Shown in pieces: positions 1-64,000 of a stretch of DNA of 64,000 nucleotides (positions within the stretch are counted from its first letter, which is position 1; the number at the start of each line of letters is the position of its first letter). The notes under the pieces were generated by a model. It saw only the letters and a list, made by a program, of their open reading frames with translations, was not told the origin of the DNA and did not search any database. The DNA lies in the NCBI GenBank assembly GCA_963771175.1, contig CAVYSY010000033.1:32001-96000 (forward strand). Reading direction: 5' to 3'. The position numbers were made by a program, and so were the translations under genes. This DNA comes from an uncultured delta proteobacterium. Lineage in GTDB: Bacteria > Myxococcota > Myxococcia > Myxococcales > Myxococcaceae.

Positions 1-3000
1 ACGCCGACTCATCCCCCGACAGCGACAGCACGAAGGGCAGCGCGCGATGCACGCTCGACGTCGGAGCGGCGGCCAGCCTGTGGGCGAAGGCGGTGCCCAG
101 GAAGCGCTCCACGGTGGCGAGTGCCTCCCCGACGCCGTCCTCCCCCTCGTCCCAGCCCGCCTCGCGCACGAGCGTCTCCAGGTGCGCGCGCCGCTCGGAG
201 GCGGGGGCCTCCGCGACACGGAAGTCCACGGCCCGCAGGAGGCTCAGCACCCGACTGGCGGGGCTCGGGGCCGGTGCGCCCCAGGACTCCCGCTCGAGGT
301 ACGGCAGCGACTCGCGCGGCGGTGCTTCCCAGGGGGCGCCTTCCGCGCGAAGCCCGAGCCCGTGCACATAGCGGTAGCGACGCGGACAGGTGAGGAAGTC
401 CTGCACGGCCTCGGTGCCCACCACCGACACCTCGGGCGCGACCGGGGCCAGGGCCTCGTGGACACGCCGCACCGCGGCCTCGATGCGGGCCTCCTGCTCC
501 AACGGGTCCACGTCCTCCAGCCCGTCCGATTCCGCGGGAGGGGGCAGCGTCTCCACGTCCAGGTCCTCGACGAGCCCGCGCAGCCGCGTGTCCTCCCCCA
601 GCCGCTCGTCGAGCAGGCACCACCACGAGTCGGACGCGCCGCGCTCCTTCCCACCGGAGAGGATGAGCCTGTCCTGGGCGCGGGTGAGCGCGACGTACAG
701 CAGGCGCCGGTACTCGGCCGTCTCGCGCCGCTTCAGCTCGTCCTTCACCTCGTCGAAGCGGGGGGAGCGGTACTTGTCGAGGCTGTCCGGCAGCCACGGC
801 CGCAGGCAGAGTCCATGGGTACGCTCGAAGAGGGCCCGCCCGCTGGTGAAGCGCCTCAGGCCGCCGAGCGCCGGCACCACCACCACCGGCCACTCCAGGC
901 CCTTGGCGCGGTGGATGGTGAGGAGCTGCACCGCGCGCGGGTCTCCCGCCTCCAGCAGGTCCGCCTGGGCCTCGGTGGGGTCCTCGTTGGCCAGCCGCTG
1001 CAGCTCGCGGGCGAAGCTCACGCAACCCCCCGTGCCGCGCTCGTCGCGCCGGCCCGCCAACGCGAGCAGCTTCTCCACGTTCGCGCTCGCCTGCTCCGCG
1101 TAGGGAGTCCCCGCGAGCGCCTCGCGGTAGCCCGTCTTCTCCAGCGCCACCCCCAGCAGGGCGCGCACGCCGAGCCGATCCCGCTCGCGCCGCAACACCG
1201 GCAGTACCGCGAGGAAGCGCTCCAGCCGCACGCGCTCGCCGTCGGGCAGTCCCTCCAGGGCCGAGCTGCCCAGGCGCTCCACGGCGGGCAGGGAGAGTCC
1301 CTCGGGCCCGGCGAGCCGGAAGAGCGAGGCATCCGACAGCCCCACCAGCGGCGAGCGCAGCACCGCCGCGAAGGCGAGCGCGTCCTCGGGGTCCGCCAGC
1401 AGCGACAGCAGCGAGGCCAGGTCCAGCACCTCCTGCGCTCCGTAGAAGCCGCGCCCGCGCAGCACCCGGTGCGGAATGCCGTGGCGGATGAGGGCCTGCC
1501 GATACACCTCCAGGTGCGTGAAGGTCCGGAAGAGCATGGCCACGTCGCCACCACGCGCCGGGCGCAGCTCCTCGCTGTCCTTGCTCACGGCGATGCAGGG
1601 CTCCGCTCCCGGGGCCAGCAGCACCTTCAGCCGCTTCGCCACCGCGTCCGCGTCCGCCAGACGCAGCTCGCCCGTGGAGAGCTCCTCGTCGTCCAGTTGC
1701 AGCCGCTCCACCACCGGAGCGGGCACCGGGGCCGGACGCACTGGCTGGAGGTCATCGCCCTCGGGGTCGTAGATGACTTCGTAGGGGCGCGCTCCGCCCT
1801 CGCCCGCCACCAGCACGCCCGCGAAGGCCTGGTTGAAGAACCCGAGCAGCGGCGGCACCGAGCGCCGGTTGTGCTGGAGGAAGTCGCGTGCGCCGCCCTC
1901 GGCTTCGATCTTCTTCGCCAGCACCTCGAAGACGGACACGTCGGCGCCGCGGAACTCGTAGATGGACTGCTTGCGGTCACCCACCGCGCACAGGAAGGCG
2001 GGCTCCAGCGGGAGCGCGTCCACCAGGTTCTCGTCCGGGCGCAGCGGGCGCGGGCCGCCGTCGCGCTTCTCGGCCAGCAGCAGCACCAGCTCGAGCTGCA
2101 GGCGGTTGGTGTCCTGGAACTCGTCCACCAGCAGCACGCCCAGGCGCTCCTGCACCTGACGGCGGAAGTCGGGGATGTCCCTCAGCAGGTCGCGCGTCTT
2201 CACCAGCAGCGCGGTGAAGTCGAGCGCATTGCGCCGGACGAACTCCTGCTCGTGACGAGCCTCCACCTGTGTGAGCAGCGCGCGGAACGAGGCCTCGAAG
2301 GGCGCGGTGCGCCACCCGGCGTACGCATCCTCCAGCCGCATCACCGAGCCATCGCTCTTCCCGAAGAGGCTCCAGTACAACTCCTTCATCGAGTTGCCCG
2401 GCTCCTTCTTCAGCCGGCGCACGTCGCGGCCGTCCTCCAGGAAGGCCGCCTTGAGCGAGGGGAGCCGCTCGGGCTCGAAGCAGTTCTCCGGCGTGAGGCC
2501 CTTCAGCGCGGCCTCGAGCTCCTCGCGCAGGACGCTCCACTCTCCCTTGACGTCCAGCTCGCGCACGGTGTCGCACAGCTTCCGGCACCGCTCGACGAGC
2601 TTCTCCAGCCCGGCCCGAGCCTCCTCCACGTTCGAGATGCGGGCCTCCGCCGCGCGCAGGCCCTCCTCGCGCAGCTTGCCGTAGACGGCGACCAGCGAGG
2701 ACACCAGGCCCTCGGTGAAGTCCGAGCCGGAGAAGGTCAGCTCCTGGCACAGCTCGCGCACCCCCGCGTCACCGGCTTCGAGCGCCTCGAGCACCACGCG
2801 CTCGCACACGTCCGTCACCAGCGAGCGGGCCTCCAGCTCGTCGAGCACCTCGAAGGACGAGTCCACGCCCGAGCCCGGCGGCGCACGACGCAGCAACTGG
2901 CCGCACAGCGAGTGGAAGGTGCCCACCGAGGCCGCGCCCAGGTTCTCGCGCAGGGCGCGCCAGGTGTCCCGCGAGGGGAAGGGACGCCCCAGCCGGTCGA

Positions 3001-3271
3001 GCGAGGCCCGGAGCTCCTTCTCCTTCGTGTCCTTCAGCTCGCTCTGCACGAGCACATCCAGGCGCTCCCGGACGCGCGAGCGCATCTCCGCGGCGGCCTT
3101 GTCGGTGAACGTCACCATGCACAGCCGCGAGGGCTTCAGGGGCTCGGCGCCCTCACGAGCACCGGCCAGCAGGTGCAGCGTCATCGTCACCAGGCTGTAC
3201 GTCTTGCCCGCGCCGGCACCCGCCATGAGGGCGAGGTTCTTCTCCAGCGCCAGCAGGGAGGTGTCACTCAC
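1..3271 (-). CDS. addA: UvrD/AddA-like ATP-dependent helicase-nuclease subunit (partial, runs off left edge)
   Basis: Read manually on the - strand from GTG at 3271: SDTSLLALEKNLALMAGAGAGKTYSL (Walker A), CMVTFTDKAAAEMR, LLVDEFQDTN, VGDRKQSIYEFRGAD, LTIHRAKGLEW, LYVALTRA (SF1A motifs). Start overlaps the addB-like stop. Absent from the ORF track because there is no stop in the window. Confidence 0.88.
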   Translation of the reverse strand, partial: MSDTSLLALEKNLALMAGAGAGKTYSLVTMTLHLLAGAREGAEPLKPSRLCMVTFTDKAAAEMRSRVRERLDVLVQSELKDTKEKELRASLDRLGRPFPSRDTWRALRENLGAASVGTFHSLCGQLLRRAPPGSGVDSSFEVLDELEARSLVTDVCERVVLEALEAGDAGVRELCQELTFSGSDFTEGLVSSLVAVYGKLREEGLRAAEARISNVEEARAGLEKLVERCRKLCDTVRELDVKGEWSVLREELEAALKGLTPENCFEPERLPSLKAAFLEDGRDVRRLKKEPGNSMKELYWSLFGKSDGSVMRLEDAYAGWRTAPFEASFRALLTQVEARHEQEFVRRNALDFTALLVKTRDLLRDIPDFRRQVQERLGVLLVDEFQDTNRLQLELVLLLAEKRDGGPRPLRPDENLVDALPLEPAFLCAVGDRKQSIYEFRGADVSVFEVLAKKIEAEGGARDFLQHNRRSVPPLLGFFNQAFAGVLVAGEGGARPYEVIYDPEGDDLQPVRPAPVPAPVVERLQLDDEELSTGELRLADADAVAKRLKVLLAPGAEPCIAVSKDSEELRPARGGDVAMLFRTFTHLEVYRQALIRHGIPHRVLRGRGFYGAQEVLDLASLLSLLADPEDALAFAAVLRSPLVGLSDASLFRLAGPEGLSLPAVERLGSSALEGLPDGERVRLERFLAVLPVLRRERDRLGVRALLGVALEKTGYREALAGTPYAEQASANVEKLLALAGRRDERGTGGCVSFARELQRLANEDPTEAQADLLEAGDPRAVQLLTIHRAKGLEWPVVVVPALGGLRRFTSGRALFERTHGLCLRPWLPDSLDKYRSPRFDEVKDELKRRETAEYRRLLYVALTRAQDRLILSGGKERGASDSWWCLLDERLGEDTRLRGLVEDLDVETLPPPAESDGLEDVDPLEQEARIEAAVRRVHEALAPVAPEVSVVGTEAVQDFLTCPRRYRYVHGLGLRAEGAPWEAPPRESLPYLERESWGAPAPSPASRVLSLLRAVDFRVAEAPASERRAHLETLVREAGWDEGEDGVGEALATVERFLGTAFAHRLAAAPTSSVHRALPFVLSLSGDESA

Positions 3272-6200
3272 GGGCACCCTCCTCCTCCACGAGCCGCCGC
3301 TCGGTGATGCGGCACACCGCGCGGTAGCCACAGCTCCCGCAGTCCTTCGGCCTCACGGCGAACTCCCCCGCCCTCACGGTCCGCACCAGCGCCTCCACCG
3401 CGTTGGCCAGGTTCGGCTTCGCCTCCGCCGCCAGCTTCGCCCGCACCTCCGGCTCCGTGGACAGCAACTCCTCCAGCTCGACCGCGTCCTTCTCCAGCAC
3501 CTCCGACAGGTGGATGACCTCGCCCGTCCGCAGCGAGAACCACGCGGCCTGCCGTGTGTCTCGGTGCCCACTGGCCCGAGCAGCGTACAGGTACAGCGGG
3601 AGCTGGAAGTCCGAGTCGAGCAGCTTCTTCTTCAGCTCCGACCTGGAGAGCTTGCCGGACTTGTAGTCGATGACGCCCACCTGTCCTCCGCCCATGTCGA
3701 GCCGGTCGATGGTGCCCTCGAAGTGGATGACGTCCTCGCCCACCGTCAGCGTCACCTCGTTCCAGCCCTCGGCCGGGTTGCGCGGACCGAAGCGCAGCTC
3801 GAAGTCCGAGGGGGTGAAGCGCTCGAAGGGCAGGCCCCGCCGCTCGTCCATGAGGATGCGACGCACCATGTTCTTCGCCCGCTCGCGCGCCAGGCGCCAC
3901 AGCGCCGGGTGGCCCACGTAGTGGCGCTGCTCGAAGTGCGCCCGCACCTCGTCGAGCACCGTGTCCAGGAACGGCTCCGGTATCTCGTCGAGGCCCAGGC
4001 CCAGCAGGTTGCGCTCCTTGAGCCGCTTGAAGAACTCCTCCAGCACCCGGTGCCAGAAGATGCCCTGCCCCCTGCGGTCGAACTCCTCTCCCGGCTGCTC
4101 CGGCTCGGGCACCTTCAGCCCGTAGGACAAGAACCCCTGGAAGCCGCAGTTGCCGAAGCGCGCGAGCGCCGAGGCGGACAGCGGACGAGTGGCGTCGAAG
4201 CGGAAGGCCTCCCGGAGCGCCTCGCCCAGGGATGGATCGTCCACCACGCCGGTGTAGCGGCCCGCGCGCGTCCCCGAGTCTCCGAAGAAGTGCAGCCGCT
4301 CGATCTCCACCTGCACCATCTCCCGCGCGGCGGCGAGCCACGGCGCGTCCTCGAAGCGGCGCTTGAGCAGATTCCGGGCCGGGTCCGGCTCGGAGACGCG
4401 CAGCTTCTCCATCGCGAGCGACTCCAGCACCACGCGCTGGCGCAATTCCGACTCCGTGAGCACCTCGTCGAGCGGCGCGATGGCCGGCAACGAGCGCGTC
4501 GTCCACGTCTCTCCCGTCAGCCGCCGGATCTCCTCCAGGAAGGTGGAGGGCGCCTGCTCCTGCCCGCCCGGCCCCTCCACCGAGAAGGACAGGCTCACCG
4601 TCTGCTCGGCGGTGGCCAGGAGGCTGGCGAACAGGAGCCGATCCTCGGTGAGACGCCACTGCGCGCGGTCCTCGAACTCGCCACCGGTGAGACGGAAGAC
4701 GTCCCGGCTCAGGTGCTTGTTGAGCGAGCGCCGCTCGGAATCGCCCAGCAGCGGGTTGGGCTCGTCGCGGCCCGGGAAGCGGCCCTCGGCCAGGCCCCCG
4801 AGGAAGACGTGCCCGAAGGTGCGCCCCTCCAGCTCGCGGACGTCCAGCACCTCCACGGCGCCCACCGAGGGCCCGCGCGGAGGCAGGTGAACGTCACGCA
4901 TCACGTCCTGCAACCAGCGACCGAAGGTGCGCCGCCGCAACCGGGGCCCACCGCCCACCGCCGCGAGCGTCCGCTCCAGCTCACGCACCCGCATCGCGAG
5001 CGCCGCCCGCGCGGCATCGTCCCGGGCCCGGGCCTCCAGAGAGAGCGCGCCCAGCCCCTCGTCCGCGGGCGTATCCATCGCGCCCTCCGAGTCCAACAAC
5101 CCAAGCCGCCGCACCACCTTCCACCACGCGGCGAGCAGCTCCGAGGCACGCCCCTGCTCCGGAATGCGGCGGCAGGACTCCAGCAGGAAGAGGCACCGCT
5201 CGCGCAGCACCCGGGCCTCGTGGGCGCGCCGCTGTTCCCTCGGGCGCACCTGCTCCGGCAGCGGCTCCAGCCGCCTGGCCAGCGCCTCCAGGCGGAGGTC
5301 ATAGGCCCCCTTCCCGCGCGTCGCGCCCAGCCGGTCGTCCCGGACGGCCGCGAGCGTGAGGAGCGTGGCAGGAGCCTCGGGGGCGCCCCGGGAGAGCGCG
5401 GGCGCGTAGCGACTGGAGACCAGCTCCGCCACGCGCTCGGCGGGGAAACCGTCCTCCACGAGCAGGGGCAGCTCCAACGCGAGGCGCACCGGGCCCGCCA
5501 GCGCGAGCGGCTCGCCCCAGGGCAGGCGCACGGGGACACCGAGCTCCGCGAACGCATCCGCCACCCAGCGGACCTCGGGTCCCAGGTCGCGCCAGGCCAC
5601 CGCGATGCTCCCGGGCGGAACTCCGTCCGACACCAGCCGGCGCACGTCCCGGGCGATGAGGCGGGCCTCGTCCCGGGCCGCTCCGGCGCTCCACATCCGG
5701 AGGCCCTCCACCGCGCCCTGGAGCACGTCCTTCTGAGCGCGGGGCGAGAAGAGGTGACGGCCGAGCTCCAGCATGGGGCGCGACTCGAAGGTGACGTCGG
5801 CCTTGAAGAGGTCCACGTGGGGGAGGGCCTCGCCCCGGTTCTCGAAGGCACGGAAGAGGGCCGCCAGGGCCGCGTCCGCCACTGGCGAGCCACCCACCGG
5901 AGTCTCCACGCGCAGGGTCACCTTCCGCGCGTCGCAGGCGGCGGCCAGGGCCAGCAGCAGCTCCAGCCCCGAGGGCCGGACGTCATAGACGCCGTGCAGC
6001 ACGAGGGTGCCCACGTCGTCCCAGGCCGTGGGCCAGGCGTTGCGCTCCAGGGCCTCGCGCGCCCCGCGCACTACGTCCTCGCGGTCCGCGAGACCCAGCT
6101 CGGCCATCTTCTGCTCGTACGCGTGGTGCAGGAGGGCGAGCATCCGGACGCGGTTGCGCCGCTCGGGAGGGAGCACCTCCAGGGCATCCTGCAGCTCGCG

Positions 6201-6515
6201 CGGGGAGAGCCGACCGGCCTTGAGATCCAACAGCACGTCCAGGGCGGCGCGGGCGAAGGCGGGCTCGTGGACGAAGTCACCGAAGGGCGTGTCGCCCAGG
6301 CCCTGGGCGAGCGAGGCCACCACGGTGCGCGCGACGAGGGGCGAGCACGGGCGCCGACCCAGCTCACGCGCTCCGCCGAGGGCCTCCAGGAAGCCCTCCC
6401 AGGTGAAGAAGGAGTCCCCCCGGACGAGCCCGGCCGAACTCCGGACGGCACGTAGGGCGGCCTGACGGCGACCGTTGTCGGGGAAGACCTGGAGGGTTCG
6501 ACGTGCGTCGGACAT
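3264..6515 (-). CDS. addB: AddB/RexB-like subunit: degenerate helicase fold plus C-terminal PD-(D/E)xK nuclease with Fe-S cysteines
   Basis: LSASALARFGNCGFQGF, GTIDRLD...VIDYKSG, QLPLYL and C-terminal CGSCGYRAVC (four-Cys staple); directly upstream of and overlapping the addA-like gene. Confidence 0.85.
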   Translation of the reverse strand: MSDARRTLQVFPDNGRRQAALRAVRSSAGLVRGDSFFTWEGFLEALGGARELGRRPCSPLVARTVVASLAQGLGDTPFGDFVHEPAFARAALDVLLDLKAGRLSPRELQDALEVLPPERRNRVRMLALLHHAYEQKMAELGLADREDVVRGAREALERNAWPTAWDDVGTLVLHGVYDVRPSGLELLLALAAACDARKVTLRVETPVGGSPVADAALAALFRAFENRGEALPHVDLFKADVTFESRPMLELGRHLFSPRAQKDVLQGAVEGLRMWSAGAARDEARLIARDVRRLVSDGVPPGSIAVAWRDLGPEVRWVADAFAELGVPVRLPWGEPLALAGPVRLALELPLLVEDGFPAERVAELVSSRYAPALSRGAPEAPATLLTLAAVRDDRLGATRGKGAYDLRLEALARRLEPLPEQVRPREQRRAHEARVLRERCLFLLESCRRIPEQGRASELLAAWWKVVRRLGLLDSEGAMDTPADEGLGALSLEARARDDAARAALAMRVRELERTLAAVGGGPRLRRRTFGRWLQDVMRDVHLPPRGPSVGAVEVLDVRELEGRTFGHVFLGGLAEGRFPGRDEPNPLLGDSERRSLNKHLSRDVFRLTGGEFEDRAQWRLTEDRLLFASLLATAEQTVSLSFSVEGPGGQEQAPSTFLEEIRRLTGETWTTRSLPAIAPLDEVLTESELRQRVVLESLAMEKLRVSEPDPARNLLKRRFEDAPWLAAAREMVQVEIERLHFFGDSGTRAGRYTGVVDDPSLGEALREAFRFDATRPLSASALARFGNCGFQGFLSYGLKVPEPEQPGEEFDRRGQGIFWHRVLEEFFKRLKERNLLGLGLDEIPEPFLDTVLDEVRAHFEQRHYVGHPALWRLARERAKNMVRRILMDERRGLPFERFTPSDFELRFGPRNPAEGWNEVTLTVGEDVIHFEGTIDRLDMGGGQVGVIDYKSGKLSRSELKKKLLDSDFQLPLYLYAARASGHRDTRQAAWFSLRTGEVIHLSEVLEKDAVELEELLSTEPEVRAKLAAEAKPNLANAVEALVRTVRAGEFAVRPKDCGSCGYRAVCRITERRLVEEEGARE

Positions 6516-6555
6516 GCGGGGCGAAGGATTCTAGAACGGGGAGGAAGGCGCTTTT

Positions 6556-7467
6556 ATGCTCGAAGCCATGCCCTCCGCTCTCTGTTTTCTTGCGCTCGCC
6601 TCCCTGGTCGCCGTCTCCCCCGCCTCCGCCGAGTCCCTCCCGTCTGCCCAGCAGGCCTCCGACGCCCCCACCCTCCACGAGCTCAGGTTCGACTGGGGGC
6701 GGGATGCGGCCATCACGGGCGTCGCCGGGCTCCTGTGGATTGGCAGCGAGACCCTCTTCAAGGAGGAGCTCGCTCCCGATACGTGCAAGTGGTGCGATCG
6801 CTCGGCCGACGGCACGGACACCCTCAACCAGGTGGACCGGTGGGGCCGAGGCATCGCGGCGGAGACGGCCGAGGGTCGCAAGCAGTGGGACACCTGGAGC
6901 AACGTCGTGGACTTCGGCGTGCTGCCGGTGGGCGTGCTCGGGACGCAGTACCTGCTGGGCCGGGGCAGCGGGGCGTCGCCGCGCTACTTCGCGCAGGACG
7001 CCACGATGATCATCGAGTCGGTGGTGGTGTCCGCGGTGGCGAACCAGGCGGTGAAGTTCGCCGTGGGTCGCGAGCGCCCCTTCGTCCACGTGCTGCCCGA
7101 GGACCAGAAGGCGCTCACCGAGCACCCCAACGACAACAACCTGTCCTTCTACAGCGGGCACACCAGCATGGCGTTCGCGCTCGTCACGGCGGCGGGCACG
7201 GTGTCCGAGCTGCGCGGGTACAAGAACCGCTGGGTCATCTGGGCGGTGGGCCTGCCGGCGGCGGCCTCGGTGGGACTGCTGCGCATGGGCGCGGACAAGC
7301 ACTACTTCACGGACGTGCTGACGGGCGCGGTGGCGGGTTCCCTCTTCGGCGTGGGCGTACCCCTGCTGCTGCACGGGCGCCAGCAGGAGACCCAGGAGCA
7401 GAACGCGGGCGTGTCCATGCAGGTGTCGGGCAACCTCGGCGGCGTGATGGTGTCCGGGCGGTTCTGA
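6556..7467 (+). CDS. PAP2-family phosphatase with signal peptide
   Basis: KFAVGRERP, SFYSGHT and RMGADKHYFTDV match the PAP2 C1-C3 motifs; hydrophobic N-terminus. Confidence 0.85.
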   Translation: MLEAMPSALCFLALASLVAVSPASAESLPSAQQASDAPTLHELRFDWGRDAAITGVAGLLWIGSETLFKEELAPDTCKWCDRSADGTDTLNQVDRWGRGIAAETAEGRKQWDTWSNVVDFGVLPVGVLGTQYLLGRGSGASPRYFAQDATMIIESVVVSAVANQAVKFAVGRERPFVHVLPEDQKALTEHPNDNNLSFYSGHTSMAFALVTAAGTVSELRGYKNRWVIWAVGLPAAASVGLLRMGADKHYFTDVLTGAVAGSLFGVGVPLLLHGRQQETQEQNAGVSMQVSGNLGGVMVSGRF

Positions 7468-7557
7468 GAAGGCTGTTGAATGGGACGAGCTCATCATCTG
7501 AGCCCGAACAGGCAGGTCGAACCGCCCTCGTAGGATGCCCGCTGCAAAGGGGGTCTC

Positions 7558-8034
7558 ATGCACATTCGGCCATCATTCACGGCACGTGTAGTCCTGCTGT
7601 TGCTGGCGGTCCTCAGCGCCGCCCAGCTCGCGTGCGTCGGCGGTCACATCCCGCCGTCGATGTTCGAGTTCGAGAACGTCGTGCCCTATACCGGTCCGAA
7701 GGAAGGGGGCTGGAAGGTCGCCCAAGTGCTCGTCCTGCTGAGCAAGATCTCCCCCATGTTCTCTTCAACCGCCACCTGCGACATCGAGGTGGGCGTTCCG
7801 GAAAGGAATGTGAAAGGGTGGGTTCTGGATGAAGTCGCGCAGGTGGAGGCAGCCAAGGCAGCGGACAAGGCCGCACGCATTGTCCTGCGGGAGCAACAGC
7901 CGACCGCCCTGGCCTGTATCAAATTCAGGGAACACATGCAGAGCATCCTGACGGATCCGGTGTCCGGCCCCATCCCTGGCGCCAAGGTCACCAGATTCCA
8001 GGAGGTGGGCGTCCCCAGGAAGACGTTTCCGTGA
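7558..8034 (+). CDS. Hypothetical lipoprotein (possible toxin of a toxin/immunity pair)
   Basis: VVLLLLAVLSAAQLAC lipoprotein signal; visibly more AT-rich codons than neighbours; followed by a co-oriented cytoplasmic ORF. Confidence 0.6.
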   Translation: MHIRPSFTARVVLLLLAVLSAAQLACVGGHIPPSMFEFENVVPYTGPKEGGWKVAQVLVLLSKISPMFSSTATCDIEVGVPERNVKGWVLDEVAQVEAAKAADKAARIVLREQQPTALACIKFREHMQSILTDPVSGPIPGAKVTRFQEVGVPRKTFP

Positions 8035-8111
8035 CTACGAGAGCCCCCCGCACATCTCGAACACGGTAGAAGAACCGAGCGCCCTCACCAACCCATTGAG
8101 GAACCCTGTTC

Positions 8112-8699
8112 ATGAATCCGGAACTGACGGCCGACGCGCTCGTTCAACTCGTCCACCGCTACTACCCGGCGGGCCTCCTCAACATTGATCCTCGATACGA
8201 TGCATCAGAGGAGGGCCAGCGCCTCACCGCGCTGGTCAATGCCAACGCGGACCCTTCGCCAGCCTGGAAGAGCTTCATCCAGCGGCTCCACGAGGAGTTC
8301 CCAGATTGCTCCGTCTGGGACACGACCATCCCCCACCATGACCCCTGTTACTATTGCCGCGTCTCCCTCCCGGGATTCGTGACAGGAGACCCCCGCTATG
8401 ACTGCATCGTCTGCCTGCTGAGCCAACTCGCTCCGGTCTACGCCCTCTACGCGTCTCACATGGAGGAGAAGGGCCCCGGCCTCCCCCGGGACTACTGGCT
8501 CCGCTTTCCGCCATTTCCCCCCGAGTTCCAGGCGCAGGAGGCGAAGCTCGCCGAGTTCATCGAGTCCTCCTTCGGATTCACCCGACTGTCCAACGATGTC
8601 CTCTTCACCCCCGTGCCGGACCTCGTCCCGCGCACGGCCAACCACGGGCTTGGCAAGGCGCAGCTCATCGACTGCCTCTTCACCGAGCACCGCTGGTGA
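8112..8699 (+). CDS. Hypothetical protein (possible immunity protein)
   Basis: 195-aa ORF, GAGG upstream, no signal peptide; pairs with the upstream lipoprotein. Confidence 0.6.
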   Translation: MNPELTADALVQLVHRYYPAGLLNIDPRYDASEEGQRLTALVNANADPSPAWKSFIQRLHEEFPDCSVWDTTIPHHDPCYYCRVSLPGFVTGDPRYDCIVCLLSQLAPVYALYASHMEEKGPGLPRDYWLRFPPFPPEFQAQEAKLAEFIESSFGFTRLSNDVLFTPVPDLVPRTANHGLGKAQLIDCLFTEHRW

Positions 8700-8705
8700 G
8701 GCGCC

Positions 8706-9614
8706 TCAGCAGCCCGCCTCCACGGGTCCAGGCTCCGGCAACCGCGGCAGCGAGCCCAGGCCCCACGGCTGCCCGGCCCGCCACGACACCTCGCCCGAGA
8801 TGCCCCACCCGGCGCACACCACCTCGCGGCCCCGGAACTCCATCCAGAACACCGACTCGTCGGGCCTCGCCGCCTGATCCAGGCACACCACGCGCGTGGG
8901 GTGCCTCCCACCATGGCCCCCGAGCGACACCGCGAAGGCCCGGTGCGAGTGCCCGCACAGCACCCACTTCGGGTGCGTCGTCTCCACCAGCCGCCGGGTG
9001 ATGGGGTTGCCAATCCAGTACGACGGCAACGTGCGGCCCGGCGGCGGCTCCCCCTGCTCCCGGACCCGCTGCGGCAGGCCCCTCGGCCACTCGTGCACCA
9101 ACATCAGGTCCACGTCCCGTAGCGCCGACACCTTCTCCACCTCGGGCGCGCGGAAGTAGCCGGCCTGCTTCGCCGTGTCGAGCGAGCGCGGCCGCTTCAA
9201 GGGCTGCTCGTAGAAGCGCGGCGCGTGGATGCCCGACAGGTACCCCACCCGCAGCCCGTGCAGCACCTTCAGGCCCGCGCGCCCCAGGTAGTGCACGTTC
9301 GGCGCGAGCAGCAGACCCTCCGGCGAGTCGTGCAGCGCCTCGAAGTCCTCGTTGTTGCCGGCGATGAAGTACAGCGGCCGCTTCATCGTCCGCACGCCAT
9401 CCGCGTACTCGGCGAACTCGGCGGGCATGGCGCGCTTGGCCGTCTTGCGCCGGTGGTCGTCCGCGTGCCGGAAGGCCTCCACGTCCCCTACCGCCAGCAC
9501 CAGGTCCACCGGACGGCCCCGCGCCTCCGCCAACGCGTCGAGCCATGACTCCACGCGGTGGAAGCGACCGTGGATATCTCCCACACCGGCGACCAGGAGA
9601 GAATCCGGAGCCAT
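8706..9614 (-). CDS. Calcineurin-like metallophosphoesterase, Dbr1 (lariat debranching enzyme)-like
   Basis: GDIHG, AVGDVEAFR, FIAGNNE, APNVHYLGRAG, LSGI, LVHEWPRG, GNP, PKWVLCGHSH and TRVVCLDQ in Dbr1 order; ATG at 9614 (alternative GTG at 9626). Metallophosphoesterase call is firm; the Dbr1 subfamily call rests on a recalled sequence. Confidence 0.8.
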   Translation of the reverse strand: MAPDSLLVAGVGDIHGRFHRVESWLDALAEARGRPVDLVLAVGDVEAFRHADDHRRKTAKRAMPAEFAEYADGVRTMKRPLYFIAGNNEDFEALHDSPEGLLLAPNVHYLGRAGLKVLHGLRVGYLSGIHAPRFYEQPLKRPRSLDTAKQAGYFRAPEVEKVSALRDVDLMLVHEWPRGLPQRVREQGEPPPGRTLPSYWIGNPITRRLVETTHPKWVLCGHSHRAFAVSLGGHGGRHPTRVVCLDQAARPDESVFWMEFRGREVVCAGWGISGEVSWRAGQPWGLGSLPRLPEPGPVEAGC

Positions 9615-9676
9615 GATGCCCACCACCCTGCCCCGGGGCGCGTTCCCTGTCGAGCGGGATCTCCCCGCGCTGTGTC

Positions 9677-9714
9677 AAAAATGAAAAGGGGCGCCCCACG
9701 CGGGAGCGCCCCCT
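9677..9714 (-). terminator. Probable intrinsic terminator of the ASH/vWA lipoprotein gene
   Basis: GC-rich inverted repeat aggggcgcccc-acgc-gggagcgccccct followed on the - strand by TTTTCATTTTT. Confidence 0.55.
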
Positions 9715-9736
9715 CTGGCCCGTGGGCTCCCCGGCC

Positions 9737-12697
9737 CTAGCAGCCCACCGGGTAGGTGATCTCCACGGTGGCCCCGGGAGCGGGCGCCGCGTTGAGGTCG
9801 AAGATGACGCTGTTGGTGCCCGCGTCATACGTCCACCCGGTCGTCACCTGCACCCCATCCACCTTCACCACGATGCGCGAGGGGTCCGAGGGCTTCTCGC
9901 TGAGCGTGAAGGTGCGGTTGGGACCGAAGGCGCTCTCCGAGAGCTTCTCCAGCGAGCCGGCCCAGTTGGGCGTGCAGATGCTCTCCACCACGCCGCCAGT
10001 GGCCTGGGCGAGCTGGATGTAGCGGTTGCCAGAGCTGCTGGCCTTGGGGCAGGTGGCCAGATCGCTCGGCCCGGCGATGGCGGAGAAGATGACCTTCGAG
10101 GCGTCTCCCCCCTTCAGCCCCAGGAGGAACGTCTCATAGAAGGACACCGGCTGCGGAGAGAAGTCCTCCTCGTCGGTGATGGCGATGATGGCCAGCTTGG
10201 CATCGTTGCGCAGGAAGTTGGCGTTGCCGTCATTGGTCAGCGGGGTGCGCGGGTCGTCCAGGTTGAAGACGAGCGGATCCGACAGGCTGCGGTACATGGC
10301 CTCCAGGCCCTGCTCGTTCCAGTGGCACACGCCCACCTGCGTGTTGTGCGCGAAGACGGACTCGGCCGCCGGCGTGGTGGGGGTGATGACGCGCGGCGAG
10401 GAGCCATCCACGGGGAAGAAGCGCCCGTTCTCACCGCCCTCGGCTCCACCCGGGCACACCGCCCAGCCGCCCGAGGAGCGCTCGAGGCCGGTGGTGGTGA
10501 CGGCGATGTGGTAGTCCACGCCCGCGGCGGCCGCGTGGATGAGGAAGGCCGAGAAGTTCTGACCCAGGTTCTGCTGCTCGTCCATCATCGAGCCCGAGTT
10601 GTCCACCACGAACAGCACGTCCACCCTGGCCTCGGACTGCTGGATGAACTCGTCGGTCTGGTCCGTCTTCAGCACGCCCTTGCCCACCAGGCCCACCGTG
10701 TAGGGCGAGCCCGTGCCCAGATCGAACCGGAGCGCGGCCACGTCATCCCCATCGCTCTGCGGCTCGTACGTCACCTTCATGAGCGTCTCGCTGTTGGCGG
10801 CGAGCACCGCCGGGAAGAGCAGGCCGTGCGTCAGCTTGAAGTCGCTCGCGTCGCCCTCGAGGTTCATCCCCACCAACGTCGTGGGCCCGGGGCACTTGTT
10901 GTAGACGACCAGCCCGCGCTCCTTCGGGCCGCAGGTGAGCCGATTGACGCCGAAGTCCAGGGTGGTGGGTTGCACGGAGAAGCAGCCCTGCACGCCCTGA
11001 CCGTGCAGAGGAATCAGCACGTGGCCGTTGGACGGGTGGTTGACCCAGCCCTCCGCCATGCCGGAGAACCCGCCCGCCTCGCCCGGCTTGAAGCGCACGA
11101 GCAGCAGGGCCCGCTGGCCCGGCGCGAGCACGGTGTTCCCCGTCTTGTCCGCACTGAAGGACGCATCCGAGCCCTCGGCGAGCTGCATCCCCGCCAGGTA
11201 GCACTCGGTGGCGCCGATGTTGCGAATCGCCGCGCTGAGCGTCACCTCGGAGCCCACCGGCACGCTGCCGAAGTCCACCGAGGCCGGCTCGGCCTTGTAC
11301 TGGCAGGGCGAGAACACCTTGCCCGCGCCCATCACCTTCACCACCTCGGTGGACGTGCTGCGCCCGTCGAGCACCTTGACGGAGAGCTCCGCCTCGCCCG
11401 CCCCGAGGCCGGCGCGCGGCATGAAGGTGATGGGCACCGCGATGGACTGGCCCGCGGCGACGGGCATGCTGGAGGGCGCCTGCGCCAGGAGGAAGTAGCC
11501 GCCCTTCTTCGTGGAGAGCTTCACGTCGCTCACCAGCACGTCGTTGCGGCAGCGGTTCACGATCTGCACGTCCCGGGTGGCGTTCATGCCCTCGGCCACC
11601 TCGCCGAAGTCGAGCGGATCCGGCTGCAACACCACGCACGAGGCACCACCCTCACCTGTCAGCGTCACCTTGGGCCCGGGTTTCGTGGTGCCCACGGGCC
11701 GCACGTCGATCTCCAGCCGAGCGGCGCGCACGGGGCCGCTGGCGGTGGGCGAGAAGGCCACGCGGATCTCGACCACGGCGCCCGCGGCGAGCACGTTGCC
11801 CACGAGCGTGGGCTCGCTCACCACGCGGAAGGCGCCGCTCGCGTTGTCCAGCAGCTTCACGCCGCCGTACGCCATGTGCTCGGTGCCCAGGTTGCGCACG
11901 GTGATGCGCTCCTCGGCGGTGGCGCGCAGCTGCACCCGGCCGAAGTCCACCCGCAGGGGCGTCACCTCGAGCTGCGTGGCAATGCCCGTGCCGGCGAGCT
12001 GCACCACGGTGGGCTCGCACGTGGAGCACACCGACACGCGCGCGATGGCCTGGGCGGCGCCCAGCCGCTCCGGCGTGAAGGACAGCGACACCCGGCGCTC
12101 CTCGCCCGGCGCCAGCGTGAAAGGCACCCCGGCCTCGCTGGAGCCGAACTCGTCCGCGTCCGCCCCGTCCAGGTCCACGCGCACCGGGCTGTCCACCTGC
12201 GAGGGATTGCGCACCACCAGCTCGCGCAGCTCTACGTTGCCCAGCTCCACGTTGCCGAAGTCGATCGCGGGCGTCTTCACCTCCACCCACGCCTTCACGC
12301 CCTGCCCGTCCACGCCGAGCCGCGCCACGCCCTCCTTCACGTTGTCGGCGTCGGTGAGCACCTCCAGCATCCCCTGCACCGCGCCCTCCACGTCCGGCGT
12401 GAAGCGCACCTCCAGCTCCCGCTCGCCGCCCGCCTTCAGCACGAAGGCCTCGAAGGGCAGCACCTCCACGTTGGGCAGGCTGGCCGTCGCCCCCTGCACG
12501 GTGAAGGGAGCTCGGCCCCGGTTGGACAGCCGCACCTTCATCGTCTTGGTGACACCCACCGCCGAGAGGCCGAACTCCAGCTTCTCCGGGAACGCGCCCA
12601 GCCCCGTCTGGGCCGGTCGCGACGACCGCGGATCGCAGCCCGCCCCGAACAGGGCCAACACGCACGCTGCCACGCACACCCAGCGCAATCCGACCAT
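9737..12697 (-). CDS. Large lipoprotein: six Ig-like choice-of-anchor D/ASH-type repeats plus C-terminal vWA domain
   Basis: Lipobox LFGAGC after ATG 12697; six ~100-aa repeats starting P-x-x-(L/I/V)-(D/E)-F-G; vWA MIDAS DVLFVVDNSGSM and ITDEED. Confidence 0.8.
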   Translation of the reverse strand: MVGLRWVCVAACVLALFGAGCDPRSSRPAQTGLGAFPEKLEFGLSAVGVTKTMKVRLSNRGRAPFTVQGATASLPNVEVLPFEAFVLKAGGERELEVRFTPDVEGAVQGMLEVLTDADNVKEGVARLGVDGQGVKAWVEVKTPAIDFGNVELGNVELRELVVRNPSQVDSPVRVDLDGADADEFGSSEAGVPFTLAPGEERRVSLSFTPERLGAAQAIARVSVCSTCEPTVVQLAGTGIATQLEVTPLRVDFGRVQLRATAEERITVRNLGTEHMAYGGVKLLDNASGAFRVVSEPTLVGNVLAAGAVVEIRVAFSPTASGPVRAARLEIDVRPVGTTKPGPKVTLTGEGGASCVVLQPDPLDFGEVAEGMNATRDVQIVNRCRNDVLVSDVKLSTKKGGYFLLAQAPSSMPVAAGQSIAVPITFMPRAGLGAGEAELSVKVLDGRSTSTEVVKVMGAGKVFSPCQYKAEPASVDFGSVPVGSEVTLSAAIRNIGATECYLAGMQLAEGSDASFSADKTGNTVLAPGQRALLLVRFKPGEAGGFSGMAEGWVNHPSNGHVLIPLHGQGVQGCFSVQPTTLDFGVNRLTCGPKERGLVVYNKCPGPTTLVGMNLEGDASDFKLTHGLLFPAVLAANSETLMKVTYEPQSDGDDVAALRFDLGTGSPYTVGLVGKGVLKTDQTDEFIQQSEARVDVLFVVDNSGSMMDEQQNLGQNFSAFLIHAAAAGVDYHIAVTTTGLERSSGGWAVCPGGAEGGENGRFFPVDGSSPRVITPTTPAAESVFAHNTQVGVCHWNEQGLEAMYRSLSDPLVFNLDDPRTPLTNDGNANFLRNDAKLAIIAITDEEDFSPQPVSFYETFLLGLKGGDASKVIFSAIAGPSDLATCPKASSSGNRYIQLAQATGGVVESICTPNWAGSLEKLSESAFGPNRTFTLSEKPSDPSRIVVKVDGVQVTTGWTYDAGTNSVIFDLNAAPAPGATVEITYPVGC

Positions 12698-12964
12698 TGC
12701 AGCCTCCACCAGACCGGCGCCCGCACGGCTCGCGCGCTCACCAGCCATACCTGGGGTGAGGGTCTCTGCAACCTCGGGGCCGAGGAGAAAGGACTGCCCA
12801 CTGACGCGACAAGTCGCGGGACTCTTGGGAAAACTCTTGGACTCGCGGGAGACGCAACCTGCCCCGCGGTCCCCCTCTTCTGAAAAGACTTCCGGAGTGC
12901 CCGACAGGCGACGGGTAAAAACCGGAACCCCCCGGGAGAAGAAAGGGAACCACGAACTCCCGGT

Positions 12965-13864
12965 TCAGGGCGAAGGTCGGGAAGCCAGGATGAGCAGGCG
13001 AGGAGCCAGGCCCGTGCCCCACAGCACGCCGCCCATGCAGATCAACGCACCCACCAGCGCGAGCGGCTGGAGGGGTTCGCCCAGCAGCAGCGCGCCGAGC
13101 ATCCACGAGAAGGCGGGGGTGAGCTGGGTGGTGATGCCGCCCACGGCCGTCGACGTCACGTGGGCCATGCCGTAGGTGAAGATCATCTGCGCGACCGCCG
13201 AGGACAGGCCCACACCGAGCAGCGGCAGCAGCAGGTCCCCACTCAGGGGCCGCCAGTCCTGGAGGGCGAAGGGCAGGCCGAACAGCAGCCCGAAGAGGCA
13301 GAAGGACAGGAAGATGGAGGAGGCGTCGGTGTCGTGACGCAGGGCGCGCAGGGCGATGACGGCCGCACCGCTGAAGACGGCGGACAGCGCCCCGGCCCCC
13401 GCGCCCACGCCCAGGGTGAAGCCCATCCCCCCCTGGACCGTGCTCCAGATGACGAGCCCCGCGCCCACCGTGGTAGCCGCCAGCCCCGTGGCCAGATAGC
13501 CGTTCACCCGCTCGCCCAGGATGAAGAGGCCCAGGATGGCCGCGCAGATGGGCCAGCAGGAGTTGAGCAGCGTGGCGGGCCCCACCGCCAGCTGGTCGAT
13601 GGCCACGAAATACAAGTAGACGGAGGCGCCTCCGAAGATGCCGCGCAGGGCCCACAGCCCGGGCCGCCCCATGCGCGGCCGCGTCCCGGTGAGCGGGTAG
13701 TACAGCGCCAGGAAGGCGAGGCCGATGACGAAGCGCGCGCACACCACCTGTCCCACCGACAGCCGGCCCGACACCGAGCGCGCGCAGAAGGCCATCACGG
13801 CGAACAGGAAGCTGGAGATGACGAGCAGCGGAGAGCCGCGCAGGCGCTCGGGGATGGGGGGCAT
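12965..13864 (-). CDS. DMT/EamA-family transporter
   Basis: ~10 TM helices in two repeats; QVVCARF, LRGIFG, LFILGERV, LLGEPL. Confidence 0.85.
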   Translation of the reverse strand: MPPIPERLRGSPLLVISSFLFAVMAFCARSVSGRLSVGQVVCARFVIGLAFLALYYPLTGTRPRMGRPGLWALRGIFGGASVYLYFVAIDQLAVGPATLLNSCWPICAAILGLFILGERVNGYLATGLAATTVGAGLVIWSTVQGGMGFTLGVGAGAGALSAVFSGAAVIALRALRHDTDASSIFLSFCLFGLLFGLPFALQDWRPLSGDLLLPLLGVGLSSAVAQMIFTYGMAHVTSTAVGGITTQLTPAFSWMLGALLLGEPLQPLALVGALICMGGVLWGTGLAPRLLILASRPSP

Positions 13865-14039
13865 GCGAGCGGCACCCTACACGCGGACGGGGCCGCCGCC
13901 CACGGCCCCCTTGTCCGCCCGCTCCCCTCCCTGGCGGCGGGGGGATGGGCCTTGAAAATCCAGCTGTTCAGGGCCATTCAACCCCCGCGCGCCCGCATTC
14001 CCCCTACCTGCGCGCCCTTTCAGTGGTACACCGCGCCCC

Positions 14040-16919
14040 ATGTCCGAGCCCGACGTCATCTCCATCCGAGGAGCCAAGGAGCACAACCTCAAGAACATCT
14101 CCCTGGAGATTCCGAAGAAGAAGCTGGTGGTGTTCACCGGCGTCTCCGGCTCGGGGAAGAGTTCCTTGGCGTTCGACACCCTCTACGCCGAGGGCCAACG
14201 CCGCTACGTGGAGAGCCTCTCGGCCTATGCCCGGCAGTTCCTCGGGCAGATGGAGAAGCCCAAGTACGACACGATCCGCGGCCTATCGCCCACCATCTCC
14301 ATCGAGCAGAAGGCGGCCAGCAACAACCCGCGCTCGACGGTGGGCACCGTCACCGAGGTGCACGACTACCTGCGCGTGCTCTACGCCTCCGTCGGCGTGC
14401 AGCACTGCCCCAACTGCGGCAAGGTGGGCAAGCAGAGCGCCCAGCAGATCGTCGACACGCTGATGGACTCGCCCACCGGCACCAAGCTTCAGGTGCTCGC
14501 GCCCGTCGTCACCAACCGCAAGGGCGAGCACAAGGACATCCTCACCGAGGCGCAGAAGCGCGGGTTCTCGCGCGCGCGCATCGACGGCAAGGTGAAGAGC
14601 CTGGAGGAGCGCATCGAGCTGGACAAGAAGTGCAAGCACGACATCGCGCTCATCATCGACCGGCTGGTGCTCAAGCCGGAGGTGAAGCAGCGGCTGACGG
14701 ACTCGGTGGAGACGGCCCTGCGCGAGGGCAAGGGCATGCTCATCATCACCGACGAGACGGGCAGCCTCGCGAGCGACCGCATCATGAGCGAGCTCAACGC
14801 CTGCCACGCGTGCGGCCTGTCCTTCGGCGAGCTCAGCCCGTCCTCGTTCTCCTTCAACAACCCGCTGGGCATGTGCTCGGACTGCAACGGCCTGGGCACG
14901 AAGGCGGAGATGGACCCGGACCGGATCGTCCCGGACCCCTCTCGCAGCCTGCGCGACGGCGCGGTCGAGCCGTGGGCCAGCGGCATGAACAAGGGCGAGG
15001 GCTGGACGGCGGACTTCGTGGAGAGCCTCGCCGAGGCCTTCGACATCGACCTGGACGCGCCGTACGCGAAGCTGCCGGCCAAGGCGAAGAAGCTCCTCAT
15101 GAACGGCGCCGAGGGCAAGCGCTTCACCGTCAAGTGGGGCGAGGGCGGCCGCTACGAGATGGAGTGGGAGGGGCTCGTCAACAAGCTGATGCGCAGCTTC
15201 AAGACGACCACGTCCGAGGCGATGCGCACCTACTACCAGAAGTTCTTCAGCGACAAGCCGTGCCCCACCTGCGACGGGGCGCGCCTGAAGCCGGAGAGCC
15301 GGGCGGTGAAGGTGCACGGGCGCTCCATCGTGGACCTGAGCGGGCAGACCATCGGCGACGCGCTGCGCTGGCTGAAGGGGCTGGAGCTGACGCAGACGGA
15401 GCGGAAGATCGCCACCGAGCTGCTCAAGGAGATCCGCAGCCGCCTGGGCTTCCTGGAGGACGTGGGCCTCGCGTACCTGACGCTGGACCGCACCGCGTCC
15501 ACGCTCTCCGGTGGCGAGAGCCAGCGCATCCGGCTGGCCTCGCAGATGGGCAGCGAGCTGACGGGCGTCATCTACATCCTCGACGAGCCCTCCATCGGCC
15601 TGCACCAGCGCGACAACGGCAAGCTGCTGGCCACGCTCAAGCGGCTGCGCGACCTGGGCAACTCCGTCGTCGTGGTGGAGCACGACGAGGAGACGATGGA
15701 GGAGGCGGACTGGCTCGTGGACTTCGGGCCGGGCGCGGGCGAGCTGGGCGGCGAGGTGGTGGCCGAGGGCACTCCGGCGCAGGTGATGGACAACGAGAAG
15801 AGCTCCACCGGCGCGTACCTCTCCGGCCGCAAGGAGATCGAGGTCCCCGATCAGCGACGCGAGCCCGGCAAGACGAAGGTGCGAATCGAGGGCGCGAAGG
15901 AGAACAACCTCAAGGACGTGACGGTGGACATTCCGCTCGGGATGTTCGTGGCCGTGACCGGCGTGTCCGGCGCGGGCAAGTCCACGCTCATCAACGAGAT
16001 CCTCTACCCCGCCGCCGCGCGAGCGCTGTACGAGAGCCGCGAGGTGCCGGGCAAGCACAAGGCGATTACGGGGCTGGAGCACCTGGACAAGGTCATCGAC
16101 ATCGACCAGCGGCCCATCGGACGCACGCCGCGGAGCAACCCGGCCACGTACACGAAGGTGTTCGACGCCATCCGCGAGGTGTTCGCGATGACGCCGGAGG
16201 CGCGGGCGTTCGGGTACACGGCGGGACGCTTCTCCTTCAACATCAAGGGCGGGCGCTGCGAGGCGTGCGAGGGCGACGGCGTGAAGCTGGTGGAGATGCA
16301 CTTCCTGGCGGACGTGTACGTGCCGTGCGAGGTGTGCAACGGCAAGCGCTTCAACGAGGCCACGCTGCGGGTGCTCTACAAGGGGAAGAACATCGCCGAG
16401 GTGCTCGAGATGAGCGTGCGCGAGGCGATGCAGCACTTCAGCGCGCACAAGGACATCATGCGCGTGCTCCAGACGCTGGAGGACGTGGGCCTGGGCTACA
16501 TCCGGCTGGGGCAGAGCTCCCCCACCCTGTCCGGCGGCGAGGCCCAGCGCATCAAGCTGGCGCGCGAGCTGGCGCGCGTGGCCACGGGCCGCACGCTCTA
16601 CATCCTCGACGAGCCCACCACGGGCCTGCACTTCGAGGACATCCGCAAGCTGCTGCACGTGCTCAACCGGCTGGTGGAGGCGGGCAACACGGTGCTGGTC
16701 ATCGAGCACAACCTGGACGTCATCAAGAGCGCGGACTGGGTGATCGACCTGGGACCCGAGGGCGGCGCGGGCGGCGGGCAGTTGCTGGCCACGGGCACGC
16801 CCGAGCAGGTGGCCGAGGTGAAGGAGAGCCACACCGGGCGCTACCTCAAGCACGTGCTGACGAAGTCGCGGAAGCACCGCGTGGGCCGCAGGCCCGACAC
16901 GGCGGCTCCCGCGGCCTGA
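14040..16919 (+). CDS. uvrA: Excinuclease ABC subunit A
   Basis: [71 protein letters not shown], Zn-finger CxxC pairs. Confidence 0.98.
16663..16860 (+). repeat. Copy 1 of a 198-bp direct repeat (3' part of uvrA)
   Basis: Aligns without gaps to 19229-19426 with 6 mismatches by eye. Confidence 0.92.
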
Positions 16920-16939
16920 TCGTGTGAACATCACGGGGC

Positions 16940-16967
16940 GGCGAGTTCGATTCCCGCCGCCTCCACC
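16940..16967 (+). other. tmRNA (ssrA) 3'-end-like fragment; possible att-site remnant
   Basis: GGCGAGTTCGATTCCCGCCGCCTCCACC resembles a T-arm (GCGAG-TTCGATT-CCCGC, one mismatch) plus acceptor 3' strand CGCCTCCACC typical of tmRNA; no 5' half upstream. Confidence 0.6.
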
Positions 16968-16970
16968 TTC

Positions 16971-17010
16971 AGGGCCCCAGGTTCTCAGGGACCTGGGGCC
17001 TTTTGTTTTT
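16971..17010 (+). terminator. Intrinsic terminator after uvrA and the tmRNA-like tail
   Basis: Stem agggccccaggttc-tcag-ggacctggggcctt followed by a T-rich tract. Confidence 0.8.
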
Positions 17011-17173
17011 CCGGGGGACCATCGGTGCTGAAGCGCCGTTCGATTCCGTTGATACCTTTTCGGGCGCATGGCAGCGTCGACGACCTCGTGAGCATGACGA
17101 TTGCGCACCCCCGGAGCGCTGATTGTCGTTTCTGGCGCGCCTTCGTCTGCCGGGCGGACTACGTTCGCCTCCG

Positions 17174-18001
17174 ATGTCCGGAACCCGAAAAGACAAAATC
17201 GACAAAATCAGCACTGACGAGGTCCATCGCTGGCTGGGCCCGTTGCTGCGCCAGCGCACGAAGCTGGTGCCGGGAGCAGCCGCCCGCGACGACTCTCTCC
17301 TCGCCACCCGCTTCGGTGGCGTGCCCACGGGCTGCCGCGGCGAGTGGTGGCCCACTTGTGACTGCGGCCGCCTCCTGAGCTTCGTTGCGCAGGTGAACCA
17401 TGCGCGGGACGCCCTGCACTCGCCAAAGCTCGACATCGACTTCTTCACGTTCTTCTACTGCTGGGACTGCAACCCGCTACGGCCACGGAAGAAGCCGGGC
17501 GGATTTCGGGTGATTGCGTACCCGTCGCTCCCTCATGACCAGGCGTGCGAACTCCGACCCGAGCCGGACGCCATCAAAGGCAGCAGATGGTACGAGTTCG
17601 AGCCTCGATTCGTGACCCCGCGACTCGAACAATCGCTCCCCGATTCCGTTGGGTTTGAGGTGCACTGCCCTCCGCTCTGGGACCGGGTTCCCGGAGACTC
17701 CGGTGCTCGGCAGGCGTGGGAGAACTGGCACGTGGTGGATCAAGTTGCCAGCGAGCTGGCGGGTGTTCCCGAGCGGCCTTCGCTTCGCAACCGAGGAGTG
17801 GTGCTCGGCGGATATCCGCACTGGGCGAACGGCCCGGACGAGACGCCACGCTGCACCGCTTGCGGAGAGCTGATGGAGCTGCTGCTGCAGATCTCCCCCT
17901 CCGAGGTGACGGACGCCACCTGGGGCGATGTGTGGACGCCTTATCTCTTCATGTGCCGGACACATCTGGAGGAAGTCGCGCTTCGCCTGCAGGGCACGTG
18001 A
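17174..18001 (+). CDS. DUF1963/YwqG-like protein
   Basis: TRFGGVP, WPTCDCGRLLSFVAQVN, LGGYPHW...CTACGELMELLLQI...WGD...YLFMC; atypical codon use; ATG at 17174. Confidence 0.7.
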   Translation: MSGTRKDKIDKISTDEVHRWLGPLLRQRTKLVPGAAARDDSLLATRFGGVPTGCRGEWWPTCDCGRLLSFVAQVNHARDALHSPKLDIDFFTFFYCWDCNPLRPRKKPGGFRVIAYPSLPHDQACELRPEPDAIKGSRWYEFEPRFVTPRLEQSLPDSVGFEVHCPPLWDRVPGDSGARQAWENWHVVDQVASELAGVPERPSLRNRGVVLGGYPHWANGPDETPRCTACGELMELLLQISPSEVTDATWGDVWTPYLFMCRTHLEEVALRLQGT

Positions 18002-18106
18002 CCGGACTTCCATTCGCTTGTTCCAGACGATTTGGGAGAGATGTCCGTCATATGATTGATGACACTCTGCCCCGTCCGCCTCCGGGCAGCCACCGTCCGG
18101 CGTCGT

Positions 18107-18670
18107 TCAACTGGACGTGGAGGGCTCCGCTGCTCGCGGTAGAGGCGCTGCCGCACCAGCGCTCCGACGGGCCCGTACCGGCAGCCCGGCCGAGCTCCGC
18201 GCGAACCAGTACAGCGCCATCAGGAACGAAATGAACGTGATGAAGTCGAGAGGCGCACGGAGGAACGTCAAGCGCGTCCAGTTGTCGACCCGCGCCAGCA
18301 ACTCGGGCATCGGGGCGGAGTCCACCGGGACCTTCTGGAAGGCGAGCATCTCCGGGATGAAGTACAGAAAGCTCCACGTGCGCATAACCAGGTACGAGGC
18401 CACGCCCACCAGCAGCCACCGCCGCACCCTCCGGTCATGCCAGGTCGACACCAGCGCGGCGATGATGAGCAGCGTGATGAACCCGTGCACCGGAATCCAG
18501 AAGCGCTGAAGCGGAACGCCCGAGTCTGGCTGGATGAGGGTGAATGAGGCCGGGGGGGACGCGCTCCAGATGGGGTTCACAACGAAGTGCTCATAGAGCC
18601 CACCGCCGATCGCCGCCGCCGACGACACGCAGAGGAGCAACAGGCACCACTTCGCGATCTGGTGCTTCAT
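18107..18670 (-). CDS. Membrane protein, DUF1772/anthrone-oxygenase-like
   Basis: Four hydrophobic segments; GGGLYEHFVVNPIW, FWIPVH, MRTWSFLYFIPEM; ATG at 18670. Confidence 0.6.
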   Translation of the reverse strand: MKHQIAKWCLLLLCVSSAAAIGGGLYEHFVVNPIWSASPPASFTLIQPDSGVPLQRFWIPVHGFITLLIIAALVSTWHDRRVRRWLLVGVASYLVMRTWSFLYFIPEMLAFQKVPVDSAPMPELLARVDNWTRLTFLRAPLDFITFISFLMALYWFARSSAGLPVRARRSAGAAAPLPRAAEPSTSS

Positions 18671-18949
18671 GCCGCCACTCAAACTACTCACGAGCTCGGC
18701 GTGGCGTCGGAACCGTTTCACCGCTCGCCAGAGAGCTCGCCCCGCTACCTCCTCGTCGTCCGCCGACGTGCCGAGCTCGGGCACTTCGCACGCCCGGGCC
18801 GTATTCCCACCATCTGGAGTCCCCCGTGCGCGCATACACAGCGGAGGGGCGGGCGCGCCTTGTCAGACGCCGGAGGGCTCCGAACCTTGTACTTTATACA
18901 GAAGGGCGGAACCCCCTCCCGCCCTGTGGATCCACGAGGAGCCCCAGCC

Positions 18950-19210
18950 ATGGCCGACATCAAGAGCAAGGAGACCTTCACCCACGCCAATCTGGATAGC
19001 GCCACCGAAGAGGAGCTCCGGACGGCGAACCAGGCTCCCGAGGAGTTGGAGCGGGCGGCCAGGCACCAGCCTCCTGGGGAGGAGCGCCGCGACGTCACCG
19101 ATGCGGACATCGGCGAGGACGGCATCCTCCGCAAGGGCATCGGCTTCCGCGAGGACGCGGACGCCGCCGTGCGCAAGGAGCCGCCCCTGCGCGACAAGAG
19201 CCGGGAGTGA
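18950..19210 (+). CDS. Small acidic hypothetical protein (86 aa)
   Basis: GAGGAG RBS then ATG 18950; GC-rich third positions; [22 protein letters not shown]. Confidence 0.6.
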
Positions 19211-19228
19211 GCGGGAGGCGTGTGCCTG

Positions 19229-19426
19229 TCAACCGGCTGGTGGAGGCGGGCAACACGGTACTGGTCATCGAGCACAACCTGGACGTCATCAAGAGCGCGA
19301 ACTGGGTGATCGATCTGGGACCCGAGGGCGGCGCGGGCGGCGGGCAGTTGCTCGCCACGGGCACTCCCGAGGAGGTGGCCGAGGTGAAGGAGAGCCACAC
19401 CGGGCGCTACCTCAAGCACGTGCTGA
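19229..19426 (+). pseudogene. Orphan duplicate of the uvrA 3' end (copy 2 of the repeat)
   Basis: Encodes [65 protein letters not shown]; 192/198 identical to uvrA; no uvrA sequence upstream. Confidence 0.9.
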
Positions 19427-19433
19427 ACGAGGT

Positions 19434-19461
19434 GGCGAGTTCGATTCCCGCCGCCCTCCAC
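19434..19461 (+). repeat. Second copy of the tmRNA-3'-like tail
   Basis: GGCGAGTTCGATTCCCGCCGCCCTCCAC matches 16940-16966 apart from one extra C. Confidence 0.8.
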
Positions 19462-19466
19462 TGGAT

Positions 19467-20087
19467 TTAGCAAAGCCCGCCAAGAGCTACTCGGGGCAGG
19501 ACTTCGCGCATGGAGCCCTCCACGATCTGGCTTGAGACCTGCCGGGCCACACACTCGAAAGCATAGTCCTTGAAGAACAGGAGGTAGTGGCGCAGGGCTC
19601 GCCAGACCGCGGGATCGTACTGCGGGTGGTTGCGATTCATGGCCTCGAGTTCCCCGAGCCAGGGGGAGTTCTCCACCATGTAGGCTCCCCCCACGTCGAT
19701 CCCCTTTCCGAACAAGGGATGGCCCTCGATGACCTCGTCATTGGGGGCACCCAGTTTCATGCTCTCGCAGTCCTCGAATGTGAGGATGGCGATGCGACGA
19801 GGCACTGGCTCGGTCCCCAGCGCTTCATACAGCACCAGGGCGTTGAGTCCATCACCGAGCACGAGCGGGCTGGGCTCTATGGAAAAAGTCCAATCCTCGG
19901 GCCACGGCCAAGGAACCGCATACGGTTCCCCCTTGGCCGCAGCCAGCGCGCGCTCCGCATGGAGAACCTCGTCATGGAGTTGGAGAAGTTCATGCCTGTC
20001 TCCACCCCTCTGCCTTTGTTCTCGTACCGCATCTTCGTAGCGTCTACGCGCTTCGAACAATTCCCGCTCGTGTCTTTCGATGTTCAT
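19467..20087 (-). CDS. Conserved hypothetical protein (PNDE...GHPL...ENSPW...FECVA pattern; immunity-like)
   Basis: 206-aa ORF, AGGAG upstream, lower [49 protein letters not shown]. Immunity role is inference. Confidence 0.6.
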
Positions 20088-20302
20088 GGCGAACTACTCC
20101 TGTCGGAATACCTCCATCGCACGGCATTCGTATCGTGATGTCATCAGGTGCGATCGGATAGCCAGTGCCTCCTTTCTTGGCTGCCATCCTTGTCGCCGAG
20201 GAGTACGAGGCGAACGGGCTAACGCAGAGGGTGTTCGCGCAGCGCCGGGGCATGACGCTGAGCACGTTGCCGTCGTGAGTGTACCGGCGTAGGCGTCAGA
20301 AC

Positions 20303-20767
20303 GGCGCGCTGAAAGGCGGGACGGGCGTGCAACCGCTCCAGGTAGGCGCCCAGGGGGGCGAAGGGCTCCAGGAGACCCGTCGGCCGCGCGGCTTCCAGCA
20401 CGAAGCTCATCTGGATGTCGGCGGCGCTGAAGGTGTCGCCCAGCAGGTAGTCCCGTTTCTCCAGCGCTCCGGAGATGTACCCCAGGTGGTTCATCATCTC
20501 GCTGGAGATGCGCGGCTTGAGCGGCGCGCCCGCCTCGCCCAGGCGTCCCATGTATATCCCGAGGATGAACGGCAGCATGGCCGAGCCCTCGGCGTAGTGC
20601 AGCCAGTGCACGTAGGTGTCGTACTCGGCCGAGTCCGGCGCCGGCGCCAGCCGTCCATGGCCATGGTGGCGCACCACGTAGTCGATGATGGCACCGGACT
20701 CGGCGAGGACCCGTCCATTGTCCTCCAGCAGCGGGGACTTGCCGAGCGGATGGATCGCCTTGAGCTC
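20303..20767 (-). pseudogene. Truncated glutathione S-transferase
   Basis: ELKAIHPLGKSPLLEDNGRVLAESGAIIDY...WLHYAEGSAM...FSAADIQMSF...RPAFQRA; in-frame TGA just upstream, N-terminal ~40 aa missing. Confidence 0.8.
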
Positions 20768-20854
20768 GGTCCATCACAAGGCCGCGCCTCCGACGGGTGT
20801 GGGAAAGGCCACACGGCCCGGCACCCTCTCGGCAACGAAACCCGAGCGGGCAGG

Positions 20855-21505
20855 TCAGCGCAGCTGAAACACGTTCGATGCTACGCGATGGCCGGCGAGG
20901 TCCGTCACCACAATCACCGCGCTGGAGGCCGGGGTCGCGAACACCACCTGCTGGGTGAGCACGCCGTTGACGAACGGGTCGCTCACCTTCGGCCCGAAGT
21001 TCACGCCCGGCCCCGACTCGAAGCGCACGTTGCCGTGGAAGCTCTCCGCGTTCGGGCCTTGCGCGCGGACGGTGATCGTGAACGGCACGAACGGAGCCTG
21101 TGTGTCGATCGGATCAATCGAGTAGGTGTCCGGCCACTGGCCATCGACCACGGTGAACGCCGACGGCGCCGTCGCGACGCGCCCATCCGAGAGCGTGACC
21201 CGAACGTCGTAAGCACCCGGAACGAGGAGCGTCGGCACCTGCGTCGCGAGCACGCCCTTTCGGGTGAACGTCGGCGTCGCGAGCTCGAGCGAGCCGAGTT
21301 CGACCTTCACCGCGGTCGAGACGTCGACCGTGCCCTGTTCGTAATCGACCGTGGCCGGAAGAGGCAGGTCGGCGGATATCTCGATCGGCGTGTACTCGCT
21401 CGCGAGCATCTGCGACGGCGACACCGCGCGGATCTCCGGATCCGGCCAGTCCTCACAGCCGGACGCGAGCAGCAGCAGGAACGTTCCAATGCACACGCGT
21501 GTCAT
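20855..21505 (-). CDS. Lipoprotein with Ig-like beta-sandwich domains
   Basis: MTRVCIGTFLLLLASGC lipobox; PEIRAVSP and LVPGAYDVRVT (IPT/TIG-like); ATGA overlap with the upstream gene. Confidence 0.7.
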   Translation of the reverse strand: MTRVCIGTFLLLLASGCEDWPDPEIRAVSPSQMLASEYTPIEISADLPLPATVDYEQGTVDVSTAVKVELGSLELATPTFTRKGVLATQVPTLLVPGAYDVRVTLSDGRVATAPSAFTVVDGQWPDTYSIDPIDTQAPFVPFTITVRAQGPNAESFHGNVRFESGPGVNFGPKVSDPFVNGVLTQQVVFATPASSAVIVVTDLAGHRVASNVFQLR

Positions 21506-22197
21506 GGCAGCCGGTACCTCACCCCGAGCGTCCCCTGGAGACCCGTCGCGCGCCCGAGCACGAACGGAATGGATGCCTCGCCGAAGGCAAACCGCGCCTC
21601 GCCGAACAGCTCGACGGCGGAAAGCGGCACGCGGAGCTGAAGCCCCACGAGCGCGTCCCACCCCACCGCGGTCCGGACGGTCGACTGAGAGAAGGAGCTC
21701 GCCAGGTACTGCAGCGCGAGCGAGGGTCCGACGCCCAGACGTGCATCGAGGCCGACCGGACCCAGACGCAGCACGTTCAGCCGGCCCGACAGATAGAGGG
21801 GCACGCCGTGCAACGCCGACGTCACCGTCCCTCTGTCGGGCACCGTCGCGTCGAACCGGGTGAAACGCCAGTCGAGCTCGGCGTCGAGCGCGAGTCGACC
21901 GTCCCAGATCGGCGGAGTGATCGAGAACACCGCCGCCACGAGCGGACCGCGGTTGTAGCCGCCGCCGTAGAAGCCGCCCCCGGCGAGGGCGAACGCGTAA
22001 CGAATCGGCTGGGGGCCGCGAGTCGAAGCCGCAACACGCGAAGGCTCGGACTTTCGAGAAGGCTCGCCAGCCGCCGGCGTGGGCGTCGACTTCGGCTCCG
22101 GTTTCGCGACGGGCGCGGGCCGCCGCTTCGGAGGTCGTGACGGCCCGCCGACGGCAAGCGAGGCGACCAGCAGGTTCAGCAAGAAGATCCACCGCAT
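21502..22197 (-). CDS. Putative outer-membrane beta-barrel protein
   Basis: Signal peptide MRWIFLLNLLVASLAVG, Pro/Lys linker, amphipathic beta strands ending GVRYRLP. Confidence 0.6.
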   Translation of the reverse strand: MRWIFLLNLLVASLAVGGPSRPPKRRPAPVAKPEPKSTPTPAAGEPSRKSEPSRVAASTRGPQPIRYAFALAGGGFYGGGYNRGPLVAAVFSITPPIWDGRLALDAELDWRFTRFDATVPDRGTVTSALHGVPLYLSGRLNVLRLGPVGLDARLGVGPSLALQYLASSFSQSTVRTAVGWDALVGLQLRVPLSAVELFGEARFAFGEASIPFVLGRATGLQGTLGVRYRLP

Positions 22198-22278
22198 CGG
22201 ACCGACTTCACCGGCCTGGTGCGTGGCGGTCAAGTCCCGAGCGCAGCCGGTTCACTCTTCGCGTATCGGGCGAGCGGA

Positions 22279-22707
22279 CTAGAGCAGTTTCGCCATGATC
22301 TCGCGCTCGCGCTGCTCGAGCTTGATCGAGGCGAGCGCCCAGTCGATGAGATCGTCGGCGACCGACACGTCGAAACCGAAGGCGCTGGCGGTCGCCTTCA
22401 CCGACGCGCGCTCCTCGTTCGCGATCTCGCCGTCGGCGCACGACACCTCGACGATCATGCGCAGGAGGGCAGCGCGCAGCTCGCGGTTTTCGATCTTGCT
22501 GACGATGTCGGTGAGGCGGCTGGGCTTCTGGAATTCCTGCTCGATGAGCGCGGAGATCTGCTCGTCGCGAGGCGACAGGCCGATGCCGGCCACCACGTTG
22601 TCGAGGTGCTGGCGCTCGTCCTCGGTGATGCGGCCGTCGCTCGCCACCACGTTGGCCATGGCCTGGACGAACGCCATCAGCTGTTCCTGGGGATACTCGC
22701 GCGTCAT
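22279..22707 (-). CDS. TerB-family protein
   Basis: AAGGAG RBS; two TerB motifs VASDGRITEDER and SCADGEIANEER. Confidence 0.8.
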   Translation of the reverse strand: MTREYPQEQLMAFVQAMANVVASDGRITEDERQHLDNVVAGIGLSPRDEQISALIEQEFQKPSRLTDIVSKIENRELRAALLRMIVEVSCADGEIANEERASVKATASAFGFDVSVADDLIDWALASIKLEQREREIMAKLL

Positions 22708-22901
22708 GTTGTCTCCTTGGCGAGCGGCACGCGGCTGGCCAGTGGCTCGCGGACAGATGAGAGGGGCGGGGCTGCTCGGCGCGGCAGGATAGTCGGCGCC
22801 GACGAGGACCGGAACCGGTTTTCGCTCGACCCCCCCGCCGCCACCGAGCCGCCGCCTCGCGGAACGCCGCGACAAACGCCCGGTGCTGCTCGCGCAGTTC
22901 C

Positions 22902-23792
22902 TCAGTCCGTCTCCGTAGCGAGGCTCAACCGTCCAGACAGCTGCAGGTAGCTGCGGACGAGGATCGACAGCATCAGGGCGATCCCCAGGGCTTGGATGGC
23001 ATGGCTCAGCATGCTCCCCACTGCCATGCCCAGCTGGCCCAGGAGCGGCGAAATGAGCGACGACACCACGCCGCCCATCAGGGTCATGCCGATGCAGCTC
23101 CCCCCGCAGATCAGCAGCAAGAGGAAGACCTTCATGCGGTGGCCCTCGGTGAAGGCCCAGGAGAAGATCATCGCCTTGATCGGACCGAGCGGGTGCAGCA
23201 CCAACGCCGGGGCCGAGATCGCCAACCCGACGCCCAGGAAGATGGCCGGCGCGACACACATCACGAAGCCGATCGCCAGGACGATCCAGAGGCAGATGGT
23301 CAGCCAGAGCATCGGCCGCACGCGACCGAGCCCCTCGGAGATGATCTCCCCAGGCGAGCGCTCGCGACCCGTCAGCACATCGCCGAGGAAGCGGATGAAG
23401 AGCGGATAGGTCATGGCCGAGAAGGCCGTGGTGGCGAGCAAGAAGCCCACCCGCGCGGCGTGAAACACCCCCTCGTCCAGCGGCGTATCGAGCGAAACGT
23501 AGGTGAGCGGCAGGGTCACCAGGCCGAAGACCCCCGCGGCCGAGCAAAAGGCCGCGAGCGCCCGGGGATGCTGGAGGAGGATCCGGAAGGACTCCCACAG
23601 GGTGCTCCCCACATCGAGGCCCACCGGGGCGAATCGCTCACCGCAGTGGGTGCACAGGGAGCCCTCCTCCGGGCTCATGCACGCCAGGCAGATGAACGTT
23701 CCACAGCGGGTGCAGGTCGTCGGGGCGACATCGACCAATTCGGGGTGCTTCGGGCAGGGAGCCGGAGCAGCGGTGTCCATGTCCGCACTCAT
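22902..23792 (-). CDS. Membrane protein with N-terminal B-box-like zinc finger
   Basis: CPKHP...CTRCGTFICLAC...CTHC followed by ~6 TM helices. Confidence 0.7.
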   Translation of the reverse strand: MSADMDTAAPAPCPKHPELVDVAPTTCTRCGTFICLACMSPEEGSLCTHCGERFAPVGLDVGSTLWESFRILLQHPRALAAFCSAAGVFGLVTLPLTYVSLDTPLDEGVFHAARVGFLLATTAFSAMTYPLFIRFLGDVLTGRERSPGEIISEGLGRVRPMLWLTICLWIVLAIGFVMCVAPAIFLGVGLAISAPALVLHPLGPIKAMIFSWAFTEGHRMKVFLLLLICGGSCIGMTLMGGVVSSLISPLLGQLGMAVGSMLSHAIQALGIALMLSILVRSYLQLSGRLSLATETD

Positions 23793-24044
23793 AACCCGAG
23801 CAGCGCCCGCGGCGGGATTTCGTGACGGTGGCTCGCTCACTGGGAAGGGCCGTAGGCCCTGGATTCGTGGCATCCTTGTCCTCGGAGGGGGATGCCCGAC
23901 ATGCACCTGACCAAGGTGGATGCGATCAGTGAGAGGGCAACACTCACCGAGAGCGACCTCAACGACAACTTCAAGAAGCCCCTCCAATACCAGACGCCCC
24001 GGCAGGTGCGCCTCGGCCTGCGCTACACCTTCTGACGGACGCGC

Positions 24045-25340
24045 TCAGGCGGCGCTCACCGCGGGGGGCACCTGCGCATGGGTGGCCATCTCGGCCACGC
24101 ACTGCGGCTCGTCCGACCAGAAGCGCAACCACTGCTCGCGCAGCGCGCGGGCGTCCTGCCGGCCCAGGTCGATGAGCATGTCCGCGAAGCCTCCGTCGAA
24201 CAGCAGGTAGGAGGCCAGGTCCGCCTCGTGCGGGGCCTCCCGGTCCACCAGCCGGAGAATCGCCTTGTGCGCCAGACCGGAGCTGCGTCGGCGGAACTCG
24301 GGCGTGCGGACGTACTCGGCGGCCAGCGCGCCGAGGTCCCTCGAGGGCCGCACCAGCAGTTCGCGCACGTAGCGCAGGGGCTGGCTGCGGTGGGGCTCCA
24401 CCACCGAGCCGAGCGTCTGCGCGAAGCCCGGTCCGTAGGCCACCGTCCCCGCCTCGAGAATCGCGTTGAGCCGCCGCAGCCGGCCGAGGTCCTGGTCCGT
24501 GCGGTCCATCATCAGCGTGTTGAGCATCTTCCCCACGAGGAAGGGCGCGGTCGCGAAGGCCTGCTCGCGCTCCTGCTCGGAGCTGCCCGACTCGCCGTCC
24601 GGCTTCCGAGCGCGGACCGCCTCGTGCCGCAGCGAGATGACCACCACCCGCTGGGCCCCGAGCCGCAGCGCGGGGCTGAGCGGCACGTTCAGCCGCAGCC
24701 CGCCGTCCACGTGCAGCTCGCCCCGGATGCGCACCGCCGGGAAGGCCACCGGGATGGCGGCCGAGGCCAGTGCATGCAGGGGACCGATGCGCGTGGCCTC
24801 GGCCTGGTAGGAGGGATCATTCCCCCAGGAAGGGATTCCACCGCCGTGCCGTTGGACGAACACCGAGGCCCGCCCGCTGCCCACGTGCGTGGCGCTCACC
24901 GCGAGGGCATCGAGGTGTCTCCTGCGCAGGTTGCGGCCGATCCCCAGCCACGGAATGCCGCGGCTCACGATGGCCCGCAGCCCACGCGGATCCACCAGCC
25001 CGCCGTACTGGATGTCGCGTGGATGATCCGCCGGCTTGCCGAGGGCCTCGCGCAGGAGCCGGAAGATGTCCCCCACGCCGAAGCGGAGCACCTCCTCCAC
25101 CTTCATCCCGGTCCAGTGGGCCCGCATGCCCCGGGCCTGAAGCCGGGGCTGATCGCTCGTCGCGGCGAGGTAGCAGGCGTGGATGGCGCCCACCGAGGTG
25201 CCCGCGAGGATGTCCAGCCGCAGCTCCCGGCCGAGCTCCGGCTCCAGCTCCTCGCGGAGATAGGAGAGCACCCCTGCCTCATAGGCGCCTCGCGCCGCAC
25301 CACCTCCGAGCACCAGACCCGTCTTCAGTCGACTCATCAT
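24045..25340 (-). CDS. Patatin-like phospholipase
   Basis: LGGGAARGAYEAG, GTSVGA (GxSxG), ASAAIP, VDGG. Confidence 0.92.
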   Translation of the reverse strand: MMSRLKTGLVLGGGAARGAYEAGVLSYLREELEPELGRELRLDILAGTSVGAIHACYLAATSDQPRLQARGMRAHWTGMKVEEVLRFGVGDIFRLLREALGKPADHPRDIQYGGLVDPRGLRAIVSRGIPWLGIGRNLRRRHLDALAVSATHVGSGRASVFVQRHGGGIPSWGNDPSYQAEATRIGPLHALASAAIPVAFPAVRIRGELHVDGGLRLNVPLSPALRLGAQRVVVISLRHEAVRARKPDGESGSSEQEREQAFATAPFLVGKMLNTLMMDRTDQDLGRLRRLNAILEAGTVAYGPGFAQTLGSVVEPHRSQPLRYVRELLVRPSRDLGALAAEYVRTPEFRRRSSGLAHKAILRLVDREAPHEADLASYLLFDGGFADMLIDLGRQDARALREQWLRFWSDEPQCVAEMATHAQVPPAVSAA

Positions 25341-25507
25341 CGCGGAGACCCTCTAAGAGACAGTCTACGGCGGATGGAGATGTGACTGGGAGGGGCCGAG
25401 GACCCCCGACGGGCGGACAAGGCCGCTCGGGAGTATGTTGGCCGAGCGCTTGTTGTCGTCGGCGTCGGACGACCGGAGGGGCCGCGTGCGTCCGGTTCCA
25501 TGGGAGT

Positions 25508-25978
25508 ATGGCCATGTGGAAGCGAGTGGGAGTCGTACTGGCCGTGTCGCTGGTGGGACTCGGAGCCAATCCCGCCGAGGCGCGTTTCGGTAAGCGCTCG
25601 CGCCCGCATGTCGTCGCAACCCCCGTCGAGTCACCGACCGCCGGGCGAGGGCGGGTCGTACCGCCCCAACCCGTTCTACGACCGTGGCCATGACGGGTAC
25701 GGCGACCCCTGGTACCGCTACTACTACGATCCGTCCTGGGCCTGATCTCGGGAGGCCTGGACGTCGCCTTCGCGCCGGACGCCCTCTTCGTGGGGCCGGG
25801 CCTGGGGACGAGCGCGCTGATGCGCGTGATGGGGCCACTCAAGCTGGAGGCGAGCGCCCACTGGACGCCCTTCCCTTTCACCGCCATCTACCTGAGCGAC
25901 CAGGGCCGCGTGGAAGCAGGGAGGATCAACCGCGAGCTCTTCGCGGGACCCTACGCCGGCGTGGCGCTGCACCTCTGA
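25508..25978 (+). pseudogene. Degraded exported/outer-membrane protein gene
   Basis: Signal peptide MWKRVGVVLAVSLVGLGANPAEA-RFGK, then frame changes, an internal TGA at 25743-25745 and a barrel-like tail ending FAGPYAGVALHL. Confidence 0.5.
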
Positions 25979-26067
25979 GCGCGCGGAGCGGCCCTGGGTT
26001 GTGTCCAGGGCCACCCGTGGGGTAGGCACGTCGCTTGGAACCCCAACCGACGAGGAATCCCCCGTCC

Positions 26068-27531
26068 ATGGCCAGCACCCCCAGCGCCACGACCAGCGAC
26101 CGTTTCCCGCCGCAAGTCCCCTACATCATCGGCAACGAGGCCTGTGAGCGCTTCAGCTTCTACGGGATGCGGAACATCCTCACGGTGTTCCTCATCGACT
26201 ACCTGCTGCGCAACGCCGTGCCCGATGAGGGCGCCCGCTCCGCCCATGCGAAGAGCCTGATGCACCTCTTCATGGCGGGCGTGTACTTCTTCCCGCTGCT
26301 GGGCGGATACCTCGCGGACCGCTGGCTCGGGAAGTACAAGGTCATCCTCTCGCTGAGCCTCGTGTACTGCCTGGGCCACGCGTTCCTGGCGCATCTTCGA
26401 GAACAACGCCACGGGCTTCTACACGGGCCTGTTCCTCATCGCCCTGGGCAGCGGCGGCATCAAGCCGTGCGTGAGCGCCATGGTGGGAGACCAGTTCAAC
26501 GAGTCCAACAAGCACCTGGTGAAGAAGGTCTTCGCCATCTTCTACTGGACCATCAACTTCGGCTCCTTCTTCGCCTCGCTGTTCATCCCGCTGACGCTCA
26601 AGCACCTGGGGCCCGCCGTGGCGTTCGGCATCCCCGGCATGCTGATGTTCATCGCCACCGTCATCTTCTGGGCGGGCCGCCGGCACTACGTGGTGGTGCC
26701 GCCCACCGGCCCCAACCCGCACTCCTTCCTCAAGGTGATCGGCTCGGCGCTCCGCCACCGGGAGCCCGGCAAGCCCTGGCTCGACGGCGCCATGAAGAAG
26801 CACCCCGCCGAGGCGGTGGAGGGCGCCAAGGCCGTGCTGCGCATCAGCGGGCTGCATCTTCCCCACCATCCCGTTCTTCTGGATGCTCTTCGACCAGAAG
26901 GCCTCCACGTGGGTGGTGCAGGCGCGCTCCATGGACCCGCAGGTCGGCCCCTTCACCTTCCAGCCGAGCCAGATGCAGTTCGTCAACCCGGCGCTGGTGA
27001 TGCTCCTCATCCCGCTGCTCGTCGGAGTGGTGTACCCGGCCTTCCAGCGCTTGGGCTGGGAGCTCACGCCGCTGCGCCGCATGCCGCTCGGGCTCGCGGT
27101 GGGCGCGTTCTCGTACGTCATCGCCGGCTACTACCAGGTGCGTCCTCGAGCGGGGCACGACGCTCGAACATCGCCTGGCAGCTCTGCCCTACATCGTGCT
27201 CACGCTGGCGGAGGTCCTCGTCTCCACCACCGGCCTCGAGTTCGCCTACACCCAGGCGCCGCGCGAGATGAAGGGCATCATCCAGAGCCTCTGGCTGCTC
27301 ACCACCACGCTGGCCAACGTGGCGGTGGCCATCGCCTCCGCGCTCAACGTCTTCACCGGCTCGGGCCAGTTCTTCTTCTACGGAGGCTTCGCGCTGGTGG
27401 CGGCCGTGGCCATGGCCCTCATGGCGCGCCACTACCAGGTGCGCGACTACTACCAGGCCGACGTGGTCGGCCCCGTGCCCGACCGGGCCCAGCCTCCGCT
27501 CGCCACCGTGGGTGACTCGAAGGCGCTGTAG
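26068..27531 (+). CDS. POT/PTR peptide:H+ symporter (frameshifted as assembled)
   Basis: NEACERFSFYGMR (ExxERFxY), GGIKPCVSAMVGDQF, FYWTINFGS, GLEFAYTQAPREMKG, spread over several frames. Confidence 0.85.
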
Positions 27532-27550
27532 CTCCGCGCCTCGGCTCCCG

Positions 27551-27595
27551 CAAAGCAAAGGGCCCCGAGTGATTGCGCTCGGGCCCTTCTCTTTG
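27551..27595. terminator. Probable bidirectional terminator between convergent POT genes
   Basis: Imperfect inverted repeat caaagcaaagggccccgagtg-attg-cgctcgggcccttctctttg. Confidence 0.6.
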
Positions 27596-27641
27596 GGGGA
27601 CTCACCCCCGTCCTCTCTCAGCGAGAGGGAGGCTCCACGAC

Positions 27642-29046
27642 TCAGGCCGAGGGAGCCGCCTCGGCCGCGGTCGGTCTGCGCGGCGCGCGGGCTGCGTCTC
27701 GTCCGCGCCGTGCATCATCCGCTTCAGCATCGGCGCGATGGCCAGCAGCACCGCGCCCGCCACGGCGGTGGCGATGGTGATGGACAGGAACACGTCGAAC
27801 TCGCCCAGCTTCTCCGCGTAGCCGCCGATGACGCCGGACAGCTTGTTGGCCACCGCGTTGGCGAGGAACCACACGCCCATCATCAGCGAGACGAACCGCG
27901 CCGGGCGCCACCTTGGTCACCATGGAGAGGCCCACCGGGGAGAGGCACAGCTCGCCCGACGGTGTGGAAGAGGTAGGCCATGATCACCCACCACGCAGCG
28001 CCGCCTTGCCCACGGCCGTCGCTCTGGTTGGAGGCGCCCAGCATGAAGACGAAGCCGAAGCGAGAGCAGCAGCAGGCCCATGCGCCATCTTCACCGGGAT
28101 GGTCGGGTCCTTGCCCTTGCGGCGCCAGGCCGCGTCCACATGCTCGGCGAAGATCGGGGCCCAGCAGCACGATGAAGATCGGGTTGACGTTCTGGAACCA
28201 GGTGGTGGGAACCTCCCAGCCGAACACGCTCGCGGTCCACCTTCGGCGTCCGTGTAGAGGTTCATCAGGCCGCCGGCCTGCTCGAAGGCCGTCCAGAAGA
28301 AGACGACGAAGAGCGCGAGATGAAGATGACGACGATGCGGTCCATCTCCGCGCGGGTGAGGGCCACGGCCTTCACGGGCGCCTGCGCCCGCCTGCTCGCG
28401 CTCCACCTTCTTCGGCGCCATGCCCACCTCGCCCAGCAGGCGCTTGCCCGAGGGCCAGGAAGAGGATCACGCCGAGCAACATGCCCACGCCGGCGGCGCC
28501 GAAGCCCCAGTCCCAGCCGACCTTCTCGCCCAGCGTGCCGCACACGCCGAGGCCAGGAACGCGCCCAGGTTGATGCCCATGTAGAAGATGGTGAAGGCGC
28601 CGTCGCGGCGGCCGTCACCGGGCGCGTACAGCCCGCCCACCATGGTGGAGATGTTGGGCTTGAAGAAGCCGTTGCCCACGATCAGGAAGCCCAGGCCCGC
28701 GTAGAAGATGCGCCTCGGCTGCCGGGCAGCGCCAGCAGCAGGTGGCCGATCATCATCAGGGTGCCGCCGAGCACCACCGCCTTGCGCTGGCCGATGTAGC
28801 GGTCCGCGATGAAACCGCCGATCAATGGGCGTCAGGTACACGAGGCCCGTGTACGTGCCGTAGAGCGCGAGCGCGTTCGCCGTGGACCAGCCCCAGCCGC
28901 CCATCTTGTCGGCATCGAGGAAGAGCACGAGCAGGGCGCGCATGCCGTAATAGCTCATGCGCTCCCACATCTCGGTGAAGAACAGCAGGTAGAGGCCCTT
29001 GGGGTGGCCCTTCGGGTCGGGGCCGCGGCGGCCGTGCTCTGTGCAT
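27642..29046 (-). CDS. Second POT/PTR peptide transporter (heavily frameshifted as assembled)
   Basis: [78 protein letters not shown] in successive frames; start approximate. Confidence 0.82.
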
Positions 29047-29081
29047 GCGCAAGGTTTCCTCGCGGCGGGGAGAGAAAGAGG

Positions 29082-29090
29082 AATATAGCA
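29082..29090 (-). promoter_or_regulatory. Possible extended -10 element for the second POT gene
   Basis: TGCTATATT on the - strand ~35 nt upstream of the start; motif match only. Confidence 0.3.
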
Positions 29091-29155
29091 GACCACGCTG
29101 GTTGTACCAGAAGCCCTGCGCTCCTGGCAGAAACCCAGGTCAGGTGCGAGCGACC

Positions 29156-32121
29156 CTACGTGCGCCAGTGCGGGCTGGCTGAGGCGCCCCTCGGAGAGCA
29201 ACGGGGGTCGGATGCGGCCTCCGGATCCGCATTGGAGCAGGGCAGCCGCACCTCCACGCGCGTGCCCTTGCCGGGGTCACTGTGGAGGCGGATGCGGCCG
29301 CCCTGGCGCAGGACGATGCGGCGGCTGAGGGCCAGCCCCAGGCCCGTGCCCTCGCCCGCGGCGCGGGTGGAGAAGAAGGGCTGGAAGAGGCGATCCATGT
29401 GCCTCGGGCGTGATGCCCACGCCGTTGTCGCCGATGTGCACCACGGCGTCGTCGCCCTCGCGCGAGGTGGACACCTTCACCCGCCCGTCGGCCGCCCACC
29501 GCGCGCAGCGCGTTGTCCAGCAGGTTGACCCACACCTGGTTGAGCGAGCCCGGGTCGCCCAGCACCGGCTCCGCGGCACTTGTAGTCGCGCTCCACCTTC
29601 ACGCCCGGGGGCAGCTCCACGCCAGAGCGCCTGCAGGCGTGGAGTCCAGCGAGCGCGCCCAGGTCCACCGCCACCGCCGTGCTCGCCGGTGCGCACGAAG
29701 GACAGCAGGGCCTCGGCCAGGTGGCGGATGCGCTGCCCGCACTCCTCGATGAGGCTCCAGCATGGCCCTGGCCAGCGCCGGGTCCGGGGTGCCGCCGGCT
29801 CGAGGCTCTCGCGCAGCGGCAGCAGCGCGTTCATCAGCCCGTTGAGGGGGTTGCGCACCTCGTGGGCGAAGCCGCGAGGTGAGCAGGCCGGTGGCCGCCA
29901 GCCGCTCGTTCTCCGCCGCGCGCACCGCCGCGTCGCGCAGGCGCAGCTGCGCGTCGATGCGCGCGAGCAGCTCGCGCGGCTGAAGGGCTTGCCCAGGTAG
30001 TCGTTGGCGCCCATGGACAGCCCCTCCACCTTCGCGTCCACCTCCTGGCGCGCGGTGAGGAGGATGACGGGGATGTCCAGCCGTCTCCGGCGAGTGTGCG
30101 CAGGCCACTCCAGCATCTGCAGGCCGGACATCACCGGCATCATCACGTCGGACACGATGAGGTCGCGGGCCGCTCCGCCTGCGCGCAGCGCCAGCCCCTC
30201 CTCGCCGTTGGCGGCCTCCAGCACGCTGGTAGTGCTGGCCGCAGGCACGCTGCGCAGGAAGCCGCGGATCTCCGGCGTCGTCCTCCACCAGCAGCACGCG
30301 AGGCGCGTCCCGGTCGGCCGCGGCCTCCGGGGTGTCGCTCCGGCGAGGCGCCTCCAGCCGCGCCGCGAGGCCCCCGGCGCCGACGGCGCGGGGAGCAGCG
30401 CCGCCAGGTCCGGCGGCTCCGCGCGGGGACGGACGCATCCGCGGCCAGGGCAGCTCGCGCAGCTCCTCGCGCACGTGGGCGCGCCCTTGGGCAGCCGCAC
30501 GTGGAAGGTGGAGCCCTTCCCCTGCTCGCTCGTCACCTCGATGCCGCCCGCGTGCAGCTCCAGCGTCTCCTTCACCAGCGCCAGGCCGATGCCGGTGCCG
30601 CCGAAGCGCCGGGTGCCGCTCGCGTCCGCCGGGCGAAGCGGTCGAAGATGACGGGGCAGTCCTGCGCGGCGATGCCCGGGCCGGTGTCGCTCACCTCCAC
30701 GTGCACGCTGGCGTCGTCCTCGCTCAGCCGCACCGTCACCCCGCCCTGCCTGGTGAACTTGAGCGCGTTGGAGATGCAGGTTCTGGAAGACGCTCTCCAT
30801 CTTCGCCGGCGTCCACCTGGACGGGGGTCACCGGCCTCGCCCTCCAGCGCGAGCGCCAGGCGCTTCCGCTCCGCCACCACGTGGAAGGGCAGCAGCAGCG
30901 AGGCGAGGAAGCCGTGCAGCTCCAGCGGCTGGTAGCGCAGCCGCGCCTTGCCGGACTCGATGCTGGGCCAGGTCCAGCAGGTTGTTGATGAGCCGCAGCA
31001 GGCGCGAGGCGTTGCGGTCCATGGTCTCCAGGTGCTGGCGCACGGACGCGGGCAGCACTCCCCGCGTCGCGCTGCAGCAGCGACTCGAGCGTGAGCAGGA
31101 TGAGCGTGAGCGGGGTGCGCAGCTCGTGGCTCACGTTGTCGAAGAACTCGCTCTTGACGCCGGTCCAGCTCCTGCTGCTTGCGCGAGCGCGTCTCCAGCT
31201 GGGCGTTGGCCTCGGTGAGCTCGCGCGTGCGCTGCCGCCACCCGGTCCTCGAGGGCCAGGTTGATGCGGAACATGTCGCTGTAGCGCTGCTGCAGCTCGC
31301 TGAGCGAGCTGCATCAGGCCCTCGTTCTGACCGGCCAGCAGCTCGTCCTTGCGGCGCAGCTCCCCGCGCGCGTCCAGCCAGGCCCCGAAGGAGGCCCCAC
31401 CCAGCGCCAGCGTGGGCACCATGACGGTGGCCGGCGCCACGTCCACCATTCCCACGCCCAGCCCGCCCACCGCGCCCGACACCAGGCCGATCACCGACCA
31501 CCAGCTCCGCACCGGGTTGGTCCACCGCACGTGGTAGCGGCAGCAGTCCGCGCCGTTGATCTGGCACTGGTACTCCACCACCTCCGCGGGCGGGCGCTTC
31601 CAGATGGTGGGGATGGAGGCGAACTGCGCCATCCGTCCCTCGCACAGGTTGCGGTTGGACTCGGGGATGTGGCTCTTGTACGAGAGCTCCATCGAGTTGA
31701 AGCCGAGCTTCTCGATGATGAAGGCGCCCGCCCGGTTGAAGGTGGGCTGCAGCTCCACCATCTTCCGATACGTCTGCGCCGGGTTGCCGAAGGTGCGCAG
31801 GATGTGGAAGAGGAAGCCGAGCGCCTGCGGGCTGGCGGTGAGCATGCCCGCCTTGCGCATGAAGGCGGGATCACCGGACTCGGTGATGAGCGCGTCGATG
31901 ATGCGCTCGATGAAGTTCAACGAGACGAAGTTCGTCATCGTCGTGACGTACTCGAGCGACAGGCTGAAGCCCCTGCGCCGCCACATCTCGACGAGTCGCT
32001 CGCGACCGTACTCCCGCTCGAAGAAGAGCAGCAGCACGCCCACGGCGCGCACGCCCAGCTCGGGCGCGTCGTCCGGAGTCTGGGCCACGGGCGTGGGGAG
32101 TGGAATCGTCGTCTCCGTCAA
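29156..32121 (-). CDS. Hybrid histidine kinase: V4R-like sensor, TM, HisKA/HATPase, REC, second HisKA/HATPase (frameshifted as assembled)
   Basis: CQINGADCCRYHVRW; NVSHELRTPL; SNALKFT, GGTGIGLAL; DLIVSDVMMPVMSG...LTAR...YLGKPF; FAHEVRNPLN; QVWVNLLDNAL, GEGTGLGLAL. TTG start overlaps the methyltransferase stop. Confidence 0.85.
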
Positions 32122-32912
32122 GGCTTCCTGCCCTCCGTCACCAGCAAGACGGAATACTTCAGTGCGTCGGGGTCACACAACAGATCCATGTAGGCACGGC
32201 TGAACGCCCGGTATGCCTCCACGCCCTCGAAGAAGGGCGCCGCCACGGGCTCCAGCGTCCGCAGGCGGATGTCCCAATCCTCTACCAGCCGCGCGTCCGC
32301 CTTCCCGGCGACGACCCACAGAGGAGCCAGATGCACCCGGACGTCCACCAGACCCGCCCGACGGAAGAGGTAGTACATCTTCCGCCCTACATGAATGTCG
32401 AAGCCGGTGGCTGTGGTCATGGCACCCACCAGCTTGGGGAAGCCCTCCTGGACGAGGGCAGGACAGGGCCAGTTGAACATGCCCACCCCGTCCACCTCGG
32501 AGACCACCACCCGGCCGCCGCTGCGCGTCACGCGGAGGAGCTCGGCGAGCGCCGGCTCGGGCTGTGGGAGGTACTCGAAGACGAACTGGCTCCACACGTA
32601 GTCGAAGGCGGCGTCCGGAAGCCCGCTGGCGCGGAGGTCCGCCTCCAGGAAACGGCAGTTGCCCAGGTAGGCGCACCGGGCGCGCGCCTCCGCCAGGCGT
32701 TGGGTGTTGAAGTCCAGCCCCACCACGCTGCCCTTGGGCCCCACCTGGGTGGCCATCACCTCGGTGATGACGCCCGGCCCACAGCCGACATCCAGCGCGA
32801 CCTGGCCCTCGGAGAGGCCCGTGGCCCGCAGGTGCTCCAAGACAGGGTTGGCCTGGGCCTGGGCCACCAGGCGACGCGCCTCCGCGTCGGACTCCATCAC
32901 GTAGGCAGTCAA
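32118..32912 (-). CDS. Class I SAM-dependent methyltransferase
   Basis: ALDVGCGPG, VGLDFN, FDYVWSQFVFEYL, LLRVTRSGG; TTGA overlaps at both ends. Confidence 0.9.
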   Translation of the reverse strand: MTAYVMESDAEARRLVAQAQANPVLEHLRATGLSEGQVALDVGCGPGVITEVMATQVGPKGSVVGLDFNTQRLAEARARCAYLGNCRFLEADLRASGLPDAAFDYVWSQFVFEYLPQPEPALAELLRVTRSGGRVVVSEVDGVGMFNWPCPALVQEGFPKLVGAMTTATGFDIHVGRKMYYLFRRAGLVDVRVHLAPLWVVAGKADARLVEDWDIRLRTLEPVAAPFFEGVEAYRAFSRAYMDLLCDPDALKYSVLLVTEGRKP

Positions 32913-35318
32913 GCGGCGATGTCCTCATGAGGGGAGCGGCGAGCCGCGCGCCCCTGCAGCCGCTCGAAGAGGGCCGCCATCAGGGTGTGCCACGTCCGGG
33001 CGGTGCTGCGGTGGAAGGTCCACTCGGACACGAGGCCGTGGTCGTGGAAACCGGCCGCCTCCAGGTCCGCCACCTCGTCGTCCTCCACCAGTCCCAGTGC
33101 CGAGAGCTTGCCGTGCTCGCGGTAGTGCTGCACGCACTGGGCGACAAGAGCCTGCCGCGCCTCGGACACCCGGGGGTGCGTGGGGTCCGGCACCACCAGG
33201 GAGAAGAAGGTGGTCATTCTCCGACCAGCTCAGGCCCGGGGAGGCCTCGTTGGCCAGGGCCATGGCCAACGGCTCGTCCTCGCCCTCCACCACGAAGAGG
33301 GTGCGGCGCCGGTGCAGCCCGTGGAGGGCATAGCGCGCGGCCACCGTGGACAGCTCCGCCTCGTGGGCCAGCAGGTCGTCCGCGAGCAGGCGCACCACCT
33401 CGCCCCGCTTGCGCAGGTGCGACTCCAGCCACCGCAGGTCCTCGGGCCCCGCCCGGCGCACCCGGGGCAGGTCCGCCCGCGTCTTGCCCAGTTGCGTCGT
33501 CGGCAGCCGCATGTAGTGGAAGCGGCGCAGCTGGGTGAGCCCCTCCAGTTGCATGCTCCGGGCAATCCACCCGAAGACGCGCTCGGGCCAGCGGTTCTCC
33601 ACGCGCCAGCAGATGCGCAGGTAGTTCACGTCCTCGAGCGACTCGGCGTAGTCCACCGACAGCTCGGACAGCTCGCGCGAGATGCGCTCGCCCCGCTGGA
33701 AGGCGCGGCGCACCGCCAGGTGCTGCAGCATCCAGGTGCGCGAGTGCGTGCGCAGCCCCGAGGCATGGCCCAGCAACTGGTCGTCCTGCGCGTACAGGAA
33801 GATCTTCGCGAGGCCCTCGCCGCTGGCGGCCACGGTGCGGTGCGTGTCCTCCAATATCTGGATGTGCGGCCCTTCCTCGAAGGGGTAGTCGGGGTGGAAG
33901 AGGCCGACGGAGCGGATGAGGGCCCAGATGTTCTGGAAGGACTCGAAGCGCCCATCGCGCGCGTTGGCGCAGCGCGCCTTCACGAAGGCATCCAGGATGG
34001 CCTGGCGCGCGTCGGCCGGGACGTTGCGCAGGCGCACTCCGGCGCGGAAGGGCCGGGCCAGTTCCTGCCCGTCGGGCGTGTTGAAGGGCGAGCTGTCGCG
34101 CACCTCCGCGCTGCACCGGGCGCGACGCCCATCGGGCAGCACCAGGGTGAAGTCGTCGACGAGGAGGCCCGCGGGCAGCACGTCCCGATCCCCATCGAAG
34201 AGGAAGGCCACCCCCGACGTGTGGAGATCCAACACGGGGCGCTCGATCTGCTGCCCGGTGAGCGGCGACGTGAAGGAGATACCGAAGGGCGCCTCCCCAC
34301 CCGTCTTGAAGCGCATGTGGTTGCGCCGGTGGAACAGCGACAGGCTGCGTGGCAGGGAGAGCAGCAGGCCGTCCTGATCCACCGCGACCACCGCGGACCA
34401 GCCCCGGTAGCTCTTGCCGCTGAGATCGAAGACGACGTGCACCACGTCGCCGAGCGCCGCCTCCCAGTTCCGGGGCAGCGCGCAGCGCAGCAGCATGTGC
34501 TCGCCATGGGGGACGAGCCGCGCGCGCAGCTCCTCCTGGACGCGCACGCCCTGCATCAACGTGCACTGGAGCGTGTCGCGCTGGCGCAGCGCCCGCCGCA
34601 GCACCGCGAGGATGCGGACCCGATCATCCAGGGTCGCCATCTCCACGTAGCCGATCGTGGCGCTCGGCCGTTCAATCTGGATGCCCACCCGGAAGAAGGC
34701 GTCATCCGAGGCCCGCTCCAGGCCCACATGCCGGACGAAGGCGCCACTGGTGCGCAGCACGGTGCGGCCCGCCTGCTCGAGCCGGAAGTCGGTCAGCCGC
34801 GTGCCGGGCGTCATCCGCTCGATGGGGGCATCCACCAGCACCTTGAGCTGACAGCCCTCGTTGCTCAGGTCCAGGCACACCGCGCGCAGCAGTGAGTCGT
34901 CGACGACGAAAGAGGCCTCCAGGCCCACCGCCGGCATCCGCCGGGAGCTACGCTCGCGCAGCAACGCCCCGAGGCTCCGGCTCAGGCTCTCCAGCGAGGC
35001 CGCCGTCAGATCCACGGTGTGGAACTCGTGGCCCTCGGACGCCACCTCCACCAGTTCCTGCATCGTCTCCGCCTGCGCGCCGGGGCAGAGGAACACGCGC
35101 AACGCTCGGGGGGCCAGGCGCTCGAGGGCCAGGATGAACTTCCTCGCACCCACCGCGTCCGCCAGGATGATGTCGGGCACGCCCTGCGCGAGGGTGCGGG
35201 TGGCGTCATCCCGGGAACTGACGGCGACGATCCTCCTGGGGGCCAACGCCTCGGCAAGCCCCGCGCGGAGCTCCGGGTCCGGGTGGACGATCAACACCGA
35301 CTGCTCGTGCGAGACCAC
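32909..35318 (-). CDS. Degenerate receiver + two PilZ-like domains + GNAT-like C-terminal region (one frameshift near 33217)
   Basis: AGGAGG then GTG 35318; VLIVHPD...DIILAD; RSSRR...DLSNEG and RNHMR...DLHTSG; LGHASGLRTHSRTWMLQHLAVRRAFQRG. GNAT call is tentative. Confidence 0.7.
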
Positions 35319-35642
35319 CGCCACCTCCTGCTGAGAGTCGCGCTCCGAGCGCTTCGCGGGCCTGCCATCCACTCGCATCAGCCCTCTTGCTGGGGGGGTT
35401 GCCAGAGAGCCAACATCTCGCGTCGACGGTAACAGCCCTCTTCCTGGAAGAAAAGCCGTGACCTCTCGGTAGCACCGACTGGTCAATAGACTTCAACGAC
35501 AGCTTTTCCTCGAATCGTGCGTCGAGAGCATGCGAAGGACCTTCGAGCAGTGCCGGCGGCCACGCCTTCTTCCTCGCTGGGGAGACAAGCGAGTGCTGGC
35601 CTCGCTCGATGGAGCCGGTTAAATGAGCGGGAAGGAGACGCG

Positions 35643-36575
35643 ATGGGCGCCCAGGTGGACTACGAGCGGGAAATCAACGAGCTGAAGCGGAAACTCAACG
35701 CCGTCATCCTCGCCCACTACTACCAGGAGAGTGAGATCCAGGACGTGGCCGACTTCGTCGGCGACAGCCTGGCGCTCGCCCAGGCCGCGGCGAAGACGAA
35801 GGCGGACGTCATCGTGTTCTGCGGTGTCCACTTCATGGCCGAGACGGCGAAGATCCTCAACCCCGCCCGCCAGGTGCTGCTGCCGGACCTGAAGGCGGGC
35901 TGCTCGCTCTCGGATCGCTGCCCTCCGGCGGCCTTCCGGGCCTTCAAGGAGAAACACCCGGATCACTTCGTGGTGAGCTACGTGAACAGCTCCGCCGCGG
36001 TGAAGGCGATGAGCGACGTCATCTGCACGTCCTCCAATGCCGTGAAGATCGTCAACCAGGTGCCCAGGGACAGGCAGATCCTCTTCGCGCCGGATCAGCA
36101 CCTGGGCCGCTACGTGATGCAGCAGACCGGCCGGGACATGGTGCTGTGGCCGGGCAGCTGCATCGTCCATGAGATCTTCAGCGAGAAGCGCCTGGTGCAG
36201 CTCAAGGTGCAGCACCCCGAGGCCGAGGTGGTGGCGCACCCCGAATGCGAAGCGGCGGTCCTCCGGCATGCGGACTTCATCGGCTCGACCAAGGGGCTGC
36301 TGGACTACGTGGTGAAGAGTCCCAAGCGCGAGTTCATCGTCGTGACGGAGGCGGGCATCCTCCACCAGATGAAGCGGGGCGCCCCGGAGAAGACGTTCAT
36401 CCCCGCGCCTCCGGACAATGGTTGTTCCTGCAACGAATGCCCCTACATGCGGCTCAACACGATGGAGAAGCTCTATCAGTGCATGAGGGACCGCACGCCG
36501 GAGCTGACGCTGCCGACGGAGCTGCAGTCCGCCGCGCTGGCGCCGCTGCAGCGGATGCTCGACTGGTCACAGTGA
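35643..36575 (+). CDS. nadA: Quinolinate synthase
   Basis: [78 protein letters not shown]. Confidence 0.97.
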
Positions 36576-36677
36576 GGGGTTGACGCACCGCGCTGTCTGT
36601 CGCGGGAGTGGCAATTCCGCCACCGCGCCGCATTCGTGCCTTGCACTGGGGACAACCCGGTGCGATCTGGAGCCATC

Positions 36678-37259
36678 GTGGGTTTCCGATTCGTCGCCAT
36701 CCCTAGCCACCGCGTGGTGGCACATCCTCAGTCCCTCCCCTCGGACGAACGGCTCGAACCGGAGCTGCCGCCGTTGCACGAGGCGGTGGAGCGTGCGTTC
36801 GCGAGCGCCGAGTTCCGAGACGTGAAGGCAAAGGACCGGCTGCGTGCCCTGCTGAAGGGGGACCTGCCACCCAACCTGGGCAGCCCCGCTGCCGGGTTCG
36901 GCCCCTCCGCCGTCTTCGCCCAACCGCCCCAGGATCTGCCCGCGCTGCTGCGGCTGGCCGATGAGCTGGAGTCGCTGGCCAAGCGCGAGGCCGGAGAGCG
37001 GGCACTCGTCTGGAAGTGTGGCGAGTGCAACGCCCGCTACGCCGTGCCGGTGGCGCTGGCACGCTCCGTGTCCATCCGCTGCGAGCGCTGCGGCAGCCCC
37101 GTGGAGCTCAACCCGCAGCGCAGCCTCGGCGAGGAGTCGCTCATCGACCCGTTCCTCGGGGCGGTGAACGGCGCCCGCCACGAGCTGGCCACCTTCTTCC
37201 GCGAGGCCATGGCCCGCGGCTGGCCCGTACTCGTGTCCACCGAAGACACCGGCTCCTGA
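36678..37259 (+). CDS. Hypothetical protein with zinc-ribbon insertion
   Basis: WKCGECNARY...IRCERCG; GGAG upstream of GTG. Confidence 0.7.
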   Translation: MGFRFVAIPSHRVVAHPQSLPSDERLEPELPPLHEAVERAFASAEFRDVKAKDRLRALLKGDLPPNLGSPAAGFGPSAVFAQPPQDLPALLRLADELESLAKREAGERALVWKCGECNARYAVPVALARSVSIRCERCGSPVELNPQRSLGEESLIDPFLGAVNGARHELATFFREAMARGWPVLVSTEDTGS

Positions 37260-37337
37260 GCCGAGGGGGGGCTCATTGGGCGCCCGGGGGTGAAAGTCGT
37301 TCCCGGGTCGCTCGTGCGGCGCTACCCTGTGTTGGCC

Positions 37338-38138
37338 ATGCAACGCGCCATCCTCCAGCTTCTGCGCTGCCCCCGATGTCGGCGCGGCGGGTTGCGGCCA
37401 GAGACGGACACCGCCGAGCTCCTCTTCGGGCCACTGCACTGCTCCGAGTGCCACGCCAGCTACCCGGTGGCCGAGGGTGTGGCGGATCTCGTCGCGGAGC
37501 CCGCCTCGAGCGCCCTGGCGCAGCGGGGCATGGAGCAGCGCCTCATCGCCCGCTCCTACGAGCGCTACGTGCGCCCCGCCCTCCAGCGCGCCCTCTCCGC
37601 GCCGCCCCTGGACCGCGACAGCGAGTACCTGCTGTATCGCTCGCTGCTCGGCCACCCGGAGGCACCGGTGTTGGATCTCGGTACGGGCACCGGCCTCTTC
37701 GCCCGGCGGCTGGCGCGCGAGCCGGGCCTGCCGCCCGTGGTGGGCATGGACGTGTCCAAGGCGATGCTCGAGGAGTCCGTGGCCCTGGCCCATGAGGACG
37801 GGGTACGGGTGGACCTGCTGCGCGCCGAGGCGCCCTACCTCCCCTTCCAGGACGGCTCGCTCGGAGGGGTGCTGCTGGCCCACTCGCTGCACTTCATCGC
37901 GGATCTCGGCCGACTGCTGCTGGAGGTGGCCCGCGTGCTGCGTCCGGGCGGCCGCTTCGTGGCCAGCACCTGGATACCGCCAGGACGGGCCACCACCTTC
38001 GTCCAGCGCACGGCCGGCCTCCACCCTCGCGAGGAGGAGGAACTCAAGGACGCGCTGGCCGCCGCCGGCCTGGGGAGCTTCGCCCGGATTCGGCTGCCGC
38101 CTCTCCTGGTGATGAAGTCCGAGAAACCGGTCAGATGA
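37338..38138 (+). CDS. SAM methyltransferase with N-terminal Trm112-like Zn module
   Basis: LLRCPRC...LHCSECHASYPVAEGVADL; VLDLGTGTG; VARVLRPGG. Confidence 0.85.
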   Translation: MQRAILQLLRCPRCRRGGLRPETDTAELLFGPLHCSECHASYPVAEGVADLVAEPASSALAQRGMEQRLIARSYERYVRPALQRALSAPPLDRDSEYLLYRSLLGHPEAPVLDLGTGTGLFARRLAREPGLPPVVGMDVSKAMLEESVALAHEDGVRVDLLRAEAPYLPFQDGSLGGVLLAHSLHFIADLGRLLLEVARVLRPGGRFVASTWIPPGRATTFVQRTAGLHPREEEELKDALAAAGLGSFARIRLPPLLVMKSEKPVR

Positions 38139-38499
38139 AGATGCCGGCCGAGGCGTCGAGGCGCGCCTTCTGGACCTCGGGCGAGTAGCCCTCGGCCTTC
38201 AGCGGCGCCACCACGTCCTGACGGGGCTTCTTGCACTTGGGGCACTCGCACGTGCCCTTCTTGCAGGTGCAGTCCGCCGCGCTGCTACACTGGCACTTCG
38301 CGGCGTGCGACTCGCCCGCCTTGTCCGTCTTCGCCGGGGTCGTCTCCACCGAGACCGCCTTCTCCGGCGAGCCCGGCAACACCGCCGAGGGCGGCACGTC
38401 GGCCTTGGAGTGGTGGCCCTCGCAGGCCGAGGCATCACCCGACGTCCACAGCACTCCGCCCACCACCACCGCCGCCAACGTCATCCCGATGCGCTTCAT
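38131..38499 (-). CDS. Small exported Cys-rich protein with a metallothionein-like motif
   Basis: Signal peptide MKRIGMTLAAVVVGGVLWTSGDASA; CQCSSAADCTCKKGTCECPKCKK; GGAGG upstream. Confidence 0.65.
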   Translation of the reverse strand: MKRIGMTLAAVVVGGVLWTSGDASACEGHHSKADVPPSAVLPGSPEKAVSVETTPAKTDKAGESHAAKCQCSSAADCTCKKGTCECPKCKKPRQDVVAPLKAEGYSPEVQKARLDASAGIFI

Positions 38500-38697
38500 C
38501 TTCGAGTACCTCCCGGGTGACAACCAGGACACCCGATTCCTCTGGGGCTAGATCCTCTACCCCATATCCCAGCCTCTCCCCCCTGTCCAAACCGAGCGCC
38601 CGGTGCTGTCCACCCTCCTCCAGGGAGGGCTGCCATACGGGCGGACCTCGCGCGGCGCTCGCGACAGGGGGTGGTGCCGCATACAGTCCGCCCACCC

Positions 38698-40260
38698 GTG
38701 TCCGCGCGAACCGACCGCCTCGTCTACGCCGCCGCCCTCGTGCTGGGTGCCCTGCCGCTGTGGGTGTCCACGCATGTGCCCATGGTGGACCTGCCGCAGC
38801 ACCTCCACCTCATCTCCGTCCTGCACCGGCTGGACGACCCGACCACGCTGTACCCGCAGCTCTTCGCCGCGCGGCACGAGCTGACGCCCTACCTGGGCTA
38901 CTACTACCTCGTCAGCCTGCTCAACTGGCTACTGCCGCTGGACGTGGCCAACCGGCTCTTCCTCTCGGCCTACGTGGTGGGCCTGCCCCTGTCTCTCGCC
39001 TTCCTGCTGCGAAGCCTCGGGCGGCCCGCGTGGCCCTCGCTGCTCGCCCTGCCGCTGGCCTACGGCGACAGCTTCGGGTGGGGCTTCATCAACTACCTGG
39101 CCTCGCTGCCCCTGGCCCTCCTCTGCTGCGGCCTCTTCGTGCGCGCCCTCACCGACACCGGCCGACGCCGCGCCTGGGCCGCCGGGCTGGCCGTGTGCCT
39201 CGTCTCCGTGCTGCTCTTCCACGTGCAGTCCTTCGCCTTCCTCGGGCTCGCCCTGCCCTGGCTGCTCCTCACCACGCGCGTGCCCGAGGACGTGGGCGCC
39301 CAGGGCCTCGCGGCGCGGCTGCGGCCCCGAGTGCCCGCGCTCGCGGGCGTGGTGCCCGGCGTGGGACTCTTCCTCTCGTGGGTGGTGCTGCGCCTGGGCC
39401 AGCCCTCCGAGGTGGAGCCCGGCTCCCCCTGGAAGGCCTGGGGCCCCATGCTGTCGCCCCAGAACCTGTCCTGGAAGAGCTTCGAGCAGAACCGCGCCGA
39501 GCTCCTCGAAGTGCTCGCCAACCTCCTCCGGGATGGCTCGGACCGCTGGCCCCTCTACGCGGTGGGCGCGGTGGCGCTGGCCGCGCTGGTGCTGGGCCTC
39601 GTGCGCGGTGCGCCCCGCACCGAGGGCCCCGTGGCACGCTTCCGCCTGCTGGGGCTCGTCGTCCTCGCGCTCGGCTTCTTCTTCCTGCTCCCCTTCGACA
39701 TCCGCGGCTACATCTACTACCTGAACACCCGTTACGCGCAGCTCGCCGCCGTGCTCGCCGTGGCGAGCCTGCCCGTGGCCCAGCCCGCGCTGCGGCGCCC
39801 GCTGCTGTGGGCCAGCGCCGCCTGTGCCCTGCTGCTCGCCTTCGTGCTGGGCCAGGGCTTCCGCGCCTTCTCCCGCGAGGCCGCCGAGTGGGATGCCCTC
39901 GTGGAGGCCACCGCGCCCAGGCCCCGGGTGATGGGGCTCGTCTTCGACAGCGGCTCGCGCGTGGTGCGCCACCCCGTCTTCCTCCACGGCGCCGCGGAGC
40001 TCGCCCGCGCGCGCGGGGGCAGCACCAACTTCAGCTTCGCCCTCACCCCCCACTCGCCGCTGCGCTACCGCGGCGCGCCCCCGCCCACCTTCCCCTCCGA
40101 GTGGCGGCCGAATGACTTCGACTACGCCGCGCAGGGGCCCGCCTACGACCACTTCCTCGTCCGTGGCGTCCACCCCTCGCGCATCTTCGGCGCCCGGCTC
40201 CAGCAGGAGCTGGCCGTGGCCGCCCAGGCCGGGGAGAGCTGGCTGGTGCGCCGCCGCTAA
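38698..40260 (+). CDS. Polytopic membrane protein, possibly GT-C glycosyltransferase-like
   Basis: More than 10 TM helices; first-loop PMVDLPQH; GWGFINY; soluble C-terminal domain. Confidence 0.6.
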   Translation: MSARTDRLVYAAALVLGALPLWVSTHVPMVDLPQHLHLISVLHRLDDPTTLYPQLFAARHELTPYLGYYYLVSLLNWLLPLDVANRLFLSAYVVGLPLSLAFLLRSLGRPAWPSLLALPLAYGDSFGWGFINYLASLPLALLCCGLFVRALTDTGRRRAWAAGLAVCLVSVLLFHVQSFAFLGLALPWLLLTTRVPEDVGAQGLAARLRPRVPALAGVVPGVGLFLSWVVLRLGQPSEVEPGSPWKAWGPMLSPQNLSWKSFEQNRAELLEVLANLLRDGSDRWPLYAVGAVALAALVLGLVRGAPRTEGPVARFRLLGLVVLALGFFFLLPFDIRGYIYYLNTRYAQLAAVLAVASLPVAQPALRRPLLWASAACALLLAFVLGQGFRAFSREAAEWDALVEATAPRPRVMGLVFDSGSRVVRHPVFLHGAAELARARGGSTNFSFALTPHSPLRYRGAPPPTFPSEWRPNDFDYAAQGPAYDHFLVRGVHPSRIFGARLQQELAVAAQAGESWLVRRR

Positions 40261-40359
40261 CGCTCGGAGCCGGGCAAGTGTGGGCCAGTGGTCGCCGCCT
40301 CGCGCGTGCCACGCCCCCCGGCCTCACCGCGCCGCGTGAGGTGCATTACATGTCGGCCC

Positions 40360-41610
40360 ATGCCCACGAAGAGCCCCCAGGCCGACCCGCGCCACCTGCT
40401 GGACGCGCTCCGCTCCGGCACGCCCCTCCCCGACTTCGCCCCCGACGCGCTGGAGCGTGCCCGCGCCCTCGCGGGTGAGCCCTCCACCGCCACGTCCGCC
40501 GACGTCGAGGCGCTGCCCGAGCCGCTCGCGCTCGCCGTCCTCGAGGCCACGGTGCTCGCTGGCAGCCCCGCCCTCGCCGAGGTGCTCGTGGGCTCCAGCC
40601 ACAAGGTGCTCGTCAAGGCGGCGAAGAAGGCCCTCTACCGGCTGCGCTCTCGGGGCGTGGAGGTCGCCGAGCCGCCCCGTCCCTCGGCCCCCGAGCCCCC
40701 CCGCACGGTGGTGGCCAGCCCCGAGACACTGCCCGCCGTCCTCACCAGCATCGACGGCACCGGCGAGCGCGTCCTGGAGCTCGCCCGCCCCTTGCGCGGT
40801 GGAGGCGTGGAGGCCATCCAGCTCCTGCTCTCGGATGAGCGCGGCGTGGAGCGCATCCAGGCGGTGGAGACCAGCCGTGGCGAGTACCGCCGCGTGGTGA
40901 AGCAGGCCATGCGCCCCGGCCCCGATGCAGCCGTGGAGCTTCCCCACGCCGAGGCGCTGGAGCGGCTGGCCGTCGCCGTGGGGCTGAACCTGCGCACGCA
41001 CACCGCCTTCCCTCCGGGCCTGGACGCGGTGCTGCGCCACCTGGGCGTGCAACCCCGTGACGAGCCCCCTTCCCTGCCTCCACCGGAGCCGGACGACGAG
41101 CGGCTCGTGAACGAGGGCCACAAGCTCCACGAGGAGCCGGAGCTGCGCGGCTGGCTGCCGCCCATGTCCGAGCTGGAGAGGCTGGCCTTCAAGGTGGACG
41201 AATTAGAGGCCAGCCCCCTCGCGCTCACCCCCGAGCAGCGCAACGAGGAGCTCATCCAGGCGGCACACGTCCAGGCCCACGCCTTCTTCGCCCAGGAAGG
41301 CGTGCGCCGTCTCTACGCCAGCCGCCTGTGGGAGATGGGGCTCCACTTCGAGCGCCTCGGCAAGGAGTCCCCGGCCCGGGTGGCGCGCGCCGAGGCCCGC
41401 CGGCTCTGGCACGGGCCCACCGAGCCCCCCTCGCGCTTCGTCGAACGGCTCTACGAGAAGGCGCTGCTCTTCACCATGATGGAGCGCGAGGCCCCCTCCA
41501 CGAGGGACCAGGCTCACGCCCGGGCGAGGGCTCATGCCGAGCCGCAGGCCCGGTCCACGGAGCCGGAGTCGCTGGAGCGGCGCAGCCCCGGCGGCATCAT
41601 CCTCCCCTGA
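40360..41610 (+). CDS. Hypothetical protein
   Basis: 416-aa ORF with GC-rich third positions; KAAKKALYRLRSRG; ends RRSPGGIILP. Confidence 0.7.
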   Translation: MPTKSPQADPRHLLDALRSGTPLPDFAPDALERARALAGEPSTATSADVEALPEPLALAVLEATVLAGSPALAEVLVGSSHKVLVKAAKKALYRLRSRGVEVAEPPRPSAPEPPRTVVASPETLPAVLTSIDGTGERVLELARPLRGGGVEAIQLLLSDERGVERIQAVETSRGEYRRVVKQAMRPGPDAAVELPHAEALERLAVAVGLNLRTHTAFPPGLDAVLRHLGVQPRDEPPSLPPPEPDDERLVNEGHKLHEEPELRGWLPPMSELERLAFKVDELEASPLALTPEQRNEELIQAAHVQAHAFFAQEGVRRLYASRLWEMGLHFERLGKESPARVARAEARRLWHGPTEPPSRFVERLYEKALLFTMMEREAPSTRDQAHARARAHAEPQARSTEPESLERRSPGGIILP

Positions 41611-41627
41611 CAGGCAGGGGGGCCTGC

Positions 41628-42428
41628 TCACGCCGATACGCGCGAGCGCAGCAGCAGATCCAGGTTCTCCAACTCCCAGGCCTGCGCCCGCGAGTAGTCG
41701 TGGAACCGCTTCTCGTGCTCGAGGAACTCGGGCGGGTGGATGCAGCGCCGCCCGTCCTCGCCCCGGCGCGTCCGGTACACGTGGTGCAGCATCTCGTGGA
41801 AGACGATCCACTCCACGAAGTAGCGCGGCACCACGGGCTGATCCAACGCCGGGTGGATGCGGATGACGCGCGACTCCGACGAGTAGGAGCCCATCTTGAT
41901 GCTCTTGCGCGGCCGGGTGACGCGCGGCGCCGGCCCGTAGGTGATGGCGGCGTCGATGCGGCCCCGGAAGTAGCGCTCGTTGAGCCGCTCGTAGATGCGA
42001 CCCAGATCGTGATGCTGCCCCACCGGCTCCAGCCGCAGGCGCTTGCGCATCTGCGCGGGCGACACCCGGCGGATGTAGGCCTTGTTGCGATCAATGAAGC
42101 GGTCCAGCCTCACGCTGGCCTCCGCGTCCCCGTTGCGCACGAAGTCCGCGAGCGCCTGGATGACCTCGTCCGGCGCCGCCAGGAACATGTGGTGCAAGCG
42201 CAGGCGCCACAACGCGCGTTGGCGTTGGAACGTGAGCATCGTGTGCGTGTTGTCGTGGACCTCCACCGCCACGGGAGCCCGCAGCCGGGTCCGCAGCCGA
42301 CGCTCGAGCACGCGCCGCCACACCTTCAGCAGTCGGTTGGGCTCGGCCGCGATGGGCTGCTCGCGGGCGATCCTCCCCGCCGGCGGGCTCCGCTTCTTCG
42401 CCAGGTTCTTCTTGTTCACGCGCGCCAT
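41628..42428 (-). CDS. SprT-like zinc metalloprotease
   Basis: LNERYFRG, MGSYS, IRIHPALD, IVFHEMLHH (HExxH), HPPEF. Confidence 0.8.
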   Translation of the reverse strand: MARVNKKNLAKKRSPPAGRIAREQPIAAEPNRLLKVWRRVLERRLRTRLRAPVAVEVHDNTHTMLTFQRQRALWRLRLHHMFLAAPDEVIQALADFVRNGDAEASVRLDRFIDRNKAYIRRVSPAQMRKRLRLEPVGQHHDLGRIYERLNERYFRGRIDAAITYGPAPRVTRPRKSIKMGSYSSESRVIRIHPALDQPVVPRYFVEWIVFHEMLHHVYRTRRGEDGRRCIHPPEFLEHEKRFHDYSRAQAWELENLDLLLRSRVSA

Positions 42429-42582
42429 AGACGGGCCGATTCTAGGGACCCGTCTGACACGTGTAAACGAGCTCAGGGATGCAAAATCCCTGGAATTCCA
42501 ACGGCTTATAGCCACTCCCGCGTACTACCGCCCACTTGTCCGCCAGTGGGGGAGCCCACCGTATATGTCCCCCTGGAGCCCC

Positions 42583-45024
42583 CTACCGGCGGCTCTTCTG
42601 GCGGCAGTCCAGCTTGAAGACGACCGGGTCCGACGGTTTCTTGGGAACCTCGAATTCCTTGAAACCCTTGGGGGCGCGAGAGCCGGGGCAGCGATAGTTG
42701 ACCCGGATCGTCCCGGGTTGCAGGGACAAGGTGCCATTGGGCTTCACGGTGCGGCCTCCCACCTTCAGCGAGGTCTTGGCCGGCGCTTTGAACAGCACGG
42801 AGACCTTCGCCGGAGGTGTAGGGTCAGGTGGGGGCGTTACCGATGCCGGCTCGGGGTCCTTGCCCGTCTGCCCGGCAACCGATCCGGAGGCCACCACCGA
42901 GGCGTCCAGAGTTCCGCCGTCCTGCCCGGTCTCTGCAATTCCGCCGTCCTGTCCGGTCTCTCCCACGAGCCCAGGGGTGCCGGCCATCGCGGTCTCCGTC
43001 CCCGAATCGGCGGAGGGAGCCTCGCTGCCCGCGTCCGACGCCGCGGCCGTGGGCGCGACCCCGGTGGAGTCCGTGGGATCGGCGCCAACCGGGTCCCCTG
43101 CCACGGGTTCAACGGGCGACTCCTGTCCAGGCGGAGCCGCGTCCAGCGGGGCCTCCGGGGAAGCGGGCCGCGAAGGCATCAGCATGGGCTCGAGCACGAA
43201 CAGCCACGCGGCCCCCGCGGCGGCCACGAGGAGCAGCGTCACGAGGGCGACCACCACCAGACTTGGGCGGCGCGACCGGGCGGGAGGGGGCGAGTCCGTC
43301 TCGGTATAGGTGTTCCCGTAGCCGGCGGTGGACTCGTCGTCATCCGCGTCGTGCATGGCGGAGGTCGGGTCCGGCTCCAACAGGTCCGACACCTCCGAGT
43401 GGGTATCGACATGGGAGTCCTCGTCGCTGACGGAGTCCTCTCCGATGTCGGAGTCCTCGTCCCGGAACGCGGGCGCGGCGCGCATGGGCGGCCGGTTGTT
43501 CACCGTGGCGGGAGTGAGGGAGACGGACTGGGAGGCCTCCTCGTCCTCGCCCACGTCCACCGGGGGAGCCCGGCGCCGGTCCAGCGCGGCCATGGAGGAA
43601 GTGGAGACCGGCTTGCGGGTGGGCATGGGCCGCGGCGGTGTCCCGGCGGGAGCGCGCGCGACCCGCTCCTGCACGGTGGACTCGCCGGTGGCGGTACGAG
43701 GGGCCGCACGCCCCGGCGCGCCCGGCAGGCCAATCCCCGAGGGGCGTCCGGGCAGGGTGCGGATGGCGGTGGGCTCATCCCCCTCCTCGTCACCCATGCT
43801 CACCGGAGGGGCTGCGCGGGCGAGCATGTCGCGAGGGCGGGCCATCTCCGTGGCCATCTCCGCGTCCTCGGAATCGCCGGCCAGGGGCAGGTTCTCGGCG
43901 CTGGAGCGGCGCGAGGGCCGAGAGGAGAGGCCCGCGGACGGAGGCGCGGGCGCGGCGGGTTGCGGAGTGGGAGGAGCGGCCCCCTTGCGCGTGGCGGGGA
44001 TGGGGACGTGGAGCATGGTGCGCTCCTCCTCCTCGCCCATCAGCCGCGCGATGTACTCGGACACGTCGTCGCTCTGCCGCATCGCGCCCGAGGCCAGCAG
44101 GGCCTCCAGGTCCGCCTGCACCGCCGAGGCCCGCTGGTAGCGCTGGTTGCGGTCCTTGGCCAGGCACTTCATCACGATGCGCGACAGCTCCTGCGGGTAG
44201 TCGTCGCGGATGAGGTGGGGCGGCGAGGGCGTCTCGAAACGGATGGCGTAGAGGATGGCCTCTGTCGTCGGCCGGGCGAAGGGAGAGCGCCCGGTGGTGA
44301 CCTCATAGAGCATGGTCCCCAGCGCGAAGATGTCGGCGCGGTGGTCCAACCGCTCCTGCATCACCGCCTCGGGCGACAGGTAGAGGAACTTGCCCTTGAT
44401 GATGCCCGGCTTGCTGCGCTCGGCGAGGGCCTCGGCCTTGGCGATGCCGAAGTCCACGAGCTTCACCGCACCGTTGTAGGCCACCATCACGTTCTGGGGG
44501 CTGACGTCGCGGTGGATGAGCCCCAGGGGGCGACCATCCACGCCCTTGGAGTTGTGGGCATAGTCGAGGCCCGCGGCCACCTGGGCGCAGATGCGCGAGG
44601 CGACGGCGTAGGGCACCGCGGCGCTGAACCTGGCCTCCTCCGCGAGGATGCGCCGCAGGTCCACACCCTCGACGTACTCCATCGTGATGAAGATGGCCTC
44701 GTCGATGCTCCCCAGCTCGAATACCTGGACGACGTTCGGGTGGTGGAGCTGCGCGGCGATGCGGGCCTCATCCAGGAACATCTGGACGAACTCGGGCTCC
44801 TCCGAGAGATACGGGAGGATGCGCTTGATGACCACGAGGTCCGGCCGGGGAGGCTCCTGCGCGAGGAAGAGCTCCGCCATGCCCCCCACCGCGAGCCGCT
44901 TGATGAGGAGGTACTTGCCGAAGGGGGTGGCAACCTGGGGAGTGTTCTCGGAAATGGGAGCCCCCTGGAGGCGATCGCAGAGAAGATTCGAGCTGCTTTT
45001 CCCGAGCCTACCCGCAATCACCAC
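42583..45024 (-). CDS. Transmembrane Ser/Thr protein kinase
   Basis: LAVGGMAELF, VIKRI, HRDVSPQN, VDFGIAK, SPE; long low-complexity linker and one TM; start uncertain. Confidence 0.92.
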   Translation of the reverse strand: MVIAGRLGKSSSNLLCDRLQGAPISENTPQVATPFGKYLLIKRLAVGGMAELFLAQEPPRPDLVVIKRILPYLSEEPEFVQMFLDEARIAAQLHHPNVVQVFELGSIDEAIFITMEYVEGVDLRRILAEEARFSAAVPYAVASRICAQVAAGLDYAHNSKGVDGRPLGLIHRDVSPQNVMVAYNGAVKLVDFGIAKAEALAERSKPGIIKGKFLYLSPEAVMQERLDHRADIFALGTMLYEVTTGRSPFARPTTEAILYAIRFETPSPPHLIRDDYPQELSRIVMKCLAKDRNQRYQRASAVQADLEALLASGAMRQSDDVSEYIARLMGEEEERTMLHVPIPATRKGAAPPTPQPAAPAPPSAGLSSRPSRRSSAENLPLAGDSEDAEMATEMARPRDMLARAAPPVSMGDEEGDEPTAIRTLPGRPSGIGLPGAPGRAAPRTATGESTVQERVARAPAGTPPRPMPTRKPVSTSSMAALDRRRAPPVDVGEDEEASQSVSLTPATVNNRPPMRAAPAFRDEDSDIGEDSVSDEDSHVDTHSEVSDLLEPDPTSAMHDADDDESTAGYGNTYTETDSPPPARSRRPSLVVVALVTLLLVAAAGAAWLFVLEPMLMPSRPASPEAPLDAAPPGQESPVEPVAGDPVGADPTDSTGVAPTAAASDAGSEAPSADSGTETAMAGTPGLVGETGQDGGIAETGQDGGTLDASVVASGSVAGQTGKDPEPASVTPPPDPTPPAKVSVLFKAPAKTSLKVGGRTVKPNGTLSLQPGTIRVNYRCPGSRAPKGFKEFEVPKKPSDPVVFKLDCRQKSRR

Positions 45025-45208
45025 CTGGATGGTGGGGCGGAAAGAGGCGCGGATGCTTGACTGAACGCTTGCCCGCCACCGGCGGACGCTCCGGGAGAGG
45101 AACCCTCACCTCGGGAGACAAAACGCCGCCCCTCCCCGGAGGAAAGAGCGGCGGATGCAAGGCGGGCCGGGCGAAGGTGCACGACCCGCGGATGCAGGGG
45201 GCGTCCGG

Positions 45209-46303
45209 CTACCCGCCCGTGCCCGCGTCCCACTCACCCGCGAGGTCCACCGCGCAGTTCTGCGGGTAGATGACGTGGGTGAACGTATTGAAGCCGCCGT
45301 CCGGCCGCTCGGTACCGGGGACCCAGCCGCCGTTGTTGAAGCAACCGAGGACGTCATCGCTACCGCCATCCGCGCACGGAGCGAAGGAGTAGGTGTCCCA
45401 CACGCCACGAATGCCGTTGGGGAAGACCACGGTGCCACCATCGTTGCGCACGAGGGCCTGCCAGTCACAACGCTCCGGGCCGCCATCCGTGGGAGAGGTG
45501 CCCTCGGTGTTCTTGGTGCCCACCAGGATGCCGCCGGTCACCTCGAAGCCGTAGAACTTGGGGTCGCCCGCGTCAGCGGAGATACGATGGAAGGCAGTCG
45601 GCGTGGGGTCAGTAAGAACGAGCGGTCCAGGCACGTACACGCGTGAACCGGCCAGCTCCGGGTTGGGGCGCCCAAAACCCCCATCGGCATTACCAAAGCC
45701 CTCTGGGGCGGTGTTGTCCGCGGGCACGGTGCTGGCGTCGGACACGACGGAGATCTGCAGAAGCCCCGACGCCTTGTTGAAGGCGTACTGGTTGCCAATC
45801 TGCGTCCGATAGGCCGTGAACTGGTCGAACTTGGAGTTGCTCTGGATCCACCCCGTGATGTCCAGGCGCTGCCCCACCTTGGGCCTGAAGTTCACCGGAA
45901 GGTCCGTCCGGAACTTGTCCACGAAGATGCCACGGCTGGGGCTGGAGGAATCGGCCACCCAGAACTCGGCGTAGACCTGATTCAGGCTGGGATCCTTCTT
46001 GTAGTCATTCACGTTGTGGATGGCGGTGACCACCACGCCCTCGAGCTTGACCCAGGTGCCGTACTTGGCCTTGCGGGCCTGCTCGATGGTCATCACCGCG
46101 GGGCCGGTCTGGGTGCCAGCATCGGTCTGCGTCCCAGCATCCGTCTGCGTGCCGCCGTCCTCGCTGCTGCACACGCCAGTACAGCCCGGCTGATCGCCCG
46201 CGTCGTTGTTGCCCTGCCCCTCACGGCCACCGCAGCCGGTGGACAGCGCCGCCGCCGCGGCCACCAGGGCCACCGCTCCAAGAGTCTTGCGCAGAGAAAT
46301 CAC
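45209..46303 (-). CDS. Lipoprotein with OB-fold-like domain
   Basis: AAAAALSTGC lipobox; GTQTDA repeats; MTIEQAR...VKLEGVVVTA...FWVAD...GIFV...VGQRLDITG. Confidence 0.7.
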   Translation of the reverse strand: MISLRKTLGAVALVAAAAALSTGCGGREGQGNNDAGDQPGCTGVCSSEDGGTQTDAGTQTDAGTQTGPAVMTIEQARKAKYGTWVKLEGVVVTAIHNVNDYKKDPSLNQVYAEFWVADSSSPSRGIFVDKFRTDLPVNFRPKVGQRLDITGWIQSNSKFDQFTAYRTQIGNQYAFNKASGLLQISVVSDASTVPADNTAPEGFGNADGGFGRPNPELAGSRVYVPGPLVLTDPTPTAFHRISADAGDPKFYGFEVTGGILVGTKNTEGTSPTDGGPERCDWQALVRNDGGTVVFPNGIRGVWDTYSFAPCADGGSDDVLGCFNNGGWVPGTERPDGGFNTFTHVIYPQNCAVDLAGEWDAGTGG

Positions 46304-46447
46304 CTTGCGTCTCCTAATGTGGATTTTCTGGCGCCGTACTCCTAGAAGTCCCGCGCCTTCGACCTTGTATGTAGGGCCTTATACCGGTGGGTCACGGGGG
46401 CCGGCAAGGAAGGGCCTCGATCCTCCGTGATACATCGGTGAAATCTG

Positions 46448-47271
46448 ATGCCCCTGCCCAAGCACCCCTTCTTCCGCGGCCTGTCCCCCACCCTGCACAT
46501 CTCCCACCGGGGGGGCTCGCTGCTCGCGCCGGAGAACACCCTGGCCGCCTTCCGCATGGCGGTGGAGCGCTACCGCACCCAGGTGCTGGAGACGGACGTC
46601 CACCTCACCCGCGACGGCGAGCTGGTGGTGGCCCACGACGCCACCCTGGAGCGCTGCACCGACGGCGTGGGTGCCGTCGCGGACCACACGCTCGCCGAGT
46701 TGCAGCGCCTGGACGCCGGCCACTCGCTTCACCCGCGACGGGGGCCGCACCTTCCCCTTCCGGGGCCAGGGCGTGCGCATGCCCTCCCTGCGCGAGGTGC
46801 TGCGCGCCTTCCCCGGGATGCGCTTCAACATCGAGGTGAAGCCGGACGTGCCGGGCATCGAGGACGCCTTCTTCCAGGTGCTGCGCGAGGAGGGCGCGCT
46901 GGAGCGCGTCGTGCGTGGGCAGCGAGCTGGACGAGGTGGGCGAGCGACTGGCGCGGGCCATGCCGGACGCCTGCCACTTCTACCCGCGCGACGCGCTGGC
47001 CTCCTTCGTGCTCACCGTGCGAGCGGGCGAGCAGCCGCCGGACGACCCGCGCTACACCGTCCTGGACATGCCCCTCTACTTCGGCGACGTGCGGCTGGTG
47101 GACGAGGCCCTCCTGCGCGCGGCGGAGGCCCTCGGCAGGTGGATCAACGTGTGGACGGTGGACGAGCCCGAGGAGATGCGCCGGCTCGTCGCCGAGGGGG
47201 TGGGTGGCATCATGACCGACAGGCCGGACCTGCTGCGCCAGGTCTTGGACGACCGCCAAAAGCCGGGCTAA
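46448..47271 (+). CDS. Glycerophosphodiester phosphodiesterase (frameshifted as assembled)
   Basis: ISHRGG, PENTLAAF, ETDVHLTRDGELVVAHD, NIEVK, VWTVD, GIMTDRP across three frames. Confidence 0.88.
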
Positions 47272-47284
47272 GCCCTTGCTCCGC

Positions 47285-48064
47285 ATGCCCCGCACTCCTC
47301 CGCGCAAGCGCGCCCCGAAGGCCGCAGCCGCCCCCGTCGCCGCCCAGCCCCTCGCCGCGCCCGAGCCGGTCCTGGCGTCCCCGCCCCCCCAGCCGCCCGA
47401 GGCCCCCGCCCGCAACACCGTGCGCCGCGTCCGCGCCCCTCGCGCCAAGCGCTTCGTCGCGCTCGCCGGCAACATCGGCGCGGGCAAGACGACGGCCGCG
47501 AAGATCATCAGCCAGTCCTTCGGCTTCGAGCTCTTCGACGAGCCCGTCATCGATAACCGCTTCCTCAAGGACTACTACGCCAACATGGGGCGGTGGTCCT
47601 TCACCCTCCAGCTCGAGTTCCTCATCCGGCGCGTCGAGCACCACGAGCTCATCCACTCGGTGAAGAAGAGCTGCGTGCAGGACCGCACGCTCTACGAGGA
47701 CCCGGAGATCTTCGCCAAGTACCTGCACGGGCTCGGGCACATGACGAACGCGGAGCTGGACCTGTACTTCGAGTACTTCCAGCGCCTGACGCGCAGCATC
47801 GTGCACCCGGATCGGGTCATCTGCTTCGACGTGCCCACCGTGGACGTGCTCCTGGGCCGCATCCGCCAGCGCGGCCGCGAGGAGGAGAAGGGCATCGAAA
47901 AGGGGTTCCTGCGCGGCCTCAACGGCTACTACGCCTCGTTCCCCCAGGTGCTGCAGAACAAGTACGGCGTGCAGTGCCTGGTGCTCGACGTGACCAACCA
48001 GGACATCCGCACCGGCCGGGGACGAGAGGAGTTCCTCGACCGGGTCTCCACCTTCCTCGCCTGA
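47285..48064 (+). CDS. Deoxynucleoside kinase
   Basis: AGNIGAGKTT, QLEFL, QDRTLYED, IRQRGREEE. Confidence 0.92.
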   Translation: MPRTPPRKRAPKAAAAPVAAQPLAAPEPVLASPPPQPPEAPARNTVRRVRAPRAKRFVALAGNIGAGKTTAAKIISQSFGFELFDEPVIDNRFLKDYYANMGRWSFTLQLEFLIRRVEHHELIHSVKKSCVQDRTLYEDPEIFAKYLHGLGHMTNAELDLYFEYFQRLTRSIVHPDRVICFDVPTVDVLLGRIRQRGREEEKGIEKGFLRGLNGYYASFPQVLQNKYGVQCLVLDVTNQDIRTGRGREEFLDRVSTFLA

Positions 48065-48072
48065 GGTTTCCC

Positions 48073-48594
48073 ATGTCCGAGCTCACCCCCAAGAGCCCTC
48101 GCGAGTCCGAAGTGGTGATGACGCAGATGATCCTCCCCTCGGACGCCAACGCGGTGAACACGGCGTTCGGCGGCAAGGTGATGGAGTGGATCGACATCTG
48201 CGCCGCCGTGGCCGCCCAGCGTCACTGCCGGCAGGTCGTGGTCACCGCCTCCATGGACGATCTGCACTTCCACGCCCCCATCAAGGTGGGGTGGACCGTG
48301 ACGCTGCACTCGCGCGTCATCGCCGCCTTCCGCACGTCGCTGGAGGTGGGGGTGACGGTGATGGCGGAGAACCCGCTCACCGGCGAGCGGCACATGGCCA
48401 CGAGCGCCCTGCTCACCTTCGTGGCGCTCACGGCGGACGGAAAGCGGATTCCGGTCCCCCCGCTGAAGCTCGAGACGGAGCAGGAGCGCGAGGCCTTCCG
48501 CGAGGCCGAGCATCGGCGTCAGGAGCGGCTCTCGCGCAAGCAGACGAGCCTCACCTGGCAGCGCCTCATCGTGCCCAGCGTGGCGGGGTCCTGA
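48073..48594 (+). CDS. Acyl-CoA thioesterase (hotdog fold)
   Basis: ILPSDANAVNTAFGGKVMEWID, VVTASMD, TSLEVGV. Confidence 0.92.
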   Translation: MSELTPKSPRESEVVMTQMILPSDANAVNTAFGGKVMEWIDICAAVAAQRHCRQVVVTASMDDLHFHAPIKVGWTVTLHSRVIAAFRTSLEVGVTVMAENPLTGERHMATSALLTFVALTADGKRIPVPPLKLETEQEREAFREAEHRRQERLSRKQTSLTWQRLIVPSVAGS

Positions 48595-48601
48595 AAACGA
48601 A

Positions 48602-48640
48602 GGGGTGAGGGGCGCTCGGTGGAGCGGCTTCCCCCACCCC
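48602..48640. terminator. Hairpin between convergent thioesterase and iscA genes
   Basis: Imperfect inverted repeat ggggtg...cgctc-ggtg-gagcg...cacccc. Confidence 0.4.
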
Positions 48641-48673
48641 GGCGTCACGGAGTGAAGCCCCGTGACGTTCACA

Positions 48674-49057
48674 TCAGGTCGAGAACGAGGTCCCGCAGCC
48701 GCAGGAGGACTTCGCGTTCGGGTTGTTGAACTTGAAGCCCGCGCCCGTGACGCTCGAGACGAAGTCGATCTCCGTGCCCGACAGGTACTTGTTGCTCAGG
48801 GCATCGGTCGCGATCTTCACGCCGTCCTGCTCCCAGGTGAGGTCGCCCGCCTTGGTCTCGCGCACCAGGTTCAGGTCGTAGCCCAGGCCGCTGCAGCCGG
48901 CCGGCACCACGCGGATGCTGAAGAAGTAGTCCTGGAAGCCCTGGTCCTGGATGACCTTCTTCACCTGGGCCACGGCGGCCTCGGTGAGCCGCACCGGGCT
49001 GGTCGGCGTGCCCTGGGGAGCGGGGGTGGTCTGAGCGGGGGTGGTGGTCGTATCCAT
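48674..49057 (-). CDS. iscA: HesB/IscA A-type Fe-S carrier
   Basis: LTEAA, AGCSGLGY, IDFV, GFKFNNPNAKSSCGCGTSF. Confidence 0.92.
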   Translation of the reverse strand: MDTTTTPAQTTPAPQGTPTSPVRLTEAAVAQVKKVIQDQGFQDYFFSIRVVPAGCSGLGYDLNLVRETKAGDLTWEQDGVKIATDALSNKYLSGTEIDFVSSVTGAGFKFNNPNAKSSCGCGTSFST

Positions 49058-49199
49058 GTAGGTCGGTCTCCTTACTGGCGCCTTATAACGCCCGGCGCCG
49101 AAATTGCCATCCAGGCTAGCGGGCGCACAGGCCTCCAAGCGGGCATCTGTCTCCTCCGAAAGGGAAATCCCGCCGGGCACGGGTTATACGTGAGCCCCC

Positions 49200-50363
49200 A
49201 TGGCCGCCTCCTTTCGTGAGCTGCTGTCCGATGCGAAGAAGGAGATCCGCGAGGTCTCCGTCGAGGACGTGAAGCGTCTGCTGGACGCGCGCGCCTCCGT
49301 GAAGCTCATCGACGTGCGTGAAGGCGACGAGTACGCGGGCGGTCGCCTGCCGGGCGCGCTCCACATCCCCCGGGGCTTCCTCGAGCTGCGCATCGAGGAC
49401 AAGGCCGGGCACGACGAGGAGCTCGTCCTCTACTGCGCCGGCGGCATCCGCTCGGCGCTGGCGGCCCGGACGCTCCAGTCCATGGGCTACACGCGCGTGG
49501 CCTCGCTGGCCGGCGGCTACAACCGCTGGAGCGACGCCGCACTACCCGGTGGAGAAGCCGGTGGTGCTCACCCCCGCGCAGAAGGAGCGCTACCGCCGCC
49601 ACCTCATCCTCCCCGAGGTGGGCGAGGAGGGGCAGGCGAAGCTGCTCACGGCCAGGGTGCTGCTGCTGGGCGCGGGCGGGCTGGGCTCGCCGGCCGCGCT
49701 CTACCTCGCCGCCGCGGGCGTGGGCACGCTCGGCATCGTCGACGCGGACGTGGTGGACCTGAGCAACCTCCAGCGCCAGGTCCTCCACACCCACGAGCGC
49801 GCCGGCCAGCCCAAGGTGGAGAGCGCCCGCGCCGCCATCGAGGCCCTCAACCCCGACGTGAAGGTGGTGCCCTTCGCCGAGCGCCTCACCTCCGACAACG
49901 TCCTGCGCATCCTCGAGGGCTTCGACCTGGTCCTCGACGGCGGGGACAACTTCCCCACCCGCTACCTGCTCAACGACGCGTGCGTGATGCTGGGCAAGCC
50001 CAACATCCACGGCTCCATCTTCCGCTTCGAGGGCCAGGTCACGACCTTCGTCCCGGGCCAGGGCCCCTGCTACCGCTGCCTCTACCCCGCCCCGCCGCCG
50101 CCCGAGCTCGCCCCCTCGTGCGCCGAGGCCGGCGTGCTCGGCGTGCTGCCCGGCATCATCGGCCTGCTTCCAGGCCAACGAGGCCCTCAAGCTGCTCCTC
50201 GGCGTGGGCCAGCCGCTCGTGGGGCGCCTGCTCACCTTCGACGCGCTCGGCACCCGCTTCCAGGAGCTCAAGCTGCGGAGGGATCCCAAGTGCCCCGTGT
50301 GCGCGCCCGGGCGCCCGGGTGGAGCTCATCGACTACGAGCAGTTCTGCTCCTCGCCCGCCTGA
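49200..50363 (+). CDS. moeB: MoeB/ThiF-family adenylyltransferase with N-terminal rhodanese domain (frameshifted as assembled)
   Basis: LIDVRE...YCAGGIRS; RYRRHLILPEVGEEGQ, GAGGLGSP, SNLQRQ, PCYRCL, SCAEAGVLG, CPVC. Confidence 0.88.
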   Translation: MAASFRELLSDAKKEIREVSVEDVKRLLDARASVKLIDVREGDEYAGGRLPGALHIPRGFLELRIEDKAGHDEELVLYCAGGIRSALAARTLQSMGYTRVASLAGGYNRWSDAALPGGEAGGAHPRAEGALPPPPHPPRGGRGGAGEAAHGQGAAAGRGRAGLAGRALPRRRGRGHARHRRRGRGGPEQPPAPGPPHPRARRPAQGGERPRRHRGPQPRREGGALRRAPHLRQRPAHPRGLRPGPRRRGQLPHPLPAQRRVRDAGQAQHPRLHLPLRGPGHDLRPGPGPLLPLPLPRPAAARARPLVRRGRRARRAARHHRPASRPTRPSSCSSAWASRSWGACSPSTRSAPASRSSSCGGIPSAPCARPGARVELIDYEQFCSSPA

Positions 50364-50377
50364 CACCGGAGACGCCC

Positions 50378-50710
50378 GTGCCCATCCAGGAGATCGATCC
50401 CGCCACCCTCGCCGCCCAGCTCTCCGGCCCTCCCGAGTCGCGGCCCGCGCTGCTCGACGTGCGCTTCCACGACGAGCACGCGTACGTGGCGCTCCCGGGC
50501 TCGGTGCTCATCCCCCTGCCGGAGCTGGAGGAGCGCGCCGACGAGCTGGAGGCCTTCCGCGGCAAGCCCGTCGTCGTCTACTGCCACCACGGCGTGCGCA
50601 GCCTGCACGGCGCCGCCTACCTGCACTCGCGTGGCCTGGACGCCGTGTCCCTGCGCGGGGGAATCGATCTCTACTCCCGCGCGGTGGACCCGCGCCTGCC
50701 GCGCTACTGA
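50378..50710 (+). CDS. Single-domain rhodanese
   Basis: LLDVR, VYCHHGVRS, LRGGID, VDPRLPRY. Confidence 0.88.
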   Translation: MPIQEIDPATLAAQLSGPPESRPALLDVRFHDEHAYVALPGSVLIPLPELEERADELEAFRGKPVVVYCHHGVRSLHGAAYLHSRGLDAVSLRGGIDLYSRAVDPRLPRY

Positions 50711-50716
50711 CGCGCG

Positions 50717-53051
50717 CTACTGGAGGGCCTGCGCCAGATCCACCGTCTTCTCGGCGGTCCGGCTGTCGGCCTTCACCTCGATCTCCACCGGCACCGATTC
50801 CCGGAGCGACGGGGCGCGCAGCTCCAGATGGTGCGTCCCCTCCGCCAGCTCGTACCGCTGCCCGGACTGGAAGAGGAAGAGCTTCTGACCCTCGCGGTAG
50901 ATCTCGAGCCCGGGGATCTTCTTGTTGGGCTGCAGCGTCAGGCGGAAGAAGCCCATCTTGAACTCCTCCCGGATCGTCTTCGTCTCGTTGGGCTCACCGT
51001 AGTCCAGGGGGATCTCCTTGAGGATGCCCCGGTGCTTGTTCTCCAGGATGATGGTGTCCTGGATGTGCGCGCCCGACGCCTGCTTCAGGCTCGTGGTCGG
51101 CTCGGTGGCCATTTCCGTGATGGGCACGGCGGAACGGCACCGCTCGTGGTGCTTGACCGAGACCTGAACGGGCTCGTTGGACTCCAGGTTGATGAAGATG
51201 TCCTGCCCGTCGATGGCGGTGCTGTTGAGCGTGTCCAGGAGCGGCTGGCGGAAGACGACCGCCGCGCCCACCAGGGCCAACACCACGACCGCCCCGAGCA
51301 GGGTCTTCACCGAAGGCAGCGACCGAGCGCGAGCGACGGGCTCGGACTGGGAAGCGTTGGTGCTGTCCGAGTCCTCGTCGTCGTCCTCCACCTCCTCCAC
51401 CTTCTCGACGATGGAGGACCGCCGACGCGGCGCCTGGGGCATGCTCGTGTGGCTGCTGGTGCTCCGACGGACGGAATTGGACTGAGGAGACGGGGCCGTC
51501 CCCGTGCGCCGCCGCGGAGGCTCGGGCTCCGGGGGCGGCGGCAGCATGGTGCGCTCGGGATCCTCGTCGTCATCCTCGACCGGCCGGTTGCGCGGGTTGA
51601 GCGCCATCGCGGCGCGCGAGGGCCGAGGGGCGGGAACCTCCGCCTCCGGAGCGACTCCGGGCCGCGTCCCCGTGCGCCGCACGGCGGGGGCCTCGGTCCC
51701 CGTGCTCCGCCCCACGTCCACGCGGCTGGTGCTGGAAGGGCGCGCCACGGACGTGTTGCCCGCGTTGGTGCGGCGCGGAGCCTCGGTGCCCGTGCGGCGG
51801 CGGTTGGGCACCTCGGTGGCCTCGGGCGCCTCCCACTCCTGATCGTCCGAGACGTCGCCCATCGGCAGGGTGCCCGAATCCGCGCGCGGTTTGAGCGCCG
51901 AGCGCATGCCCGTCCGCGGCTTCTGCTGCTGCATCTCCCCCGGCGGCGCCTCCCAGTTCATCTCGGCGGCGGAGAGCTGCGTATTGGAGTTCCTGCGCGG
52001 CGACTCGTGGCGGGAGCTGGCTCGTGGCGGCGGAGGCGGCTCCTGGGGCGGAGGCGACGGCACCGCGGGCATGCCCGACACCGACTCGTCGCTCCGGGGC
52101 TCCGGGTTGCCGCTGCGCCGCTCCTCCTCCAGCCGGTCCGCGAAGAGCGTCTCCATCAGCTCGGAGATCTGCACCGAGCCGGCCACCCACCGCTGGCTGA
52201 CGAGCAGTTCCTCCAGCGCGAGCTGGAACTGGCGCGCGTCCCGGTAGCGGTCGTCCGCGGCCTTGGCCAGCGCCGGCATCACCACCGCATCCAGCTCCGG
52301 GGGCACGTCCGCCACCTGCGAGGGCGAGTCGATGCTGCACTCGAGCGCGGCCTGCAGCGTGCCCAGCTCCGTCGTCGCGCTTGAGCGGACGCACGCCGGT
52401 GAGCAGCTCGTAGAGCACCAGGCCGATGGCGAAGATGTCCGCGCGGTGATCCAACGCCTTGCCCGCGGCCTGCTCCGGCGCCATGTAGGCGAACTTGCCC
52501 TTGATGGCGCCCGACTTCGTCAGCGAGGCCTGATCCGCCGCCTTGGCGATGCCGAAGTCCACCAGCTTCACCGAGCCGTCGAAGCTGATGAGGATGTTCT
52601 GCGGCGAGATGTCGCGGTGCACCACCTTGCGCGGGCGGCCCGCGTCGTCCGTGCGCGTATGGGCGTAGTAGAGGCCCTCGCACGCCGCGGCCACGATGCG
52701 GATGGCCAACGGCCGGGCGATCCACCCCCCGGCGTTGTACGCCTTGCGCATCACCCGGCCGAGGTCCTCGCCATGGATGTACTCCATGGCGATGTAGTAG
52801 GTGCCGTTGGCCTCGCCGAACTCGTAGACCTGGGCGATGTTCGGGTGGTTGAAGCTCGCGGCGAGCAGCGCCTCGTGCCGGAACATCTCCACGAACTCCC
52901 GATCCTCGGAGAGGTGCGGGAGGATGCGCTTCACCACGATGTTCTTGGAGAACCCCTCAATGCCCGTCTGGCGCGCAAGCCACACCTCGGCCATGCCGCC
53001 GGTGGCGAGCTTCTTGACGAGCTGATATTTCCCAAAAGATTGAGGGTTCAT
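50717..53051 (-). CDS. Transmembrane Ser/Thr protein kinase (one frameshift near 52370)
   Basis: FGKYQLVKKLATGGMAEVW, VVKRI, HRDISPQN, VDFGIAK, APE; continues in ORF 50717-52315 with linker, TM and extracellular part. Confidence 0.9.
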
Positions 53052-53144
53052 CCCGGGTGGCTCGCCGGGGGGAGCAAGCGCGAAGTGGAAAGCGTCAGAG
53101 CGGTGCATCCTAGGCCACCCGCCGGGGTGAGGCAAAGACGACTG

Positions 53145-53885
53145 ATGGGAAACCACTGGTTCCCTCTAGTGGCCAGCGTGTTGCTGGCCACCAGTGCCGC
53201 GGCCGATCCCCTCCAGGAGCCCACCGACCAGGTGAACGTCGACCCGCGCGACGATCTGCTGGAGCTGTCCTGGTCCGACGCCGAGGAGCGCCTCCAGGGC
53301 AGCATCAGCCCCGCCGTCCCCCGCGAGGGAGAGCCCCTCAAGGTCATCGTCCGGCTCGGCCGCTTCGAGGGCACCCCCTTCGAGGGCCCCATCACCTTCA
53401 CCCTGCGTGAGGCGGGCTCCACCCACGGACAGACCGTCACCGTCCCGCACGGCGAGCAGCACTGGCAAGCCACCTTCACCCCCGAGAACGACGGCCCCCA
53501 CCTGCTCGATGTGAGCTTCCGTACCACCCGGTACAAGGCGCTCCACACCCCCCTGCAGGTGTGGGAGAACGCGCGGGTGCCGCGGCTGTTGGGATGGGGA
53601 GTGCTGGGCCTGGGAGCACTGGTGCTGCTCGGCTACAGCGTGCGCTCCCAGCTCCGGGGTGAGCGCCCGGAGGAGCCAGCGCCTTCCGAGGCACCACCCT
53701 CCATGCCGCTCCCAGAGAATCCGGCAGCGGCCACCTCCGCTGGCCCGGAGGCCGAGGCTCCGCCCTCCCCTGAATCTCCGGCCACGGCGGCTCCCCCTCC
53801 TGGGCCCGAGACCCCGCCCGCTCCCGCGAGTGAGTCCGCACCGGCCGAGCAGGCGGCTCCCAGCGATGAGCCCACCGGCCAGTAA
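53145..53885 (+). CDS. Exported Ig-like domain protein with TM and Pro/Ala-rich tail
   Basis: Signal peptide MGNHWFPLVASVLLATSAAA, beta-rich core, TM LLGWGVLGLGALVLLGY. Confidence 0.65.
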   Translation: MGNHWFPLVASVLLATSAAADPLQEPTDQVNVDPRDDLLELSWSDAEERLQGSISPAVPREGEPLKVIVRLGRFEGTPFEGPITFTLREAGSTHGQTVTVPHGEQHWQATFTPENDGPHLLDVSFRTTRYKALHTPLQVWENARVPRLLGWGVLGLGALVLLGYSVRSQLRGERPEEPAPSEAPPSMPLPENPAAATSAGPEAEAPPSPESPATAAPPPGPETPPAPASESAPAEQAAPSDEPTGQ

Positions 53886-53928
53886 TTTCGATAGGCGCCC
53901 CAGCACCCTCGGGAGGAAGTTTCCTTCC

Positions 53929-53946
53929 CTGTGACGGCCGTGTAAC
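53929..53946 (+). promoter_or_regulatory. Pho-box-like direct repeat
   Basis: CTGTGAC-GGCC-GTGTAAC: two heptamers at 11-bp periodicity resembling CTGTCAY-N4-CTGT(C/A)AY, ~115 bp upstream of the porin/VTC operon. Confidence 0.45.
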
Positions 53947-54062
53947 GCCCTCGGCCGGCGGCTTCCAGGCGCCGAGACGAGAAGACTGTCCGCTCCCGGA
54001 CGTCCGACTCCCGGGCATCCCGGTTGCACCCTCTCCGCGCGGATCGCGGCGAGGAGGAGTGC

Positions 54063-55184
54063 ATGGGCGAGGGGCGATGGGTCGAGAAGGGAAGACGGGG
54101 GCTCCTCGCCGCGATCCTCTTTTTGGGCCTGCCCGTGTGGGCCGATCCGGAAGCGACGGTGGAGGCGCCAAAGCCCGAGGCGGGCGTGGACGCGCCGAAG
54201 CCCGAGGCGGGCGTGGACGCGCCGAAGCCCGAGGCGGGCAAGGTAGAGGAGCCGCTGTCGGAGGGCGGTGAGGGACAGGCGGCTGACGCGAAGAAGAAGG
54301 GGCCCCAGGTGCGCGCCTTCGGGCGCGTCTACGCCCGGGTGAGCGCGGACGAGCGCGAGGGCTACGAGCGCGCGCTGTCCATTCCGTCGGCGCGCGTGGG
54401 CCTGTCCGCGTCACTGTCCCGCCTGGATGCCGAGGTGAGCGCGGACCTGTCGTCCAAGAACATCCTCAAGGACGCCTTCGTGCGCGTCTCGGACAAGCAC
54501 AAGCGGCTGCGCCTCTACGGCGGCCAGTTCAAGGCCCCCTTCCTGGCGCGCGAGCTCGAGCCCTCCTGGCAGCTGCCGGTGATGCAGCGCGGGCTGGTGG
54601 CGGACTACCTCGAGGACACGCACCAGATGGGCGGCCGGCGGCTGGGGTTGATGGGCGAGGTGAGCCTGAAGGACACCTGGAGGCTGAAGGTGTCCGGCGG
54701 CGTCTTCCAGGGCGCCAAGAACGAGGAGCTGGACACGCGGGCCAGCGAGGACGCCGCGCTCCGGGTGAGCGTGCGCCCCTTCAAGATCCTCACCGTGGGG
54801 GTGAGCAGCTACCTCACGGAGGTCTTCCAGGGCACCCGCAATTACGCGGTGGCCGCGGACGCGACGCTGAGCCTGGGCGCGCTGGAGCTGTCGGGCGAGT
54901 ACGTCAACGGGAAGCTCCCCCCGGGGCCCTTCTCCGCGCAGCTGGGGCTGGCCAGCTACACGTTGCCGGTGGGCCAGGAGGGGTGGGCGGTGCAACCGGT
55001 GGTGGGCGCCGAGCTGCTCCAGATCCGCGGCCCCCTGAGGGCGCGGGGCTACAGCTTCGTGGGCGGCCTCAACGTCCTCTACTCGGAGCACTTCAAGGCC
55101 ATGTTCCAGGCCGAGCACGCACTGCGCGCCGGGGACGAGGCGCCGGGCTTCGAGTACGCGCTGCAGCTCGCCACCCGCTTCTAG
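54063..55184 (+). CDS. Outer-membrane porin, phosphate-selective porin O/P-like
   Basis: Signal peptide; ARVGLSA, LKDAFV, GQFKAPFLARELEP, QRGLV; C-terminal LQLATRF. Confidence 0.7.
   Translation: MGEGRWVEKGRRGLLAAILFLGLPVWADPEATVEAPKPEAGVDAPKPEAGVDAPKPEAGKVEEPLSEGGEGQAADAKKKGPQVRAFGRVYARVSADEREGYERALSIPSARVGLSASLSRLDAEVSADLSSKNILKDAFVRVSDKHKRLRLYGGQFKAPFLARELEPSWQLPVMQRGLVADYLEDTHQMGGRRLGLMGEVSLKDTWRLKVSGGVFQGAKNEELDTRASEDAALRVSVRPFKILTVGVSSYLTEVFQGTRNYAVAADATLSLGALELSGEYVNGKLPPGPFSAQLGLASYTLPVGQEGWAVQPVVGAELLQIRGPLRARGYSFVGGLNVLYSEHFKAMFQAEHALRAGDEAPGFEYALQLATRF
54159..54239 (+). repeat. 27-bp tandem repeat x3 encoding V(E/D)APKPEAG
   Basis: Units at 54159, 54186 and 54213; units 2 and 3 identical, unit 1 with two differences. 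Confidence 0.92.
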
Positions 55185-55199
55185 GAACGGAGATCGACC

Positions 55200-55913
55200 A
55201 TGCTCCAGTTCGCGGAAGGAGAAGTCACCAAGCTGCGCCGGGAGTTCAAGCTGGTGCTGGGAACGGACGAGGCGCAGGTGCTGTGCGCGCGGCTGTCCAT
55301 GGCGCTGGGCGAGTACCTCCCGCCGTCCACGCGCATCACCTCCGTGTACTTCGACAAGCCGGGCTACCCGCTGACGCGGCGCGCCCTGGACACGCCGAAT
55401 GACTGCCTCAAGGTGCGCACCAAGGAGTACTCGCCGGACCTGGGCGCCGGCGGAGTGCAGCGGGTGGTGCTGGAGGTGAAGCGCGAGCGCCATGGCGTCA
55501 CCCAGAAGCGCCGCGTGTGGGTGCCGCGCGCGCAGCTCGGGCAGGTGCTCGAGGGCGGCACGCGCCTGCTGCCACTCATCGCCGGGGGCAGCCTCCTGCC
55601 GACGCTCGCGGTGACGTACCGGCGGCACGTGTACCAGAGCTCGCAGTCGTGGCGCGTGACGGTGGACCGGGACATCGGCTTCCACCGGGTGACGCCGGAG
55701 CTGGCGCTCGGCCCGACGACGCTGAGCGCGGAGCGGCTGGGCGAGCCCTTGGTGCTGGACGGGCGCGTGGTGGTGGAAGTGAAGCACCTGGGAGAGGACC
55801 TGCCCGAGTGGCTCTCGGCGCTCAACCCCGGGCGAAAGCCGGCGTACAGCAAGTTCGCCGAGGGGATGGCGAGGGTCCACGACTTCGTCGCGGACGGGAT
55901 TATGGGGGGCTGA
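55200..55913 (+). CDS. VTC-domain (CYTH/TTM) polyphosphate-polymerase-like protein
   Basis: RREFK, SVYFD, KVRTKEY, LEVK, KRR, YRR, RVTVD, EVK and SKF follow the Vtc4-type motif series. Confidence 0.85.
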   Translation: MLQFAEGEVTKLRREFKLVLGTDEAQVLCARLSMALGEYLPPSTRITSVYFDKPGYPLTRRALDTPNDCLKVRTKEYSPDLGAGGVQRVVLEVKRERHGVTQKRRVWVPRAQLGQVLEGGTRLLPLIAGGSLLPTLAVTYRRHVYQSSQSWRVTVDRDIGFHRVTPELALGPTTLSAERLGEPLVLDGRVVVEVKHLGEDLPEWLSALNPGRKPAYSKFAEGMARVHDFVADGIMGG

Positions 55914-55919
55914 GGAACC

Positions 55920-57623
55920 GTGTTCATCGACTTCGAAGGCATCGACGGCAGCGGAAAGACGACCCTGTCCAACCTCCTGGCGGCGCGACTGAGGCGGCTC
56001 GGCTACCGGGTGGCGCACGCGCGCGAGGGTGGAGAGCTGCGCTCGCCCATCGCCCGGCGCATCCGCGAGCTCACCCGCGACTCCAAGCTGCTGGAGATGT
56101 CGCCGCGCACCGAGTTCTTCCTCAACCTCGCCCGGGACGCGCAGCAGCTCGAGGAGGTCATCGCCCCCGCGCTCTCTCGCGGCGAGGTGTGCATCAGCGA
56201 CCGCTACCTCTACTCGCAGCTCGCCCTGAGCGGCGGGGGGCGCGGACTGCCCTGGGAGTCGCTCGAGCCGGCGTGCGAGCTGGCCTCGCAGGGGCTGTGG
56301 CCGGACCTCGTCATCCTGGTGGACGTGGAGCCGGACCTGGCCCGGCTGCGCAAGCGCCTGGGGAAGATCAAGGGCGAGCGGGCCCCGGACTCGGACAGCC
56401 GCAAGGGACTGGCCGGAGCGGGCCTGGCGGTGCGCATGCGCGAGGCCTTCCTCGCCCTGGCGCGCAGGGACCCGGCCCGCTGGCTCGTCATCGAGAACAA
56501 CGACCAGCCGCTGCACGTGCTGGAGCAGCGCATCGTCGACGCGGTGGTGGCGCGGCTGGAGGGGCGCGAGCTGCCGGCGCAGCGCATCAACCCGAGCCCC
56601 ACACCGGTGCAGGTGCCGGCGAAGGTGGACGACGTGGAGGAGCACTTCTTCCGCACGCTGGACGGACTGGAGACGCGCGAGCCCCAGCTCGCGGTGTGGC
56701 TGCTGGGAGGCCTCCCCGGCTTCGCCGCGCACCAGCGGCGGCTGGGCTTCGTGGAGCGCTTCCCGGGCCTCACGGTGCGCAGCCTCACCGGCCTGGATGA
56801 CGAACCGGCCTGGGCCCTGCGCGAGCTGCTGACGGAGGTGGTGCCGCAAGAGGTGGTGGCGAGCCTCGGCACCAATCCGACGCCCCAGGCCATGTCCCTG
56901 CGCGAGCGCCTGTACGGCCACGCACCCGCGGAGGCACTCGCCGGCCTCAAGCGCAACGGCTCGCCCGAGGCCTGGGCCCTGCGCGAGCACGCCCTGCGCG
57001 AGGGACTGCTGGCCGAGGTGCTCTGCGGACTGGCCGGGGTGGACGACGAGCCAGCCTGGGCGGCGCGCGAGCTGGGCGTGCGGCGCGGGCTGTACTTGGA
57101 CGTGGCGCGCAGCCTCACCGGCCTGGACTCGCCCCGGGCGGACGCCCTGCGCGAGAGCCTGCTCTCGCATGACAGGCTGGCGGTGCTGCGCTGCACCCAG
57201 GGCCTGGACACGCCCTTCGCCCGCGAGCTGCGCGTGGCGCTCGAGGACAAGGCACTCAAGCTGGTGCTGCGCTCGCTGAGCGGGCTCACCACCGACGAGG
57301 CCTTCGCCCTGCGTGAGCGCGGCGCGCCCCTGACGAAGGAGGCCCTCGACTCGCTGGATGGACTGGACGACCCGCGGGCCTGGCGGCTGCGCGAGGCCTT
57401 CGTGAGCCGCTGGCCCGCCACGGTGGTGTCCTCGCTCGAGGGGCTGCCGCTGACGGAGCGCGCCGAGGCACTCGTGCTGCGCGCGCTGGAGGCCAGCTCC
57501 GCCCGCCTGCCGGTGCTGCGCAACGCCTACCGCCTCGTCGCCGCCGCCCACGCCGCCACGCTCCCCGGGGAGCACACGGCCCAGCGGATGGCCGCGGACG
57601 AAGCCTCGCCGCCGGCGCTCTGA
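55920..57623 (+). CDS. Thymidylate-kinase-like domain fused to ~10 HEAT-like helical repeats
   Basis: FEGIDGSGKTT, SDRYLYSQLA, PDLVILVDV; C-terminal ~30-aa repeats of type SLxGLDxxxAWxLRE. Confidence 0.8.
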   Translation: MFIDFEGIDGSGKTTLSNLLAARLRRLGYRVAHAREGGELRSPIARRIRELTRDSKLLEMSPRTEFFLNLARDAQQLEEVIAPALSRGEVCISDRYLYSQLALSGGGRGLPWESLEPACELASQGLWPDLVILVDVEPDLARLRKRLGKIKGERAPDSDSRKGLAGAGLAVRMREAFLALARRDPARWLVIENNDQPLHVLEQRIVDAVVARLEGRELPAQRINPSPTPVQVPAKVDDVEEHFFRTLDGLETREPQLAVWLLGGLPGFAAHQRRLGFVERFPGLTVRSLTGLDDEPAWALRELLTEVVPQEVVASLGTNPTPQAMSLRERLYGHAPAEALAGLKRNGSPEAWALREHALREGLLAEVLCGLAGVDDEPAWAARELGVRRGLYLDVARSLTGLDSPRADALRESLLSHDRLAVLRCTQGLDTPFARELRVALEDKALKLVLRSLSGLTTDEAFALRERGAPLTKEALDSLDGLDDPRAWRLREAFVSRWPATVVSSLEGLPLTERAEALVLRALEASSARLPVLRNAYRLVAAAHAATLPGEHTAQRMAADEASPPAL

Positions 57624-57641
57624 GAGGGAAAGGGAGAGCGC

Positions 57642-58349
57642 ATGGACTCATTCTTCTCGGAGCTGCTTCAGGAGTTGACGACGGACGTCTCCCAGCCGGG
57701 CGCGGGCGTGATGGTGCCCCGCCTGCTGGCGGCGGTGGCCATCGGCACGGTGCTCGCGCTGCGGCCCTGGCGCCTGCTGACGCGCAAGCCGCTGCCCAAG
57801 GCGGAGATGATGCAGGCGCAGGTGCTGCTGTGCACCGCGGCGGCGGTCATCACCGCCGTCATCGGCAACAGCACGGCCAAGGCCTTCGGGCTGGTGGGCC
57901 TGGGCGGCTTCGTGCGCTTCCGCTCCGGGCTGAAGGATCCGCGCGACGCGGCCATCCTCTTCCTGATGATCGGCCTGGGCATGGCGTGCGGGCACGGCAG
58001 CCTGGGGCTGGCCGGGGTGGGCACCGGCTTCGTCGCCGTGCTGCTGCTCGTGTTGGACTTCTTCGACAAGAATGAGCCCACCGTCACGAAGCAGCGGATG
58101 CTGGTGTCGGCGCAGGCGGATGACCTGGTGGGCGCGGAGGCGTGGCTGAGGCAGACGCTCGGCGAGCGCAACGTGCTGGTGCGCGGGTGCGCGCTGGACT
58201 TCGACGGGCGGCGGCTGGAGCTCGAGGTGGAGGAGAAGGAGCCGGGGATGCTCGCATCGGCGCTGAGCCGGTCCGTGGGCGGCCCCCTCCGGGGGCTCCG
58301 GTGGTCGGAGCTGCCCTCCAACAAGGGCGGCTGGGAGGATCGGGGATGA
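57642..58349 (+). CDS. DUF4956-like (MgtC-related) membrane protein
   Basis: IGNSTAKAFGLVGLGGFVRFRSGLKDPRDAAILFLMIGLGMACG, followed by a soluble C-terminal domain. Confidence 0.8.
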   Translation: MDSFFSELLQELTTDVSQPGAGVMVPRLLAAVAIGTVLALRPWRLLTRKPLPKAEMMQAQVLLCTAAAVITAVIGNSTAKAFGLVGLGGFVRFRSGLKDPRDAAILFLMIGLGMACGHGSLGLAGVGTGFVAVLLLVLDFFDKNEPTVTKQRMLVSAQADDLVGAEAWLRQTLGERNVLVRGCALDFDGRRLELEVEEKEPGMLASALSRSVGGPLRGLRWSELPSNKGGWEDRG

Positions 58350-59080
58350 GGGGCAGGAAGTGGGCCGCACTGGCGGCGGTGGTGTGTTGGGTGGGGTGCG
58401 GCGAGGGCGGCAGCCTGCCGGACGATGACGACTCGCGGCAGCCGTCCACGACGAACCCGGATGGCACGGTGCCCCTACCGGACATCCCGAGCAAGCCGGG
58501 CCCGACCCAGAGCCTCTGGCCGCTGACACAGGGCACCACGTGGACGTACCGCATCACGGACCCGACGCGAGGCACCTTCGAGAAGCGCGTGGAGGTACTG
58601 GGAGAGCAGACGGTGCCGGAGACGGCCATGAAGGCCATCGCGGTGCGCAGCACGCAACCGCACCTGGAGGAGCTGTCCTGGCAGATCGACATGAACGGGG
58701 TGGTGGTGCGCCTGCGCGAGGAGGACCGCAAGGCGGGCACGCTGGCCCGGGTGACGACCTGGTCGCCCGCGACGGTGAAGGCCCTCTCCGCGGAGCAGCC
58801 CCAGGGGTGGAGCTACACGTCCGACATCCGCGAGCTGACGCGCAACGGTGACGGCTCGACGGAGGACAAGGACAAGACGTACGTGTGGAGCGTGGAGGCA
58901 GTGAACGAGACCGTCACCACCCCGGCTGGCACCTTCACCAACGCCATCCGCTTGAAGCGCGCGCGAGGCGACAAGGAGAACCAGGAGCGCATGTACTGGC
59001 TGGTGCCGGGCATCGGCAAGGTGAAGGAGACCGGCGAGCGGCTGGAGGAGCTCGTCTCCCACGACGTGAAGAACCCCTGA
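58346..59080 (+). CDS. Lipoprotein, beta-rich
   Basis: AAVVCWVGC lipobox; LWPLTQGTTWTY, ETVTTPAGTF, YWLVPGIGKVKE; ATGA overlap with the upstream gene. Confidence 0.8.
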   Translation: MRGRKWAALAAVVCWVGCGEGGSLPDDDDSRQPSTTNPDGTVPLPDIPSKPGPTQSLWPLTQGTTWTYRITDPTRGTFEKRVEVLGEQTVPETAMKAIAVRSTQPHLEELSWQIDMNGVVVRLREEDRKAGTLARVTTWSPATVKALSAEQPQGWSYTSDIRELTRNGDGSTEDKDKTYVWSVEAVNETVTTPAGTFTNAIRLKRARGDKENQERMYWLVPGIGKVKETGERLEELVSHDVKNP

Positions 59081-59267
59081 GACGACATCGCGGTAGCAGC
59101 CGGAAAGCAGGAGGGGCGCACCTCTCTTCTCGACACCTGGAAGCGCGGTAGCCCCTTTTGCCGTCTCTGTCTCCCTCTTTCAGTGATGGATTGACGGGTC
59201 GGCCGCGCATCCCGTGTACTTCCGGGAGGACGTTTCAGGCCCCGTGCGATCCACCGAGAGATGCGAC

Positions 59268-60152
59268 ATGTCCACGCGAGTTGTCAGCCCCCGGCTGGAA
59301 GGCGCACGGCCACGAGTCGGGTTGAGCGTCCTGGCGCTGCTGGCGCTCATGCTCCAGGCCGCGTGCATTACCACCATTGGAGCCCCTCGCGGCGGCCGCT
59401 ATGCCCACGACAACTCCGTCTCGGCCGCCTGCCGGCAGAACCCCGCCAACTGTGCCGCCCTGTCGGGGCGAGAGGCGGCCATCACGCGCATGGCGGAGGC
59501 GGGCACCACCGTGGCGTCCATCGGTGCGGCGCTGCGGGTGCTCGACAACCTGACGAGGGCCTCCATCGAGCAGGCGCTGACGGAGTGCGCCAACCTGGCC
59601 CGCTCGGAGGTCCTCCTGCGCTACCCACGCACGTTCAAGGACCCGGCCCCCGATGCCGACGAGTGCAACGAGTGGACGGTGGACGCCACGGGCAGGAGCG
59701 TGACGTGGGCCATGCGGCTGGGAACGGAGATGCACGAGGTGGCCGCCCGGTGCGCGCAGGAGCAGTTGAGCAAACTGCGCCTGGGCGGCTTCAGCGTCGA
59801 GTCACGTTACCGCTATGACAGCCGCACAGGGCAGTGGAAGCAGGTGAGCCCCCAGGAGGAGCGTGCGCTGGAGGAGTTCGGCAATCGGAGCGAGTTGAGG
59901 GGCTCACTGAAGCCAGACGTGGTCATCCACTCGGGTAACCCGAGCAACGTTCTGGCCGTCTATGACTTCAAGTTCCCCTGCGTCAACCCCGATAAGATAC
60001 AGGGAATCCCCGCGTGGGAAAGCTACGCCAAGGGGCATTCCCACCATGGTTTCACTCAAAAACAGATGTACCAGAAGCTATTGGGCCCAAACGTCAACCA
60101 ACCGGGGCAGAACGTCGCGCGCATTGTCCCCCGATGGGGAGTCATCCCATGA
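59268..60152 (+). CDS. Putative lipoprotein nuclease toxin (PD-(D/E)xK, VRR-NUC/TseV-like)
   Basis: LALMLQAAC lipobox; LKPDVVIH...VYDFKFPC...Q..Y; lower-GC C-terminus; overlaps a DUF3396-like gene. Confidence 0.7.
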   Translation: MSTRVVSPRLEGARPRVGLSVLALLALMLQAACITTIGAPRGGRYAHDNSVSAACRQNPANCAALSGREAAITRMAEAGTTVASIGAALRVLDNLTRASIEQALTECANLARSEVLLRYPRTFKDPAPDADECNEWTVDATGRSVTWAMRLGTEMHEVAARCAQEQLSKLRLGGFSVESRYRYDSRTGQWKQVSPQEERALEEFGNRSELRGSLKPDVVIHSGNPSNVLAVYDFKFPCVNPDKIQGIPAWESYAKGHSHHGFTQKQMYQKLLGPNVNQPGQNVARIVPRWGVIP

Positions 60153-61054
60153 ACGAGCGCTATCCGAGAGTCCGCGTCCGCGTGGAGAGCGGCGCCCTGA
60201 TGATCCGCGAAGCCGTGAGCATCACCTTCTACATGCGCCATTCGCATGCGGATGTTTCAAACTCGGTACTACGCTCGCTGGAGTTCTACCGGCGCGTGGT
60301 GCAACCCCATGAGTTCTACCAATACTCCCATGAGGCAGGAACGGCAGTGAGGCTCGATGAAGCGGGCTGGGAGCGAAACCGGAACGAACTCCTCGATGAC
60401 CACAGTGCCATCATCCATATGTCTGGTGGGGCAGAGGGCGAGTATCGGTTCCTCTATCATGGCAGGCCCATCGACACTCCCATGCCCTGGGGTATCGAGC
60501 CCGACAGGGTGTGCGCGGTGAGCTTCTGGCTGCCCACCGAATACCTGGAGGAGCACGGCCCGGGGCGGGTACGCGAGCTGGCGCTGGAGTTGGGGGCTCC
60601 CCTTCCCTTCTGCTCCGGTCAGGCCGGTCTCGCCTTCAACTGCGAGACCGACATCCTGGGCACCTGGGCAGAGGTCTTCAAACTGTGTTTTCGCTACCCG
60701 GGCATGGAGATCCCCGACCCCGAACTGCTCTCATTGGAACTCGGCGCACGGGTCCGGACAGTCAATTGGCTCACTTTCCTGGGCCAACCGGTGCTCGGTG
60801 CCGTAGGAGGCGCGGCGGGACTGCGCGCCCGGCTGTCCTCGCCCGGCACCACCGTGCAGGAGCTGGAGGGCGAGCGGGCCGTCGTCACCCTGGGCCCCTG
60901 GCCCGAGGCGGGGGATACCGAGCGCGGCCTCGTTTTACCCGCCTACCGGGAGCTGGCGCGCGTGCTGGAGCCCTGGCTCTACCAGGAGAAACTCCGCGCT
61001 GCCCTTCCCCCTGGGCATGAGGTGCTCCGCTGGGAACGCCGCTTCCTCGATTGA
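60149..61054 (+). CDS. DUF3396/TsiV-like immunity protein
   Basis: ITFYM, VSFWLPTEYLEEHGPGRVRELALEL, FCSGQAGLAF, RYPGM, VNWLTFLG, LPAYRELARVLEP, RWERRF; ATGA overlap with the toxin. Confidence 0.8.
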   Translation: MNERYPRVRVRVESGALMIREAVSITFYMRHSHADVSNSVLRSLEFYRRVVQPHEFYQYSHEAGTAVRLDEAGWERNRNELLDDHSAIIHMSGGAEGEYRFLYHGRPIDTPMPWGIEPDRVCAVSFWLPTEYLEEHGPGRVRELALELGAPLPFCSGQAGLAFNCETDILGTWAEVFKLCFRYPGMEIPDPELLSLELGARVRTVNWLTFLGQPVLGAVGGAAGLRARLSSPGTTVQELEGERAVVTLGPWPEAGDTERGLVLPAYRELARVLEPWLYQEKLRAALPPGHEVLRWERRFLD

Positions 61055-61130
61055 AGCCAGAAGCGCCTGGCGAGTCCTCTCCCGCTCGCCGCCCACCAGA
61101 CAGGCAAATGCGAAGAATTGGATGGATGTC

Positions 61131-61174
61131 CAACGGTGAACCGTTGCACCCCGGTCCGAAATGGCTCGGACCGG
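61131..61174 (+). promoter_or_regulatory. Palindrome plus RBS-overlapping hairpin upstream of the phosphatase
   Basis: CAACGGT-GA-ACCGTTG (61131-61146) and CCGGTCCGA-AATGGC-TCGGACCGG (61151-61174); the latter overlaps GGAGG at 61173-61177. Confidence 0.45.
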
Positions 61175-61181
61175 AGGCACC

Positions 61182-62582
61182 ATGCACCGATTGTATTCCC
61201 TCGCGCTCGGCGCAGTTGCCGCGGCGCTCACCTTCACCGCTGGGACCGCCAGTGCCGCGAGCCTGACCCGCCAGCCCTACCTGCAACGGGTGGGACCCGA
61301 CACCGCCACCGTGGCCTTCCGCCTGGATGGCGCGTGCGTCCCCACCGTGCTCTACGGCCCCCATGGCTCCACCGACCAACTCGCCCAATCGGCCGACGCG
61401 GACCGCAACCACGCCGTCGAGCTCTCCGGCCTGCAGCCGGGCACCGAGTACACCTACCTCGTGGAGGCCTGCGGCGCGCGCACCGACCCCAAGAGCTTCA
61501 CCACCGCGCCCGTCCCCGGCACCCGCCGCGTCCACTTCACCGCCGTGGGCGACTTCGGCGTGAACAACTCCGACCAGAAGGCCGTGGCCAACGCCATGCT
61601 CGGCCGCCGGCCCGAGCTCTTCCTGGCACTCGGCGACAACGCGTACGACTCGGGCACCGAGGCGGAGTTCCAGAACAACTTCTTCCTGCCCATGGCGCCG
61701 CTGCTCGCCCAGGTGCCCCTCTTCGCCACCCCGGGCAACCACGAGTACGTCACCAGACCAGGCCCAGCCCTACTTCGACAACCTCTACCTGCCCACCAGC
61801 CCCAGCGGCGGCGAGCGCTACTACTCCTTCGACTGGGGCCACGTGCACTTCGTGTCCCTGGACTCCAACTGCGCCATCGGTGAGTCCTCGGCGGATCGCT
61901 GCACGCTGGCCGCGCAGAAGCAGTGGTTGGAGCAGGACCTGGCCGCCAGCAACGCGGACTGGAAGGTCGTCTTCGTCCACCACCCGCCCTGGAGCAGCGG
62001 CGAGCACGGCTCGCAGTTGAAGATGCGCCGCGAGTTCGCCCCCCTCTTCGAGAAGTACGGGGTGGATCTGGTGCTCACCGGGCACGATCACCACTACGAG
62101 CGCTCGTCCCTCATGAAGGGCGATGCGGTGGCCTCCTCGGGCACTCCGGCATCCCCTACCTCGTGGTGGGCAACGGTGGCGCCTCCCTGCGCCCGATCTC
62201 CGGGAGCAAGCCCTCGTGGACCGTGGCGCGCAACGACGTGGACCACGGCTACCTCGACGTGAACGTGGAGGACGGCACCCTCACCGCCCAGATGCTGACG
62301 CCCTCGGGCAAGGTGCTCGACAGCTTCTCCCTCACCAAGGACCTGCCGCCGCCCTCGTCGCCCCCGGTCGGTGAGCAGCCCGGCCCGACGCAGCCCTCGA
62401 CGGGCACCCCGCGGCCGGATTCCATCACCGGCGACCCCGGGCTGCCGACCGGCCCGGACCCGCTGCCGGGGGACCCGGGTCCGAGCTCGGCGGGCTGCTC
62501 GGCCAGCCCGATGGCCGCCCTGCTCCCCGCGGGCGCGCTGCTGCTCGCCGGAGCCCTGCGCCGTCGTCGGCGCCAGCGCTAG
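61182..62582 (+). CDS. Purple-acid-phosphatase-like metallophosphoesterase with FN3 domain and MYXO-CTERM tail (frameshifted as assembled)
   Basis: Signal peptide; LSGLQPGTEYTY; GDFG, GDNAY, GNHE, HHP, GHDHHYER; C-terminal GCSASPMAALLPAGALLLAGALRRRRRQR. Confidence 0.88.
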
Positions 62583-62676
62583 CCTGGGGACCGGGGGAGG
62601 CGGCGGAAGCGCCCTGGACATGGCCCGGGGCGCTTCCACTCTTGTCATTGGACGCCCGGAATGAGATTCGCCAGTC

Positions 62677-64000
62677 ATGAAGAAGAACGCCCGCCCGCCC
62701 GCTCGCGCGAAACAGCCCCGCCGTGAGCCCTCCTCCTCCTCGGAGGCGTCGCGCTCCGCCTCCCGCCCGTTGCGCGAGGACCTCGTCCTCCAGGCATGCC
62801 TCGAGGCCTACGGCTTCGTCCGCCACGAGGGCCGCCTGGCCGACCGGGCCCTGGACTTCACCCTCCGTCACAAGAAGAACCTCTACTCCAACGAGCGCCG
62901 CGCCGTGGCCGAGCGGGTGTACGCCCTGCTCCGCCGCCAGCGCACGGTGGACTTCCTCCTCGAGCACGCCCACCGTGACTTCACGCGCCTGGACAAGACG
63001 CGCCAGGACGTGCTGCGCCTGGCCGCCTCGCGCATCCTCCATGGGGAGGGCGTGGACGAGGTGGTGCGCACCTCGACGCTGACGGGCACGGATGCCGCCG
63101 CCCTGGCCCGGCTCCCCGAGGCCGCCCGGGCGCTGGAGGCCCTCCCGCGGGAGAAGCGCTTCCCCATCGCCGCCTCGGTGCCGGACTTCCTCGGCCCGCG
63201 CCTGCGCGAGGTGTTCGGCGCGGACGCCGAGCGCGCCGTCGAGGCGATGAACGAGCGCGGCCCCCTCACCGTGCGCGTCAACGGCTTCAAGGGAGACCGC
63301 GAGCGGCTGCGCGCGCTCCTGGCCGAGGAGGGCGTCACCGCCACCCCCACCCCACTGTCGCCGCTGGGCCTCGTCCTCGACACCCGCAGCAACGCCTTCT
63401 CGCTCAACACCTTCCGCGACGGCTGGTTCGAGATTCAGGACGAGGGCAGCCAGCTCCTCGGCATGCTGGTGGACGCGCCGCCCACCAAGGTGGTGGACGC
63501 GTGCGCGGGCGCGGGCGGCAAGACGCTGCAGCTCGCCGTGCAGATGAAGAACCGGGGCGACCTGTACGCACTGGACGTGGAGGAGACGCCGCATCGACGA
63601 GCTGCGCAAGCGGGCGCGCCGGGACGGGGTGCACAACGTGCGCACCCAGCTCATCCCCGCCGATGGACCCGAGGCGGACGAGGCCCTCGCCCCGCTGAAG
63701 GGCAAGGCGGACCGGGTGCTGGTGGACGCGCCGTGCAGCGGCACGGGCACCTTCCGGCGCAAGCCGGACGCGCGCTACCGCCTCACCCCCGAGATGATCG
63801 ACGACCACGTGGCGCGGCAGAAGCGGCTGCTGGAGCGCTTCTCCCAACTGGTGAAGCCGGGCGGCCGGCTCATCTACGGCACGTGCAGCGTGCTGCGCGA
63901 GGAGAACGAGGCGGTGGTGGAGGACTTCCTCGCCCGGCACCCGGAGTACTCGGTGCGGCCGGTGGCGGAGGAGCTCGGGCCCGAGCTGGGGGCGAAGGTG
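62677..64000 (+). CDS. RsmB/NOP-family RNA m5C methyltransferase (partial, frameshifted as assembled)
   Basis: FEIQDEGSQL, VVDACAGAGGKT, VLVDAPCSGTG, KPGGRLIYGTCS, EENEAVV; runs off the right edge. Confidence 0.88.
   Translation, partial: MKKNARPPARAKQPRREPSSSSEASRSASRPLREDLVLQACLEAYGFVRHEGRLADRALDFTLRHKKNLYSNERRAVAERVYALLRRQRTVDFLLEHAHRDFTRLDKTRQDVLRLAASRILHGEGVDEVVRTSTLTGTDAAALARLPEAARALEALPREKRFPIAASVPDFLGPRLREVFGADAERAVEAMNERGPLTVRVNGFKGDRERLRALLAEEGVTATPTPLSPLGLVLDTRSNAFSLNTFRDGWFEIQDEGSQLLGMLVDAPPTKVVDACAGAGGKTLQLAVQMKNRGDLYALDVEETPHRRAAQAGAPGRGAQRAHPAHPRRWTRGGRGPRPAEGQGGPGAGGRAVQRHGHLPAQAGRALPPHPRDDRRPRGAAEAAAGALLPTGEAGRPAHLRHVQRAARGERGGGGGLPRPAPGVLGAAGGGGARARAGGEG

Follow-up and report, generated by a model that had tools for sequence, protein, structure and literature searches.

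The window, by which we mean the whole stretch of 64,000 nucleotides of Myxococcaceae DNA that was analysed, encodes a 302-aa metallophosphoesterase that is a member of the Dbr1/CWF19L1 branch, with a resemblance that is far above chance and specific to Dbr1, the RNA lariat debranching enzyme. The distribution of the gene was shown to be independent of reverse transcriptases (RTs). Because a residue on which debranching depends is missing, and because the gene occurs in genomes that have no RT, the protein probably has a role other than debranching.

Kinship with Dbr1 in sequence and fold

Searching all PDB chains with phmmer at E ≤ 10 returned six distinct sequences, namely five Entamoeba Dbr1 and CWF19L1, and no other metallophosphoesterase. 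The best Entamoeba Dbr1 match covered query residues 8–229 at E 1.7e-18, and CWF19L1 reached E 1.2e-6. With a 76-sequence family profile, Dbr1 was found at 6e-64 and CWF19L1 at 3e-22 and 4e-20, followed by purple acid phosphatase at 2e-3. Similarly, a Foldseek search with the AlphaFold model of the protein (pLDDT 95.2) placed Dbr1 at ranks 1–9 (E 2e-20, TMq 0.74) and CWF19L1 at ranks 10–11, with LpxH and purple acid phosphatase following at E values of at least 6e-8, while VIA-align gave a Z of 29.4 for Dbr1 (252 residues aligned, rmsd 2.8, model residues 4–266), 24.1 and 22.3 for CWF19L1 and 18.5 for the best other metallophosphoesterase chain. All of these sequence, profile, Foldseek and fold-alignment rankings put Dbr1 above generic metallophosphoesterases, and the protein groups with Dbr1/CWF19L1, not with Icc/CpdA, in agreement with the kinship proposed in the first-pass annotation.

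That annotation had described the protein as following Dbr1 block by block. Each block it quoted is present in the translation (PVDLVLAVGDVEAFR, FAEYADG, FIAGNNE, LAPNVHYLGRAG...GLRVGYLSGI, VDLMLVHEWPRG, IGNP...PKWVLCGHSH and TRVVCLD), and of the eight short human DBR1 motifs set beside the blocks, five eukaryote-type Dbr1 representatives each carry at least six. Both differences noted earlier, Asp13 at the position of the Dbr1 Cys and Asn88 at that of the His in GNHE, are correct, and sequence and fold alignment agree that a counterpart of the lariat-recognition loop of Dbr1 is present (Table 1).

Dbr1 (Entamoeba histolytica 4PEF, 5K77 and others; yeast) is thus the closest known protein in both sequence and fold. 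The two have in common the metal ligands apart from Cys/Asp, the SGI, HxWP, G(N/S)P and GH.H blocks, and the 29-residue recognition loop of Dbr1, for which the window protein has a gap-free equivalent ending in the same Arg (R158 in Dbr1, R155 here). The window protein differs in having Asp for Cys, Asn for the general-acid His and Arg for Tyr64, and also in length, at 302 aa compared with ~350–600 aa for Dbr1, and it ends 36 residues past the core without a PF05011 domain. Pfam detected Metallophos families only (PF00149 at E 3.5e-14, 54.1 bits against a gathering cut-off of 21.5), with neither PF05011 nor CwfJ domains found at E ≤ 1; NCBIfam holds no family for the protein, and its ESM Atlas matches are generic 'metallophosphoesterase' clusters only. 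The first fold strand starts directly at the N-terminus, which leaves no signal peptide. The codon-position GC of the reading frame (0.72/0.51/0.93) is usual for genes in the ~70% GC DNA found here.

CWF19L1/Drn1, the second closest solved structure, has CwfJ C-terminal domains that are absent from the window protein, and its Dbr1-like N-terminal domain belongs to a spliceosome-disassembly and debranching cofactor. The abstract of PMC4105757 presents Drn1/CWF19L1 as a Dbr1 homologue that modulates debranching rather than carrying it out. LpxH (UDP-2,3-diacylglucosamine pyrophosphatase) is a distant fold match outside the Dbr1 clade (Foldseek E 6e-8, TMq 0.38), its insertion domain differs and its substrate is a lipid; a search of the window's genome for TIGR01854 (LpxH) found no match. 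Mre11/SbcD and the Pseudomonas putida phosphoesterase MPE share the superfamily fold (Z ~14), but with a likeness far below that of Dbr1.

Table 1 Features of the phosphoesterase gene and its upstream flank, in window coordinates.
Feature	Position	Strand	Remarks
CDS, 302-aa Dbr1-clade binuclear metallophosphoesterase, 'GNNE' orthologue group	8706..9614	-	ATG 9614, TGA 8706-8708
Motif I, D13-I-H15 (GDIHG)	9570..9578	-	Asp where eukaryotic Dbr1 has Cys
Basic loop, H54-RRKTAKR-A62	9429..9455	-	R61 at adenine-stacking Tyr64 position; R56 and K57 replace T/S and M
Motif III, G86-N87-N88-E89	9348..9359	-	N87 metal ligand; N88 at general-acid His (Dbr1 His91/His86)
Residues 127-155, equivalent of Dbr1 lariat-recognition loop (Eh 130-158)	9150..9236	-	Gap-free alignment; last residue R155 = Dbr1 R158
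Motifs IV and V, H174 (VHEWP) and H222-S-H224 (GHSH)	8943..9095	-	Remaining metal ligands
Clade-specific short C-terminal tail, residues 267-302 (AGWG.SG..W..G..W)	8709..8816	-	Replaces ~90-aa Dbr1 C-terminal domain
Terminator-like hairpin and T-run, then TTGACA	9684..9716	-	Directly past stop of upstream ASH/Ig-repeat gene

Active-site residues and bacterial relatives

Residue states were compared between 20 orthologues, 68 bacterial short forms and 21 eukaryote-type Dbr1 proteins, the short forms being Dbr1-like proteins of ~250–290 aa (GDVHG...GNHE) that have one domain like the window protein and are 26–37% identical to it. Each of the metal ligands D13, H15, D44, N87, H174, H222 and H224 is present in all 20 orthologues. 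Asp at motif I residue 13 is common to every orthologue and to the short forms (68/68), whereas every eukaryote-type Dbr1 has Cys (21/21). Residue 88, however, is Asn throughout the orthologues (20/20) and His in all 68 short forms and all 21 eukaryote-type proteins, and residue 61 is Arg in every orthologue, where 67 of the 68 short forms have the conserved Tyr of P.KYR and the eukaryote-type proteins have Tyr (17), Phe (3) or His (1). Bacterial short forms therefore keep the His and the Tyr, and they share with the window protein the motif I Asp, the recognition-type loop and the lack of a C-terminal domain. An equivalent of R155 was found in only 4 of the 68, unlike the window clade, in which it is present in 20/20; its Dbr1 counterpart R158 is invariant.

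The basic pocket loop (RRK..KR) is invariant among the orthologues, and the RNA contacts of Dbr1 (I132, K134, F136, F155 and H156) are only partly matched, by I129, A131, R133, G152 and Y153. His15 is kept; its equivalent in Dbr1, His16, sandwiches the branch adenine together with Tyr64, and with this stacking Tyr lost, a Dbr1-like branch pocket is therefore not preserved. His54 was considered as a relocated general acid and rejected, being His in just 16 of 20 orthologues.

Mutants of known enzymes show what such replacements do. According to passages of PMC5113202, yeast Dbr1 H86N, H86A and H86Q have a dbr1-delta phenotype yet retain 20–42% of bis-pNPP activity, and the H86A protein is catalytically dead on branched RNA but binds it with a Kd of 53 nM, with Mn2+ needed. 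Also, the H113N mutant of P. putida MPE is active on bis-pNPP and inert on DNA (PMC7826289). LpxH has a natural replacement of the same His, in this case by Arg, which is bound to the leaving phosphate of the pyrophosphate substrate, and it offers a precedent for a His-less phosphoanhydride enzyme, as described in parts of PMC5016852. The motif I Cys of Dbr1 is invariant and essential: C14A/S of the Entamoeba enzyme and C11A/S/H of the yeast enzyme are non-functional, and yeast C11D has 7% activity left. The C-terminal domain of Entamoeba Dbr1 is essential in vivo. Asn88 and Arg61 in 20/20 orthologues, Asp in place of Cys and the missing C-terminal domain all speak against the earlier suggestion of a 2'-5' phosphodiesterase acting on msDNA or lariats.

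The window clade is monophyletic on a long stem, neither nested among the bacterial short forms nor clearly outside them. In trees calculated without CWF19L1 or archaeal sequences, it joined the eukaryote-type Dbr1 proteins, where these were included, with a support of 53 and a long-branch warning, and sat on a 1.1-substitution stem at the midpoint where they were left out. With a support of only 53 and the long-branch warning, a sister relationship to eukaryotic Dbr1 is not claimed.

The GNHE-type family is sporadic across phyla: the species-level genome collection yielded 167 confirmed stretches, and at E ≤ 1e-30 only 1 of 201 sampled cyanobacterial genomes matched, namely the search centre itself. 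Some Myxococcaceae carry a GNHE-type paralogue beside the orthologue. The neighbourhoods of 80 GNHE-family loci contained no conserved partner. Ser/Thr kinases occurred in 17 of the 80 loci, which was taken as chance in kinase-rich genomes, uvrC followed the gene in four related cyanobacterial loci, a DEAD-box helicase followed it in six Myxococcus/Pyxidicoccus loci, and tandem duplicates were seen in several; these recurrences were given little weight because all are from close relatives. Some bacterial short forms have been named 'lariat debranching enzyme' automatically by JGI, and databases already apply such automatic labels to some family members.

Distribution and gene neighbourhood

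A protein search at E ≤ 1e-3 found 314 proteins, the best 120 of which are 56–90% identical to the window protein, and the orthologues examined reach down to ~50% identity. Of 401 genomes sampled across the phylum, 124 had a match, and within the family Myxococcaceae the figure was 114 of 171. The orthologue group includes Archangium, Cystobacter, Stigmatella, Hyalangium, Corallococcus and Myxococcus as well as uncultured small-genome genera, and the window's genome has a single copy of the gene.

The first-pass annotation had expected the gene to co-occur with retrons, and the genomes show otherwise. Scoring a retron RT as a match to the RT_XIII model at E ≤ 1e-40, with counts taken from genus tallies, we found at least 27 sampled genomes that have the gene and no retron-type RT, contributed by genera g6 (gene 7/7 vs RT 0/7), g7 (9/9 vs 0/9), g15 (7/7 vs 1/7) and further by g8, g9, g17 and g26. 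Conversely, at least 25 Myxococcaceae genomes have an RT_XIII-type RT and lack the orthologue, from genera g21 (RT 8/12 vs gene 0/12), g22 (12/17 vs 0/17) and further from g16, g18, g20, g23 and g28. Direct testing of five orthologue-bearing genomes (97–99% complete) gave no RVT_1 match in any of them (0/5). Gene and RT are therefore discordant across genera in both directions, although the gene and a retron-type RT are both present in many Myxococcaceae genera. The window's own genome has four RT genes, all on contigs other than the window's; it contains three RT_XIII genes of retron type and a group II intron, so that branched nucleic acids are available there. Near the phosphoesterase gene there is no RT, msr or intron, Rfam has no match in the window, and PADLOC gave no defence-system family match for the gene.

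In the window, the neighbours are addAB, PAP2, hypothetical genes, an ASH/Ig-repeat protein, EamA and uvrA, and the phosphoesterase gene is placed between uvrA and addB-addA, with a convergent gene separating it from addAB. It is preceded by a terminator-like hairpin (one site observed, against a shuffle mean of 0.5), which suggests that it is transcribed separately; an operon that would also include the ASH/Ig-repeat gene upstream was rejected, the hairpin lying between the two. Of the contexts of ~17 kb, 19 were fetched; the orthologue ORF was not called in three (L126, L128 and L130) and L134 is a paralogue locus, and synteny and residue counts rest on 17 contexts, the window and 16 loci. 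Of these 17, 13 have uvrA upstream of the gene and 10 have addB downstream in the same orientation. Where genomes are small, the gene adjoins a divergent uvrA directly and is 0–1 genes from addB, and many genomes have insertions of variable genes between it and addB.

Proposed function

We favour a re-tooled Dbr1-clade metalloenzyme with a housekeeping role that depends on neither retrons nor group II introns, a statement that, taken whole and with the phosphoanhydride idea included, we consider evenly balanced between right and wrong. The protein would be cytoplasmic and would bind two metals and a phosphate-bearing ligand, and it would be unable to expel a ribose 2'-O (or 3'-O) leaving group as Dbr1 does. 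Exchange of His for Asn and of Tyr for Arg, with the extra Arg and Lys of the pocket loop, may amount to a re-tooling for a negatively charged leaving group that needs no protonation. By analogy with LpxH, where Arg at the same His position holds the leaving beta-phosphate, the target may be a bond of the phosphoanhydride type, either within a nucleotide or at the end of a nucleic acid, an idea that we put forward tentatively and with doubt outweighing belief. The retention of R155 and of the recognition-type loop suggests that a nucleic-acid strand is still gripped, which suits a nucleotide-only substrate less. Asn88 could equally mean a non-catalytic binder, and the conserved position beside uvrA and addAB could indicate DNA repair. 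A branch-binding protein, the weaker alternative of the first-pass annotation, is conceivable.

A non-catalytic, metal-dependent nucleic-acid binder (a pseudoenzyme), comparable in nature to the Dbr1-H86A substrate trap or to the Dbr1-like domain of CWF19L1/Drn1, would account for the fixed Asn88, for the conserved recognition-type loop with R155 and for the invariant basic loop, in line with the binding behaviour of H86A and with CWF19L1 as the second closest solved structure. We nevertheless regard it as unlikely, as the seven metal ligands are invariant down to ~50% identity, for which catalysis is the simplest account (though branched-RNA binding by Dbr1 needs metal too), His-less metallophosphoesterases such as LpxH can be true enzymes, and the adenine-stacking Tyr is lost. 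A wider scenario makes the short bacterial Dbr1-like proteins the stock of eukaryotic Dbr1/CWF19, with canonical His/Tyr members as true 2'-5' debranching enzymes and the window clade as either an 'H86N-type' derivative that binds branched or other unusual nucleic-acid junctions without cutting them (sensing or protecting msDNA, for example, where retrons are present) or a nucleic-acid-end phosphoanhydride hydrolase; as a whole, we hold it to be decidedly doubtful.

The protein might instead be a nuclease or end-processing enzyme of DNA repair, working with AddAB and/or UvrABC in the manner of Mre11/SbcD or P. putida MPE, the last of which also has a DNA-repair gene neighbourhood (PMC7826289). 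The synteny with uvrA and addB, closest in the small genomes, the basic pocket loop and the uvrC that follows the sister-family gene in four cyanobacterial loci all fit such a role. Mre11/SbcD and MPE depend, however, on the His that the window protein lacks, and the equivalent exchange leaves MPE inert on DNA; in the window, the convergent gene and the hairpin argue against co-transcription with addAB, variable genes intervene before addB in many genomes, and the synteny was observed among relatives within a single family and may reflect inherited gene order, which together make this reading highly improbable. Least probable of all, and very unlikely, is a bacterial 2'-5' phosphodiesterase acting on retron msDNA, group II intron lariats or 2'-5' signalling nucleotides, for although the Dbr1-specific kinship, the loop with R155, the RTs of the window's own genome and the many genera with both genes favour it, the general acid is missing throughout, three further features that Dbr1 requires or that mark it out (Tyr64, Cys14 and the C-terminal domain) are absent, and the gene is linked to RTs neither in its location nor in its distribution.

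Passages of PMC4176325 and PMC12238851 describe Dbr1 as the sole opener of 2'-5' lariat branches and the recognition loop as unique to it, and our literature search did not find a study of a bacterial Dbr1 homologue. The present analysis shows that proteins specifically related to Dbr1, the loop included, exist in bacteria, and that in one bacterial family a substitution that abolishes debranching in yeast is fixed while the metal site is retained and the family occurs independently of retrons. An attractive but probably wrong candidate for an msDNA debranching enzyme is thereby removed, and the re-tooled metalloenzyme that we favour in its place presents a natural experiment on the re-tooling of the Dbr1 active site. 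The bacterial relatives with the canonical His and Tyr are the better candidates for prokaryotic debranching and for the origin of Dbr1.

Relationship to Dbr1 and distribution of the family

The metallophosphoesterase gene has codon-position GC values of 0.72/0.51/0.93, the pattern of a real gene in DNA of ~70% GC, and its start Met is shared with orthologues. In Pfam the protein matches the generic Metallophos family alone (PF00149, E 3.5e-14), with no DBR1 C-terminal or CwfJ domain at E ≤ 1, and NCBIfam and PADLOC returned no match. Each of the Dbr1-like sequence blocks quoted in the first-pass annotation is present in the translation, and the proposal that the resemblance goes beyond generic motifs was borne out by sequence and structure searches. 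A phmmer search of all PDB chains (E ≤ 10) gave six distinct sequences: human CWF19L1 (1.2e-6) and five of Entamoeba Dbr1 (best E 1.7e-18, residues 8–229). No other metallophosphoesterase was among them. A 76-member family profile matched Dbr1 at 6e-64 and CWF19L1 at 3e-22 and 4e-20, with a purple acid phosphatase next at 2e-3. Using a confident AlphaFold2 model (mean pLDDT 95.2, pTM 0.93), Foldseek ranked Dbr1 chains 1–9 (E 2e-20, TMq 0.74) and CWF19L1 10–11, followed after a gap by LpxH, purple acid phosphatases, Mre11 and Rv0805 (E ≥ 6e-8, TMq ≤ 0.5). VIA-align superposed residues 4–266 of the model on residues 5–267 of Dbr1 (Z 29.4, 252 residues, rmsd 2.8), ahead of CWF19L1 (Z 24.1 and 22.3) and aq_1956 (Z 18.5). 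The protein does not group with Icc/CpdA or other generic phosphoesterases; the original observation therefore stands, and the protein truly belongs to the Dbr1/CWF19 branch.

Among the best 120 of 314 matches at E ≤ 1e-3, the closest proteins are from Archangium (84–90% identical), with further named members in Cystobacter, Hyalangium, Stigmatella, Corallococcus, Myxococcus and Aggregicoccus. Source records call them 'metallophosphoesterase' or 'serine/threonine protein phosphatase', and JGI names include 'predicted phosphodiesterase', 'Icc-related' and 'lariat debranching enzyme', the last showing that automatic annotation had already caught the Dbr1 resemblance. At E ≤ 1e-5 the gene is matched in 124 of 401 sampled genomes of the phylum and, within the window's family, in 114 of 171; the window's own genome (9.8 Mb, 58 contigs, 82% complete) carries one copy.

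A library-wide HMMER search (1214 representatives at E ≤ 1e-3) revealed three kinds of protein: orthologue-like GDIHG...GNNE proteins, many GDVHG...GNHE proteins of 250–290 aa without PF05011, and eukaryote-type GC.HG...GNHE proteins with PF05011. Proteins of the second kind come from bacteria and have a scattered distribution, with 167 stretches confirmed in a scan of one genome per species. The best 80 of these include, in Myxococcota, Myxococcus, Corallococcus, Pyxidicoccus, Archangium lansingense, Sorangium and Polyangium, and beyond it Cyanobacteria, Acidobacteriota, Abditibacteriota, Planctomycetota, Pseudomonadota, Bacteroidota and Geobacteraceae; none of 200 further sampled cyanobacterial genomes carries the family at E ≤ 1e-30. 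In our trees the orthologue clade is monophyletic (SH-aLRT 99–100) on a long stem of 1.1–1.2 substitutions per site and is not nested among myxobacterial GNHE paralogues. Eukaryote-type Dbr1 is also monophyletic (support 100), and the joining of the three groups is supported at just 53, with a long-branch warning.

Tandem or nearby duplicates of canonical GNHE genes are frequent within single loci (L035, L038, L087, L095, L082, L097). Two of these, L038 (titled Comamonas sp. KCTC 72670) and L035 ('Proteobacteria bacterium'), have GNHE proteins and neighbours that group tightly with the Myxococcus-group paralogue (SH-aLRT 99), and both may be myxobacterial assemblies that were mislabelled or contaminated. 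In the representatives P0156 (757 aa), P0136 (510 aa) and P0271 (785 aa) the Dbr1-like domain is joined to a long N-terminal extension, to a methyltransferase domain or to a KH RNA-binding domain. The last of these is a hint that some members of the family act on RNA.

Genomic context, retrons and introns

Features around the metallophosphoesterase gene (window positions)
Feature	Position	Strand	Size	Remarks
AddA-like UvrD/REP helicase	2–3331	-	1110 aa	continues past window start
AddB-like PD-(D/E)XK protein	3264–6515	-	1083 aa	overlaps AddA-like gene by ~70 nt
PAP2 protein	6556–7467	+		
ORF	7558–8034	+		
ORF	8112–8699	+		
Metallophosphoesterase	8706–9614	-	302 codons	open frame; ATG at 9614, TGA at 8706–8708
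Terminator-like hairpin	9716–9684			followed by TTGACA
ASH/Ig-repeat protein	9737–12748	-	1003 aa	
EamA transporter	12965–13864	-		
uvrA	14040–16919	+	959 aa	divergent from the EamA, ASH and phosphoesterase side
DUF1963-family protein	17123–18001	+		E 1.5e-9; downstream of uvrA

With the hairpin and TTGACA separating it from the ASH gene upstream, and a convergent ORF downstream, the phosphoesterase gene looks monocistronic. We compared 17 orthologue contexts drawn from various genera, leaving out three further loci without an orthologue among the called ORFs. Of the 17, 13 have uvrA to the upstream side, 11 have the ASH gene upstream and 10 have addB downstream in the same orientation; in small genomes divergent uvrA is the gene's immediate neighbour, and addB is 0–1 genes away. 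This gene order is conserved synteny within one family, not an operon, and is suggestive of DNA metabolism.

The AddA/AddB-like genes look like an AddAB/AdnAB-type end-resection pair, and their position adjoining the phosphoesterase gene is conserved across Myxococcaceae. The ASH protein carries ASH/HYDIN/Cep192/TMEM131-like Ig (PapD-like) repeats, families known mainly from proteins of cilia and centrosomes in eukaryotes. Four related filamentous cyanobacteria (Trichodesmium, Dapis and relatives; L043, L053, L061, L066) have uvrC immediately after the GNHE gene, in the same orientation.

Yeast Dbr1 can debranch msDNA in vitro, and the retrons classically known from myxobacteria belong to type XIII. 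The window itself contains no RT, msr/msd or intron RNA. Elsewhere in its genome, all on other contigs, are three retron RTs of PADLOC type XIII (E 1e-115 to 7e-189; contigs C54, C30 and C58, loci L003, L004 and L005) and one group II intron (C11, L002), in which a 248-aa RT ORF that may be truncated lies between Rfam matches to D1–D4 and to domain V/VI.

In the 401-genome sample, the RT_XIII model at E ≤ 1e-40 identified 138 genomes, a setting that also caught the RTs of two control genomes. Gene and RT are discordant in both directions, though any statistic relating them is confounded by kinship. The gene occurs without the RT in genera g6 (gene 7/7, RT 0/7), g7 (9/9, 0/9), g8 (1/1, 0/1), g9 (1/1, 0/1), g17 (2/2, 0/2; including G196, a genome flagged unpublished, for presence/absence alone) and g26 (1/1, 0/1), and mostly without it in g15 (7/7, 1/7). 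Conversely, the RT occurs without the gene in g21 (gene 0/12, RT 8/12), g22 (0/17, 12/17), g28 (0/2, 1/2) and the single genomes of g16, g18, g20 and g23 (0/1, 1/1 each). Outside the window's family, RT_XIII is found in 11/20 genomes of family f14 and 9/11 of f25, the gene query giving 1/20 (a weak match at most) and 0/11. RVT_1 was found in 0/5 orthologue-bearing genomes that are 97–99% complete. Since some genomes bearing the gene lack RTs, the function for which it is conserved cannot depend on msDNA or on introns that encode an RT.

Active site and probable function

According to PMC4176325, Entamoeba Dbr1 has Cys14 in place of the usual Asp, binds the beta metal through Asp45, Asn90, His180 and His230, protonates the leaving 2'-O with His91 and sandwiches the branch adenine between His16 and Tyr64. 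Its lariat-recognition loop (130–158) is centred on invariant Arg158 and its C-terminal domain spans 262–354; loop deletion, C-terminal-domain deletion or C14A/S abolishes in vivo function. By HMMER alignment, Dbr1 C14, H16, D45, Y64, N90, H91, R158, H180, H230 and H232 correspond to D13, H15, D44, R61, N87, N88, R155, H174, H222 and H224 of the phosphoesterase, and the loop maps gap-free to 127–155. In contrast to Dbr1, the phosphoesterase has no C-terminal domain, just a 36-residue clade-specific tail after the core.

We compared 20 orthologues with 68 short bacterial relatives and with 21 eukaryote-type Dbr1, the last picked by the GC.HG motif (PF05011 in 18/68 of the wider set scanned). 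Apart from position 13, the seven metal ligands do not vary in any of the groups; at position 13 both bacterial groups have Asp, and 21/21 eukaryote-type proteins have Cys. Position 88 is Asn in 20/20 orthologues, whereas it is His in 68/68 short bacterial and 21/21 eukaryote-type proteins; both substitutions noted in the first-pass annotation, Asp for Cys and Asn for the catalytic His, are thus real. At position 61, 20/20 orthologues have Arg and 67/68 short bacterial forms have Tyr, and the eukaryote type shows Y17/F3/H1. The preceding loop reads DDHRRKAAKR in orthologues versus DL.SM..P.KYR elsewhere, so that R56, K57 and R61 are gained in the orthologue pocket. Arg155 is present in 20/20 orthologues and 21/21 eukaryote-type proteins but just 4/68 short bacterial forms. 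Because four of seven testable defining features fail, the phosphoesterase is not a Dbr1.

The consequence of the His-to-Asn change can be gauged from yeast Dbr1, for which PMC5113202 reports that H86A, H86N and H86Q accumulate introns in the same way as dbr1-delta and that in vitro debranching by H86A is severely impaired. These three mutants keep 20–42% activity (H86N 42%) on bis-p-nitrophenylphosphate, whose leaving group needs no protonation, and C11D leaves just 7% activity. Similarly, the equivalent H113N in P. putida MPE is inert on DNA and active on bis-pNPP (PMC7826289). Together with Asn88 in every orthologue examined, these data indicate that the group has fixed the change that abolishes debranching in yeast Dbr1 and has lost the adenine-stacking Tyr, with its metal site remaining strongly constrained. 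A general acid relocated to His54 is unlikely, because this residue is His in just 16/20 orthologues. With the discordant RT distribution, the proposed role as a 2'-5' debranching enzyme is unlikely.

Full-text searches of the open literature, judged by title or abstract, turned up no study of a bacterial Dbr1 homologue. PMC4105757 has Myxococcus solely in its reference list, a DRT2 defence-system paper uses yeast DBR1 just as a reagent (PMC12039810), and the main text of a 2025 DBR1 review (PMC12238851) contains neither 'bacteria' nor 'prokaryot'. The natural 'debranching' of retron Ec78 is a loss of the first four DNA nucleotides, and the available part of that paper names no Dbr1-like enzyme (PMC12819146).

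A DNA-repair role, to which the neighbouring uvrA and addB genes would point, is the lesser rival, the synteny being confined to one family. The main rival is a non-catalytic binder: yeast H86A retains Mn-dependent binding of branched RNA (Kd 53 nM; PMC5113202). Against this rival stand the invariant metal ligands of the orthologues. LpxH, a metallophosphoesterase cleaving a pyrophosphate bond, has Arg in place of the equivalent His in all known sequences, and this Arg holds the leaving phosphate (PMC5016852). By analogy with LpxH and the bis-pNPP data, the phosphoesterase is most probably a metal-dependent hydrolase, which would have been adapted to a substrate whose leaving group is good and negatively charged, and its bacterial relatives with the canonical His and Tyr are better candidates for a prokaryotic debranching activity.
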